This document shows, one piece after another, positions 1 through 64,000 of a stretch of 64,000 nucleotides of DNA; positions within the stretch are counted from its first letter, which is position 1, and the number at the start of each line of letters is the position of its first letter. The stretch is from Dipteris shenzhenensis (lineage: Eukaryota): assembly GCA_047967505.1 (NCBI GenBank), contig CM106538.1; one strand, given 5' to 3'. The notes beneath the pieces were generated by a model. The model saw only the letters and a program-made list of their open reading frames with translations, had not been told where the DNA came from and searched no databases. The translations under genes and the position numbers were made by a program.

Positions 1-1975
1 AACAATCCAGGCGTTGAGGATTCGCCCACCAACCTTCACTGAAGGCAAGCTAGATGGTACAAACTACACTCTGTGGAAGATTAAAATTATTGCTATTCTA
101 GATTCATATGAGCTTCTGGAGACAGTACTGGGGACTGACCCAGAAACATAAGGAGCCCTCGACCCAGCAAATCCAGGGAGTACTATACCTCCTAATGCCG
201 ACCTTCTACGAGCTTGGAAATGCAAGAACACAGATGTTCTATGTACTCTGGTTATAAGTACTTCTCATAGTGTATTGACCTTGATTTAGCATACATCTAA
301 GGAAACTATGGCCTGGAACATATTGAAGAGTCAGTATGAGACGTGGAATCAGACAAGGATCCAGAACCTGGAGAATCAACTTGCAGTTGAGAAGTTTAAT
401 GAAGGAGAGACAGCAGAGGCATTCATAACCCAAATCAAAAATCTATGTGACCAGATGGCTGGTGCTGGGATACAAAAGACTAGCGAAGAGCTAGCTTAGC
501 GGTGTCTTCAGATATGTCCACCAAGGTCTGATGGACTAGTAACAGTGCTTAACACTCAGGTGAGACCCCAGCCATTGTCATTTGAGGATTTCTGTGCTTT
601 ACTTATGGAGGAGGAATTGAGGCTTAAAGCTCGATATGGAGGTGGCAATGGGGATGGTGGGTTTTCTGCCACTGCAAAAGGCAAAGGTGGTTCCTCCACC
701 AAAGGTGAGTCCTCTACTAGTGGTGACAAAATGAAGAAGGGTGGCAAGAAGAAGTTTTAAGGAGAATGCTTCTACTGCAAGAAGAAGGGCCATGTGATTG
801 CATATTGTCAGGTCAAGAAAGCAGATGAAAAGAATGGTACCCTGAAGAAGACAGATAAGGGGAAAGAGACAGCTAACACAATGGAAGTAGAGTTGGATCT
901 ATTTCTAGCCATTGTGGAAGAGTGTTCCTTAGTTCAAGAACTATCAACCATTGATTCATGGGTGTTGGATAGTGGCGCCTCCCATCACATGACCTGCAAG
1001 AAGGGTCTATATTGTTCCATGTAGCCTCTATAAGAACCCATCACCATGACAGTTGGAAATAATGCAAAATGCCCTATTGAGGATATAGGTATGGTTTCAT
1101 TTGTTTCTATAAATGGAGATGTTAAGAAACTATCTAATGTGCTGAATGTTCCACAAATCAAGAGAAATTTGCTATTAGTTGCTTCCATAATTGACCTTGA
1201 CCATGAGGTGAGGTTCAACAAGATAGGAGCAAAAATTCTAGATAGTGCTGGCAATCTTGTTGGCACAGGAGTAAGGAGGAACAACTTGTATGAGCTAAGT
1301 GCTCTTATAGCCACTGCTGGAGTGGGCACAAGCAGACTTTGGCATGAAAGATTTGGCCACATCGGATTTGCAGTGCTGAAGGAGATGTAGAAGCAGGGTA
1401 TGTTGCTCACTTACCTCTATAGTAGCAAAAATCAAAGAACCATGTGAAGCTTGCATGATGGGCAAGCAACAGAGAAAGGCATTCCCACAAGAAAGCAAGA
1501 ATCGAGCAAACGCTCCTCTAGAGTTGATACATGTTGACTTGTGCGGTAAGATGCCTATACAGGCCTTGGGGGGATCTTCCTATTTTTTATTGATTGTCGA
1601 TGACTATAGTAGGAAGATGTGGTGTACTTTCTTCGCAAAAAGGCTCAAGCTTTTGGTATATTGAAAGAATGGCTACAGCTTGTTGAAAATGAAACAGGGA
1701 GAAAAGTGAAGAAAATTAGATCGGATGGTGGTGGTGAGTTTGTTTCTACAGAGTTTGGAGATTTTTGCAAGAGCAAAGGGATCAAGCGACAAATGACGAC
1801 ACCACATACGCCTTAGCAAAATTTGGTTGTTGAATGAATGCAGACCACCGTGGAGATGGGGAGGTGTATGTTGAAAGGTGCTAGACTGCCAAACCACTTT
1901 TGGGCTGAGGCTGTCAATACTGTGGTTTACATCCTTAATCGCAGCTATACAAAGGTACTCAAAGGTAAAACACAC
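1..1975 (+). mobile_element. Ty1/copia family A, copy 1: degenerate gag-pol fragment (Gag, zinc knuckle, protease, integrase), truncated within integrase
   Basis: Fragmented + ORFs carry copia motifs: GECFYCKKKGH knuckle (~761-810), WVLDSGASHHMT protease (~960), LWHERFGH...CEAC, LELIHVDLCG, KKIRSDGGGEF and FWAEAVNT. There are many in-frame stops. The region is colinear with 10830-12061 plus 17596-18038. Confidence 0.93.
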
Positions 1976-2175
1976 ATGAGGATGCAGTACGATATGCTAA
2001 TTGCTGGAACAAAGAGTGGCAATATATGGGGGTTGAGGACCGTTGGGAGCATGTGGATTCGATAGCATGGAGTTGGAGCACAACAAAAGTTCCAAATAAA
2101 AGAAGTAAGGTCAAAATAAGACAAAATGCAATCTTGAAAGTGCAAGAGAATCTTCAAATCTTGAGAACAATAGTG
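1976..2175 (+). pseudogene. Possible C-terminal fragment of a DNA-transposon protein
   Basis: Reads YANCWNKEWQYMGVEDRWEHVDSIAWSW...KVQENL immediately after the abrupt end of copia homology. The Trp-rich pattern resembles C-termini of bryophyte/fern DNA-transposon proteins, from recall only. Confidence 0.3.
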
Positions 2176-3034
2176 GGAAGGACGGTTTGTGTGTTGATGA
2201 TTTCTTGGATGATTAGAGAAAGATAAAGTCCCTTTGAGCAAAACATCAATTTATGCATGGCAAAGATAAATTGTAAAGATAGGATGATCTTCTTTTATGA
2301 ATGTTAATTGTACTCAGCATCGCAATCTACTTCTTTGTACTTGGTCGTATTTTAAGAAGCAAGTTATTTATTTAGCCTAATTTTTGTGCTCTTTTTTGTG
2401 CTTGATCATTGAAACTCAATTGTGTGTTATGAATGTTAATTAGAATCTATCTTTGTATTCCATGTTTCTATATTCATTCATTCAAACATGGTCTTGTTTT
2501 ATAAAGCTTATTTTGAGTAAGAATTGTATTTAGTTAAAAATTATTATTTATTATGTTAATTAATAATAATTAAGTCAATTAATAATAATTGTTCTTAATT
2601 ATCTTGATTAACGAAATCAATATATAACAAGTTTGTAGTAGTCAACTACGTTAATGAAGTTTCTAAGAGATTTAAAAAGCTACAACTCATTGTAGTTAGC
2701 ACATGGAAATAAATACATGCATGTGCAATGTTTTCTAATGGAAGTACTCAAAATCATAAACACATTGAACATACAACACATCATAAACATGGAAAGCATG
2801 CAAAACAAATCGTGACCTTAGCTCATATATTGGCCACAAAATCGTTTAGTCCAATTTGATTGTAAATATTTCACAAATCATGACAAAACATGCAAGAAGC
2901 CACTAACATAAAAACAAAACTTGAGAATTTTAAGCAAGCTCCATTGAACAAAAAAGAGCATATTTTCATCTTTGAAAACCAAATTGGAGAGTTCCAATTT
3001 CATGGAATTTTCTCATTTTTCCTAATACGGTCTT

Positions 3035-3714
3035 GTTGAAAGAAAAATGAGCAAAGAGCAAAGAGAGAAATTCAATAAGCTTTGTGTCCTCAATAGTCCT
3101 GAGATGCAAAGATGGGTGAAGAGATATGAAGAGGTTAAAGCAAAAATCATAAATGAGGGCGAGATTTAGAGTCATGCATAGGAGGAGGGTGCCATATACA
3201 CTGGACCTTGCTCTTCTCCCTAGACACAAGAAGCTCTCCATGAAGTCGAACATGAAGGAGAGGATATAACTGATTGAGAGTGGGAGATTGTAATCAGATT
3301 TATGTCACATGTGAGTTTTTAACCTTTCTACTTAATTTGGGTATTTATGATCACAATTGCTACAAAATGCATTCTCATTATTTTAATCATGTTCTTTTGT
3401 AGTACAAAAAGTATAGTGCATTGTGGTCACATAAACAACATTTTCATGGGGAACGCATTGATTCAAGGAGAGTCACATATGATTGTGGAGTCATGGCTAA
3501 CTTTGTACGAGATAGTTGAGCAAGTGCTTTTGATACCAATCTTCTCTCCTCGTAGTTAGATTATCATGGGACCACATGTGACATTTATGAAGTTGATTTT
3601 AGAAGATTTAGTATTTTCGTTCTTGATGTCAAATGGTTTAGAACTATTTACAATGGTCCCAATGCTATAGTTAGGAGAGACAAATGTAGTTTTGTGGCCA
3701 TTGACTCCATCAGA
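3035..3714 (+). mobile_element. CACTA/En-Spm transposase 3' fragment
   Basis: Clearly homologous by eye to 20966-21676 (MSKEQREKFNK.CVLNSPEM, TYDCGVMA.F, YEVDFRRF...LDVKWF), including the same intron-like AT segment. Confidence 0.85.
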
Positions 3715-4488
3715 GCTCTCTTTTGGGAGTGCTGCAGTCACTTGGAGCAACAAGAAACAGCCTACAGTTGCCTTGTCGAGCACAGAGGCTGAGTACAGGG
3801 GTGCAACAATGGCTGCATGTGAGGTAGCTTGGTTGCGTAAGCTACTTTATGATATGCATCAGTCTATAGATGGTCCATTTTTCATTTATTGTGACAACAT
3901 GAGCAGTATACACTTGGCAAATAACCCAGTCTATCATGCTAGAGCAAAGCACATTGAGGTGCATTATCACTATGTGCGGGAGAAGGTTCTAGTAGGTCTT
4001 ATTGATCTGGTTTATGTCAGCACAGAGGATCAAGTAGCTAACATATTCACGAAGGCATTGGGTGCAGAGAAGCTGCGCAAGTTCAGAGACCTGCTTGGTG
4101 TGCATAAATTGGGATTGAGCTCGAGGGGGAGTGTTGAGATATCGAGCTCCACTCATGATATGCCAGGGTGACTGTTGTGCATTTATGTCACCAACTTGTT
4201 AGCTGCAGATGCAGTTGGTACACTGCCCATGAATAATAGCCGATGACAGCTATCTTTATGTACTCTAATTAGTGGCTCAGTTAGTATGCCAACTAGGTTA
4301 GTTGAGTTTGGTTTGAGACCCACATATAGGGTTCATCTATTCCTTTTGTACTTAGAGAGAGTTCTTTTGGCTTTCACAACTAAGAAGAGGAAAACTATTT
4401 TCAGCCTGCACCTTTGTGTGTATTCCCCCATTGTATATGTGAGAAAGCTACAAGTGAGACTTCTTACTTCTCTCCCACTCTCTTCACA
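3715..4488 (+). mobile_element. Ty1/copia family B, 3' fragment (RNase H end, PPT, 3' LTR 4132-4488)
   Basis: [15 protein letters not shown] and [12 protein letters not shown] motifs. PPT GAGGGGGAG precedes TGTTGAGATATCGAG...TCTTCACA, homologous to the LTRs at 12062 and 17271. No 5' part or TSD is present. Confidence 0.92.
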
Positions 4489-5995
4489 AGGGGTGCACAA
4501 GTTAGACCAACTAGCTACAAAGAGGGCGACATTAGCTATGTTTGTGTCCCTTGAAACAAAGAAGAAATGGCTTGGGCACACAATGTTGAAGATGTTGTCA
4601 ATTAAAAGGACCAACATGGCTCCAGTGGTTGAATGTAGAGTAGAATCAATGCACGATCATCTCGATTCGAGTAGTTTGTGGGCTTCAACAGAACACAAGA
4701 AAAGAAGAGGCAGCCTTAGTGCAGAAGTCATTGCTATAGTGACAACATTCTGGCATGAAAATATGAGAGTTTCTCCAATTAGAAAGGACATTTGTAAGAA
4801 GCAGATGGGATGCAAGGTGTTTGAGGAGCACATCATACACATGCTAGATACAACGCACGTCAGTGGTGCCTAAACCAGCCCGATGGTTGTTTGTGATTGA
4901 GCTTTGGGATAGTTTACTTGTTTCATTTCTTAAACCAGGCTTGGACTAAATGTGATTGTCATAAGCTGGCGCGGTGGTTGGAGCATCATCACATGCAACC
5001 GTAGGCTGGTTTAGCTCAATCACTAGTTATGTGATTGTCTTAAACTAGCATGGTTGAATAGACATTAGTTGTTGTCCAGCCCAGTGGCATGGTTGAGAAA
5101 AAATTAACAGCGATATATTTTGCAATAAATTCTTATTTTACTAAACCAGCCCGATGGTTGAAACATCATGCAATCATGGCTACTTCAGCTAAATCACCAA
5201 TTATGTGATTGCCTTCAAGCAGTGTGGTTGAATAGACATTAGTTGTTGACCAACCCCGTGGTTGAAATTGTTGTGTTTCTTAGTACTTAAATTTGTTAAA
5301 TTTAATTTTCTACTATTTGGGTCATATACCACTGTTAAATTATGAAATTCAAAAATGAAGTGCAAAGAAGAAGTCGACACAATTGTGAGAAAATTAAAGG
5401 AGTTCATGGTCTACACAACATATGGGGATTTTCAAACAACCAACTGATTAAAACGAGAAAACTTTCTTGTTTCTACAGTGCATGCATCATAGGGATCATG
5501 ATGATTGTGAGAACATTGCAACTATGAAGACATGGGAGTGAGTTCAAGTTTTTTTTCTCTACGTTCAGATGGAGTGACAAAGAATGGAGAGACAAATGAC
5601 TCACCACAATTTGGGGAGAGTTTCAATGACCTCATTGACTGTCTCAAAGAAGAGGATAACTTTGCAGTTGTCACAGATTTTGGGGAGAACGAAAAAGATG
5701 ACCCATACTTTCTATTGCAATGCACAAAACCTTACGTACAAGGTTGAGGAAACATTTTAATTATAATTGGGGAACAACCTATGAGAAGTGGGATGTAGTA
5801 GTTGGAGCTTTTTGGTACAAAAAAACATCCAAGAGAGGCCACATTTATGAACTGCTACATAAGAGTCCACAAACATGTGTGTACTCTCATCTAGTAAGAG
5901 CTATTAAGTTCTAGATGCAACCTGTGCCACAACAAAAGAAGGGCAAGAGTGTCTTCAAATTGGATTTAGACACGCATGAGCACATCTTGGGGTGT
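4489..5995 (+). pseudogene. Degenerate DNA-transposase-like sequence with a repeat-filled intron-like gap
   Basis: Protein-like pieces: FWHENMRVSPIRKD...HMLDTT (4740-4860), IKGVHGLHNIWGF...TRKLSCFYSAC (5390-5490) and DDPYFLLQCTK...VVVGAFWYKK...VYSHLV (5700-5910). These are separated by stops, frameshifts and an AAACCAGC-rich repeat block. Superfamily not established. Confidence 0.5.
4870..5270. repeat. Degenerate short repeats (TAAACCAGCC / TGGTTG / ATGTGATTG units)
   Basis: Recurrent taaaccagcccgatggttg at ~4871 and ~5142, and tggttgaatagacattagttgtt at ~5051 and ~5225. Confidence 0.7.
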
Positions 5996-6109
5996 CTTGG
6001 AGCGATAGACGAGGATGACTGAGATAGTACTAAGAAAATGTATGGTCTCATTGGAAGGAAACAATATGTCCACTTGTCCTAAAATATGGAATTTGTATTT
6101 GAGTCTTTT

Positions 6110-6950
6110 TAGTATATCCCATGCTTGTTTTAAGTATATCCCAACAACCACTGCGCTGGTTTCCCATAACGAATCCACACATCCTACAAATCCATTCATC
6201 TTGTAATAATAGAAGCAAACCACCATGCTAGTGGCTATTAATATCCTAGTGCAAACCAACCACTATGCTGGCGATAACTTATCCTACACTACTACCGTGC
6301 TATCGCTACACTACTATTGGGCTATCCTAAAATTTGTTGCATAGTGCTATACTAAAACAATGCCGTTTAGACTTTTTATCGTTTTGTTAACCGTCATATT
6401 TCATCCCATGCTTGTTTTTAGTATATCCCAAGAACTACCGCACTAGTTTCCCTACGAATCCACACATCCTACAAATCCATTCATCTTGTAATAATAGAAG
6501 CAAACCACTACACTGGTGGTTGTTAATATCCTAGTGCAACCAACCACCACGCTGGTGATAACTTATGCTACACTAATCCTACACTACTACGGTGCTATCC
6601 CTACACTACTACCATGCCATCCTTAAATTTGTTGCATGCACTATGCTAAAATAGATCCCTTTAGACTGTTTATTGTTTTGTTAACCATTAGGTTTTATCC
6701 CATGCCTACTTTTAGTATATCCCAACAACCACCACATTGGTTTCTCATAACAAATCCACACATCCTACAAATCCATTCATCTTATAATAATAGAAGCAAA
6801 CCACCATGCTGGTGGCTGTTAATATCCTAGTGCAACCAACCACTGCACTGGCGATAACTTATCCTACACTACTACCATGCTATCCCTACACTCCTGCCGT
6901 GCTATCCTAAAATTTGTTGCACAATGCTAGTGCCCTTTAGACTGGTTATC
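6110..6950. repeat. Tandem repeat, ~290-bp unit, ~3 copies
   Basis: atcccatgc..gtatatcccaa..aatccacacatcctacaaatccattcatctt..atagaagcaaacca recurs at ~6116, ~6403 and ~6697. Confidence 0.9.
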
Positions 6951-6999
6951 AGTAACCATCATATTTCAACCACCGAGCTACTTAAAGCAGGTCGATACA

Positions 7000-9900
7000 A
7001 AATCAGGTATTATGAGCACCATGAAAAAGTCCACAAGTCCAAGAAATGTCTGCAAGATTTTTATTGTTTCAAAACACAATGCCATTTTGCTTTTTCAAGG
7101 AAATTCCAGACTCCCAACTATATTATCAGCCTGTCTATGGCAAGCATCTCCCAGCTCTTAAGGCCAGTCTGCAGCACAATGGCAAACCTCTTCACACACT
7201 CAGATTACACAGTGCTTGCTTGACTTTACCGACTTATATGCCCATAATAACTTCTCCTTTTGTTGGGGGTCCTCTTCATCCTTGTCTTTGGGCTCTATAA
7301 ATCTTCGCGCGTGTATCATGTTCTGCCAAAAGAAACCTACATCATGAGATTGACAAGTACCATACTGGAGCAAGAAAAACAATAGCCAGGGAAATTAATC
7401 ATTCAGCGTCTTTGTCGACTCCAAGTAATACACCCACCACCAAAGCATGTCCTCCTTGAAGCTATTTTCCTCCTTCTTGTCCGAGTCTATTTCTGTGAGG
7501 ATGCCATCCAACATCATTTTTAGATAGAACAACAGCATTCCAAAGTTATTTGGGTATGCTTGCACTGCACTTAAATAGGGGGAGAATTCAGTGAGCCCAA
7601 CCTTCTCAATCTTCATTCTTATGTTCGTTTGGTAATCGAAATCTTTGAGTTCATTAAGCTCGACCTTCTAATTCTTCAGTCTCATGTTAGTTGTCTAATC
7701 GAAATCTTTCATCTCACATTCGTTGTCTAATTGAAATCTTTCATCTCACATTAGTTCACCAATAAAAATTTTCTAGTCTCACATTAGTGATCTAATCAAA
7801 ATCTTTCATCTCATTATTATCACCGCACTGGTGTGGATCAAAGAACACTATCTAGTTACAGAGCTGAGAAAACATTTCCCAAGTAAACTTTGGAGAAGAT
7901 TAACAATTCAATAGATTACACACAGATTACATAGATTACAATCTCAAAGACTCGTTTACTTCAGATTACATCTCAAGGACTCCTTGTTGAGCTCCCTGAT
8001 TACATGCTCAGCCCTCCTTGCTCCTTTCCAGAATGGGGATGGTTCCTTCTTGCAGGGGCCCGTTGGTTCCTCCCTTCAGGCTCCTTTCTTGATTTGAGCT
8101 TCCTGGTTGTAGGCTTGGCCCTTCTTGCTCCTTTCCTAAAGGGGCCCGTTGGTTCCTCCCTTCAGGCTCCTTTTTCTCGCAGTCAAGCTCGGGTCTTGGA
8201 CTTCTTCAATTTGAGCTCCTTGTCTATAAGATCTTTTGCCCGAATGGCAAATCAAGCTGAAGCATCTACTTTCTCATCGTAGATATTTGTAGTAGGAAGG
8301 CACATTTGATTCATCCATGACCTGGACAATGGCAAATGGCATTCTCTATAGCTAGATTTTGTATGCACAAACACTCCAAAGAAAAAAACATGCACAGGGT
8401 GGTAGCATGCAAGACATGGGATACAATAGTAATATATGATGGGGGTATGGCAGACCATGCATTGCGAACCCTATTGCATAGTGCATAGTAGGATAGGAAT
8501 ACAATTTAACTATTGTGGCCGTCAATACCACAGTTTTGCTCTATACATGACAAAGTTTCTTCTTGATTCCTTCCTCCCTCATCCTAAGGCTGCGGATGTT
8601 CTCCTCCACTTTTTGCTCACTCTGTGCAATAGCTTCATCTAAATCCCTCAACATCTATTGAAGCTGTGTAAATTGCTGAAAAACATCTTCATGGGCGATT
8701 TCCAAGACTTCCACTCTAGTTTGGAAATCTCTCAGGATGACAGAATGCTTTTCATAACTGTTGAAAGCCACATCAAACTCGACAACACATCTATTGTTAT
8801 CTTGTTGTAGGGTCTAGTAGCTTACTCTTTGGACTTCCAATAGTGTTTTGCAAAAACAACCCTCACCATGGCTATTGCAAATTGCTCCACTGTGGTGGCT
8901 GGAACTTGCTCCACTATGATGGCTAGAATTTACTCCACCATGGTGGCTAGAACTTGCTCCATCGTGGCTACTTTGTGCATCCTTCCTGGCCTAGGAAGCT
9001 TCCTTGTTGTCTTCTCCACCCTAGCTGCTCTCTACCTGAGATCCTTCATGGCATTGAAGCTCTCACGTAGTTCTTGCATCATCTTTCTAGTTTTTGCATT
9101 CTCCCTTTTTAGCTCCTCCATCATCTAGTCTTTTTCAATGTTCAATGCATTCTGCATGTTGCAGAGCCATTTGTAAAGACCCTCCTTTTTGACTCTATGA
9201 TCTTCAAGATCCTTTCGCATCTTTTCTTACTAGCTCCTTCTTTGCCATGTCCCCGTTATTTCTCACTTCTTCAAACCTATCTCAAAGCTCCTTCATGTGC
9301 TTCTCCGCTTCTTCTCTTCTATGACTTTCCATGTCGATCAATTTTGTAGCGGCCTCAGCTTGCTATTGTGCTTGCAAGGCCCTCGCTTTTGCCTCCTCTA
9401 TCTTGGCTTCTGCACCTTCCTTGAGATTTTTCTCAAGTTGCACTGCCTTTGCTACATCAGTGGCTTTCTCTTGTAGAAAAGTCACCCTCTGAGACATCTG
9501 CTTATCATATTGCTCAAAAATCCCTTTGAGGGTAGATGCCATCAGGTGCATGCAACTCCAGTGGACTGAGATGACAATTGGGATTTTCCATCCATGTAAT
9601 TCTTCAGGTTGGTTAACATGCTCTTAGAGATTGCCCTTGAGAAAGATACATCACATCCTTTCAATTGCTCTATTGCTGCTTGAACCTACCAGAACTTGTA
9701 GGTTCCTCTTGTATCAGGAAAGAATTGAATGGTCTTCTTCAACACATCTTGGAGGTCTATTGGCTAGCTCAAAATCTTGACTCCACAATCTTTACTAATC
9801 TAAGCATTGGGGTATACATCTAAAATATCTTGTCTCCTCCACTGCTTCTCAAAAAAGTATGCTTGCAAACTGCCTCCAGAAATTCCTAGAGCATTTTCAA

Positions 9901-10030
9901 TCATGCTTTCATTGATGGTAATCTTTTGACCTTGGTAGACTAGTTGCCCCTCCTTCACGCTCACCTCTTGTACCAACCTAGTGAAATGGTCGAGAGGGAT
10001 ATAAGCTGAAACAATGAAGGAAATAGAATA
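7000..10030 (-). pseudogene. Degraded multi-domain gene: N-terminal TE-accessory-like domain, coiled coil, RING-like Cys cluster, C-terminal helical domain
   Basis: Minus-strand pieces are 9800-10030 (LVQEV...GQKITINESMIENALGISGG), a coiled coil at ~8650-9550, CMVCHTP...PCLACYHP...RECHLPL at ~8300-8470, and in-frame pieces 7395-7616 and 7200-7382. Many stops. Confidence 0.5.
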
Positions 10031-10284
10031 GTGGAGGCTTGAGTTTGCAGTCTGATTGTCTGATTGCAAAGGAGAAAGAATGGTCGAAGAGGGATAGAGG
10101 ATGAAGAAGTGAAGGAAATGGAATAGTGGAGGCTTGATATTGCAAGGGAGAATGAAACGGTCGAGAGGGATAGAAGACAAAACGGTTAAGGAAATGGAAT
10201 AGCAGTTTGTAGCCCGACTACACCGTCAAGGTGAGAGCCACTGCGGTGGTTGTAGCCCAACTACTATCAAGATGAGAGCCATCA

Positions 10285-10689
10285 TGTTCCAAGACAGCCA
10301 GCGGCCCCCTCGGTGGGGGTTCAAGGGCGAGAGCCCCCGAGGCAATGGTACAGGGAATATTCCTTGAATATTCCATGGACGACTAGTTGGTTCCACTGAC
10401 TAGGTTGACTAGTCGATTCCACCAACTACATTGATCTGACTACTGCCCTCATAGCTATAAAGAGGTGGCCTCCCCAATCCATTGTATTAGATCATATCTT
10501 CCATCTAGTAGCTCTTCACCTAGTATCTATCTACATCACCATCTAAGCTCCACTGTGGGAGCGCATGGGTGGATGGAGCCATCATCTGTACTGCATCAGT
10601 ATTGAAGGAAAATTTTGTTTCTCTCCAGTTTGTTGTGTACTCTCTATTCTTTGTTCAGTTTTTGTTCCACGGTGCCATGTAATTTAACA
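10285..10689 (+). repeat. 5' LTR of copia A copy 2 (left boundary approximate)
   Basis: Starts TGTTCC and ends TTTAACA directly before the PBS. Contains a GGGGGTTCAAGGGCGAGAGCCCCC stem-loop and TATAAA at ~10456. No partner LTR is available to confirm the left edge. Confidence 0.65.
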
Positions 10690-10702
10690 TGGTATCAGAG
10701 CC
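10690..10702 (+). promoter_or_regulatory. Primer-binding site (tRNA-iMet type)
   Basis: TGGTATCAGAGCC, the canonical plant initiator-Met PBS. Confidence 0.92.
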
Positions 10703-12061
10703 TAGGCGGCTCTAAGGATCGAAGAATAGAAGAGAGGCAAGGGCTTCAATAGCATACGGAGTGATGGCAACAGGAAGCATCTCAACAAGAAGTGCGGCTC
10801 GAGTTCAATAGCTGCTACTACTGCACCAATAATCCAGGTTTTGAGGATTTTCCCACCAGCCTTCACTGAAGGCAAGGTAGATGGTACAAACTACACTTTG
10901 TGGAAATTTAAAATTACTACTATTCTAGATTTATATGAGCTTCTGGAGACAATACTGGGGACTAACCCAAAGCCACAAGGAACCCCTGACCCAGCAAATC
11001 CGGGGAGTATGATACCTCCTAATGCCAACCTTCTACAAGCTTGGAAATGCAGGAATGTAGATGCTCTGTGTGCCCTGGTTACAAGTACTACTGATAGTGT
11101 TTTGACCTTGATTCAGCATACATCTAAGGCAACTGTGGCTTGGAACATATTGAAGAGTCAGTATGAGAAGCGGAATCAAACAAGGATCCAGAACCTGGAG
11201 AATCAACTCCATCAGCTGAGAAGTTTAATGAAGGAGAAACAGCGGAGGCAATCATAACCCGAATTAAAAATCTGTGTTACCAGATGGCTAGTGCTAGGAT
11301 ACAAAAGACTAGCGAAGAGCTAGCTCAGCGGTGTCTCCAGATATGTCTACCAAGGTTTGATGGACTAGTAATAGCATTAACACTCATGTGAGACCCCAAC
11401 CATTGTCATTTGAGGAGTTCTGTGCTTTACTTATGGAGGAGGAATGGAGGCTTAAAGCTCGAGATGGAGGTAGCAATGGGGATACTACGTTCTCTACCAC
11501 TATGAAAGACAGGTGGTTCCTCCACCAAAGGTGAGTCCTCTACTAGTGGTGACAAAAAGAAGAAGGGTGGCTAGAAGAAGTTTCAAGGCGAATGCTTCTA
11601 CTGCAACAAGAAGGGCCATGTGACTGCAGAAAGTAGATGAAAAGAATGGTACCTTGAAGAAGACAAATAAGGGGAAAGAGACAGCTAACACGGTGAAAGC
11701 AGAGTTGGATCTATTTCTGGCCATTGAGGAAGAGTATTCCTCTGTTCAAGAAGCATCAACCACTGATTCATGGGTGTTGGATAGTGGTGCCTCCCATCAC
11801 ATGACCTGCAAGAAGGGTCTATATTATTCCATGCAGCCTCTATAGGAACCCATCACTATGACGGTTGGAAATAATGCAAAATGCCATATTGAGGGTACAA
11901 GTATGATTTCATTTGTTTCTGTAAATGGAGATGTTAAGAAACTATCTAATGTGTTGTATGTTCCATAAATCAAGAGAAATTTGCTATCAGTTGCTTCAAT
12001 AATGGACCTTGACCCATGAGGTGAGGTTCAACAAGACAGGAGCAAAAATTCTGGATAGTGC

Positions 12062-15000
12062 TGTTGAGATATCGAGCTCCACTCGCGATATGCCAGGGTG
12101 ACCGTTGTGTATTTATGTCACCGATTTGTTAGCTGGAGATGCGGTTGGTACACCGCCCACGAATAATAGCTGGATGACAGCTATCCTTATCTACACTAGT
12201 TGTGGCTCAGTTAGTATGCCACCTTAGTTAGTTGAGTTTGGTTTGAGACCCACATATAGGGTTCTTCTATTTCTTTTGTACTAGAGTTCTTTTGGCTTTC
12301 ACAACTAAGAAGAGGAAAACTGTTTTCAGCCTCCACCTTTGTGTGTATTCCCCCATTGTGCATGTGAGAAAGCCGCAAGTGAGACTCCTTCCCTCTCTCC
12401 CACAATCTTCACATGGTATCAGAGCCTTGTTCGTGGTAAGGAGCTCAAGAAAGCAAGCCAAGTTCATGGTGTCATGGTAAGAGGACCAGTGTTGCTTTCC
12501 TATTTCGAGTTTGGGAGCAAATCTCTGCAGGTAGCACAGCCAGAAGTGCAAGAGTGCACTGTCTCAGATTGAGATGCCCTTCGCGGTGTGGCGAGAGTGC
12601 AGTATATGCTGCCCTCAGTGACTTTATTTTTTTGATTTGAGGCCATTTCGGGGCCCATTTTGGAGGCGGAAGTTCTCCACAGGCACTCAGAAAAAGGCCC
12701 TGTTTTTGCTGTGCGACCACTGTTCTGCGGGTCGGTGAAAAGTTGCCACAGAAATTGCATCGTATGCCTGTGTGGAGAGATATTGGGAGTTGCAGATTCA
12801 TGCTTGTTGCCTGTTGATGCAAAATCGTCACTAGGAAGTGACTGTGTGGTGAAATACCACTTTCGTCAGTTTTGCAGATCTTCCCGTGTGAGGCAAAAAC
12901 TGTGTTCTTTGCAGTGACAGAATATTTTGCAGTGTTCTGTAATGGCATCTGATTCTCTTTCGCAGATTGTCACTGAAAAGCTTGACAAGAACAACTTCCA
13001 GGCATGGAAGTTCAGAATGACGAATTTCTTGATGGGAAAAGGCTATTGGGAGTTCATTACAGGAAATGAAGAAGAACCTGTTCTTCCTAATGTTCCTAGT
13101 CAACAGGAAATGCAGGCATTTAAAGGATGGCATGAGAGAGCCAGGAAAGTTATGTACTGGCTGTCTATCATTATTTCGGACTCCATGATTATGCATATTC
13201 AGGATGCAAGTACGCCAAAGGAGGCATGGGATACTTTGGCAAAAACGTACAGCACAAATACGCAAGCCAGGAAAATGCAACTCAAACAGGAGTTGCACAA
13301 TGTGCAGAGAGAAAACATGAGCATCAATGACTACCACATGAAGGTGAAGAAAATTACAGATGCACTTGCTTCCATTGGGTCGCCAATGGATGATGACGAT
13401 TTGGTTTCTGTGACCTTGAATGGTCTAGGAAAGGATTATGCACAGTTCTGGACATCCATTGCCGTCCGTGAAAAATTTCCTGATTTTGAGGAGTTGATTG
13501 CTCTTCTAATTTCTGAAGAGCAGAGAAATGGGGTGCATCTTCTTCAGTAGGAACTTCAAAAGAAACTGTCTTCTACTCAAATGCTGGCAGAGGTAGAGGC
13601 AGAGGTAGAGGAGGCCGATCTGCAGGCCGTGGTAGAAATCAGAATATGCAGCAAACGCAAGAAAACCAGTCCTATGCAGGAGGACGTGGTAACTCTAGAG
13701 GCAGGGGGAGCCAAAGAGGCCGTGGTGGATTGCAGAGAGGCCAAAATGCAAACAGCAATGTTGAATGCTACTATTGTGGCAAAATGGGTCATATGGCTAA
13801 GGACTGCTACAAAAAGCAGAATGACATTATGAATGGAAAATTGCAGCAAGGCAATTATGCATCCTCTAGTAGACAGGGTGATGACAGAAATGAGCATTTG
13901 TTTATGGTGCAGCATATGACAAATTCTGTGACAAGTGTAGAAGAAAGCAATAATGTGTGGTATGTTGACTCAGGTGCATCAAACCACATGACAAGTCATG
14001 CTGAATGGATGCAGGATGCAAGGAAAATGGAAAAACCAGGATTTGTGGAGACTGGTGATGATACTGCACATCCTATTGTGCAGATTGGCAAAATTTCTTT
14101 GTCTATGCAGGATGGGAAAAAGAAATACTTGTCTGATGTATTTCATGTCCCGAACATCACCAAGAACCTGGTTTCTGTTGGTCAGATGGTTGAGCAGGGC
14201 TTGCAGGTCAGATTTAATCCTCATGGATGCTTTGTTGAGGATATGAAAAATAATGGTCGCTTGATAGCAAAAGGAAAAAAGAAGGGCAGGATGTTTACGT
14301 TGGATGCGGACATGCCTGAATTGAGTGCAGCAATGTTTGCACATGGGACCGGTGTAGTTGCAGATATTGATATCTGGCACAAACGCATTGGTCATGTTAA
14401 TGTACAGCGACTTAAATCAATGCAAGCCCAAAATATTGTTGCAAGATTGCCTAAATTCAAGGTTGCAGAAATGCACAAGGTTTGTGAAGCCTGTCAATTT
14501 GGGAAATAGGCAAGGAAACCTTTTCCTAGGCATGTTTAAGAGAGTAAAAAGCCATTGGAATTAATCCACTCTGATGTGTGGACTACAAAAGCTGCATCTA
14601 TTGGAGGCTGTCACTATTTTGTCACATTTATTGATGACTTCAGCAGAAAACTGTGGGTGTATTTTATGAAAAAGAAAAGTGAAGTGTTTGGGCACTTCAA
14701 AGCTTTCAAAGCTATGGTTGAAAAAGAAAAAGGCCTGCAAATAAAATGCCTAAGGTCAGATGGAGGGGGAGAGTACCTCTCAAATGAGTTTGCAAGGTTC
14801 TTGCAGGAGCATGGTATAAAGCAGTAATATTCATGCAGTCATACCCCACAGCAAAATGGAATTGCAAAAAGGAAAAACAGGCATATTGGAGAGGTATCTC
14901 GGGCTATGCTAAATGAAAAAGATCTACCAGATTATTATTGGGCTGAAGCAGTTGCTACAGCAGTTTATATAATGAACAGGACTCCCACTGCAGCAATACA

Positions 15001-17590
15001 TGGCATGATGCCAGAGGAGCTGTATACTGGTAGGAAACTAGATATTTCTCATTTGAAAATTTTTGGTTGCATTGCCTATGTCCATGTGCCAGATGAGTTG
15101 AGGTCCAAGTTGGATCCAAAAACTGAGAAGTGCGTCTTTATTGGTTATTCTCTTCTCTGCAGCAAAAAGGTTATAGATGCTATAACCCTTCTACACGAAA
15201 GTTTACAGTGAGCAGAGATGTTGTTTTTGATGAGATGAGCAGCTGGTATAAACCAGTAAATGTGATGATTGATGTAGATGCACAAAATGGTAATGCTGCA
15301 CAAAATTCACAGCAACAATCACAAAATATCAGCGGACTTGCAGTGTCGTCTAGCAGTGGTTCACATACTTCGCCATGGACAGGCAGATTGAGATCAGGAG
15401 AATCCCCTCAAAGCAATGTAGAGAGTGGTACGCAGGTATCACGAAAAGGAAAAGAGAAGGTAGATCAGCCCATGTTTGATGTGAATGCAGGTCACTCTTG
15501 TGTGGATGGTGAATCCAGTGGCTTAGAACAGAGCATTGATGATGAGTTGGGTATTCCTTCTGTTGTTACACCTAGAGTAAGGAAGACCAGGGATGTTTTG
15601 AGAGCACTTGGAAGTGAGCCTATTTTGCGCAGGTCTACCAGGGTCAGGTATCCTGTGGATAGGCTGAAATATGATGGATTTACAGCCATTCACTATGCCT
15701 ATATGGTCAAAGTGATACAGGAACCAGAACCCACTTCTTTTGAGCAAGCCATGGGAAATGAAAAATGGAAGAAAGCCATGGATGAAGAAATGGATGCCTT
15801 GGATGCTAATGTGACATGGGAATTGGTGCCTTTGCCTAAAGGCAAGAATGCAATTGGCTATAAGTGGGTTTATAAGATCAAGCACAATGTAGATGGTTAT
15901 GTGAATAGATACAAGGCAAGATTAGTTGTTAAGGGGTATGCACAGACATATGGCATTGATTATGAAGAAACTTTCAGCCCGGTTGCAAGGATGGCAACCG
16001 TAAGAGCAGCCATTGCTATGGCTGCATCAAAGGGATGGTCTTTACATCAGATGGATGTAAAGAATGTCTTCTTGCATGGTGATTTGCAAGAAGAGGTCTT
16101 TATGGAGCAGCCAGTAGGTTATGTTCATGCTATTCATCCTGAGTTTGTTTCCAGGTTGAAGAAAGCCTTGCATGGCTTGAAGCAAGCACCTAGAGCATGG
16201 TCTGACAAGATAGGACAGTATCTTGTCACTATTGGCTTTCAGATTTCCAAGGCAGATTTCTCACTCTATGTGAGAAAAACAGAGAAAGGAATTATGCTGC
16301 TTGTCATTTATGTTGATGATTTGATCATCACAGGTGATAGTGATGAAGATATCCTTCATGTGAAAATGCTATTGAGGCAGAAGTTTGAGATGAAGGATCT
16401 GGGAGAGCTATGTTATTTCTTGGGCATTGAGGTGATTAGATCACCAAGTGGGATACAGCTCTTGCAGAGGCAGTATGGATTGGACATGCTGTCCAAATAT
16501 GGGATGACAGGCTGTAAGCCTATTTCAGCTCCTTTGGAGCAGAATGTGAAGCTGAGTGCAAATGCAGGTGAGCTTCTGGAAGACCCTACTATGTACAGAT
16601 GCATAGTAGGAAGTTTAATTTACATGACTATTACCAGGCCAGATTTGAGCTATGTTGTTGGGTGGTAAGTCAGTTTATGCAGGCTCCAAGGAAACCGCAT
16701 TTGGATGCGGCTAGACGCATACTCAGGTATGTGAAGTCCACATTGCAGTATGGACTATTTTATGAGGCTGGGATCCAGATATAGTTGCATGGATACACTG
16801 ATGCTGTCGGCTGGTAGTATTTCTGATAGACGATCTACCAGTGGATATGTGTTCTCTTTTGGGAGTGCTGCAGTCACTTGGAGCAGCAAGAAACAGCCTA
16901 CAGTTGCCTTGTCGAGCACAGAGGCTGAGTACAGAGGTGCAGCAATGGCTGCATGTGAGGTAGCTTGGTTGCATAAGCTACTCTATGATATGCATCAGTC
17001 TACAGATGGGCCAGTTGTCATTTATTGTGACAACATGAGTAGCATACACTTGGCAACAAAGAACCCAGTCTTTCATGCTAGAACAAAGCACATTGAGGTG
17101 CATTATCACTATGTGCAGGAGAAGGTTTTACTAGGTCTTATTGATCTAGTTTATGTCAGCACAGAGGATCAGGTAGCTGACATATTCACAAAAGCATTGG
17201 GTGCAGAGAAGCTGCGCAAGTTCAGAGACTTGCTTGGTGTGCAGGAATTGGGATTGAGCTCGAGGGGGAGTGTTGAGATATCGAGCTCCACTCGCGATAT
17301 GCCAGGGTGACCGTTGTGTATTTATGTCACCGATTTGTTAGCTGGAGATGCGGTTGGTACACCGCCCACGAATAATAGCTAGATGACAGCTATCCTTATC
17401 TACTCTAGTTGTGGCTCAGTTAGTATGCCACCTTAGTTAGTTGAGTTTGGTTTGAGACTAGAGTTCTTTTGGCTTTCACAACTAAGAAGAGGAAAACTGT
17501 TTTCAGCCTCCACCTTTGTGTGTATTCCCCCATTGTGCATGTGAGAAAGCCGCAAGTGAGACTCCTTCCCTCTCTCCCACAATCTTCACA
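12062..17590 (+). mobile_element. Ty1/copia family B, full-length copy 2
   Basis: 5' LTR 12062-12413, PBS TGGTATCAGAGCC 12414-12426, PPT before the 3' LTR 17271-17590. The 5-bp TSD AGTGC lies at 12057-12061 and 17591-17595. The empty site matches copia A copy 1 (gatagtgctggcaatc at ~1241). Confidence 0.98.
12942..17310 (+). pseudogene. Copia B gag-pol polyprotein (Gag, CCHC, protease, integrase, RT, RNase H), disrupted
   Basis: Motifs in copia order: CYYCGKMGHMAKDC, WYVDSGASNHMT, ELIHSDVW, LRSDGGGEY, YVDDLII, SSTEAEY. Several stops and frameshifts. Confidence 0.95.
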
Positions 17591-19229
17591 AGTGCTGGCA
17601 ATCTTGTTGGCATAGGAGTAAGGAGGAACAACCTGTATGAGCTAAGTGCTCTTACAGCCACCGCTAGAGTGGGCACAAGCAGACTTTGGCATGAAGATTT
17701 GGCCACATCAAATTTGTAGTGCTGAAGGAGTTGCAAAAGCAAGGTATGGTTACTCACTTACTTGCAGTAACAAAAATCAAAGAACCGTGTGAACCTTGCA
17801 TGATGGGCAAGTAACAGAGAAAGGCATTCCCACAAGAAAGCAAGAATAGAGAAAATGCTCCTCTAGAGTTGGTGCATGTTGACTTGTGCGGTAAGATGTT
17901 GTGCGGTAAGATGCCTACACAGGCCTTGGGGGATCTTCCTATTTTTTATTGATTGTCGATGACTATAGTAGGAAGGTGTGGGTGTACTTTCTTTGCAAAA
18001 AGGCTCAAGCTTTTGGTAAATTGAAAGAATTGCTACAGATGGGTAAGGTAAATATCAGATGATGAAAGTATAAGTCACCAACCTATTGTTACACCACCGG
18101 AAAAGCCATTGCCATGATGGGTAAGGCAACTCTATGACCATGATAATCAAATGCCCATGTCTATTGAGTAGCATGTAGATGGACCAAGGCAGTCTCAGAG
18201 AATCGAGGAGCAAAGGAGGGCTTATGCTCATATAGTCAATATGGCCTTGGTGGCTGAGATTATTGCAAAAGTAAAGGAGCCTGCGAGTTTGGAGGAAGCA
18301 CTTGCAGACTGAGATTGAAAAAAAGCTATGCAAGTAGAATATGATAGCATCATGAAGAATGAAACTTGGGAACTGGTAGATCGACCACCTAATAGAAAGG
18401 TTAACAGCACCAAGTGGGTTTGGAAGGTAAAGTACAAGGCCAATGGGAATTTGGAAAAGTACGAATCTAGATTGGTTGCACAAGGATTTTCGTAGGTTGA
18501 AGGGTTTAATTTTAAAGAATCTTTCACTCCGACTGCCACTAGAATGACCACTATTCGCACAGTACTATCAGTGGCTGCTCATAAAAAGTGGCAAGTTTAT
18601 CAATTAATCAGCATTCTTGAATGGTTTTTTTATGTCTCAGATTTCCAGCACACAGGTTCTCGAGGTTTTTCTAGATGTTTGGTAGATTATCAGCTTCTTT
18701 GTCACATAAATTAATTTGAACATATCAGGATTTTGTCAATAGAGGGTAGTAGTGGAAAAGGTCAGGGAACATACTCTGAACAATATGGGAGGAGAATCAT
18801 ATCAACCATGTTCAAATTACAAAAATGAAACCAAGAAGCCTACAAATAAGGAGAAAGCACAAAAACAATAGGTAGAGCTTTCATACTCTTCTCTTTTGTG
18901 ATTGTTTCTCATGTATTGTTAAGTTCCTTTAAAGAAAGAAAAGGAAATGAAAGGAGGAGAGAAACTTTCGAGAAAGGAAGGGACAGTGAAAGTAGAGGAA
19001 GGGAAACAAGAGGAGAGGTAAAAACAAAGTCAAAGAAACAAAAAAACTTGAAATAGAAGGGGAAGAGAGGAATTCTTACTTTGAGATGGAAAGGGAGTTG
19101 CAACAATTCTTGTAGGTGCAAAGGGAAAATGTAGGAGAGGATGGAGAGGTGGTAGGAGGAGGGAGGAGGCAGGAGTGAGGAGGCAAGGGTTGCAGGTAAT
19201 CACGAGCTGAAAGCGAAGCGAGGGAGTAG

Positions 19230-22200
19230 AACACAAGAAAAATCAAATGGTATCATGGGACGAACAGCTCAAGCTTTTGGTTCCCAGAATTCGTCAGTTC
19301 GGACGTCGGTATGATTGTGGGTGTATAAAAATAGAGCATCGTATGGACGTCGGTATGGTCATCAATATATACCCATGCCCATACCAATAACATATGGTTT
19401 TTTGAGGGTTTATAGTTTAGGGGTTTGGGTGAATTTTGGGGGTGAGTGGGTGTTTGAAGGTATTTAGGGGGGATTTAGGCCCTGGGGTGTTTGGTGGAAG
19501 AGAGGGGATTAGGGGGATTTGGTTGTTTGGGTGTTTGACTTGACTTGGGGGGATGACTATGGATGTGTGTAGGTGGAGAGGATGAGTAGTGATAGCTCAT
19601 CGAACAGGGGGCCACCTCTCGAGAGTTTGGAGTGGCTTCGTGAGAGATTGCCTTGTCCTTGCACACATTGCAGGAAAGGGTTTTGTCATCAGCATCGTAT
19701 TGCCATGTGCCACTTGCAGATGTATGGAGAGGCACCACCAGAAGATGATATTGGTCGACATGCTACTGCACCATCGATAAACCAATGATATTTGAATGAT
19801 TCATGGATATTTATATTGTTGTCCTTGTTGCACACAATAACCTTATGTCATTATATTATACAAGATGAGGAGAGCAGTGGGGGAGCAAGTGCATCACCAC
19901 CACAACTCAATCAAGATGATCTTGAGGATGATCCTCTAGAGGAGGACCTGGGTATGGCGAACATGATGGATTCTTTTTTAGAAGGTACCACAAGAGATGG
20001 GGGTGAGATGTCTGAGCATGAAATCGTGATGGCATCAACACTGTTATATGATGGTGTGAGGATGTCAAAACTATGAGCTTACCTCTCAATCTTGAATTTG
20101 CAAGCAAAGTATGGATGGTTAGACACAAGTGTCTCAGCCTTGATGAGGTTTGGAGCCTTGATCTTAGTATCTCATTCCTAATTGCTTTGATTAGTTAGTA
20201 TCTCATTCACAAGTTTCTTGGATATGCAAATTATAGTAGGTTGCTCCAGAAAATGTTCCCTATCCCAAATACCATGCCCAATTCCAGAGATGAAGCCAAG
20301 AAGATGTTGATGATGGTTGGGATGTATTATGACACCATACACACTTGCCCTAATGATTGTATTTTGTTTTGTCACGAGTATGGCGATTTGGTTAATTTCC
20401 CAGAGTGTGGAGCACATTGCTATAGATAGGACTTGCTAGGGGAGAGGATCCCAGTGAAGGTCCTAAGACATTCTCCCATCATCCCTAGAATACAGCACAT
20501 GTTCAAATGCAACTTCATCGTGCAACTGATGATGATGTGGCATGCTACACACCTGTCCACCGATGACACTTTGAGGATCCAAGCAGATTGTGCTGCTTGG
20601 AAGCACATAGACAACATGTGGTCGGACTTTGTAAGGGAGCCACACAATTTACATCTTGGGCTTGCAATGGATGGTGTGAACCCTTTCAGGTTATGCCCCA
20701 CATATTGGTTGAGATGGCCATAGTCTTGGTGAACTACAATATTCCACCATGGCTAACAATAAAGAAGGGACACCTCATGCTTGCCCTACTTGTGCCTAGG
20801 AAGTACAAGGCCAAAAATATGGATGTGTACATGGCACATAGTTTCTTGCATCCATGGATCTTGATATGCCAGATGCTTGGAACATCCATAGATCCCGATA
20901 TGCCACATTGCTTGGAACATCAAGGACGATGATCGTGTAATTGTAGAGGTTCCCCAAGGTAAAGGGGTTGAAAGAAAGATGAGCAAAGAGCAAAGAGAGA
21001 AATTCAATAAGTTTTGTGTCCTCAATAGTCCCGAGATGAAAATAAGGGCGGAGAGATATAAAGAGGCCAAAACAAAAAGAATAAATGAGAGGGTGAGATT
21101 TAGAGTCATGCATAGGGGCAAGGTGCCATATCCACCAGACAGACCTTGCTCTTCTCCCTAGACACATGTCCAATGATTGGCTACAAGAAGCTCTTCGTCA
21201 CGTGAACTCGAACATGATGGAGATGACGTAACCAATCGAGAGAGGGAGCTTGCAATCGGATGTATGCCACATGTAAGATTTTAACCTTTCTACTTAATTT
21301 GGGTATTTATGATCACAATAATTACAAAATGCATCCTCATTGTTTTAATAATGTTCTTTTGTAGTACAAAAAGTATAGTGCATTGTGGTCACATGGACGG
21401 CATTTTTGTGTGGAACACATTGATTCAAGGAGAGTCACATATGATTGTGGAGTCATGGCTAAATTTGTACAAGATAGCCGAGCAAGTGCTTTTGATACCA
21501 ATCTTCTCTCCTCGCAATTAGATTATTGTGGGACCATATGTGATATCTATGAAGTTGATTTTAGAAGATTTAATATTTTCATTCTTGATGTCAAATGGTT
21601 TAGAACTATCTACAATGGTCCCAATGCTACCGTCAGGAGAGACAGCTATGGTTTCTTTGCCATTGACTCCACCAGACCCTGCCGATGAAAGTGATACCTT
21701 TGTTCTTTTAGATCATTGTGAATAGGTACATAGTAAATGAATTGATTAAAAGCTAATATCTTCATTTTCAAACAAATATTGGTAGATGCTCATATATATT
21801 TATTTTTTTTAATACTTGAGCATAAATGAATATAATTACTAGCACCTAATTTGTATCTTCAACATAGGTGGTCTTTCATCTGGATCGTTTGGATCCAAGA
21901 TGGTGGTACGTGGTCTAAGTTGCTCCTCCAAGCAAACATATTTTGTAGATAGGAATGTGGATACGGAGATGCTAGTAGAAGATCCAAATAATGATGCCGA
22001 TGAATCTAGGGAAGAGGATGAAGATGACGATATGGGCCATGAAGAAGGTGACAATAATGACACTGTAGGGAAAATTGTACCCAGGCGTCGATGAAAGGGT
22101 TGGTAGTAGTCGGTATATATGTGGGTTTAGGGGTCAGTATATACCGATAGCTATACCAATGACCATACCCACGGCTATTTTGACATCTACACTGACACCT

Positions 22201-22291
22201 TCCTCGCCCGTCCACCATACCGATGATCTTCATGCCCATGCCCACAAAGTGTCAAAAGACAACATCAAAAAGAGGCTCATGTCTTGTAGTG
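19230..22291 (+). mobile_element. CACTA/En-Spm element, internally deleted Tnp2/Transposase_21-type transposase (left end uncertain)
   Basis: Motifs CPCTHC, HTCPNDCILF...PECGAHCY, LGLAMDGVNPF and VLVNYNIPPWL. The right end ...GTCTTGTAGTG (22281-22291) is the reverse complement of CACTACAAGAC. Subterminal GTCGGTATG/CATACCGA repeats occur near both ends. Confidence 0.88.
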
Positions 22292-23089
22292 ATTTAGTCT
22301 ATGCCAACATCTGCAAGTCAAACTTCATAAACAGTAGAAAGTAATAAGCGAAAACTACTTCCGTCAAGACTTTACCCTCTAGTTCAGGTGTGTTTGAGTC
22401 CTCATTGTGGGGAAACTGAAGTCACAAGCTAGGCGATAGCACAGTAGTAGAGACGATGAATATAGAAGACTAAAGCTCTTCAGCTTGCAGGATACCTGGA
22501 ACAAATAGTTGACAACACGATCACGAGGGAATGGAATTTTGGATTTTGAATCTAAGAACTACCCTAAACGTCTCATCTGTCTTTCAGTTACTTGGTAGTG
22601 GTGCACATAATTATGCAACAAACTCTCTATATTTTATTGAAAAATATAACAACCACTTTTGTTTTTTCTTCAACTAAGTACTATGTATTTTGCTATATTT
22701 TCATGCTATATAGTGGGAAAAGCATTCCACATTACCTTGCTTTCACCCATGATTTTATTAACATTTAAATAGGTCACTAATCCCTCACCCTAATACAATT
22801 ATGTCTCTTGGGAAATAGTTTTATCAATCCAACATTAACATTAGATGAGAGAAATACCCTCTGCACATCCATATTTACCATTTCTCTATAATCTTTCTTA
22901 ATTAACTGCCAAAAGGCCGCAAAGAATTCAAATGTAAGACCAGCCTGGTGCTTTATCAGCACCAAGGGCATCGAGTGCATCTCAAAATCCCACTCAACAC
23001 ACTATTCAAAATTTTTGGACTTGTGTAAAGCCCAATTTGAGAAATGGACTAAAAAACAGTCCAAAAATTTTGAATATACTAGTAATGTT

Positions 23090-23620
23090 GTTTTTTAACT
23101 AGATTTGCCAGCTCAAAACAAAAGATTTAATGATTTTTAACTCGATTTGCCAACTCAAAACAAAAGATTTAATGATTTTGAACTAGATTTGCCAACTCAA
23201 AACAAAAGATTTAATGATTAAGTACTAAGAACATCAATGCATAACCAAATCTCTTACAAAGGTGGTCTACATAAACATCTTCATAACTTCACAAAAATCT
23301 CTTACAAAGTGGTCTACATAAACATCTTCATAACTTCTTGTGAATTGAGCAACTATCACCTAAGAACATCAATACATGACCAATAATAGATGACCAATTC
23401 TCTTACAAAGTGGTCTACATAAACATCTTCATAATCACCTAAGAACATCAATAGATGACCAATTCTCTTGGAAAGGTGGTGTAAATAAACACCTTTATGT
23501 ATAAGTGGTGTGCACACACCTTTATGACCATTTCTTTTAGAAAGGTGGTGTACATAAAGCCCTTAGAAAGGTAGTGTAGATAAATCCTTTTATGTGTAAG
23601 TAGTGTACATATACACCACA
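23090..23620. repeat. Tandem repeats 3' of the ParB-like gene (~43-bp unit x3, then ~50-bp TCTTACAAAGTGGTCTACATAAACATC units)
   Basis: aactagatttgccaactcaaaacaaaagatttaatgatt at ~23097, ~23139 and ~23182. tcttacaaag(g)tggtctacataaacatcttcataa at ~23252, ~23300 and ~23401. Confidence 0.85.
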
Positions 23621-23829
23621 CTTGGTATTAAAAAACACCGTTAAGTATAAAATGGCCCTCATAAACAATCTTTATACACAATAATGAGAGCAAAGAAATC
23701 AAAAAAGTAGTAAACTTTTTATTAGATATTAGCTTTACATAGAAGTTCAAAACTTGTGATTACAAAGCCGTCAGCCAACATGTTACTCAGTACCAATGTC
23801 CTCAATGCCAGGCCCTTGACTACCAAGGT

Positions 23830-24920
23830 CCTAACTAATAGGCTGCTCTAAGACTGAAGGCTCAGTAGCAAGGTCCTTACTAGTTTGCTCTTCAGTTCCA
23901 AGCACCTGACTAGTAGGCTGCTCTAGAGTCTCATGACCAAGTTCTTGGTAAGTAGGGACCTGGCTACTAGGTTCCTGACTAGTAGGCTGCTCTGGAGTCT
24001 GTAAGGTCATGGTTGAAGAACCATCTATGCCTCCTGGTAACTCCTCCTGGTCATGCTTTGCCTCTTCCATACCTTCTTTGAGTAAGGCTTCCTTGCTTGA
24101 TCCACTTGCCTGTCCTTCACCCAAGATCAATCCACTTGCGTGTCCTTCATCCAAGATCCAAGGGTGCCTTCCTCACTTTTAATTTTAAGGGAAGTGCTTC
24201 CACCTCTTTAGCCTTACCTTTACCTGTGACGTGCTGTACTACTGTAACTTCTTGCTGCCACGAACCTTCCCGTATGATGAGTGGAACCTCCTTGACTCTA
24301 GTTGACAATTGATCACCCTTATTCTTGAAGCTCTAGAGTCCTTAAAGGAGTTTGGATTAGATTACCACCACCCCTCGATAAGAAGCACATTAAGAAAGGC
24401 TGCAAGACTTGAATGGCAGTGCCTTCCAAGACAGTCATATGATTACGCAAGACTATACCATGGTATACTTTTGAAAGTAAATACCCAAATGAAGATGTCA
24501 AACTCGCATATAGGGCATCCCTTTGTGATTCTGTCACGAACAGGACCAACGTTGATCTTTTCTTATCTACCATAGGACCTTCAACAATAAACCGCACAAG
24601 TTCAACTATCCGTGACACTGCAAGGTCTTGCAATTCATCTATGAAAAATACGCATGGCTTCTCCCAAGCATGACCGCTCATTGTTATGAAATGCTCCGTA
24701 TCAATGCCATTGATGTGTGCAAATTTTGTATCATTCTCTGATAGCAGGATATCATAAGAGAAGCTGAATGGAGAACCATCATCTAAACCACCAATTGCTC
24801 TACCTTGGGTACTGGACTGCAAGGTCTTTTTCTTAATGTCCATATATTGTGTCTCAACAACCTTTGGCATTTTAGCTCTTAGATCCTTTGTTGGTGTGGC
24901 ATCTGCATCCATTGAAGCCA
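23830..24920 (-). pseudogene. C-terminal part of the ParB-like gene, continuing in frame across the gypsy insertion
   Basis: Removing the gypsy element and one TSD joins KTWARKW (36674) to LASMDADATPTK (24921) in frame. A further 200 aa follow, then frameshifted pieces lead to an acidic repeat tail at ~23831. Confidence 0.85.
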
Positions 24921-24925
24921 ACCAC

Positions 24926-26039
24926 TGTTGGCTCTTTCCTACCGCTTTCGTAGGAAGAGCTGGGTGTTCTATGTTGCAGGGTTCCGAGGCTTTTTGTCAC
25001 CTACAGATATATTAGGATTGTCGTTGTAGTATATATGTAGCTTAGGACCTCGAGTCATGTTCCGTTGAGAGACTTAGGCTTAAGTGTGGTGAGTAAACAT
25101 AATGCAAGCATGTGTAGAAGGCACGTAAACCATTGTTGTTGGGGTAATGAAGGCTTTCGCCTTCATTGGGGGTTGTAAGGTTTAGGAGGAGTTTAAGGGT
25201 TCAGAAGGAGGTTCCAGGGTTTAGAAAGAGTTCAGGGTTAGAAAGAGTTCCAGGGTTCAGAAGGAGGTTCCAAGGTTTAGAAAGAGTTCAGGGTTAGAAA
25301 GAGTTCCAGGGTTCAGAAGGAGGTTCCAAGGTTTAGAGTAGAGTACATGGTGGAGAACTCGTCTCCCTCGTAGATCATTGAGTTTAAGGGTTTAGGAAAG
25401 TATAGGAGTGGGAGAGGAAGAAGGTGTAAGAGCATGGGTGAAGTAAGAGGGAGAGGAGGAAGGAGGAGGAGGGAAGAGGAGGAGGGAGAGGGAGGAGAGA
25501 GGAGGAGGAGGAGGAGGGAGGAGGAGGGAGGAGGAGGAGGAGGAGGAGGAGGAGGAGGAGGAGGGAGAAGGGAGGAGGAGAGGGAGAGGATGGGTTGCAG
25601 GGTTGGAGGAGAGGGAAGAAGGGTTGCAAGGTTAGGACATGCTTTTGGACGTGCAGTGCAAGGAAGCATGGACACTTGAGACAAATGCTTGGAATACCAA
25701 TGTAGACTCAACACAATGCCCCAAGAGTGTGGGCTTCATTCCATTATGGGGTATTTATACAAGTTGGAGAGCTTCCCTCTCTGCATGTAACACAAAGTCG
25801 TATCACAAAGTTGTAACACAAAGTTGTGTCACAAAGTCGTAACACATTCTCTCTAGAAGATGTAACACAAAGTTGTTACACAAAGTTGTTACACAAAGTT
25901 GTAACATAAACTTGTAACACAAACTTGCAACACAAAGTTGTTACACAAAGTCGTAACATAAAGTTGTGTCTAGAAGTTGTAACACAAAGTTGTAACACCT
26001 TCTCTTTCTTCATAAGTTCATGTTGGCACAGAGTCAACA
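24926..26039 (-). repeat. 3' LTR of gypsy-like element (1114 bp)
   Basis: Near-identical to 35546-36672. Contains ~55-bp GGGTTTAGAAAGAG repeats, (GGA)n and 13-bp ACACAAAGTTGTT repeats. A PPT-like CCGGGGGTA is adjacent at 26040-26048. Confidence 0.97.
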
Positions 26040-26073
26040 TACCCCCGGATCCATTTTATTACCCGTCCTCGGG

Positions 26074-29000
26074 TTATGGCTTATTGCGATCACGTACCTG
26101 GGTTGCCATGTTTTTAGTCCAGTGGCTGTGGAACTTGTGTCGTGCCAGACGGTCCTGCTGTAGAGCCTTAGCACCATACAATTTTTGCGCAGTTTCCAGG
26201 TAGCCTGTATCCACCATTTGCTCGAACAGAGATATGTGGCGTGCCTCCAAGAAGATCACTCTTTGGTATAGTCTGCTTGTAAATCTGAGCATCAATCCGT
26301 TCATTGGGATTAAAGCTGAGTGGAGGCAAATGGGAATCAAGGTAGCAGGGGACTTCCAGAATTAATGCTAATGTTTTGCAGAATATGGCACTTTGGCGAA
26401 GGAAGCGATCAATGTTGCCGCGCATTGTTTGTTCATGCTGCTGAAGTGCTCGGATCATGGCCCCTTGGATAGTCCATTCTACACCAGAGTAGGATTCGAT
26501 CATTGGCCAATTAATGACTCGATCTTCAGCCAAAGTGTGTATGTTGGCTTCCCATCTTTTACGCCGTGGAACTGCATAGAACTTGGGATGGGTTCTGAGA
26601 CATGGAGGTGCCCGTAAGTACTCCTTTAAGAAGCTTACATCAAAGAGCTTGGGACGGCGCCAATCAGGTTGTGGATCCAATTTGCTAATCCAAGCTTCAC
26701 TTATTTGGTGTTGACGAAGATTGGTAGGAAAGTTACCCAGGGTCCATCCACCGCGAGTTTTCATATCAGGATATTTGCTCCAAAATTCCTTGATGGGGTT
26801 ACTGGGAAGTGGTATCTCATCAAAATCATACTCATCATTGGAACTTGGCATGGGTGTACGAATTGGATTATCCGGATCCTGATATTCAAAATCAAATACT
26901 GCATCATTTTCTGCTGATGGCAGCACCAGAAGTGTCGGAGGTGATGACGGGGCCGGGAGAGAAGCAGGGGACATGGGGGAGAAATATGGCTGAGTGATAG
27001 TGGCGGAAGGGGGAGCAGAGGGGAGGGGGGGAAGAAATGGGCAAATGGTTTGAGCAGCTTGGTAATCCTCAAGGGTAGGATTAGCAAGGGAGGGGAAAAA
27101 GCTAGGTGTGAGGGGCTCGTAAGTTTGGGACTGTTGGGTGAGTTGAAAATGGTGAGAGGCATGAGCAAAGAGACGATGGAGGGAATAGATGTTAGGATGA
27201 AGCTCGGGGAAGGTTAAGAGGGTGGCAGCAGCAAGGGGAAGTGAGGTTATGATGTTGGCAGAAAGAGTGGTTAGATATGGGAAGTTGGATGTGAGATAGG
27301 CCTTGTCATCGTCCGACACTTCTTTTTGCTGGTGCGATGGGATGATCAGCTGCATGGGTTGGATGCCCGTTAAGTCATGCCGTGCAAATAATAGGGATGG
27401 CCTTTGCAGCAACGGCAACAAACCTGCAATAACCCTGAGGGGAGGACTACCCATGAGGCAGGCATATGCAATGAAAGCATCTGTCCTGAGAGTTATAAAC
27501 CCGGCATGTGTAGACAGGCAGAAGATATTCTTCTCATCTTCAGACAAGTCTTGGCAAATGATGCGCAGGGTTTTAATCCCGATGGATCGTTTCCAGTCGA
27601 TTGTTGGATGAGCAGCTATGATCTTGAGTTGGAGTTGCTTCCATTGGATCAGCACGCGTGCGTGGAGGTGATCTTCCATTTGGAGAGCAGTCACAAGCTC
27701 TTCATACACCACGGTTGTGCATTGTAGTGGGCCGTCATTGGTGTTGTCTTCCAATGCCTCATTGTTATGCACTAGCAATTGGAGTTCAAGCTTGGAGATG
27801 GCTATTTTTTGGGAGTGCATCTCATTCATCTTTTCTTTGTACTGATGGTAGATGCTGGTGTATGCCTCTTTAAGCTTTTTCATTTGCAAGGTGACCTGAT
27901 GTCTTTAGTGGTATTGGACCATTGGTCCAAGAAGTGGGCTTGTAAAGTGCTGGCCTCTTGAACAGTAGCAAGTTGGTCTTTTAAGAGTCGGCATTCCCTT
28001 GTAAGCTCATCAATGCTAAAGGCACGTACTGCCAAAGATTGTTGCATGTCTTCAAGCTTGTCCTTGCAATCCTGGAGCTCGTCTTCTTTGTGAATGAGAG
28101 TGAGTCGAGCTTGTGCCACTTCCTCTGTTTGTTGCGCATGTGCAGTTGTCAGGGAGTTATAGGAGGTCTGTAGGATTGCCATTGCTTCGACTGCCGCAGT
28201 CAGCTGTGTTTGACTTTGATGGAGGTTGGAGGTCACATCCCTTACGGCCTTCTCTTGAGCTTGGAGAGCCTGGTTCATGCGCACTTCTTCTACCTCCTTC
28301 TCATCTATCTGTGCCCGAAGAGCCTTGACCTCGATGGCGATTGCCTGGAATTGGTCTTCGATTTCTGATGCCGTCTGCCTTTCCAATTCTCTTGCATATG
28401 CTTCCTTAGCCAAGCTAGTGAAGAGTTCGGACATTTGGATCATTTGGCTAGCTTGATGCTGGAGAATGACAGATGGTGATGAGGTCTGGCGATATTGCTG
28501 ATACAAGTGGTGCCCATGTAGCCATCCCGAGGATTCTGTAGTACTTGGGGGAGGTTGTTCCAATGGCATTTCACTCCCTTGTGGACAATAGTCATACTGC
28601 TGATCTGGCACGAGCTCTCCTTGGGGCTCATCGACTGGCATGACGTCGATGGGCGGTTCGAGTGCTGATGTGGTCTCAAGCTCTTCCTCAGGTTCGGGTG
28701 CCAACCTTGTCTCGAGCTCGGGTGGGTGCTGTTGGGGGAGACTTAGTGGTTGCAATTGTGCACCGAGCTGAAGCATTTCCTGAGGCAATTCTACAATCCT
28801 GCTTTCCAGAATAGGTACTTCTGTTAAGGCATCTGTACTTATCAATGTGATAGCTGGAGCAGTTGATGATGGCTCCCATACTGGTGAGAAGGGTATGTCC
28901 AACTCCTCAATTGGCTTTGGAGACTGGGGCAGAGTCATTTCTCTTTGTTGTAGTTCCTTTTTGATGATGATAGCCAATAAGTGCGGAATTTTACATTTCT

Positions 29001-29352
29001 GGCCTGAAGAACCATCGAGTTTTTTGGTAAAGAAAATGACAAAGTGTTGGACCCAGTCTTGTTTGAGCTTCCTACTCAGCAAAACAAATGTGCGGAGTGG
29101 AAGGGAGCGTTCCTTGCCGTTCTTGATTCCCAGGATGGTGGATAGAAATTGTGCTGCTTCCTTGAGGTGAGGGTCAAGGATTGTGCGAAGCAAGATGCCA
29201 TCTCTATGGATCAGGGTACCCTTGGTGAGGAGAGACTGTACTTCGATAAACTTTGCATCCGCAGACCTTTTAGGGTATTCGCCACCTTGCCTTGGCAGAG
29301 AGAAAGCCCTTTGAATGACTGTACTGTCGAGGATAATGTTTAGTGGGCTCTG
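26074..29352 (-). CDS. Unknown accessory region of the gypsy-like element (coiled coil, Pro-rich segment, unknown C-terminal domain), in frameshifted pieces
   Basis: ORFs 27880-29193 (open back to 29352), 26168-27889 and 26074-26340 overlap at short frameshift junctions. No YxDD, RNase H or HHCC/DDE motifs were seen. Confidence 0.7.
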
Positions 29353-32253
29353 CTATACAGTGATTGTACCGTACTTGCCATCTGTTGCATTGCTGGAGTA
29401 GTAAGAGTGGAGAAAGTCCTTGATGTAGGTGGTCATGATAGGACTATCCTCCAAGGATTTGAGGCTCTCATGCAAATTGCCTAGACCCCGTTGCTCTAAG
29501 TAAGATGTTGCTTCCTGGGAAAGAGCATAAGTCGAGGTGGGTGGCCAGACAAGTTCCAATGATTGGGCCTTGTTACCAGTTGTGCACGCCGGCTGTGACT
29601 GGGGTAGCATAGTTGCATTTAGTAATTTGTTAGGCTCTTCTTGCCTTTCTTTTTCTGAAGTCTCTTGATCGAGCTTCATCCGCACATGTGGCTTATATTT
29701 CCGAAACTTCTTACGTTGGGAACTGTGGGGTAACTTTTCCACTGGTAAGGTGTTTCCAAGTAAGGGTTCATGTGCTGCACATACTCCTTCCAGTCCTTCA
29801 GGGGACCATTCAAGAGGTGGTGGTTTTGACTTTGAGGGGACTGCCTTTGTAAGATACAATTCCACAATCCTTGTTTGGACTCGTTCGAATTCATTGAAGT
29901 GCTCGGCCTTGGCTTTTCTGCGATTTCCTCCTGCAGCTTTCTTGCGGGATCTTCTGCTGTTATTCAACTGTGGAGGTTCAATTTTTGGGAGCTCAACTGC
30001 CATTAGGGCATGGAGAATGGCTAGGTCATTATCAAAGATTTGATCTTCAATTTCAGCATTCGCAGCCTCTGTTTCAAGATCCCAAGGAAAATCTGAGTCA
30101 TCATTGGTATGGGTACCTTCTTCAGGTTCATTTTCCCATTCGAGGTCAGCCATAAAGAAAGGCATCTCTACATCGATTTGTTCTTCATGTGTCGGTGGAG
30201 GATCGACCTGTAGTGCGTTAACATCTATCTGTGAGAAGATGGGGTCTAATGAATGGCAGTTGTCGATGGTTGCCAATGTTTGTATCCAGTTATTGACATT
30301 GCTTTGTGAGTCACCTGCTATGGCATGCTGTTGCAAGGGATCTGATTTGCTCGAGATTGTCGTGGAAGATGTGTCATCCAATGCTCTAGGAACAATTGGT
30401 TTAATAACTCCTGTCCCCACATTCACCCTGACTGCAGTATCTCGATTCTGGATTGTCAATCTATTAGTTCCCCAGTCATGGAGGACTGATGCTTCCCGTA
30501 ACCAAGGACGTCCCAGTAAGATTTGATAGGATTTTTTGGGGAGATCCAAGATTGTGAATTGAAGGGAAAAGCGGACTCCTGCGATCTTTGTGGACACGCC
30601 ATTCACTATTCCCAAGGGTTTAGCCCGTGAATCATCGGCAAGGCGTATGTTGAAATTAGCCTTTTGCATTGGTGGAAGACCCCATTCTTCGTAGAGCTCC
30701 TTTGATAGGACATTGACACCTGCTCCACCATCCACTATGGCTTGGACTTCATTATATGCTTTGTGGTTCAAAGGCACAGTGATGTTGCGTATGTCATCTC
30801 TCTCACCCATCCGCACAGGGATATCTTCAATGTCGTTTATAGGTGGAGGGGGATTTGCGAGTTCAATCCATCCTTTGAAACTCTCCCAGAGATTGGGACA
30901 ATTTCGTAAGAGGATTCCGATGGGAATTGACACAGGGCAACTCAGGATGCTTGAGAGTGCAGCTCCTTCAAGTTGACGTGGCGGTACATTCTGTTGTGGA
31001 GTCTGTTGTTGGAACAAAGGCTCGAGTACAGTATCAATACTTTGTGGGGCCAAGTCATGGATTGGGTCTTGAGCTTGTTTCTGAGCCTCAAATTGAGCTT
31101 GTTCATTTTGAACCCATTGCTGAAGTACCTGAAAACGAGCCTTCTCCACCTCTGCATTCGGGAATGGAGCTTCTTGTATTCGAGGCTCGGGAGTGGATGT
31201 GGATGAGCTCGGCTGCTCATTGCTTGGCGGAGGTGGAGGCACTTGTGCTTTCTTTCTCAGAAGTCGCTTCGGTTGGATTGGAATGATAGGGTCCTTCGTG
31301 GCCTCTTTCTGTTGGCGTGTAATTACATTGATAGGTTGTGACCTTAGACTTGCTGGACCCAGACTTTGATGGTCCACCCCAATGATGCCGATGGGGACGT
31401 CAGGCTTAACCTCTGTTTGTTCTGGGACCTTATTTTTCATGGGACAATCCATACAGGCATGTCCTATGCCACAATCTCTGCAAAGTGGTTGGAAAGTAGC
31501 TGGGCTACCGCGATGAGGGCACTCTGCAATTCTATGATTTTCTCCACAACCGTAACACTTGATTGGTGCGCGAAATGTGTTGGGTCGCACTTGATTTGCA
31601 TAGACTGGTATTAGACCCTCTGCACCTTCTACATAGTACACTGGGTACTCTGCTTCATACTCAAATAGCGAGTCTACTTCCTCGGCTTGTAATTGATGTA
31701 TGGGAACTGCCGGAGGAGCTGGATTTGGTGCTCTTGGATACGGTCGTGGATTTGGATTCCTGAGTAGTTGTGGGACTTGTGTCCGAACGGGAACAGGATT
31801 TAGCCTCGGAGCTGGGGGGGCTTGTGCAAGTGCCGGTTGCCTGTATACTGGCATGGGTGCCGCTTGGTATTGTGGTGGTCGAGGCGGATTGTTGCGCATG
31901 TTGAAGATACAACTGGTCTCATCATGGCCGCCGACGACACAGATATGGCACCACAACCGTGGCGGTGGATTTGCTTGTGCATTGATTCTTGCTCTTAGGA
32001 TTGGGCATTCATTTGCTGTATGATTTGCCAAGCAGTGTGGGCACCAGACATTTTCTCGCCGTGGATATGTTTGAGTTGGCGGCTGAGACAAGTGAAGTTT
32101 TTGATCCATGGCCTGCATCATATCTTCTTTCAGCTTCAAGGTCATGGCCTCGAGGCGATCTTCATTGGATGTTTCGGCAATGTCCTTTGATTTACCTTTT
32201 TTCGAGTGCTTATCTCGTGTATTGGACCTGGCATCATCACTGCTAGTGTCTAG
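29353..32253 (-). CDS. Gag C-terminal part with 4 CCHC knuckles, retroviral-type aspartic protease and unknown extension
   Basis: 930-aa ORF, open upstream to 32253. Knuckles are CPHCLANHTANEC, CHICVVGGHDETSC, CYGCGENHRIAEC and CRDCGIGHACMDC. The protease motif AIVDGGAGVNVL...ILLGRPWL lies at ~30500-30740. Confidence 0.9.
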   Translation of the reverse strand, partial: LDTSSDDARSNTRDKHSKKGKSKDIAETSNEDRLEAMTLKLKEDMMQAMDQKLHLSQPPTQTYPRRENVWCPHCLANHTANECPILRARINAQANPPPRLWCHICVVGGHDETSCIFNMRNNPPRPPQYQAAPMPVYRQPALAQAPPAPRLNPVPVRTQVPQLLRNPNPRPYPRAPNPAPPAVPIHQLQAEEVDSLFEYEAEYPVYYVEGAEGLIPVYANQVRPNTFRAPIKCYGCGENHRIAECPHRGSPATFQPLCRDCGIGHACMDCPMKNKVPEQTEVKPDVPIGIIGVDHQSLGPASLRSQPINVITRQQKEATKDPIIPIQPKRLLRKKAQVPPPPPSNEQPSSSTSTPEPRIQEAPFPNAEVEKARFQVLQQWVQNEQAQFEAQKQAQDPIHDLAPQSIDTVLEPLFQQQTPQQNVPPRQLEGAALSSILSCPVSIPIGILLRNCPNLWESFKGWIELANPPPPINDIEDIPVRMGERDDIRNITVPLNHKAYNEVQAIVDGGAGVNVLSKELYEEWGLPPMQKANFNIRLADDSRAKPLGIVNGVSTKIAGVRFSLQFTILDLPKKSYQILLGRPWLREASVLHDWGTNRLTIQNRDTAVRVNVGTGVIKPIVPRALDDTSSTTISSKSDPLQQHAIAGDSQSNVNNWIQTLATIDNCHSLDPIFSQIDVNALQVDPPPTHEEQIDVEMPFFMADLEWENEPEEGTHTNDDSDFPWDLETEAANAEIEDQIFDNDLAILHALMAVELPKIEPPQLNNSRRSRKKAAGGNRRKAKAEHFNEFERVQTRIVELYLTKAVPSKSKPPPLEWSPEGLEGVCAAHEPLLGNTLPVEKLPHSSQRKKFRKYKPHVRMKLDQETSEKERQEEPNKLLNATMLPQSQPACTTGNKAQSLELVWPPTSTYALSQEATSYLEQRGLGNLHESLKSLEDSPIMTTYIKDFLHSYYSSNATDGKYGTITV

Positions 32254-32986
32254 TCATGCCATCTTCGATGTCAATGGCTGCCGCATGAGCAGCACTGAAT
32301 GTTTCATAGCTACTTATCTTTTTCATCTCCTTGCGGATTTTCTTTCTGAGGCCTGCTATGAACCATGCCGTGAGGTGCTTTGCATCTGGGCGTGGGTCAC
32401 ATTTGGCGATCAATCTCTTCATCTTTCCCAGGTATGTGCGTACATCTTCCCTCCGGCCTTGTTCGATCTTGCTGAGTTGGAGAGCGGGATCATCTTGTAG
32501 CCTTTCCGTTTGAAAGCGACGTTTGAATTCGGTTTGAAGTAGGTCCCATGTGGCACGTTCTTCCACAAGAAGGTCGAGGTACCATTCTGACGCCTCATCA
32601 GTTAAGGCCATTGGAAACCAAGCCACCTTAGTTTCATGGGATTGATCACCACCTGCTCGACATGCGGCATCAAAATGTTGGAGGAAGCGAGCAGGGTCTC
32701 CCCTACCATTATATTTGGGAAGTTCCAGTTTTCCCAAGGGGCGTCGGCCGTGATTGTTGTGATTTCGTCGATTGAAGAAGTTGTCAGCCTCGGCATCGAG
32801 CTCGATGTCCCCATCATGCTCAGGACGGCGTCCAGCCATGTTGGGGCGTGGAGGAGTTAAAGGAAGTTGTTGAATTTCAGGGGGGAATTCGGGGTAGAGG
32901 ATTGGCAGGGGCAATTGTTGCAGTGGAGTAAGTTGCGGATTGGGCGAGCGTTGGAGTCGAAGTCGTTGGCCGGAACGTAACTGCAT
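32243..32986 (-). CDS. Retrotransposon Gag capsid domain
   Basis: MQLRSG start, then LPKYNGRGDP..FLQHF, LTDEASEWY, TWDLLQTEFKRRF, QGRREDVRTY and FIAGLR: the Retrotrans_gag pattern. Confidence 0.92.
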   Translation of the reverse strand: MQLRSGQRLRLQRSPNPQLTPLQQLPLPILYPEFPPEIQQLPLTPPRPNMAGRRPEHDGDIELDAEADNFFNRRNHNNHGRRPLGKLELPKYNGRGDPARFLQHFDAACRAGGDQSHETKVAWFPMALTDEASEWYLDLLVEERATWDLLQTEFKRRFQTERLQDDPALQLSKIEQGRREDVRTYLGKMKRLIAKCDPRPDAKHLTAWFIAGLRKKIRKEMKKISSYETFSAAHAAAIDIEDGMTRH

Positions 32987-33439
32987 GCAGATGGTGCGTG
33001 ATTTGCCAAGGGGATCGCTACCCCAAGGGTGGGCGTGGAGGTGGTGTCGTTAGGAGAGTTAGAGTGATGTTAACATGTGTAGGGACCGTCGTGTTAATAA
33101 TGTGCCTAGGATTGTCCTACGTGTGTAGGGAAATGTGATGGTGCAGACGGATCGTTAATCGGAGGTCGCGGCGTGAAAATACGAGTGAATTAATGTAAAA
33201 TGAGGCCCACACGGGGGCGCGAACGAACGTGTGCTAGGGATGCCGAAATGGTGTGCAATGGGTTGGAAAAATACCCCGTAACGTGGTGTTTCCGTGTGTG
33301 AAATCTGGGTTCAAACGGGGTTCAATTTGGGTCCCAAACGGATGAGTTTCGAGGGGTTTAAGGAGGGGTAAATTTGGCGTTTGGGGGGTCCTAATGGTGG
33401 TGTGAATGGACTTTAAGTCCAACCGAGGGGTTGAAACCA

Positions 33440-33730
33440 AGTGACTCTAGTTAGAGTAACTAACCTAGATCCTCCCAGTTACTGTAACTGGGAGGTTTAA
33501 CTAACTGTAGTTAGATACTAACTGTAGTTAGATACTAACCTAACTGAGGGCTAACTAAACTAACCTAGCCTCAAGTACTACTAACCTAACCTACGTAGCT
33601 AATCTAACTGAGGTTAACTAGCTAACCTAGGGTTAACTAACCTAACCTAACTGTAGTTAGTACTAACCTAACTGTGGTTAAACTAACCGTAGAGTTAATG
33701 TTAGGTTAGGGTTAGTTTGGTTAGGTTTAG
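33440..33730. repeat. Low-complexity CTAAC/GTTAG repeat block in the gypsy 5' internal region
   Basis: Dense ctaac, taact and gttag units in both orientations. Confidence 0.8.
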
Positions 33731-33949
33731 TTTTTTTTTTTTTTTTTTAATGTGGGGGGGGGCTGCCCGACGGCGGTGCCCGGAGAGAGGGGGGGGGGGG
33801 GGGGGTTGGTTTGACGCGGCGGGGGGAACGGGGGAGGGCGAGGGGGGTGCGAGGGGGGTTGCGAAGGGGAGGGCGAGGGGGGTGCAAGGGGGGGTGCGAG
33901 GGGGTTTGCGCGGGCGGGGGGCGCGGGGCGGGGTAGGCGGGGGCGGGGC

Positions 33950-34205
33950 GGGGTAGTTAGCGGGGCGGCGTCGCGGTCGCCGCGGGCGGCGGCCGGTGGC
34001 GCGCGAGGGCGGCCGGTGGTGCCGGCGCCGGGACGGGGTAGTTAGCGGGGCGGCGTCGCGGTCGCCGCGGGCGGTGGCCGGTGGCGCGCGAGGGCGGCCG
34101 GTGGTGCCGGCGCCGGGACGGGGTAGTTAGCGGGGCGGCGTCGCGGTCGCCGCGGGCGGTGGCCGGTGGCGCGCGAGGGCGGCCGGTGGTGCCGGCGCCG
34201 GGACG
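33950..34205. repeat. GC-rich tandem repeat (~85-bp unit, ~3 copies)
   Basis: ggggtagttagcggggcggcgtcgcggtcgccgcgggcgg..ggccggtggcgcgcgagggcggccggtggtgccggcgccgggac at ~33950, ~34035 and ~34120. Confidence 0.9.
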
Positions 34206-35525
34206 GAGGGCGCGGCGCAGGTGGGCGCTGCGGCGCGCCACCGCCGGCGGAGGCGCTGCGGGGGCGCCTCTGTTGGGCGCCGCCGCGGTGCCGTGAGCGG
34301 GGGCGGGCGGGGCTGGGGGGTTGGGGCTGGGGGTGGCGGGCGGTTAGAGATAGGGGGTGGGGTAAGGGGGAGGGGGTAAGGGGGAGAAAGAGTAGAGGGG
34401 GGGTTAGGGGGTGGAGGGGTCGGGGGTAAGGGGGAGGGGGTAAGGGGGAGAAAGAGTAGAGGGGGGGTTAGGGGGTGGAGGGGTCGAGGGTAAGGGGGAG
34501 GGGGTAAGGGGGAGAAAGAGGAGAGAGTGAGAGAGAGAGGGGGTGGGAGAGAGAGAAGAGAGAGAGAGGGAAAAAAGGGGAGTGGAGAGGGAAAGGAGAG
34601 AGAAGGTGGAGGGGGAGGTGAAGATGGAGGGGGAGGGGGGAGGTGGTGGAGGGGGAGATGAAGGGGGAGGGGGAGAGGGGGAAGGTGGTGGTGAGGGGGA
34701 GGGGGAGAGGGGGAGGTGGTGGTGGAGGGGGAGGGGGAGATGAGAGGAGAGGATGGTGGTGGAGGGGGGAAGGGGGTGGTGGAGGGGGAGATGAAGAGGG
34801 AAGGGGAGGTGGAGGTGGAGGTGAAGAGGGAGGGGGAGATGGTGGTGGAGATGGAGGGGGAAGGGGGAAGAAAGAGGGAAACAAACTTGAAAGACTGAAA
34901 TCGAAAAGCAGGGAGAGGTGATCACCTGATCGCTCTCCAAGTCTTTCTCGATGTAACGGGATTGTCGCGGAACAATGGACGGTGGGTGGAAGGCTAGGTC
35001 ATCGCTGCGAGAAGGGCTCGATGACACTTACATGGCGAGGATAGGAGTAAGGGGGCGGTCGATGGAGAGGGAGGAGTGTCTTGCGTGGGGCTCGGAAGGT
35101 GGAAGAGAATGGAGGCAAAAAGTGAAAGATGAAGAATGAGGGGGGTGGAGTAGGTTTTTATAGGTTTGGATTTTAGGTTTAGGGTTTAGGTTTAGGGTTT
35201 AACCCTAAACTCTTCCCGAGCCATAACTCTTTATGGAGAGCTCGGTTTGCCTTTCTGTAAAAAGGTAAAATGATCATAATTGAAAGCTCTACACAACCGT
35301 GTCCACTACCTAGCCTAATTGTACATCATGTGGCTTTTATTTAAGAAATTAAGAAAAATTCTTAAGGCAGTAACCCAAAGTGGATGTTTGGGGTTGATAT
35401 GTTTGGCTAGATTTGGATAAATTTTTACTCTCCTTGCCCTTGAGTGGTATGTGCATGAAAGTTTGAAGTAGTGACTTGTTTTACACCTACCTACGCATGT
35501 TTACTCGCTACTTGAGACGCTAGTC

Positions 35526-35543
35526 TCCCCGGCAGCGGCGCCA
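35526..35543 (-). promoter_or_regulatory. Primer-binding site, Athila-like (tRNA-Asp type)
   Basis: Minus strand reads TGGCGCCGCTGCCGGGGA, 2 nt inside the 5' LTR end. This is one mismatch from the Athila-type TGGCGCCGTTGCCGGGGA. Confidence 0.85.
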
Positions 35544-35545
35544 AA

Positions 35546-36672
35546 TGTTGGCTCTTTCCTACCGCTTTCGTAGGAAGAGCTGGGTGTTCTATGTTGCAGG
35601 GTTCCGAGGCTTTTTGTCACCTATAGATATATTAGGATTGTCGTTGTAGTATATATGTAGCTTAGGACCTCGAGTCGTGTTCCGTTGAGAGACGTAGGCT
35701 TAAGTGTGGTGAGTAAACATAATGCAAGCATGTGTAGAAGGCACGTAAACCATTGTTGTTGGGGTAATGAAGGCTTTCGCCTTCATTGGGGGTTGTAAGG
35801 TTTAGGAGGAGTTTAAGGGTTCAGAAGGAGGTTCCAGGGTTTAGAAAGAGTTCAGGGTTAGAAAGAGTTCCAGGGTTCAGAAGGAGGTTCCAAGGTTTAG
35901 AAAGAGTTCAGGGTTAGAAAGAGTTCCAGGGTTCAGAAGGAGGTTCCAGGGTTTAGAGTAGAGTACATGGTGGAGAACTCGTCTCCCTCGTAGATCATTG
36001 AGTTTAAGGGTTTAGGAAAGTATAGGAGTGGGAGAGGAAGAAGGTGTAAGAGCATGGGTGAAGTAAGAGGGAGAGGAGGAAGGAGGAGGAGGGAAGAGGA
36101 GGAGGGAGAGGGAGGAGAGAGGAGGAGGAGGAGGAGGGAGGAGGAGGGAGGAGGAGGAGGAGGAGGAGGAGGAGGAGGAGGAGGGAGAAGGGAGGAGGAG
36201 AGGGAGAGGATGGGTTGCAGGGTTGGAGGAGAGGGAAGAAGGGTTGCAAGGTTAGGACATGCTTTTGGACGTGCAGTCCAAGGAAGCATGGACACTTGAG
36301 ACAAATGCTTGGAATACCAATGTAGACTCAACACAATGCCCCAAGAGTGTGGGCTTCATTCCATTATGGGGTATTTATACAAGTTGGAGAGCTTCCCTCT
36401 CTGCATGTAACACAAAGTCGTATCACAAAGTTGTAACACAAAGTTGTGTCACAAAGTCGTAACACATTCTCTCTAGAAGATGTAACACAAAGTTGTTACA
36501 CAAAGTTGTTACACAAAGTTGTTACACAAAGTTGTAACATAAACTTGTAATACAAACTTGCAACACAAAGTTGTTACACAAAGTCGTAACATAAAGTTGT
36601 GTCTAGAAGTTGTAACACAAAGTTGTAACACCTTCTCTTTCTTCATAAGTTCATGTTGGCACAGAGTCAACA
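35546..36672 (-). repeat. 5' LTR of gypsy-like element (1127 bp)
   Basis: Partner of 24926-26039, with one extra 13-bp unit. Minus-strand TATAAAT at 36373-36379. Confidence 0.97.
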
Positions 36673-38593
36673 ACCACTTTCTAGCCCATGTCTTATCAAG
36701 GAGTTGACCTAGGCTAAGTGCTTTCTTCTTATCCACATCAATTGACTTGCCAGCTAACTCATCATCAAATTTCAATAAAAATAATAGTGCCGAGAGAGCA
36801 GCCTCACTTTGAATCATTCAGGTGACCACTTCATCTAAGTTGCTATGCTTGCTCTTCTTTCCAAAGAAGCAGTCACCACTTAGGATCTTCTTGCATACTT
36901 CTTCTATTATTGCATCTGGAACAAACCTTAAAGCTCTCCACCAAACAATAGACATCGGTTTCTTTATTTCTTTCCTCTGAGTTGCAATGTGCTCTGGTGC
37001 CTCAAAGGATATCTTTCCTATTTCATATGCTTGGCAAACATCCACGATGCTCTGAAACACTGAGTCCTCACAGAAGACAATGCAGGTAACATCCCTGTAT
37101 CTTGCAACGGCGGTGTTCAAATCCTTTGCCTCAACCTTATTACCTGGTATGCCTTGCGTATTGCTTACAACACCTTTCAAGCATCTATAGAACCGAGTCC
37201 TCTTTGCCATGTACTCCGATGTAGGTCTCCTGCCCTTCACTGTTTGTGGCTTTCCACAGCCCATCCATAACTCCCTTGCCTTTATCAAGATCTCAGAAAG
37301 AGAAGAGCTTTTTTTCAACCTAAATGAAGCAGAATTCAGCCTCTCTGATTCTAGAATGTACTTCGAGTCATCATTAAATATGCATATATGACAAATGACT
37401 CGTTGGAACTTTTCCATCCACTCAATCTGTGGCAAGTTTCCTTTTCTTCCCTCATCAAGGGCGATCCTGCAAGCCTCACAAAAGTGTTTCCCATCAATGG
37501 GCTCAAACCTGCATCTTTCTAAGAATCTATTCTTTGCCAGCATGTATCTTTTCTCGATGTCACTCCCATATCGGCTTTGGTACAAAGCCTCTCCATGAAC
37601 AAAGTCACTCCTTCTAAAGTTCTCAAAAGCATCAAGAAAGTCCACGCGCTTTTGAAATGTGACATCAGGCAATGTAGGATCATCTTCTTGAAGTCTCTTA
37701 AACGCCATAGGATGAAGAGTGATATTAGTGGCAACGGGAGTTCTCGTTTTCCTTGTATCTTCATACAATTTGTGTGCAAATATCTTATCGAGCTTTCTTT
37801 GATTTGTGAACAATGAAGCTCGATCAATAAGCATTGTGGCCAGGCTGAATTGTGAAAATCCCCAAATGTATCCCTCATCCTCTGGAGGATGTAAGTCCGC
37901 CACACTTATAGAAAAGTCTTCGAGACTTGTATCTTCTTCTTGCTGATCTTTCTCTTCATCGCTATCCAATTTTTCACCTGGTTTTAAATAGCCTGCACTT
38001 GAGCGATCTCCATGTGGAGTAGGAGTTATTTTTGCTCTCTTTCTGGGAATAGCTATAGCACTTGAGTCTGCTCCACGATCACTCCTTCTTGTTCCTGTAG
38101 TTGCAGCGGTCGATGGCGTAGGTACAGTTGGAGATACTGTAGTTACACTTGTTGGAGTTACCGGAGTTACCGCCACAGATATTGATGGTACTTGAGGGTT
38201 ATATGTTATAGATGGCATACTTAGTGCTGCTGAAGGTTCAACACCACCACTTGGAAATGCATCCCACATTTTCTTCAATGCTTCTAAGGCATTAAGTAAT
38301 TCTTGGGATCCCTCAATTGAACCTAGTAATGGCTTCAAGAAGTGCTTCGGAGTAACTCGTAACTTGTAAACCACCTCGTCATTCTTTCCTTGGCACACAA
38401 TTTCTATCAAATTGTTTTCTTTAATATTGATGTTTGATACCATGCCACCATTTCTTACTGCCTCTGCAGAATATTTCGGGCTTGATATGTTCTCTGAAGT
38501 GATCACCAAAAAATACTTTGATTTGCGCTCCATAAAATACCAAGCATGCTCAATGTATTTGAAAGACACCTTGGAACCAAAACTGGAAGCCAT
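36673..38593 (-). pseudogene. N-terminal ~640 codons of a large protein with ParB/Srx (DGQHR-like) motif pattern
   Basis: 601-aa ORF with a likely ATG at 38593 after an acceptor-like TTTTTCAG at 38609. There is a single TGA at 36818-36820, then the frame continues to the TSD. Motifs NQRKLD...FEPIDGKHFCEAC...VICHICIF..D...ESERLN lie at ~37330-37860. Confidence 0.75.
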
Positions 38594-38844
38594 GGAAGCT
38601 ATAGTTTTCTGAAAAACAATCAAAAATAAAAAATGAGAAATACAATGATTTTCAAACTCAAAATATTAAATAATTTTTAATTAAATATTCTTTTAAGTTT
38701 TATTTATTTTTAATTTTTAAAATAAAATATTTTTTTCTTTTTTAATTATTTTATTTTAATTAATTAGTTTATTTTTATATTTAAAATTTAATTTAATTTT
38801 TTGATTTTTTTTAAGTTTTATTTATTTTAACTTTTTTAATTTTG

Positions 38845-40467
38845 ACGGGACAGGACGAAGGAAAGCGCGGGGAAGGGGGAGTGGGGGGAGCGAGAGGAGA
38901 CGACGGTGGGGACGAGGAGGGGGCGTGGGGCAAGGGAGAGATGGAGGGGGCTCGGGCGGGGAGGGGGAGGCGGAGGGGCATTGCTGCCCCGTAACAGGTG
39001 AGCCCCTCCCCCTCCCCGCTCGCACTCCCTCCCCTTGCCCCACGCCCCCTTACCCTCCCATGCCCACCCCTTGCCCGCCACCTTGTGATGTCCCCCTCCC
39101 CGCCCCTCGCCCGGCCCCTTGCCCTCCCCATGCCCACCTCTTCCCTCAGCCCGCCCCGTGGGGGATCCCCACCTGTTGCGCACGTAACAGATGTCCTCCC
39201 CTCGCCCGCCCCCTTGCCCTCCCTGCCCCTCGCCCGCCCCACGGCCCCCTTCCATCCGCCCACCCCCTTCCTCTCCCCATGCCCCCCCTTCCCTTCCCCT
39301 TGCCCCCTGTTGCGCACGCAATAGGTGAGGGGGGCATCACCCCCCTCCCCGCCCCCCTCGCTCGCTTGCCCTCCCCATGCCCCCCTCCCCTTCCCCCTCC
39401 CCCCCTCCCCTCGCCCGCCACCCCTCCCCTCGTCCTCGCCCGCCCCCTCGCCCCTCCTCCCCCTTGCCCCTCCCCCTCACCCTCGCTCGCCCCCTCGCCC
39501 GCTTGCCCGCCCCCCCTCCCCTTCCCCCTCCCCTCGCCCTCGCCCGCCCCTTCGCCCCTCCTCCCCCCATCCCCCCCCCTCCCCCTTGCCCCTCCCCCCC
39601 ACGCCCTCCACCCCACGCCCCCCCTCGCCCCCCATGCCCCCCCCGCCCTCCGCCCGCCCCCCCCTCACCCCCCCCTTCCCTTGCCCCTCCCCTTCCCTCA
39701 CCACACGCCCCCCCTCGCCCCCCCTTCCCTTGCCCCTCCCCTTCCATCACCACATGTGGTGAGGGAAGGGGAGGGGCAAGGGAAGGGGGGGGCGAGGGGG
39801 GGGGCGGGCGGCACGTGGTGAGGGAAGGGGAGGGGCAAGGGAAGGCGGGGCGAGGGGGGGCGGGCGGAGGGCGAGCGGGGGGGGAGGGGAGGTGGGCGAG
39901 GGGCGGGGAGGGGAGGGGGGCATCGCGGGTGCATCGCCCCCCTCCCCCCCCTCCCCTCGCCTGCCCCCTCCCCTCGCCCTCGCCCCCCCTCCCCTTCCCG
40001 CGCTCCCCCCACACCCCCCCCTTCCCTCTGCCCCCCCAGCCCCCCCCCCCGCGCGCCTGTCCCCCCCCTTCCCTCTGCCCCCCCAACCCCCCCCCCCGCG
40101 CGCCCGCCCCCCCTCCCCTCCGCCCTCCCCACACCCCCCCCAGTGCACCCGCCCCCTTCCGTCGACGGCAAGGGGCGGGCGTGGGGGGGCGTGGGGAGGC
40201 AGCGGAGGGAAGGGGGGGCGGAGGGGTCGACGGTAGGGGGCAGGGGGCAGGGGCGGGGGGGGCATGGGGAGGGCGGGAGGGAAGGGGGGGGCATGGGGAG
40301 GGCGGAGGGGGGGGGCGGAGGGGAGGGAAGGGGGAGGGACGACAAGGAGGGGGAGGGCGGAGGGAGGGGGGCAGAGGGAAGGGGGGAGCGACGACAAGCG
40401 GCAGGGGGGAGGGAAGGAAGGGGGCAGGAGGAGGGAAGGAGGAGGGAGCAGGCAAGGGGAAGGGGCC
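38845..40467. repeat. Extremely GC-rich alternating G-rich/C-rich foldback region
   Basis: C-rich and G-rich blocks are mutually complementary around the palindromic centres TCACCACATGTGGTGA (~39747-39762) and CCGTCGACGG (~40159-40168). Confidence 0.9.
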
Positions 40468-43400
40468 TATGAAGATTGTGGGAGAGAGGGAAGGAGTCTC
40501 ACTTGCGGCTTTCTCACATGCACAATGGGGGAATACACACAAAGGTGGAGGCTAAAAACAGTTTTCCTCTTCTTAGTTGTGAAAGCCAAAAGAACTCTTG
40601 TACAAAAAAATAGAAGAACCCTATATGTGGGTCTCAAAACCAAACTCAACTAACTAAGGTGGCATACTAACTGAGCCACGAACTAGTGTAGATAAGGATA
40701 GCTGTCATCCAGCTATTATTCGTGGGCGGTGTACCAACCGCATCTCCAGTAACAAGTCGGTGACATAAATGCACAACAGTCACCCTGGCATATCGCGAGT
40801 GGAGCTCGATATCTCAACACTCCCCCTCGAGCTCAATCCCAATTCCTGCACACCAAGCAGGTCTCTGAACTTGTGTAGCTTCTCTGCGCCCAATGCTTTC
40901 GTGAATATGTCAGCTACCTGATCCTCTGTGCTAACATAAACTAGATCAATAAGACCTAGTAAAACCTTCTCCCGCACATAGTGATAATGCACCTCAATGT
41001 GCTTTGTTCTAGCATGAAAGACTGGGTTCTTTGCTAAGTGTATGCTGCTCATGTTGTCACAATAAATGACAACTGGCCCATCTGTAGACTGATGCATATC
41101 ATAGAGTAGCTTATGCAACCAAGCTACCTCACATGCAGCCATTGCTGCACCTCTGTACTCAGCCTCTGTGCTCGACAAGGAAACTGTAGGATGTTTCTTG
41201 CTACTCCAAGTGACTGCAGCACTCCCAAAAGAGAACACATATCCACTGGTACATCGCCTATCAGAAATACTACCAGCCCAATCAGCATCAGTGTATCCAT
41301 GCAACTGTATCTGAACCCCAGCCTCATAAAATAGTCCATACTGCAATGTGGACTTCACATACCTGAGTATGCGTCTAGCCGCATCCAAATGCGGTTTCCT
41401 TGGAGCCTGCATAAACTAACTTACCAACCCAACAACATAAAGCTCAAATCTGGCCTGGTAATAGTCATGTAAATCAAACTTCCTACTATGCGTCTGTACA
41501 TAGTAGGGTCTTCCAGAAGCTCACTTGCATCTGTGCTCAGCTTCACATTCTGCTCCAAAGGAACTGAAATAGGCTTACAGCCTGTCATCCCATATTTGGA
41601 CAGCATGTCCAATCCATACTGCCTCTGCAAGATCTGTATCCCACTTGGTGATCTAATCACCTCAATGCCCAAGAAATAACGCAGCTCTCCCAAATCCTTC
41701 ATCTCAAACTTCTGCCTCAATAGCATTTTCACATGAAGGATATCTTCATCACTATCACCTGTGATGATCAAATCATCAACATAAATGACCAGCAGCATAA
41801 TCCCTTTCTCTGTTTTTCTCACATAGAGTGAGAAATCTGCCTTGGAAATCTGAAAGCCAATAGTGACAAGATACTGTCATATCTTGTCAGACCATGCTCT
41901 AGGTGCTTGCTTCAAGCCATACAAGGCTTTCTTCAACCTGCAAACAAACTCAGGATGAGTAGCATGAACATAACCTGTTAGCTGCTCCATAAAGACCTCT
42001 TCTTGCAAATCACCATGCAAGAAGGCATTCTTTACATCCATCTGATGTAAAGACCATCCCTTTGATGCAGCCATAGCAATGGCTGCTCTTACGGTTGCCA
42101 TCCTTGCAACTGGGCTAAAAGTTTCTTCATAATCAATGCCATATGTCTGTGCATACCCCTTGACAACTAATCTTGCCTTGTATCTATTCACAGAACCATC
42201 TGCATTGTGCTTGATCTTATAAACCCACTTACAACCAATTGCATTCTTGCCTTTAGGTAAAGGCACCAATTCCCATGTAGCATTAGCATCCAAGGCATCC
42301 ATTTCTTCATCCATGGCTTTCTCCCATTTTTCTTTTCCCATGGCTTGCTCAAAAGAAGTGGGTTCTTGTTCCTGTATCACTTTGACCATATAGGCATAGT
42401 GAATGGCTGTAAATCCATCATATTTTAGCCTATCCACAAGATACCTAACCCTGGTAGACCTGCGCAAAATAGGCTCACTTCCAGGTGCTCTCAAAACATC
42501 CCTGGTCTTCCTTACTCCAGGTGTAACAACAGAAGGAATACCCAACTCATCATCAATGCTCTATTCTGAGCCACTGGATTCACCATCCACACAAGAGTGA
42601 CCTGCATTCACATCAAACATGGGCTGATCTACCTTCTCTTTCCCTTTTCGTGATACCTGCGTACCACTCTCTGCACTCCTTTGAGGGGATTCTCCTGATC
42701 TCAATCTGCCTGTCCATGGCGAAGTATGTGAACCACTGGTAGAGGACACTCCAGGTCCACTGATATTTTGTGATTGCTGCTGTGCATTCTGTGCAGCATT
42801 ACCATTTTGTGCATCTACATTAATCATCACATTTACTGGTTTATACCAGCTGCTCATCTCATCAAAAACAACATCTTTGCTCACTGTGAACTTACGTGTA
42901 GAAGGGTCATAGCATCTATACCCTTTCTGCTGAGCAGAGAATAACCAATAAAGACGCACTTCTCAGCTTTTGGATCCAACTTGGACCTCAACTCATCTGG
43001 CACATGGACATAGGCAATGCAACCAAAAATCTTCAAATGAGAAATATTTGGTTTCCTACCAGTATACACCTCCTCTGGCGTCATGCCATGTATTGCTGCA
43101 GTGGGAGTCCTATTCATTATATAGACTGCTATAGCAACTGCTCCAATAATAATCTGGTAGATCTTTTTCATTTAGCATAGCCCAAGATACCTCTCCAATA
43201 TGCCTGTTTTTTCTTTCTGCAATTCCATTTTGCTGTGGGGTATGACTGCATGAATATTGCTGCTTTATACCATGCTCCTGCAAGAACCTTGCAAACTCAT
43301 TTGAGAGGTACTCTCCCCCTCCATCTGACCTTAGGCATTTTATTTGCAGGCCTGTTTCTTTTTCAACCATAGCTTTGAAAGCTTTGAAGTGCCCAAACAC

Positions 43401-46400
43401 TTCACTTTTCTTTTTCATAAAATACACCCACAATTTTCTGCTGAAGTCATCAATAAATGTGACAAAATAGTGACAGCCTCCAATAGATGCAGCTTTTGTA
43501 GTCCACACATCAGAGTGGATTAATTCCAATGGCTTTTTACTCTCTTGAACATGCCTAGGAAAAGGTTTCCTTGCCTGTTTCCCAAATTGAGAGGCTTCAC
43601 AAACCTTGTGCATTTCTGCAACCTTGAATTTAGGCAATCCTGCAACAATATTTTGGGCTTGCATTGATTTAAGTCGCTGTATATTAACATGACCAATGCG
43701 TTTGTGCCAGATATCAATATCTGCAACTACACCAGTCCCATGTGCAAACATTGCTGCACTCAATTCAGGCATGTCTGCATCCAATGTAAACATCCTGCCC
43801 TTCTTCTTTCCTTTTGCTATCAAGCGACCATTATTTTTCATATCCTCAACAAAGCATCCATGAGGATTAAATCTGACCTGCAAGCCCTGCTCAACCATCT
43901 GACCAACAAAAACTAGGTTCTTGGTGATGTTCGGGACATGAAATACCTGAGACAAGTATTTCTTTTTCCCATCCTGCATAGACAAAGGAATTTTGCCAAT
44001 CTGCACAATAGGATGTGCAGTATCATCACCAGTCTCCACAAATCCTGGCTTTTCCATCTTCCTTGCATCTTGCATCCATTCTGCATGACCTGTCATGAGG
44101 ATTACCAAAAAGTGAGCGGAGAAAAGCGAGCAGCCCCAAATAAGCGAGCAAGATTAAGTAGGTTTCAAGCGAGCGAGAACCTCATCCAGCATCTTATTCC
44201 CCTCAATATCATTGGAACAATTGATGTGATCATAAGCAAATTAAACATATTCCAACAATGAAGGCATGCCTGAAACTCACAATTAACTTCTCTTTCATCC
44301 CCATACTATCAATTTGAGTCGTTGTGGAGAGGTAGAGACATAAGAATACATAAAATTTGCGATAAAAAAAGCAAACACTACTGAGATTGAACATCCACAC
44401 AGCAAGATAATGATAGATCACAAGCTAGAATATATGACTGAAAATATGTAAACATGATCATGTGCTACATATACATATCATGTCTTTTATGCTTGCAGAA
44501 GATCATCCATACATTCGATCCAAAAACATGGAAATAGAACTAACTATGTCAAAAGAAAAAAAACACATTTTCATCATAAGCATTAATTTTGCTTAGTGAA
44601 AATACCAATGTAATCTGGACAATACCATGCTTTACAAAACTTAGGGAGCCAAAAAAGGATTTTAGCCCTCCATACTTCTATTATGACCAATGTCTGAATG
44701 ATAGTTCTATCGGAACTAGAAATGAATGCATCTAACCACTATGTTGAGTGCTCATCCAGTATCCTGTAGACTATTATGTTAAACTCAATACGTGACCATA
44801 AACTCAAGCATAAGAGGAGCATGATTCAAGTGAAATAATTGGCCGACACTCTGTAACTAGTATCCTACTGCATCTAACAAAAAATATGCACCAGGTGTTA
44901 ACAAGCTTCTATTTCCACCCCTATAAGCAAACTCGTATCCTGTAGTATGAAAAACTTTAAGGAAAACATTGCACTTAATGCATCAATTAAGCCAGTGACT
45001 ACTCATGATGCACAATCGAACAATCATCAAGGAAAGTCTAGTCAAGCAAGTTGAAGCAAAAAACCAAATATCTATTTGGATCTATGCCGTGGTGTATCCG
45101 CCGACCATGAGTAGCAAAAAAACCTATGAAAAAAGCAAAATAGGGATTATGCCACTCTACCATGATCACTTCCATGCTACAAATAAGGGAATACATAGTC
45201 GTTTTAGGGTACTTTTAGGGTTCATTCCCAACCACTAAAAAGAGAGCCAATGCTATCTATTTGTATTCATAAAATCTTTATGAACATTATCATGTTCAAT
45301 ATAAGGATAGGAGCCAGCTCAATGGGTAGTCTTAAACAAATATAAATACTATTCGAATTTTAACCTTATGCAAAAGCTTTTTTTAAACACAAAGTAAAAC
45401 TTGATTATACATATAGATGGGAATCAGGTCACCATTGTAAGTATGTATTTAGTAATTAAGTTGAAAATATTCCCTTAGAAAAATATCTCAATCAACATAG
45501 TACCCATATTATATATCCAAAATTTATAAGATCTCATTCATACCATTAGATTGTTTTCATCACTTGTCATGAGTACTAACCTCAATTGGCATTATGTATT
45601 TGGGTCAAAATAGTTTTTAGTATAGGATATAATGGAGCAATACATTTATGTAATATCTAGTGATCATAGTTTTTAATATAGGATAAAATGGAGCATAGAG
45701 TAATCTTGTCATTCAAAAATGATAATATACCTTCCTTGACCATATACAAGTATCATGCATTCATAAAAAAAGTTAGTCATAAACTACAATATAATGTGCC
45801 CATAATGCATGTACATTAAATCTTCACATGTTAGAATGTGAGAAAGGGAATAATTTAACTATGAAATCAGGGATCAATGTAGGAAATGGTCTTCTATGCA
45901 CACATATATGCTAAGGGTCCATCTAATACAATATTGGAAATTGATGTGAGTATAGGTGTATGCATCCATCAGTGATTTATATGAGTGTATGCATCCATTT
46001 GTGATGTATATTGTTGTACTAATCCATGGTGCTTTACCGCTTGAGTTGTTTGTAGCCCAATTAATCACAACAACGTTGTATTTTTTAAAAGAAAAATGCC
46101 ATAAAAATTTCATGCTGCAAAACACACAAAAAAAAAAAGGCACTTGTAGCATTAATCCAAGCATTTCCTACAAGCAATCTCCATCCCTCCCTTTCCTGCA
46201 TACTCTTTTGGCCACCTCCACCCTCTCGTTGCCCTTCAAGACTGCCTCTTGCCTCCTCGCCTCCTTGCTTCCTCACCTCCTCACCTCCTTGCTTCTTTGC
46301 CTTCTCACCTCCTTGCATCATGCTTGTTGCTGGCAATTCCAAGGCTGTCCCTCCCCTCATTGGCCAGCTCCTCTACTCCTCATGTCATCCTTCTCCTCAT

Positions 46401-47149
46401 TTTGGTGTCTCCGATGAATAGCTTGGGGATCTTGTTTTTGGAGGGGGGAAGCATAAGAATGGCAACACCTTAATGCGCTGTCATTTTTCATGCTTTTGCC
46501 ACCCAAAAACAAGACCTGCAAATCCCTTGCTTAAGCTTGAATGAGCCTCTTGATTTTGGGCGTGTTAAGCCATTTTTGACCATCATACCCCCAAAATCAA
46601 GAGGCTCATTCAAGCTTAAGCAAGGGCTTTGCAAGCATTGCAAGTCCTGTAAGTGAAATCAATTAGATTAGGAATTGGCAAACTCAATTTGGGAATGGTC
46701 AGAAATACTTTGTCTTTGAATAATGCCTTGGATCATGGGATGGGGTCCCATGAACTTGCTGCTTGTGATGACGAATGGTTCTGCCCTCGACTAAAGGTGA
46801 TGTGTGTAGTAGTAAAAGGATAGCCCTCATGGAATCTCTAAGGGGTCTTGATTTTGGCCATGATTTGCACATTCTAGCACTTGAGCCATACATCAATTTC
46901 CAACACTTGAGGCATATAGTGGCTTTGCCCACGCAACGTTTCCAACTGCAATCCAAGCATCAAGCAATCTCATATTCTATATCCAGAGACATCATGAGGG
47001 GTAGAGCCTCTTTTTGGTAGTCTCACTAGCAATATGTATTGAAAAAAAAAATGTATTCAATTATTATATTCTTCCTTGCTATATGAATGCTCTTAATGCA
47101 TCCAAATTGTAGAACTACTTCAATACTACTTCTTAGTTATATTGTATAG

Positions 47150-47904
47150 TAACCTCCATATGTATGCTCGTGAGACAACAAAAAGAGACCTGGCAACCCA
47201 AAAATGATAGCACATTGATGCGCTGCCATTTTTGGGCTACCAGGCCTCTCTTTTAATGTCTCCTGAACATAAGAACAAGCACTTGTGTTCCTTACCTTTC
47301 TTTCCAATGGGGGTCTTGATTTTGGGGGTGTATGCCAAAAATTGATAAACAACATTATTTGCATATAGCTTTATTAAATCGATAAAATAGGCATGAAAAC
47401 ATCTAAATTGGCTCTTGCCATTTGATTTGATGTATGACATGAGCCCATTTGGATTTGTAATTCCAAAGATACGGGGTCTTACTTTTAGGGCTTGAATGCC
47501 TGAAATAGGCAGCGTGTCAATGCGCTGCCTATTTCATACATTTAGGCCTCAAAAGTAGGACCCCATGTAGGACCAAATGAGGTCCTACTTTTGGGGCCTA
47601 AATACATGAAATGGGTAGCACATTGACAAGCTACCTATTTTAGGGATTCAGGCCCTAAAAGTAGGACCCCGTATCTTTGGACTTACAAATCCCAATGGGA
47701 TCATGTCCTATATCAAATCGAACGGCAAGAGCCAATTTTTATGGTTTTCATGCCTATTTTCTCCATCAATCAAAACTGTATGAATAAATATATACATCAA
47801 GATATGCATCAATATATGCATCAATATATACATATGTATGTATGTATGTATATATATATATATATACATACATACATACATACATACATGTGTGTGTATA
47901 CACA

Positions 47905-47952
<48 letters not shown>

Positions 47953-48454
47953 CACATATAGATATATATGTATGTATATACATACATATATACATACAAC
48001 AAAATGGGGGTCTTGATTTTGGGGGGGGGTATGCTAAAAATTGATAAACAACATTATTTGATGAATATAGTTTTAGTTGATGGAGAAAATGGACATGAAA
48101 ACCATCTAAATTGGATCTTGCCATTCGATTTGATATATGACATGACCCCACTCGGATATACAAGTCCAAAGATACAGGGTGCTACTTTTAGGGTCTGAAT
48201 GCCTAAAATAAGCGGCGCGTTAACACGCTGCCTATTTCATGCATTTACGCCTCAAAAGTAGGACCCCATTGGCAACTTTCAGGCATTCAGTCCCTAAAAG
48301 TAGGACCCCGTATCTTTGGACTTACAAATCTAAATGGGGTCATGTCATATATCAAATCAAACCCAATTTAGATGATTTTCATGTCCATTTTCTCCATATA
48401 TCAAAATTCTATGCATCAATATATACATCAATATATACATATATGCATCAACAT

Positions 48455-48534
<80 letters not shown>

Positions 48535-49219
48535 CTGTATGTATGTACGTATGTATGTATGTATGTATGTATGTATGTACATGCATATATATACATACAT
48601 ACATACATACAAACATCAAAAGTAAGACCCCATTGGTTTCCCATGTCATGCATTTTGTTGTCTCATGAGCATAAGAACAAGCACTTGTGTTCTTTACCTT
48701 TCTTTGCAATGGGGGTCTTGATTTTGGGGGGGTATGCCAAAAATTAATCAATAACATTATTTGATGAATATAGTTTTAGTTGATGGAGAAAATGGACATG
48801 AAAACCATCTAAAGTGGATCTTGCTGTTCGATTTGATATATGACATGACCCCATTTGGATATGCAAGTCCACCAAAGATAGGGGTACTACTTTTAGGGCC
48901 TGAATGCCTAAAATAGGCAGCGCGTTAACGCGCTCCCTATTTCATGCATTTAGGCCTCAAAAGTAGGACCCCATTGTGTTGCCAATGGGGTCCTACTTTT
49001 GAGGCCTAAATGCATGAAATAGGCAGCGCGTTAACGCGCTGCCTATTTCAGGCATTCAGGCCCTAAAAGTAGGACCCCGTATCTTTGGACTTACAAATCC
49101 AAATGGGGTCATGTTATATATCAAATCAAACGGCAAGAGCCAGTTTAGATGATATTCATGTCCATTTTCTCCATATATCAAAATTGTATGCATCAATATA
49201 TACATATATACATCAACAT

Positions 49220-49270
<51 letters not shown>

Positions 49271-49936
49271 GATGTATGTATGTACGTACATGCATATATA
49301 TACATACATACATACATACATACATACAAACATCAAAAGTAAGACCCCATTGGTTTCCCATGTCATGCATTTTGTTGTCTCATGAGCATAAGAACAAGCA
49401 CTTGTGTTCTTTACCTTTCTTTGCAATGGGGGTCTTGATTTTGGGGGGGTATGCAAAAAATTGATCAATAACAATATTTGATGAATATAGTTTTAGTTGA
49501 TGGAGAAAATGGACATGAAAACCATCTAAAGTGGATCTTGCCGTTCGATTTGATATATGACATGACCCCATTTGGATATGCAAGTCCAAAGATACGGGGT
49601 ACTACTTTTAGGGCCTGAATGCCTAAAATAGGCAGCGTGTTAACGCGCTCCCTATTTCATGCATTTAGGCCTCAAAAGTAGGACCCCATTGTGTTGCCAA
49701 TAGGGTCCTAATTTTGAGGCCTAAATGCATGAAATAGGCAGCGTGTTAACGCGCTGCCTATTTCAGGCATTCAGGTCCTAAAAGTAGGACCCCGTATCTT
49801 TGGACTTACAAATCCAAATGGGGTCATGTTATATATCAAATCAAACGGCAAGAGCTAGTTTAGATGATTTTCATGTCCATTTTCTCCATATATCAAAATT
49901 TTATGCATCAATATATACATATATGCATCAACATAT

Positions 49937-50004
<68 letters not shown>

Positions 50005-50665
50005 GTACGTACATGCATATATATACATACATACATACATACATACAGCCAAACATCAAAAGTAAGACCCCATTGGTTTCCCATGTCATGCATTTTGTTG
50101 TCTCATGAGCATAAGAACAAGCACTTGTGTTCTTTACCTTTCTTCGCAATGGGGGTTTTGATTTTCGGGGGGTATGCCAAAAATTGATCAACAACATTAT
50201 TTGATGAATATCGTTTTAGTTGATGGAGAAAATGGACATGCAAACCATCTAAATTGGATCTTGCCATTCGATTTGATATATGACATGACCCCATTTGGAT
50301 ATGCAAGTCCAAAGATACGGGGTACTATTTTTAGGGCCTGAATGCCTAAAATAGGCAGCGCGTTAACACATTCCCTATTTCATTCATTTAGGCCTCAAAA
50401 GTAGGACCCCATTGTGTTGCCAATGGGGTCCTACTTTTGAGGCCTAAATGCATGAAATAGGGAGCGCGTTAACGCGCTGCCTATTTTAGGCATTTAGGCC
50501 CTAAAAGTAGGACCCCGTATCTTTGGACTTACAAATCCAAATGGGGTCATGTTATATATCAAATCAAACGGCAAGAGCCAATTTAGATGATATTCATGTC
50601 CATTTTCTCCATATATCAAAATTGTATGCATCAATATATACATATATGCATCAACATATACATAC

Positions 50666-50722
<57 letters not shown>

Positions 50723-51384
50723 TGTATGTATGTACGTACATGCATATATATACATACATACATACATACATACATACAAACATCAAAAGTAAGACCCCAT
50801 TGGTTTCCCATGTCATGCATTTTGTTGTCTCATGAGCATAAGAACAAGCACTTGTGTTCTTTACCTTTCTTTGCAATGGGGGTCTTGATTTTGGGGGGGT
50901 ATGCAAAAAATTAATCAATAACAATATTTGATTAATATAGTTTTAGTTGATGGAGAAAATGGACATGAAAACCATCTAAAGTGGATCTTGCCGTTCGATT
51001 TGATATATGACACGACCCCATTTGGATAAGCAAGTCCAAAGATACGGGGTACTACTTTTAGGGCCTGAATGCCTAAAATAGGCAGCGTGTTAACGCGCTC
51101 CCTATTTCATGCATTTAGGCCTCAAAAGTAGGACCCCATTGTGTTGCCAATGGGGTCCTACTTTTGAGGCCTAAATGCATGAAATAGGCAGCGCGTTAAC
51201 GCGCTGCCTATTTCAGGCATTCAGGTCCTAAAAGTAGGACCCCGTATCTTTGGACTTACAAATCCAAATGGGGTCATGTTATATATCAAATCAAACGGCA
51301 AGAGCTAGTTTAGATGATTTTCATGTCCATTTTCTCCATATATCAAAATTGTATGCATCAATATATACATATATGCATCAACAT

Positions 51385-51427
<43 letters not shown>

Positions 51428-52199
51428 TGTATGTATGTACATACATGCATATATATACATACATACATACAAACATCAAAAGTAAGACCCCATTGGTTTC
51501 CCATGTCATGCATTTTGTTGTCTCATGAGCATAAGAACAAGCACTTGTGTTCTTTACCTTTCTTTGCAATGGGGGTCTTGATTTTCGGGGGGTATGCCAA
51601 AAATTGATCAACAACATTATTTGATGAATATAGTTTTAGTTGATGGAGAAAGTGGACATGAAAACCATCTAAATTGGATCTTGCCATTCGATTTGATATA
51701 TGACATGACCCCATTTGGATATGCAAGTCCAAAGATACGGGGTACTACTTTTAGGGCCTGAATGCCTAAAATAGGAAGCGCGTTAACGCGCTGTCTATTT
51801 CATGCATTTAGGCCTCAAAACTAGGACCCCATTGTGTTGCCAATGGGGTCCTACTTTTGAGGCCTAAATGCATGAAATAGGTAGCACGTTAACGCGCTGC
51901 CTATTTAGGCATTCAGGCCCTAAAAGTAGGACCCCATATCTTTGGACTTACAAATCCAAATAGGATCATGTCATATATCAAATCGAATGACAAGAACCAA
52001 TTTAGATGGTTTTCATCTCCATTTTCTCCATATATCAAAATTGTATGCATCAATATATACATCAATATATACATATATGCATCAACATATACATATACAC
52101 ATATACATACATACATACATACATACATACAGACATATATATACACACACACATATATGCATCAACATATACATATACACATATACATACATACATACA

Positions 52200-52280
<81 letters not shown>

Positions 52281-52620
52281 GTATGTATGCATGTATGTAT
52301 GTACATACATATATACATACATACATACAAACATCAAAAGTAAGACCCCATTGGTTGCCTATGTCATGCATTTTGTTGTCTCATGAGCATAAGAACAAGC
52401 ACTTGTGTTCCTTACCTTTCTTTGCAATGGGGGTCTTGATTTTGGTGGGGTATGCCAAAAATTGATCAACAACATTATTTGATGCATATAGTTTTAGTAG
52501 TTTTAGTACACATACATACATATATGTGTGTACATACGTACATACATACATGGATGCATGCATGCATGCATACATACATACATACATACATACATATTGA
52601 TGCATATAGTTTTACTAGAT
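47150..52620. repeat. Tandem array of ~700-860-bp units (about 7 copies), each with a long palindrome and a variable TA/CA/TACA microsatellite
   Basis: catgagcataagaacaagcacttgtgttc recurs at ~48664, 49381, 50104, 50831, 51525 and 52382, with a diverged copy at ~47265. Confidence 0.95.
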
Positions 52621-52724
52621 GGGGAAAATAGGCCCCACTCCAATTTTTGTGGAGAGACACAACTAGACAAATAGAGCAAGTCCAAGGGGTTGCTAGGGAC
52701 ACCCCCCCAGCAAATGGTGGAGAT

Positions 52725-53225
52725 GTCTGGTATGCAATTTTAGCACCAATTTTGGGATGTAAGCTGCATAGTCATGTCGAAAAAAAGTTGTCAATTCTTG
52801 CATTAAATGTAGGGTGGTGAATATATCCTATTCTGTCATGGGGCCGGAGAAGACGGAGGCAAATAATTGAACCTCCAAAAGGACTTCTTTTACCAGTCTA
52901 TGGGGACGGGCTCTTACTAGTGTTGAGAGTGGACAAGACAGCTACCATTGGTGTGATATGGGAATCTCCCAGTCTGCAATTTTAGCACCAAGTTTGAGAT
53001 GTAAAAAACTACATAGTCAAGTCCAAAAAAGTTGTGTCAATTCTTGCATTAAATGTAGGGTGATGAATATATCCTATTTTATCATGGGGCCTGCAGAAGA
53101 CGGAGGGAAAAAATTGAACCTCCAAAAAGACTTCTTTTACCAGTCTATGGGGCCTAGCTCTTACTAGCATTGAGAGTGGACAAGATAGCTACCGCTGGTG
53201 TGATATGGGAATCTCCAAGTCTCAA
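52725..53225. repeat. Direct duplication, ~250 bp x2
   Basis: tgcaattttagcacca...cttgcattaaatgtagggt...gacttcttttaccagtctatgggg...gagagtggacaaga occurs twice. Confidence 0.85.
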
Positions 53226-55224
53226 GTTTTGGGGTACATGAAATTAGATCATGCTAACGGTAACTCTAAGAGGTTCCAAAGGTAGGCAACATTCTTCATC
53301 ATAGCTAACTCAAATGCAAGGCAGTGAAAATGCTAGGAGAGTTGCTAGGTAGCATTGATTTTGGGAAGGGATATGATGATACTTTGTTGTGTTATGTAGG
53401 ATATTAATTTCCATTAAATTTGGGACATGTTAGATATAACTTCATAAAATCCTAAGTCATGAAATTAATACATTACAAGTTCAAGCATAAATAATAGTCG
53501 TGAAGTTAATGCATTAAATATTCAAGCCTAAAGAAGAATTAATCAAGACCTAATGCACCGTACCAGAGACTTTGACCTTACCCTCATTCCATAGACTTGC
53601 CAACATAAGGCCAAAATTTTCATTCTTAAGAATATGTGAAAAGACCTTACATTTGGCCCACTTTTGGCGAAAAAATTTCATTCTAAAGAATAGGTGGAGT
53701 GAAATTGTGTTTGATAAATACAAATCAATGCTCAAGTTTGGACATAAATAAAGGTATTTTTTTGAAGATATTGGAACACATGAGGGAAATAATATTGAAG
53801 ATACATGAATTTTTAGACATACTATTAAAGACAAATGAGCATATAATGGATGAAATCCTATTGATGATACATGAATTTTCAATAGAACTGTTATTCAAAG
53901 ATTTGATGGATTGAATGTAGCTTTAATACGATTGAATGTAGCTTTAATACATTATCCCTTTTACAAGGGTGTTTGATTTTGAGGCTTGAAACATAAGAAT
54001 GAATCTGTGTTGAAGCCTAGTGGTTTGTTAAGGATATGTGAAACTTAAAGTAAAAGTACTTACAATGGAAGGGATTATATCAAGATCCTATTAAGGACAT
54101 GTGAACATATAGTAGAATAATTCTACATAAAATCAGTGGATCAAACTTAATGGCTCAAAAGCAAAAAAGGATGATGGTGCAACCTAGGGGCTACTCTACG
54201 GCACTATGGTAGCAATCTTTGTAGTTACTATCAAAGGTAGTGTAACTTTTTTGTCAAGGAAAGAGACGCGAACCACTCCACATGACCTAGATCTGTATGA
54301 CCTAGGTTGCACCGACTTGTTTCTTTCATGGATAAAAAGTGACCCTTAGGTGATGCTATAGCACTCCCTTTTTTGGTCCATTATTATAGCACAATTGGGG
54401 CCTTTTGACCTAATACTAGCTACCCATCAAATATTTGTTGTAGATGTTAGGGGTAATTACCAAACTACTAGTGGTAGTTTTATCACCACCATTAGTAATT
54501 TTATTTGAGTGTTCCTTAAAGGTAGTTCTCCTACTACTACATACAATATTACCAATAGTAGTCCTAATCCCAATGATAGTACACATAATATTATTACGAC
54601 CATCCAACTTTAATCATCATTATATCTATGAATGCATATATATAGGTCTATCTATATCTATACCTATTTATTCCTCATCCAATATGTTTGCATTTATTTT
54701 TGGTGCTTTGATTACTTTGAAACTAAAGATAATGTGATTTCATTATTGTTTGTATTCTTGTCAAACATGAGGAGCTGGAATGCATAAGAGATGGGAGGCA
54801 CATTATAATTTCTGTGCAGATTTGAGCCATTAAATAGCCTATTGATTCTGATTGTTTTCTTTCTTATTAAATCCTTAATTTGGTTATTTCACACCGAACA
54901 TCGCCATATCAATTCATATTTTTTTTGTTCTAGTAACGTAGCATAGTCTAGAGTTGATCATACAAGATAAATGGGTGCTCACATTTAATATATTTTTGAG
55001 AGTCAGAGGATAGTGGATGTAGACTACAAAATCATCACTTTGAATAAATTTGGCAAGATTCTTCTGATAGAAGGAATAATTTCTATTGCACTAACGATGA
55101 AAGAAAATTATCAAAAGGTTGATACAAGGCTCAAAATCACACTAGTGCTACTAGGCTTAATAGTCATAGGCTAGTAGTAGTACTAGTGTATTTACTGAGT
55201 AGTGTGCGTTCCTCTCCTCATTAA

Positions 55225-55830
55225 AATTCATAGTCTTCAAAAATTTATAATACATAAGTCAAAATATTCTAATTAGTTTTATCATCCTAATGTTGAAACT
55301 GACTTAAATTCATAGTCTTCAAAAAGGTATAATACATAAGTCAAAATATTCCAATTAGTTTTATTGTCCTCATGTTGAAACTGACTTTCTCTTCCTTCGT
55401 CTCCTATGAGCTTCAAACCTTTAATCCATTAATCTCTCAAATAGTAAGAATGGTCTTGTATTAAGAGGCGATGATATCTAAAGTGATCTACAATACTAAG
55501 AATGGTCTTATATTAAGAGGTGATGATATCTCAAGTGTTATACAAACCATAAGAATGGTTTTGTATCAAAAGGTGATGATATCTCAAGTGTTCTACAAAT
55601 AGTAAGAATGGTTCAAGTGTTCTACAAAAGTATTAGGTACCTCTTAGTGGCTGAAGGGAAGGAGTGATGATATCTCAAGTGTTCTACAAATAGTAAGAAT
55701 GGTCTTGTATTAAGAGGTGATGATATCTCAAGTGTTCTACAAATAGTAATAATGGTTTTGTATTAGGAGGTGATGATATCTCAAGTGTTCTATAAAACTA
55801 TTAGATACTTTTTAGTGGTTGAAGGGAAGG
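55225..55830. repeat. Tandem repeats: ~83 bp x2, then ~53-bp unit x6-7
   Basis: aaattcatagtcttcaaaaa...gttgaaactgact occurs twice, followed by repeated aatagtaagaatggtcttgtattaagaggtgatgatatctcaagtgttctaca. Confidence 0.88.
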
Positions 55831-58524
55831 GGTTGGAAGTATGGGCAAAATCTCTAGGAACTACAGGATGGTTGCAAGAACAATTTTGAATGTCATAAAT
55901 GACACTTGGGTTTTTCAACATATGGGTGAACTTTCATGGTTGATAACACGTTTAATAAGAAGAACCATTTTGAATGTTATAAGTGTTGATGCAATCCCAT
56001 GCTATGAAGTCTACAGACAGTTTTTTTTCCCTGCATATGGGTGAAGTGATGTTTACGTTACTAAGTTCAACATATCAAGCAACACATTTGTTTTGATTAT
56101 TGAAGGAGTTTGATAATAAGACCCATTTCAAATGCAAAAGATTTGTTGTATTAGTAATGGAATCCGCTTTGGAGTGGAAATTCGGTTTCTTTCAAACCCA
56201 CATATTATTGTTGCATAATGTGAGTATGGCTCCAATTGGAAGTTAAGGTAGACTATAATTCACAATATTGGTATAGTTACACATAGTAACATAAGTTTTA
56301 TTTTCGAGAATCTTCCCAAATAGTGGTTTCCACAAAGCTATGTCGAATACCTCGATAAGGAAATTGTAGAAAAGCTCGCTCGCTTTTTTGGGCCTGCTCG
56401 CTTTTCCTCGCTCACTCTATCGGCTGCCTCACCTGTCATGTGGTTTGACGCACCTAAGTCAACATACCACACATCATTTTGTTCTTCTGCACTTGTCACA
56501 GAATTGGTCATATGCTGCACCATAAATAGATGCTCATTTCTGTCATCACCCTGCCTACTAGAAGATGCATAATTGCCTTGCTGCAATTTTCCACTCATAA
56601 TGTCATTCTGCTTTTTATAGCAGTCCTTAGCCATATGACCCATTTTGCCACAATAGTAGCATTCAACATTGCTGTTTGCATTTTGGCCTCTCTGCCATCC
56701 ACCACGGCCTCTTTGGCTCCCCCTGCCTCTAGAGTTACCATGTCCTCCTGCATAGGACTGGTTTTCTTACGTTTGCTGCATATTCTGATTTCTACCATGG
56801 CCTACAGATCGGCCTCCTCTACCTCTACCTCTACCTCTGCCAGCATTTGAGTAGAAGACAGTTTCTTTTGAAGTTCCTGCTGAAGAAGATGCACCCCCAT
56901 TTCTCTGCTCTTCAGAAATTAGAAGAGCAATCAACTCCTCAAAATCAGGAAAATTTTCACGGACGGCAATGGATGTCCGGAACTGTGCATAATCCTTTCC
57001 TAGACCATTCAAGGTCACAGAAACCAAATCGTCATCATCCACTGGCGACCCAATGGAAGCAAGTGCATCCGCAATTTTCTTCACCTTCATGTGGTAGTCA
57101 TTGATGCTCATGTTTTCTCTCTGCACATTGTGCAACTCCTGTTTGAGTTGCATTTTCCTGGCTTGCGTATTTGTGATGTACATTTTTGCCAAAGTATCCC
57201 ATGCCTCCTTTGGCGTATTTGCATCCTGAATATGCACAATCATGGAGTCCGAAATACTGATAGACAGCTAGTACATAACTTTCCTGGCTCTCTCATGCCA
57301 TCCTTTAAATGCCTGCATTTCCTGTTGACTAGGAACATTGACTAGGAACATTAGGAAGAACAGGTTCTTCTTCATTTCCTGTAATGAACTCCTAATAGCC
57401 TTTTCCCATCAAGAAATTCGTCATTCTGAACTTCCATGCCTGGAAGTTGTTCTTGTCAAGCTTTTCAGTGACAATCTGTGAAAGAGAATCAGATGCCATT
57501 ACAGAACACTGCAAAATATTATGTCACTGCAAAGAACACAGTTTTTGCCTCACACGGGCAGATCTGCAAAACTGACAAAAGTGGTATTTCACCACACAGT
57601 CACTTCCTAGTGACGATTTTGCATCAACAGGCAACAAGCATGAATCTGCAACTCCCAATATCTCTGCACAAAGGCATACGATGCAATTTCTGTGGCAACT
57701 TTTCACCGACCTGCAGAATAGTGGTCGCACAGCAAAAACAGGGCCTTTTTCTGAGTGCCTGCGGAGAACTTCCGTCTCCAAAACGGGCCCCGAAATGACC
57801 TCAAATTAGAAAAATAAAGTCACTAAGGGCTTTGCCCTTTCCCGCAGCATATACTGCGCTCTCGCCACACCACGAAGGGCGTCTCAATCTGAAATAGTGC
57901 ACTCCTGCACTTCTGGCTGTGCTACCTGCAGAGATTTGCTCCCAAACTCGAAATAGGAAAGCAACACTAGTCCTCTTACCAGGACACCACGAACTTGGCT
58001 TGCTTTCTTGAGCTCCTTACCACGAACAAGGCTCTGATACCATGTGAAGATTGTGGGAGAGAGGGAAGGAGTCTCACTTGCGGCTTTCTCACATGCACAA
58101 TGGGGGAATACACACAAAGGTGGAGGCTGAAAATAGTTTTCCTCTTCTTAGTTGTGAAAGCCAAAAGAACTCTTGTACAAAAAAATAGAAGAACCCTATA
58201 TGTGGGTCTCAAAACCAAACTCAACTAACTAAGGTGGCATACTAACTGAGCCACGAACTAGTGTAGATAAGGATAGCTGTCATCCAGCTATTATTCGTGG
58301 GCGGTGTACCAACCGCATCTCCAGCTAACAAGTCGGTGACATAAATGCACAACAGTCACCCTGGCATATCGCGAGTGGAGCTCGATATCTCAACAGGGCC
58401 TTGAGGAGGGAGGAGAGGGGAAGGGGGAAGGGAAGGGAAGGGAAGGGAGGGGAGAAGCGGGAGGAGAGGGGAAGGGAGGGGAAGGGAAGGGGAGAGAGGA
58501 AGTTGGAGAAGCGGGAGGGAGGGA

Positions 58525-58815
58525 GTACCTGAGTGGAGAGGTGGTGGAGCTCCAGGAGAGTTGTGAGAGAGAATAAGAGAGTTATGAGACAGAATGAGGA
58601 GAAGTAGAGTTTTATAGGAAATGGATAGCTTTTAGGTCAAGTCAGCTTTTTTTAGTTTTTAAGGTTTTTTTAGTTCTTTTAGGTTCACTATAAGTAGAAC
58701 ATTCTTCATTCTCTCTTTCATTCAAAGATCATTCGTTTACACTCCACGCTTCTCTCCTCTCATCAACCTGTTGCAGGATTCGCAAAAATTTTCAAAATGT
58801 TGCAAGAGGTGAGTT
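58525..58815. promoter_or_regulatory. Putative bidirectional promoter with two short leader exons
   Basis: Minus strand has CTATAAAA (58610-58617) and donor CAG|GTAC at 58528. Plus strand has CTATAAGTA (58688-58696) and donor AG|GTGAGT at 58809. A CT-rich leader follows each TATA. Confidence 0.6.
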
Positions 58816-58819
58816 CATT

Positions 58820-59500
58820 TCTAACCTATTGCGTACGCAAGAACTTCTAAGAATCAAGTTTTTATAAATTTGAATTTTTTTTCAAATCCGATCTTTTTCT
58901 CAAAAACTTGTGTGTACGCAACAACTTAAAAAACCATTTTAGCATTAAATCTTTTTTTCCACAAATTTTCCTCTTTAACTCAAACTCTCACAACCCCTCC
59001 CTACCTATTGCATACGCAACAACTTCAAAACAAAATTTAACACTCAAACCCTACCTATTGCGTACGCAACAACTTCAAAACAAAATTTAATCATAAATCT
59101 CTCAAAAAAACTCATCAACCAAAAAAAACAATCTATTACAAATTTCTCTCTCAACCTCAAAGCCACTCAAACCTCCCTACCTATTGCGTACGCAACAACT
59201 CCAAAACAAAATTCAATCATAAATCTCTCCAAAAAAACTCCTTTAAAAAAAAAAACAATCTATAACACATTTCTCTCTCAACCTCAAAAGCACTCAAACC
59301 TCCCTACCTATTGCGTACGTAACAACTTCAAAACAAAATTTTATCACAAATCCTCCAAAAAACTCTTCTCACTACACTTTATTACAAATATCTCTATCAA
59401 CCTCAAAACCACTCAAATGTCCTACTTATTGCGTATGCAACAACTTCAAAACAAAATTTAATCATAAATCTTTTCAAAAAACTCTTCTCACTACACTTTA
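58820..59500. repeat. Tandem ~125-bp repeats with core CCTATTGCGTACGCAACAACTTCAAAACAAAATT
   Basis: The core, with palindrome TTGCGTACGCAA, recurs at ~58825, 59004, 59055, 59180, 59307 and 59425. Confidence 0.9.
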
Positions 59501-59979
59501 TTAATATAAGAAATCCATTTGTAATATTTTTACCCCATAATATAATAAATTTTTATTAACTAATGTTAAAATATAATTTTGCTAAAAATATATATTATTA
59601 ATCTATAAATTAATATAAATATTATATAATTATTATATAAATAAATATATAAATACATTAATTTAAGAAAAAAGTTGAAAGGAGATCTTCTAGCATATGT
59701 GCTTTATATAATACTTAGTCTTAAAACAATGAAGAATTAGTGAATATATTGCTCTTCTATACATTATTAACTTAAAAACTAATATAAATATAAATTAATT
59801 ATTATATAAATTTAAATAAATATATAAATAATTAATATTATACATTAATAACATTTAAAATTATGTAGATTATATACTAATAATCTTTCAATTTTAAAAA
59901 GTAGTCAATAAAAGAATTAAATTAATTTTAAAATTAAGAAAATATTAAAATTTACACACTTACTTTTAGCATGTATGCT

Positions 59980-60690
59980 TTTATTCCATGTGTATAATAC
60001 TTGTTAGTTAGTCGAAAAATGAAAAATTAGAAAATGTATTTGTAAGGTAGGTATTTAAAACCATAGAATCTAGAAGACTACACTATCATTGCATCCATAT
60101 CATTTTTTTACTTTAGTAACCATCAGATATCCATGATTCCATGTGTATAATACTTGTTAGTTAGTCGAAAGAATGCAAAATTAGATAATGTATTTGTAAG
60201 GTAGGTATTTAAAACCATAGAATCTAGAAGGCTACAGTATCATTGCATCCATATCATTTTTTTTACTTTAGCAAGCACCAGATATCCATGGTATCCATGA
60301 TATGGAATACATATTTCTTAGAATGTCCATGATATGGAATATATATTTCTTCGAATATTTCTTATCAAATACTTTTTCATTTCTTCTCATACACCATGCA
60401 CTTGTTCCTAATCAGTGTGCATACATCACTTCTTCGAATCGGTGTGCTTTTAGCCTATGTACTTGTTCCTAATCAGTAGGATACTTTGAGTAGGTAGGCT
60501 TGTAACTACTTAAAGTAAAGCCTTTGCAAAGGATCGTACCTTTTGATACACCATGCAGCATGAATGTAAAAAAATATGAATCGGTGTGCTTTTAGCCTAT
60601 GTGCTTGTCCCTAATCAGTAGCATACTTTGACTAGGTAGACTTATACTTACTTAAAGTAAAGCCTTTGCAATGTATCGTACCTATAAACA
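59980..60690. repeat. Two local duplications (~155 bp x2 and ~140 bp x2)
   Basis: attccatgtgtataatacttgttagttagtcgaaa at ~59983 and ~60136. gaatcggtgtgcttttagcctatgt at ~60436 and ~60578. Confidence 0.85.
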
Positions 60691-60769
60691 AAACACTTTG
60701 GAAAGCATATAACATATAGTCTATATATATCTAAACTAAATACTTTAGAATGCATATTTTATATAGTCT

Positions 60770-61195
60770 ATATATCTTAAATCTTACACCCTAAATCTTA
60801 AATCCTAAAGTTTCCTAAATCTTAGGTTATATAATCTAAGCTCTTAAACTTATATAATAGTTATAATCCCTAAACCTTAAATCCTAATCCCTATAACTTA
60901 AATTCTAAAACCTAATTTTCAATTCTAAACCCTAGATTCTACACTCTAAGCTCATGATCTTATATACTAAACCTTAAAACCTAAATCCTAAACCTTAAAA
61001 CAATAATCATAAACCCTAAAAGCTAAACCCTAAACCCTATATTTTTAACCCTAAACCCTAAACCCTAAATCCTAAACCCTAAACCCTAAAAATATAATCA
61101 TAAACACTAAACCCTAAACACTAAATCTTAAATCCTAAGCCCTAAATCCTTAACCCTAAATACTAAACCCTAAACCCTATTAACCCTAAAATACA
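60770..61195. repeat. Degenerate plant telomere-like (CCCTAAA)n tract, interstitial
   Basis: Many ccctaaa, accctaaa and tcctaaa units. Confidence 0.85.
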
Positions 61196-61207
61196 ATCAA
61201 AATTTTA

Positions 61208-61975
61208 TGATTTTTCTCGATTTGTGCAACATGTTAGATATACCCCCAACCTGTTGCTTGAGCAACAGGTTGGGGGGTATATCCAACATGTTCCACAAAT
61301 CGAGAAAATTCTCGATTTGTGCAACAGGTTGGATATACCCTCCAACCTGTTGCTCAAGCAACAGGTTGGGGGGTATATCCAACGTGTTGCACAAATCAAG
61401 AAAATTCTCGATTTGTGCAACACGTTGGATATACTCCTTAACCTGTTGCTTGAGCAACAGGTTGGGGGTATATTATACCCCCAACCTGTTGCTCAAGCAA
61501 CAGGTTGAGGAGATATTATACCCCCAACCTGTTGCTCAAGCAATAGGTTGAGGAGTATATTAAACATGTTGCACAAATCGAGAATTTTCTTGATTTGTGC
61601 AATCAAGAACAGGTTGGGGGTATATCCAATCTGTTGCACAAATCAAGAAAATTCTCGATTTGTGCAACATGTTGGATATACTCCTCAACAGGTTGAGGGT
61701 ATATCCAACCTATTGCACAAATCAAGAAAATTCTCGATTTGTGCAACATGTTGGATATCCCCCAAGCAACAGGTTGGAGGCCTGTTGTTGGATATATCTC
61801 CCAACCTGTTGCTTGAGCAATAGGTTGGGGGTATATCCAGGGGGTATATCCAACCTGTTGCACAAATCTAGAATTTTCTCGATTTGTGCAACAGGTAGGA
61901 TATACCCCCCAACCTGTTGCTCAAGCAACAGGTTGGGGGTATATCTAACATGTTGCACAAATCGAGAAAAATCAC
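61208..61975. repeat. Foldback block of CAACCTGTTG / CAACAGGTTG palindromic units
   Basis: The two ends are reverse complements (tgatttttctcgatttgtgcaacatgttagatatacccccaacctgttgcttgagcaacaggttgggggg vs 61905-61974), with many internal hairpins. Confidence 0.92.
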
Positions 61976-61997
61976 ATGTTGCACAAATCATAGTGGC

Positions 61998-63765
61998 ATG
62001 CTCACAGGTATCAAGGACATTATAGTAACAGATGTTGATGTAGAAAAGGTTTCTTGTGTTGCAAGTGACTCAAATATACTCACTAGTATAGAAGACTTGT
62101 CTTGTGTTGCAAGTGACTCGAACAGGCTCACTGGTATAGAAGACTTGTCATGTGTTGCAAGTGACTTGAACAGGCTCACTGGTATAGAAGATTTATCCTG
62201 TGTTGCAAGTGACTCGAACAGGCTCACTGGTATAGAAGACTTGTCTTGTGCTGCAAGTGACTCAAACATGCTTATTGATATAAAAGACAGAAGATGTGTT
62301 GAGAATAATAAGATGGGACCACAAAGAAAAATACACGCAAAGATCAATGGGATAAGTGATGCAATAACAGGAATTGATGATATTAGTGACAATGATCATG
62401 ATGTTACCACTCGAATACAAGGCAAAAGGGGCAGAGAATCTGAGAATATTTTTGCTAGCATGGTAGAGAATATAGATGGGAGAATCTTGAGTTATGAAGG
62501 AGAAATAGTTCAACCACAAAATTCAAGAGGCATTGGCAACAAATTGACATCAATGAACATGTCGACCAGATTGCAATTTCCAAGATATTATAAGGTAACA
62601 AATAATTCTCAAGCCTACACAGCATTTGATTATAAGATGAAGATTCAAGGGAAATGGATTCGAGGTTTGATGGTCTTACAACTAGAAAACGCAAGACGCT
62701 ATTTACAAAAAGAAAGTATGTGAGTGTGAAGAGGCAAAGAATCATGGCATCAATTCCAGAACCAAAGAGACATGTGATGCTATCCGAGGAGAATATGGAA
62801 AGGATGCTTATGCGAGTTTGTTGCAAGAGACTTTGCATTAGAAAAGTTGGGAAAGATGATTGTGCAGCCATACGCCTTGGTATTTGGAGTAAGACAGTGC
62901 CTAATAGACATAACTATCTTCTTCAAGAGTTTTCATGCTTTCTTCATCAAGGCACTAATCAAGATTTGAGCACAGGACACTGTAAACCTAGATTGAAACT
63001 CATGGTTAATGGGAGACCCATTTGCAATCGAGGATATCAATGGTTAACTGGAGTATCACATGGCACATATTGGACCATCTGGGCAGAGGTGAAAGAAAAA
63101 GTTATTCATACAATTCATGGAAATACCTACAAGCTTAAATGCCATGGAAGCACTATAAATGCAACCGCAACATTAAAGCAAGTTCTCGAAGACCATGCAT
63201 TACCGTAGCCTCATCTTCAACAAACAATGCTAGATGGATGTGTCGAATGCCAACAACATCTTCCTTTGGGAATGACAAAGAAGGTCGTCCTAGAGACTGT
63301 CGATAAAACTTTAGAAGACAGAGACGAGAGCATGATTTCACGATCAACCTTGTACAAAATTTGGCGTAGAGATTTTTGCCATGTCAAGACACCATCAAAG
63401 CAAAGGATGTCAAAATGTAAGACATGTGATGAATTAAAAAATGCCATTGAACATAGTAAATGTGAGCAGCAACGAGGAAGATATATTAAATGGCGATCAA
63501 TCCATTTACGTCATGTGCAGGATGCTCGAAAGTTGTATGCTTCTTGGAGAGAGGAAGCTATTTCACATGTCGATAAGTCCATGTGCATCACCATTGATGG
63601 CATGGACCAGAATACAACCACTTTGCCACGATATAGACGTATCCCACTGGCATTGGAGGGCAAACGTGGACTAAAAACACACTTGTGTGGAGTATTAGTA
63701 CATGGATACCGAATTTTTTGTGATGTATGGATTGATAATTTGCATGACCATGGGGAGGTAGCAAG
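61998..63765 (+). pseudogene. Sola/DUF7869-like DNA transposase, N-terminal and first catalytic part, disrupted and truncated
   Basis: An N-terminal ORF carries a 16-aa (48-bp) repeat x5, followed by a frameshift at ~62635. Then come CCKRLC, VNGRPICNRGYQWLTGVS and HGN, with a single in-frame TAG at 63206. After it: SRSTLYKIWRRDF.HV, SKCKTCDE, H...V...RKLY, ITIDGMDQ and HLCGVLVHG. Confidence 0.75.
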
Positions 63766-64000
63766 CTAAGGGTGTCCACTTCCGGACCACTTTCGGGTGA
63801 GTGTGACACCCGCTCGAGTGAAAATACAAAGGTTTTGCTTCGGTCTCCAATACCTCGATCGAGGTATAAGCTCCAATGAAAATCACACACAAACACAACC
63901 GAGCCAAGCCAATACCTCGATCGAGGTACTGCACTTTTTCACCGGACCGAGCCTCCACCTCGATCGAGGCTTGCTGGCAAGCCAGCTATACATGCCACAT
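63766..64000. mobile_element. Start of another repeat/insertion that truncates the transposase
   Basis: Abrupt change of composition after TAA: GGGTGTC...GACACCC inverted pair and three CCTCGATCGAGG palindromes (~63853, 63914, 63958). The other end is outside the window. Confidence 0.5.

Follow-up and report, generated by a model that had tools for sequence, protein, structure and literature searches.

The window, which is the whole 64-kb stretch of DNA analyzed, contains an 11,747-bp LTR retrotransposon on the minus strand that spans positions 24926-36672 (Table 1). The two LTRs aligned by blastn over 1,127 columns, with six mismatches and one 13-nt gap. The gap corresponds to one unit of a 13-nt tandem array (25786-25998 in the 3' LTR and 36406-36631 in the 5' LTR, where it occupies the upstream part of the LTR in sense orientation; 16.6 versus 17.6 copies). 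The 3' LTR also has a purine-rich (GAG)n stretch at 25446-25589, and TATAAATA occurs in the 5' LTR at 36372-36379, corresponding to sense LTR positions 294-301. Recent insertion had been claimed in a sequence-only reading of this DNA, and the near-identical LTRs, the ACCAC target-site duplication, and the site for primer binding (PBS) were all verified. The element is structurally complete and young. No second copy was present within the 64-kb window.

The only exact match in the window to the 13-nt core of the PBS is the one at 35531-35543, on the minus strand, and the PBS is identical at 12 of 13 bases to TGGCGCCGTTGCC, the tRNA-Asp/Asn PBS of ATHILA elements (10.64898/2026.03.20.713144). 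A polypurine tract (PPT) had also been claimed. The G-run GGATCCGGGGGTA does adjoin the 3' LTR, but it is short and does not constitute a textbook polypurine tract. The leader contains tandem arrays at 33500-34870 with periods of 64, 85, 18, and others; its ORFs matched no Pfam family and are compositional, since several frames are open and their translations are Pro/Ser runs.

Table 1. Features of the LTR retrotransposon and its flanks. Coordinates are positions in the window.
Feature	Coordinates	Strand	Details
Target-site duplication ACCAC, left copy	24921..24925		Direct read; identical to 36673-36677
3' LTR in element sense, 1,114 bp, TG..CA ends	24926..26039	-	blastn against the other LTR
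PPT-like stretch, sense GGATCCGGGGGTA	26040..26052	-	Adjoins 3' LTR; short G-run only
Last sense ORF P0005, 95 aa	26077..26361	-	+1 relative to P0004; ends 34 nt before LTR; coding status uncertain
Sense ORF P0004, 578 aa, C-terminal part of accessory region	26171..27904	-	Orphan
Sense ORF P0003, 490 aa	27883..29352	-	Directly past TAG, in P0002 frame
Long coiled-coil segment, P0003 residues 293-485	27898..28476	-	AF2 single helix, pLDDT 70-94
In-frame TAG between P0002 and P0003	29353..29355	-	32253-29352 = 2901 = 3 x 967
Sense ORF P0002	29356..32253	-	
Post-protease stretch of P0002, residues 600-966	29356..30456	-	Acidic, Ser/Pro-rich; without family
Aspartyl protease domain	30496..30750	-	P0002 residues 502-586
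Four CCHC-type zinc knuckles	31444..32043	-	P0002 residues 71-83, 102-115, 233-245, 258-270; pattern search
gag ORF P0001, 268 aa stop-to-stop	32246..33049	-	First ATG at 32986
Leader, 2.5 kb, PBS to gag	33050..35530	-	Sense pyrimidine-rich; tandem arrays
PBS, sense TGGCGCCGCTGCCGGGG	35527..35543	-	tRNA-type; 2 nt (TT) past 5' LTR
5' LTR in element sense, 1,127 bp, TG..CA ends	35546..36672	-	blastn against the other LTR
Target-site duplication ACCAC, right copy	36673..36677		Direct read; 5 bp

Five sense ORFs, P0001 to P0005, follow the leader. Coordinate arithmetic places between them, in order, a +1 frame change (at ~32246-32253, upstream of the zinc knuckles), an in-frame TAG, a -1 frame change, and a +1 frame change; P0002 and P0003 thus share one frame across the single TAG. 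Gag and protease, both expected from the earlier reading, were found. P0001 encodes a Retrotrans_gag domain at 32345-32617 (PF03732, E = 2.5e-13, 50.5 bits), and P0002 encodes a retropepsin-like protease that matched PF13975 (E = 3.8e-5; 24.7 bits, below the cut-off of 28.2 bits) and PF13650 (E = 1.4e-4) and whose active-site stretch is DGGAG, not D-T/S-G-A. Pfam gave no zf-CCHC match in P0002 at E values up to 1. Protein searches returned no relatives for gag or for the gag-to-protease part. PF03732 is not gypsy-specific (PMC4350172), and it also matched the gag ORFs of Copia elements in the same window, more weakly.

All ORFs of at least 35 aa in six frames (n = 194; 85 sense and 109 antisense) were scanned against Pfam. 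Only Retrotrans_gag and the aspartyl protease were recovered, and none of the 194 ORFs matched RVT, RNase H, or rve, so the claimed lack of reverse transcriptase (RT), RNase H, and integrase held up in the six-frame scan. Simple patterns for RT and integrase motifs gave two matches, both in P0002 upstream of the post-protease part: one was an LADD within the protease match, the other a His/Cys pattern in the zinc-knuckle region. In the post-protease part, the pattern search detected neither YxDD-type nor HHCC-type nor DAS motifs. The Copia copies in the same window gave RVT_2 (E = 2.9e-75) and rve (E about 1e-14).

Past the protease, about 1,450 codons have the look of genuine coding sequence and continue almost to the 3' LTR. 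Within the 4.4 kb of this region, the longest sense ORF reaches 578 aa, whereas 500 shuffles gave longest ORFs of 123 aa on average and 248 aa at most. GC content by codon position follows GC1 > GC3 > GC2 in the gag-protease part, P0003, and P0004; the pattern is broken in the post-protease stretch of P0002 (GC2 0.40 versus GC3 0.42) and in P0005, where GC3 is highest. Coding sequence had been proposed to run from 32986 to 26074, and the region is indeed coding-like by comparison of the 578-aa ORF with shuffles, but it consists of five ORFs, not one. Similarly, the region proposed to encode an accessory protein of ~1,400 aa exists, but in this copy one stop and two further frame changes prevent it from encoding one chain.

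This accessory region yielded no relative in any protein search. An 858-aa part of it (P0008, which includes P0002 residues 600-966) had no match among 1.84 billion representatives or in PDB sequences. At P0002 residue 767, the post-protease stretch contains a basic cluster, RRSRKKAAGGNRRK. P0003 consists of an N-terminal globular part (about 28873-29352), a linker, and a coiled coil. When residues 1-160 of P0003 were used in a language-model search (Atlas), the best clusters scored 0.92, a value within the range reached by 4-10 of 100 shuffled proteins, and shared 165 of 256 features, fewer than the 170 shown by nine of 10 true family members; neither benchmark was measured for protein parts. 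Nineteen of the 30 Atlas matches belonged to the PF20167 Transposase_32 set and one cluster to PF03078 ATHILA, and no piece matched either family in Pfam, even at E values up to 10. In the coiled coil, 35 of 56 heptad a/d sites carry hydrophobic residues, versus 40 of 137 elsewhere, and the segment had weak matches to coiled-coil Pfam families. The first ~49 residues of P0004 extend it; the AF2 model of P0004 is poor (pLDDT 35), with helix 2-49 alone at pLDDT 70-81. P0004 yielded no homologous protein, no usable Atlas match, no Pfam family above noise, and a best PDB E value of 0.98, and P0005 matched no Pfam family. Given that relatives were found for neither Gag, the gag-to-protease part, nor the accessory parts, the lineage cannot be read from a tree.

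A dependent design without pol is already known from cereals and the cabbage family, in elements of the Athila type; here, it is combined with an unusually long orphan accessory region. In six Brassicaceae species, 934 of 2,322 intact ATHILA elements are reported as gag-protease-only, with an average length of 8,784 bp, and this class is the commonest in five of the six; an ATHILA-specific downstream ORF is reported in 673 of the 2,322 (10.64898/2026.03.20.713144). Like the element described here, the gag-protease-only ATHILA elements have intact LTRs, gag, and protease, lack RT, RNase H, and integrase, and were recently active, and ATHILA elements share the tRNA-Asp/Asn PBS and an AT-rich LTR-PBS spacer. 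They differ, as far as that preprint's available text describes them, in length (~8.8 kb versus 11.7 kb) and LTR terminus (TATCA versus CAACA). The present element also differs in its about 1,450 coding-like codons past the protease, which are partly in the protease frame, and no protein homology to ATHILA was found. In wheat and barley, the Athila-clade Gypsy elements RLG_Sabrina_SA and RLG_WHAM are similar in having GAG and protease only: RLG_Sabrina (8.0-8.3 kb) and RLG_WHAM (9.45 kb) are described with gag or GAG-Pro and without RT or INT (PMC5738225, PMC9744471). Their likely partner is RLG_Wilma, a BAGY2 homolog, to which similarity is confined to the LTR 3' terminus, PBS, and GAG (PMC9744471, PMC5738225). 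They number tens of thousands of copies, whereas one copy was read here, and the available parts of these reports describe no long post-protease ORF. The idea of a division of labor has likewise been published, under the terms 'semi-autonomous' for the elements and 'cooperative complex' for their association (PMC9744471). The earlier statement that Gag-only or Gag-protease-only elements are much shorter applies to TR-GAG elements (<4 kb) but not to those of the Athila clade (8.0-9.45 kb). TR-GAGs, defined as <4 kb with gag as sole ORF and no aspartic protease (PMC4350172), resemble this element as non-autonomous LTR elements with a gag ORF, PBS, PPT, and 5-bp target duplication, but the present element is 11.7 kb and has a protease and more. 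LARDs, as defined in the same source, are also large (>4 kb) non-autonomous LTR elements mobilized in trans, in contrast to which gag, protease, and long open frames are present here.

We consider it probable that the element is a non-autonomous ('semi-autonomous') LTR retrotransposon, young and structurally complete, and most likely of the Athila/OTA branch of plant Ty3/gypsy elements. Placement in the Athila branch draws on three weak, independent leads: the PBS, the language-model search, and the coiled coil. Against the first of these, tRNA-Asp PBSs are listed for non-chromoviruses generally (PMC6317226). OTA elements typically have extra ORFs and large non-coding regions (PMC6317226), to which the 2.5-kb leader is comparable. 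Athila 3' accessory ORFs (aORFs) and 'Athila domain' proteins also lie on the sense strand 3' of gag-protease(-pol) and have an extended coiled coil, through which Arabidopsis Athila-domain proteins are predicted to assemble (PMC13547354). A Transposase_32/ATHILA ORF-1-type globular domain is likewise shared, though here as a language-model lead only. A sunflower Athila 3' aORF is reported to contain PF20167, a family called related to PF03078 (PMC11728184), which is found in 16% of Athila elements (PMC6317226). An upstream basic NLS-like cluster is also shared (RRSRKKAAGGNRRK here versus RGGKRKL in sunflower Athila 14 ORF(+); PMC11728184). The sunflower aORF, however, has 487 aa and a Pfam-detectable PF20167, whereas the open frames here are two to three times longer and have no Pfam match. 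Also speaking against the Athila placement are this greater length, the absence of sequence-level homology, and the LTR end and spacer, which are CAACA + TT, unlike the TATCA + ATT that is commonest in Brassicaceae ATHILA (10.64898/2026.03.20.713144).

Pol had been described as replaced, but a pol deletion that retained a 3' accessory ORF fits equally well. Such a deletion could be a one-off: the family would be autonomous and carry a 3' accessory ORF, and only this copy or its parent would lack the ~3-kb RT-RNase H-integrase segment, with no pol-less lineage or stable partnership. This is unlikely, although internal deletions are the usual origin of non-autonomous derivatives (PMC5738225), the element is a single copy in the 64-kb window, and it already has one stop and three frame changes. 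The frame stays open for 367 codons past the protease, over the presumed junction, and for 490 more after the single TAG, an argument that is weak because one junction in three would be in frame by chance. No pol remnant was found in any frame, and the gag-protease-only forms of Brassicaceae are recurrent and amplified, which also argues against a single event. Quite unlikely, too, is capture of a host gene or gene fragment by transduplication as the source of the post-protease region, in place of a lineage-specific retroelement ORF. Pfam detects no retroelement family there, and transposable element accessory proteins often gain host domains (PMC13547354), but a conserved host gene of ~1,400 aa should have relatives, and neither the 858-aa nor the 578-aa part had any in the searches above, including PDB. 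The only lead was to transposon-associated clusters (Atlas), and the region shares its strand, and in part its frame, with gag-protease.

An envelope-like gene has historically been proposed for Athila, Calypso, and Bagy-2. That the accessory region encodes such a protein of an endogenous plant retrovirus-like element, and that its coiled coil is a fusion-type heptad repeat, is very unlikely. The long heptad coiled coil and the location 3' of gag-protease, like that of env-like 3' aORFs (PMC11728184), would fit, but there is no convincing transmembrane segment, as the best 19-residue Kyte-Doolittle windows score 1.09 (P0003), 1.54 (P0004), and 1.52 (P0005) and contain prolines. The ATHILA ORF itself is without assigned function in the available text of the ATHILAfinder preprint (10.64898/2026.03.20.713144). 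It is scarcely credible that the post-protease ORFs are an RT, RNase H, and integrase that drifted past recognition, even though they occupy the pol position and their combined ~1,450 codons are roughly of pol length. Few domains are detected as well as RT and integrase, and both were recovered from the Copia copies of the same window, in contrast to none of 194 ORFs here. The post-protease part also lacks the motifs searched for, and ~240 of its residues are modeled as plain coiled coil.

For the favored semi-autonomous element, transcription would start from the 5' LTR, where TATAAATA lies at sense position 294. The accessory ORF would have come to lie beside the protease when the pol segment was lost, and the post-protease part would be the lineage's 3' accessory ORF, with a Transposase_32/Athila-like globular domain, a ~240-residue coiled coil that probably oligomerizes, and an orphan tail of ~550 aa. 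RT-RNase H and integrase would be supplied in trans by an autonomous element whose LTR ends are compatible and whose primer is the same tRNA-Asp/Asn, and Gag and protease for the particle would come from family members with intact frames. With its one stop and three frame changes, this copy would no longer serve as a protein source. Over 2,270 codons, a decay estimate predicted ~18 substitutions, 0.72 new stops, and ~3 indels, the last scaled from one indel per 2,241 LTR bases, a rate that is probably too high for coding sequence as the lone indel is in a tandem array. The observed stop and frame changes match in number this neutral decay since insertion, and the parent may therefore have had one continuous ORF of ~2,270 codons.

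The 11,747-bp element (24926-36672, minus strand) is bounded by a long direct-repeat pair that begins at 24926 and 35546, as detected by repeat search. With the genes on the minus strand, the repeat starting at 35546 is the 5' LTR. In a blastn alignment of 1,127 columns, the two LTRs show 6 mismatched positions and a single gap of 13 nt. Their termini are TG..CA, part of the 5-bp terminal inverted repeat TGTTG..CAACA, and an identical 5-bp target duplication, ACCAC, is present at 24921-24925 and 36673-36677. The near-identical LTRs of about 1.1 kb and the perfect target duplication described in the sequence-only reading were thus both recovered. With 6 mismatches in 1,114 aligned LTR bases, K is 0.0054. 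Plant sequences accumulate roughly 0.7 to 1.3 x 10^-8 substitutions per site each year, and at these rates the insertion is a few hundred thousand years old, so that "recently mobile" is a fair description. The LTRs differ in length only through a 13-nt tandem array, which has 16.6 copies in one and 17.6 in the other. This array (plus-strand unit TGTAACACAAAGT) occupies the U3-side, upstream part of each LTR, at 25786-25998 and 36406-36631, and sits in element sense just upstream of TATAAATA, which is found at sense position 294 of the 5' LTR; the gain or loss of one array unit is the sole indel between the LTRs.

The predicted primer-binding site (PBS), TGGCGCCGCTGCCGGGG, starts 2 nt (TT) internal to the 5' LTR, and its 13-nt core has one exact occurrence in the 64-kb window. 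A tRNA scan found no tRNA gene in the window, and hence none for direct comparison with the PBS, and an Rfam scan of the window gave no match. At the position of the polypurine tract (PPT), adjoining the 3' LTR, there is only GGATCCGGGGGTA, with a run of five G, which makes a weak polypurine tract.

Features of the element and of its sense open reading frames (stop to stop, in order from gag to the 3' LTR)
Feature	Position	Strand	Length	Description
5' LTR	35546-36672	minus	1,127 bp	Ends read and blastn
P0001	33049-32246	minus	268 aa	First ATG 32986; Retrotrans_gag PF03732, E 2.5e-13
P0002	32253-29356	minus	966 aa	Four CCHC-type knuckles; aspartyl protease match at residues 502-586
P0003	29352-27883	minus	490 aa	Same frame as P0002, directly after one TAG
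P0004	27904-26171	minus	578 aa	Orphan
P0005	26361-26077	minus	95 aa	Coding status uncertain
3' LTR	24926-26039	minus	1,114 bp	Ends read and blastn

Coding sequence had been said to fill 32986-26074. The region is a chain of five ORFs rather than one: the frame offsets between successive sense ORFs, calculated from their coordinates, are +1, 0 (the TAG), -1, and +1, giving one TAG and three frame changes. The element encodes its own Gag and protease, as had been proposed. P0001, the gag ORF, matched PF03732 alone at E up to 1, whereas the Copia gags of the window matched PF14223 best and PF03732 weakly. Its Gag is therefore of the Retrotrans_gag type expected of Gypsy elements rather than of the Copia-type gag families, with the limit that PF03732 is not exclusive to Gypsy (PMC4350172) and that the visible domain order, gag and then protease, is common to Copia too. 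The protease of P0002 scored 24.7 bits against PF13975, under the cut-off of 28.2, and E 1.4e-4 against PF13650; its active-site stretch is DGGAG. ORFs in the 2.5-kb leader (33050-35530) were considered as genes and set aside as compositional, since the leader is open in several frames and the translations are Pro/Ser runs from tandem repeats.

The absence of pol was assessed with a Pfam scan of all 194 six-frame stop-to-stop ORFs of at least 35 aa across 24926-36672 (85 sense and 109 antisense). Retrotrans_gag and aspartyl proteases were the sole retroelement families found. RVT_1, RVT_2, RNase H, and rve were found in none of the 194, even at E 0.1 for sense and 0.01 for antisense ORFs. The same Pfam library readily detected the Copia copies of the window, with E 2.9e-75 for RVT_2 and about 1e-14 for rve. 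A search with simple motif patterns (the YxDD box for RT, the HHCC finger for integrase, and DAS for RNase H) gave two matches only, both in P0002 upstream of its post-protease part: LADD within the protease match and, in the region of the zinc knuckles, a His/Cys pattern. Neither approach revealed a diverged RT or integrase, and there is good support for the earlier suggestion of a non-autonomous element with a gag and a protease of its own. With Gag and protease there and RT, RNase H, and integrase missing, the element is semi-autonomous in its gene content.

Between the protease and the 3' LTR lies the accessory region, 4.4 kb of coding-like sequence. Its sense ORFs reach 578 aa, against an average of 123 aa and a maximum of 248 aa for the longest ORF when this sequence was shuffled by mononucleotide 500 times. 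Base composition by codon position followed GC1 > GC3 > GC2 in the gag-protease part, P0003, and P0004. This order was not seen in the post-protease stretch of P0002 (GC2 0.40, GC3 0.42) or in P0005, where GC3 was highest. Single-sequence AF2 models were poor overall (pLDDT 35 for P0004 and 54 for P0003), with only a long helix confident: P0003 residues 293-485 form one long helix (pLDDT 70-94), and the start of P0004 carries it on (residues 2-49, pLDDT 70-81). Of the 56 heptad a/d positions, 35 are hydrophobic, versus 40 of the 137 other positions. Because the predicted helix spans the end of P0003 and the start of P0004, the -1 frame change falls inside one structural unit, a coiled coil, which argues for a recent break in a formerly continuous protein.

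How many breaks are expected since insertion was calculated by assuming that each LTR took half of K and by treating as coding the 2,270 codons that lie between the start codon of gag and the end of P0004. About 18 substitutions are expected in these codons. In 3,000 simulations they introduced 0.72 new stops on average, with at least one stop in 52% of runs. Scaling from one indel per 2,241 LTR bases gives about 3 indels in the coding part, a rate that is probably too high since it derives from a single event in a tandem array. The copy has one stop and three frame changes. The observed breaks are close to this neutral expectation, so the copy may have arrived with one continuous frame running from Gag through protease into the accessory protein. 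Alternatively, the parent could already have been broken and mobilised wholly in trans.

Searches for relatives of the accessory region were empty. P0004 had no relatives in a set of 5.8 billion clusters and no usable match in Atlas, a language-model feature search. P0008, an 858-aa query that joins the post-protease stretch of P0002 to P0003 with X at the TAG, had no matches at E 0.001 among 1.84 billion representatives. Protein homology search found no relatives for P0002 residues 1-620, and the gag P0001 had none among longer proteins. No PDB sequence was related to P0004, P0008, P0001, or P0006, an ORF outside the element (best E 0.98). Pfam searches with whole ORFs and with seven sub-fragments of the accessory region, at E up to 10, returned nothing relevant, including no match to PF03078 or PF20167. 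The libraries may hold few plant transposon proteins, and these empty searches are therefore weak evidence of novelty. One lead came from Atlas, in which residues 1-160 of P0003 scored up to 0.92 against the nearest clusters, with 165 of 256 features shared. This is weak by the calibration of the tool: true members typically share 170, and 4 to 10 of 100 shuffled proteins reach 0.9. Among the 30 nearest clusters, 19 were in the PF20167 (Transposase_32) set and one was PF03078 (ATHILA ORF-1). Published Athila proteins lend this lead some weight. A sunflower Athila has a 487-aa 3' additional ORF (aORF) with a PF20167 match and a nuclear localisation signal, the match being called "related to ORF1 of Athila elements (PF03078)" (PMC11728184). 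In Arabidopsis, extended coiled coils are predicted to join "Athila domain" proteins into pentamers (PMC13547354). PF03078 itself is reported in 16% of Athila elements (PMC6317226).

The accessory region is laid out as a basic cluster (RRSRKKAAGGNRRK), a globular domain, a coiled coil of about 240 residues, and a further ~550 residues. The first three parts are similar to the published Athila aORF and Athila-domain proteins; for the ~550-residue tail, we know of no counterpart. The coiled coil at P0003 276-490 would be expected to self-associate. An envelope-like protein is not favoured, since no convincing transmembrane segment follows the protease (the best Kyte-Doolittle windows, at 1.09 to 1.54, contain proline). 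A more ambitious reading is that the element belongs to a lineage that gave up pol and encodes a polyprotein of ~2,270 codons, in which Gag and protease are followed by a selected, oligomerising, lineage-restricted protein of ~1,450 residues. The break count, which equals the neutral-decay prediction, and the P0002 and P0003 frames, which are continuous bar one TAG, are compatible with it; we nevertheless consider such a lineage unlikely. In this lineage, selection would keep the accessory protein because it rides into particles built from the enzymes of a partner, or steers them, and the accessory module would be carried by the dependent rather than the autonomous element.

Gag and protease are without relatives in our searches, so no tree was possible, and the lineage reading is left with the PBS and the general build. 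ATHILA elements have the PBS TGGCGCCGTTGCC, complementary to tRNA-Asp and/or tRNA-Asn, after an AT-rich LTR-PBS spacer of 3-6 bp (preprint 10.64898/2026.03.20.713144). The PBS of the element, TGGCGCCGCTGCC, has 12 of the 13 bases of this published sequence and follows a TT spacer. This substantiates the PBS noted from the sequence alone and agrees with Athila. Other non-chromovirus lineages may share a tRNA-Asp/Asn primer; non-chromoviruses do not use tRNA-Met, and tRNA-Asp is among the primers that they use (Neumann et al., PMC6317226). A long element, a large non-coding leader, and an extra ORF are typical of the Ogre/Tat/Athila superclade (Neumann et al., PMC6317226), and the element has all three. 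Its LTR terminus, CAACA, differs from the TATCA common in Brassicaceae ATHILA, whose LTR-internal junction seeds (the TATCA terminus and the PPT-LTR junction) were defined within Brassicaceae only. Judged on these sequence features, we put the chance that the element is an Athila or a close Ogre/Tat/Athila relative at slightly better than even.

The gag-protease-only design is already published. Across six Brassicaceae, 934 of 2,322 intact ATHILA elements are reported to have gag and protease only, with a mean of 8,784 bp versus 11,886 bp for 440 autonomous elements, and 673 of the 2,322 have an ATHILA-specific downstream ORF (preprint 10.64898/2026.03.20.713144). The Athila-clade families RLG_Sabrina_SA and RLG_WHAM of wheat and barley, which encode GAG-Pro only, have been termed semi-autonomous, with RLG_Wilma/BAGY2 as their presumed partner in a cooperative complex (PMC9744471, PMC5738225). 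The "division of labour" proposed for the present element is therefore reasonable but not new. Two other non-autonomous classes do not fit. TR-GAG elements are described as shorter than 4 kb, with gag as the sole ORF and no aspartic protease (PMC4350172), and the element is 11,747 bp with a protease and further ORFs. LARDs have no internal coding capacity, and the element carries gag, protease, and ORFs of 490-966 aa. Relative to the systems compared, the element is unusual in having about 1,450 open codons after the protease, partly in frame with it, and in an accessory region that has no detectable relatives in the searched libraries.

If the Athila assignment is right, the element would be a further example, in a genome with little sampling, for the growing picture of Athila-type retrotransposons, in which the polymerase and integrase are repeatedly shed while the capsid, the protease, and a fast-evolving accessory gene are kept, with such elements living off an autonomous relative. 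The accessory region, being long and coding-like and lacking a detectable relative, could, with further copies from the host genome for comparison, help define the role of the Athila ORF that has no assigned function. For annotation, the lesson is that an LTR element of 11.7 kb may look "intact" and yet lack pol, and that the ORFs of a pol-less element can pass for orphan host genes.

The element carries the cis requirements for mobility (LTRs, PBS, and, where a PPT belongs, a G-run), and its integration produced a 5-bp duplication. Its RNA would be transcribed from the 5' LTR, which has TATAAATA at sense position 294. Intact family members would provide the Gag and protease for packaging and processing this RNA. 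Copying and integration would be carried out by the RT-RNase H and integrase of an autonomous element with the same tRNA primer. In barley, the PBS is the most conserved part between non-autonomous elements and their proposed partners (Wicker et al., PMC5738225). Outside the element, none of the 133 ORFs of at least 90 aa in the window was a Gypsy-type pol, with only Copia and CACTA pieces present, and the window had no second copy of the LTR, the gag-protease part, or the post-protease part. The leader and the (GAG)n stretch of the LTR gave purine-rich low-complexity matches of 65-73% elsewhere in the window, and the PBS-proximal leader had three short matches (27-50 nt, 84-93%) to an array of ~720-bp satellite units.

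The element inserted within coding-like sequence on the minus strand (24319-24925 and 36678-38665). When the element and one ACCAC were removed in silico, a 248-aa ORF spanned the insertion point, in frame directly after the stop of P0006 (36818-38665, 615 aa). Neither ORF had a Pfam family or a relative among PDB sequences, and together they could be a disrupted orphan gene or a piece of another mobile element. At 39263-40463, in a part of the window with 58% GC, is a 1.2-kb block of alternating C-rich and G-rich low-complexity tandem repeats with ORFs open on both strands in several frames; its likeness to the leader repeats of the element is only low-complexity, at 65-70%.

A broken DNA-transposon transposase lies at 20430-20929 (plus strand), where Transposase_21 (tnp2, CACTA/En-Spm type) was matched by two neighbouring pieces of ORF at E 6.6e-11 and 2.8e-9. 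A Copia-type element on the plus strand (12062-17458) is flanked by direct repeats that are 99% identical (12062-12249 and 17271-17458) and has gag (PF14223), Pol beta-barrel, pre-integrase, rve, SH3, and RVT_2 domains in several frames at 12918-16668; its end (16853-17458) is related to 3717-4319 at 93-95%. A second direct-repeat pair (40470-40749 and 58045-58324, 99% identical) surrounds minus-strand Copia pieces: RVT_2 at 41424-42560, rve at 43113-44153, and gag with a zinc knuckle at 56341-57267. About 12 kb of other sequence separates these pieces, as if a Copia element had been interrupted by a large insertion. The region bracketed by this LTR-like pair contains the satellite-like tandem array (47321-52538), with about seven ~720-bp units that are spaced 693-727 bp apart and are 82-99% alike. 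Further Copia fragments were found at 1034-1661 (Pol beta-barrel, pre-integrase, and rve) and 10730-11254 (gag). Direct repeats at 1-1115 and 10828-11927, about 10.8 kb apart and 87-91% identical, suggest that 1-1661 and 10730-11927 belong to an older duplicated or nested arrangement.

Follow-up and report, generated by a model that had tools for sequence, protein, structure and literature searches.

The canonical ParB CTPase clamp has a box I with the sequence QPR, a box III with the sequence ENxxR, a central helix-turn-helix and a C-terminal dimerisation domain. The Arg residue of the GERR motif in ParB, like that of the GCHR motif in sulfiredoxin (Srx), contacts the triphosphate. With the exception of sulfiredoxin, this fold is considered to be essentially confined to prokaryotes. 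In a 2025 survey (PMC12704722), EukProt was searched with PF02195 at the gathering cut-off; Srx is named there as the most frequent form in eukaryotes, and the same survey describes orphan ParB-fold proteins as being frequently located on mobile elements. The DGQHR domain, as it is introduced in PMC4619093, is defined by a QR pair, the near-invariant pentapeptide DGQHR and the sequence FxxxN. The signature of sulfiredoxin is FG/SGCHR, with the catalytic Cys (PMC4619093, Table 2).

The window analysed here, a stretch of 64,000 nt of DNA from Dipteris shenzhenensis, contains a frame of 615 codons between two stops on its minus strand (36818..38665). Counted from the first ATG, the open reading frame (ORF P0001, 36821..38593) encodes 591 amino acids, slightly fewer than the 601 given in a preliminary description of this DNA, and it is intact, without an intron-like break. 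The frame is closed by a TGA codon (36818..36820), and an ATG follows directly in the same frame. The parts of the protein, the continuation of its frame and the adjacent LTR retroelement described below are on the minus strand as well. The product of the ORF is a member of a small eukaryotic family of fixed architecture that was previously unclassified. We find it rather likely that this is a new, divergent family with the ParB/Srx fold and a conserved pocket that lacks the Arg residue.

A search through 1.84 billion representative proteins, with the program HMMER, finds 23 relatives with E values of 1e-3 or below, with 7 at or below 1e-10 and 3 at or below 1e-30. The relatives form two groups, plant-type and distant. 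The plant-type relatives share 40–90% sequence identity with P0001 and are all short fragments of 40–177 residues; one of them, among the ten relatives whose records were looked up, is a hypothetical protein (KAJ7540859.1) from the lycophyte Diphasiastrum complanatum. The distant relatives have 21–29% identity over 200–340 residues. Single ORFs of 1097–1488 residues, on ENA, JGI and Logan contigs, are included in this group, and the contigs of the four long relatives that were looked up are 3.9–6.2 kb in length.

Other searches contributed few additional members. A word-index protein search with residues 1–420 of a long relative (P0014) gives three more of the distant relatives, and a search of this type with the family profile gives two short fragments. 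With P0001 itself, no relatives are found among 7,999 candidates. In JGI metagenome contigs, there are 60 pattern matches for the family alignment and 46 for P0001, with none confirmed as a related locus in either case, and none of the 24 pattern matches for the alignment in IMG/VR is confirmed.

The overall plan of the protein, common to the family alignments, consists of an N-terminal domain, a low-complexity linker, the domain that carries the motifs and a helical region. The N-terminal conserved domain (residues 8–113, 38255..38572) is β-rich in a low-confidence model based on the single sequence. Its homology to the long relatives is significant, as residues 1–120 of P0001 score 31.5 bits against a profile of the N-termini of five long relatives (E = 7e-12, for one target). 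In the alignments, the sequence EHAWY in this domain of P0001 is located where the long relatives carry HGWW. The linker (residues 114–240, 37874..38254) is rich in Ser, Pro and Thr (18, 16 and 15, respectively, of 127 residues) and is predicted to be disordered, with pLDDT values below 50 in the single-sequence model. It contains a basic patch, PRKRAK (residues 183–188, 38030..38047), which we take to be NLS-like, and an acidic run at residues 210–226. Next is the domain with the predicted ParB/Srx fold (residues 241–427, 37313..37873; residues 17–203 of the model described below). The C-terminal region (residues 428–575, 36869..37312) is all-helical and has Lys438, Arg440, Trp443, Gly447, Pro449, Cys520 and Cys567 as conserved residues.

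A further C-terminal module is found in the long relatives only. A methyltransferase-like nature of this module (W.[FV]DCR ... RWN..F.LPP ...) was considered and dropped, as it is supported neither by Pfam at E ≤ 10 nor by a profile search of the PDB. Nine longer relatives were compared with Pfam and have no match at E ≤ 0.01.

The structure of residues 225–591 was predicted with AlphaFold2, in the absence of templates, from an alignment of 27 rows with these residues of P0001 as the first row. The model has a mean pLDDT of 82.4 and a pTM of 0.77, and over model residues 21–180 the pLDDT is 82–96 in most of the 10-residue blocks. AlphaFold2 gives a mean pLDDT of 37.1 when it is run without an alignment. 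The model contains a compact α/β core, with a strand leading into a Gly-containing turn and a helix, as in the ParB/Srx fold superfamily, where the nucleotide pocket is formed by these elements. A comparison with the PDB, with the program Foldseek, finds ParB-family chains in 7 of the best 10 rows, with pNOB8 ParB-N at the top (E = 0.031). Among the best 10 rows from BFVD, all seven that have a name are ParB/Spo0J, ParB-like nuclease or GmrSD-N (best E value 3.5e-3). No match in the PDB or BFVD has an E value of 1e-3 or below. The ParB/Srx fold, which the preliminary description had proposed from the motifs, is the clear best match of this confident, template-free model, and on this basis the domain very likely has that fold.

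A look-up of residues 233–470 by protein-language-model features places ParB_N clusters in 5 of the 30 listed matches (score 0.90).

The alignment behind the model is shallow (27 rows, with Neff of about 3). The prediction might therefore have drifted to a common α/β arrangement, in which case the likeness to ParB/Srx would be an artefact and the DGxH, QR and Asn motifs would be coincidental. The motifs are kept in the relatives, and thus they are not due to chance. We consider such an artefact very unlikely.

The five motifs that had been noticed in this protein are all present in the one ORF and in the order described. They span positions 37334–37804, inside the region of 37330–37860 that had been assigned to them. 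The first motif is NQRKLDKIFAHKLYE (residues 264–278, 37760..37804), followed by NITLHP (residues 290–295, 37709..37726), RFEPIDGKHFCEACR (residues 362–376, 37466..37510), VICHICIFNDD (residues 399–409, 37367..37399) and YILESERLN (residues 412–420, 37334..37360). In the model, TNQR is located after the first strands and ITLHP is on the second strand. The CRFEP strand leads into DGKH and then into a helix, followed by the VICHICIF strand and the YILESERLN helix. A three-helix insertion (residues 316–358, 37520..37648; H92-109, H111-118 and H122-134 in the model) is located between strand 2 and the DGxH strand.

Conservation of the residues was counted in the 27 aligned sequences of the family, where the total for a column is the number of rows that extend over it. 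The TNQR motif contains the QR pair (residues 263–266, 37796..37807). Asn264 is found in 14 of 14 sequences and Arg266 in 12 of 14, and position 265 is Gln in 10 and His in 4 of the 14. Leu293 and Pro295 in the second motif are present in all sequences (13/13 each). Glu364 and Pro365 (16/17 each) lie just before DGKH (residues 367–370, 37484..37495), which is positioned at the turn from strand E137-141 to helix H145-159 of the model. This motif is DGQH in the family, with Asp at 367 in 14 of 16 sequences, Gly at 368 in 15 of 17, Gln at 369 in 15 of 18 and His at 370 in 17 of 18; Lys369 is unique to P0001. The preliminary description had made its proposal dependent on the conservation of DGxH among homologs, and the motif is indeed conserved. 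Ala374 (16/18) and Cys375 (18/18) follow a few residues later. In the last motif, Tyr412 and Ser416 are found in 17 and 18 of 20 sequences, respectively. Asn420 (37334..37336), at the end of the YILESERLN helix, is invariant (20/20), and it sits on the helix after strand 4 in the model. In the helical region, Lys438 and Arg440 are conserved in 16 of 18 sequences each, and Trp443 in all 18.

The Arg residue expected after the His is Phe371 in P0001, as had been noted before, and the replacement extends through the family: position 371 is Ile in 9, Phe in 4 and Val in 4 of 17 sequences, and Arg in none. As judged from these aligned sequences, the loss of this Arg is a trait of the family and not a private mutation of P0001. 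The family keeps, at the level of sequence, the QR pair, DGQH and the invariant Asn, with a hydrophobic residue in place of the Arg of DGQHR, GERR and GCHR.

Searches at the level of sequence and profile do not detect a known family of this fold. When 22 or 27 members were compared with Pfam, NCBIfam, PADLOC and PHROGs at E ≤ 10, none of the families ParB_N, DndB, DUF262 and Srx appeared among the matches. P0001 alone has a noise match in Pfam (Med3, E = 0.55) and finds mucin-2 only among the PDB sequences (E = 2.3), and profile searches of the PDB with the family find nothing relevant. The family profile was also aligned, with the program hhalign, to 29 chromosomal ParBs gathered with PF02195. 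With the whole domain, this alignment has a probability of 0.03%, and once the columns of the insertion are left out it has one of 0.2% (E = 0.29), neither of which is significant. A co-linear register appears only in the second case, that is, without the columns of the three-helix insertion, and it is illustrative. In this non-significant register, TNQ-R is placed on QPR (ParB box I), LRPI on QPIlVR and EPvDGQH on EIIAGERR.

As no sequence or profile method detects ParB, membership of the superfamily rests on the predicted structure and the order of the motifs. The assignment to a ParB/Srx type made in the preliminary description stands in these two respects, whereas ParB_N, DndB and DUF262 are not seen by sequence or profile methods. 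Surveys of the kind described above would miss this family, since it does not match PF02195 at E ≤ 10.

Among the known systems, the place of DGKH/DGQH is taken by GERR in ParB, by GCHR in Srx and by DGQHR in DndB. The motif grammar of the family looks nearest to that of the DGQHR domain, and its shape looks closest to those of the ParB-CTPase domains. In the descriptions of PMC4619093, DGQHR/DndB (TIGR03187, PF14072) and DUF262/GmrS (DGQQR) have the same order of motifs, with QR, DGQH at a strand-helix turn and Asn on the next helix. DGQHR/DndB and the P0001 family would both have the ParB/Srx fold, which is predicted in the case of the family. The pentapeptide DGQHR by which PMC4619093 defines the domain is absent from the family, with Arg in 0 of 17 sequences. 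The Asn of the FxxxN sequence in that definition is found in 20 of 20 sequences, but the residue four positions before it is Ser (18/20) rather than Phe.

The canonical ParB clamp (TIGR00180) has GERRxRA where the family has DGQH[I/V/F]xxAC, with His at the position of the first Arg in 17 of 18 sequences and a hydrophobic residue at that of the second in 17 of 17. ParB_N (PF02195), which includes ParB/Spo0J, Noc, KorB, PadC and pNOB8 ParB, has no match in the family even at E ≤ 10, and the canonical N-domains of ParB are without the three-helix insertion of 43 residues. In contrast to ParB, P0001 has a eukaryotic host, its linker is NLS-like and its N-terminal domain is unrelated; neither a motif for ParA binding nor parS nor a domain for C-terminal dimerisation was identified. 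At the position of the catalytic Cys of sulfiredoxin, the family has Gln in 15 of 18 sequences and P0001 has Lys. P0001 is also a multi-domain protein of at least 591 residues, for which a peroxiredoxin context is not known.

On the evidence of the predicted structure, the family is a separate, very divergent eukaryotic branch of the ParB/Srx superfamily, outside ParB_N, DndB, DUF262 and Srx. A plant-like genome and eukaryote-like assemblies would thus contain a ParB-like protein that has several domains and is probably nuclear.

The pocket of this domain would be formed by three elements in the canonical order, TN[Q/H]R, [W/F]EP[V/I]DGQH and the invariant Asn on the next helix. The conservation of all three elements suggests that selection still acts on this pocket as a ligand site, and we give even chances to its being functional in this role. 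The family appears to have replaced the phosphate-contacting Arg after the His by a hydrophobic residue. Loss of the Arg that contacts the triphosphate suggests a change of ligand or of chemistry, and the chemistry could be altered or reduced to binding only. As the most likely mechanism, we envisage a nuclear protein whose pocket would hold a phosphorylated ligand, either a nucleotide or another compound. Binding of this ligand would control self-association and/or DNA binding of the protein, in the manner of the orphan ParB-like proteins of bacterial mobile elements. Whether the protein binds DNA is evenly balanced in our estimate, and an NTP as the ligand is possible but somewhat doubtful. 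The nucleotide binding or DNA sliding that had been suggested for this protein is an inference; no member of the family carries a counterpart to the second Arg in GERR. The conserved, arginine-less pocket would be a natural test case for the abilities of the fold without that residue.

The ORF adjoins an LTR retroelement (24926..36672) that is outside the gene and contains gag and aspartyl protease (Pfam). The LTRs of this element (24926–26043 and 35546–36675) are 98.2% identical over 1131 nt and have TG..CA ends, and a 5-bp target-site duplication (ACCAC) is found at 24921–24925 and 36673–36677. The stop codon of the ORF is 141 bp outside this duplication, which places the ORF beyond the limits of the element. 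The target-site duplication and the LTR ends thus rule out that it is an accessory ORF belonging to the LTR element, for example one located upstream of gag. After the nested elements had been removed computationally, the ORF was seen to have neither inverted nor direct terminal repeats around it, and the only similarity to emerge was that of a GC-rich tract to itself. A tblastn search of the window with all family members has the ORF locus as the sole match. The suggestion that the module had been recruited by a plant transposon is thus not borne out, as the ORF is outside the LTR element, has no terminal repeats and is present as one copy in the window.

The family as a whole belongs to, or derives from, a selfish element with a probability that we put at about one half. 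The dense transposable elements in the window and the fact that the plant-type relatives are all fragments lean toward such an origin, as do the distant relatives, which are long intronless ORFs and are located on short contigs where these were looked up, and the frequent occurrence of orphan ParBs on mobile elements (PMC12704722). The single copy in the window, the lack of termini and the position outside the neighboring element lean against membership in a transposon.

P0001 could instead be a host nuclear gene, domesticated or ordinary, in which the ParB/Srx domain serves as a small-molecule enzyme module and not as a DNA clamp or a mobile-element protein. Sulfiredoxin, SerK and SbnI, which carry out ATP-dependent phosphotransfer, would be the models for such a module. 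We consider this unlikely, and a nuclear ParB-like protein with an altered ligand pocket remains our preferred reading.

The reading frame remains open after the TGA codon. In a reconstruction of the empty site, with the LTR element and one copy of the duplication removed, it is open for 248 codons past the TGA (36817 to 24322). This continuation consists of two parts, in the same frame as the ORF (36678..36817 and 24322..24925), which are split by the insertion of the LTR element. The family profile has a match to it at the expected downstream position, which is weak (−1.9 bits, a score reached by 6 of 500 shuffles). The continuation has no Pfam match, and a search of the window for the C-terminal extension of the long relatives gives nothing at E ≤ 0.01 and noise only at E ≤ 50. 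In the simplest reading, an originally longer ORF would have gained a stop codon and would later have been hit by the LTR retroelement. The copy in the window is probably truncated. Alternatively, the TGA may be a natural stop that precedes a second cistron, or it may be read through.

A stronger version of truncation is that the family is real but the copy in the window is a dead remnant, inactivated by a nonsense TGA and then by disruption with the LTR retrotransposon, such that nothing functional is made from it. The long open frame past the TGA, obtained when the insertion is removed, is what would be expected of such a remnant, and the distant long relatives read through the corresponding region in the alignment, with the insertion lying 141 bp downstream of the stop codon. 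On the other hand, the 591 codons are intact and every residue conserved in the family is kept, except for Q369K. The first codon after the TGA is ATG, which would fit a natural stop or a second cistron, and the continuation has weak homology with the family. A dead copy is therefore a possibility that we take seriously without favoring it. As far as the family is concerned, this does not conflict with our preferred explanation: the copy in the window may be dead, with the family and its arginine-less DGQH pocket being real.

By language-model features alone, the nearest named family is DUF3723 (PF12520), which is eukaryotic and linked to mobile elements according to the account in PMC9156397. 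Clusters of fungal DUF3723 are first in the look-up with the whole of P0001 (0.90, 128 shared features). In the same kind of look-up with residues 233–470, they account for 13 of the 30 listed matches (0.93–0.94, 155–168 shared features), beside a basidiomycete cluster (0.94, 172 shared features). HMMER finds no match to PF12520 at E ≤ 10 in any of the 22 or 27 members. In the relevant passages of PMC9156397, PMC11162782 and a 2026 preprint, DUF3723 is presented as a signature auxiliary gene of the fungal Starship giant transposons, with its function unknown. A literature search found nothing joining DUF3723 with ParB and nothing for ParB Srx with eukaryotes, and the publications containing both Starship and ParB are unrelated by their titles and the starts of their abstracts.

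It is conceivable, although in our view improbable, that the P0001 family and DUF3723 are homologous. The two would then make up a eukaryote-wide class of ParB-like proteins of mobile elements, which would parallel in the nucleus the orphan ParBs found in plasmids and phages. With a remodelled, arginine-less DGQH pocket, these proteins would bind and handle DNA of the element itself, for example to tether or segregate it or to protect an excised copy. Such homology, if true, would provide a first mechanistic hypothesis for DUF3723, and it would mean that the ParB fold serves eukaryotes in DNA transactions and not only in sulfiredoxin. The role of a signature gene of the Starship giant transposons would be touched on as well.

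The window in general is a graveyard of plant-type transposons, with ORFs for copia-type gag, integrase and RVT_2 in addition to the gag/aspartyl-protease element (Pfam). On the other side of the ORF from this element, there is an AT-rich stretch, then a GC-rich low-complexity tract of 1.7 kb and then the LTR of a copia copy. No RNA run is present among the sequencing runs listed with this DNA, which counts neither way on expression. Two sequencing runs contain it partially (shares of 0.25 and 0.14), and the second of these is labelled as an algae metagenome.

The N-terminal domain of the window protein (P0001), residues 8–113, is encoded on the minus strand at positions 38255–38572. It is conserved between P0001 and its distant relatives (31.5 bits), has neither a family nor a structure match, and appears to be β-rich in a low-confidence model. 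The long distant relatives P0010, P0014, P0025 and P0032 share an extra C-terminal module (columns ~990–1200 of their alignment, A6), which is absent from P0001. This module contains the conserved motifs W.[FV]DCR, RWN..F.LPP and P..W, and no match to it was found in Pfam or among PDB sequences.

The TGA that ends the ORF of P0001 (36818–36820, minus strand) is immediately followed by an ATG. With the LTR insertion taken out, the ORF's frame continues beyond the TGA for 248 more sense codons, at 36817–36678 and then 24925–24322 on the minus strand. This continuation could mean that a nonsense mutation shortened an originally longer ORF, that the stop is read through, or that the downstream codons form a second cistron.

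The LTR element itself (24926–36672, minus strand) is 11.7 kb in length, with LTRs that are 98.2% identical and a target-site duplication of ACCAC. Its gag is located at 32243–33049, and its aspartyl protease sits in an ORF of 966 residues. Reverse transcriptase, RNase H and integrase were not found in the element with Pfam, even at E ≤ 1. Two more ORFs, of 490 and 578 residues (26168–29352), have no family and only weak coiled-coil matches. The element may be non-autonomous, or a carrier of unknown ORFs.

GC-rich, strand-skewed low-complexity tracts flank the P0001 ORF upstream (38805–40555) and, in similar form, lie within the LTR element (33830–34870). They consist of hexamer-like repeats, G/A-rich or C/T-rich, and on both strands give rise to spurious long ORFs with a high content of Pro, Gly and Arg.

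The window also holds two copia-type copies with a mutual identity of 95–96%, one on the plus strand (12061–17458) and the other on the minus strand (40470–44097 and 56431–58396). The minus-strand copy is divided by an insertion of ~12 kb, within which lies a tandem array (47251–52498) of ~720-bp units containing inverted segments.
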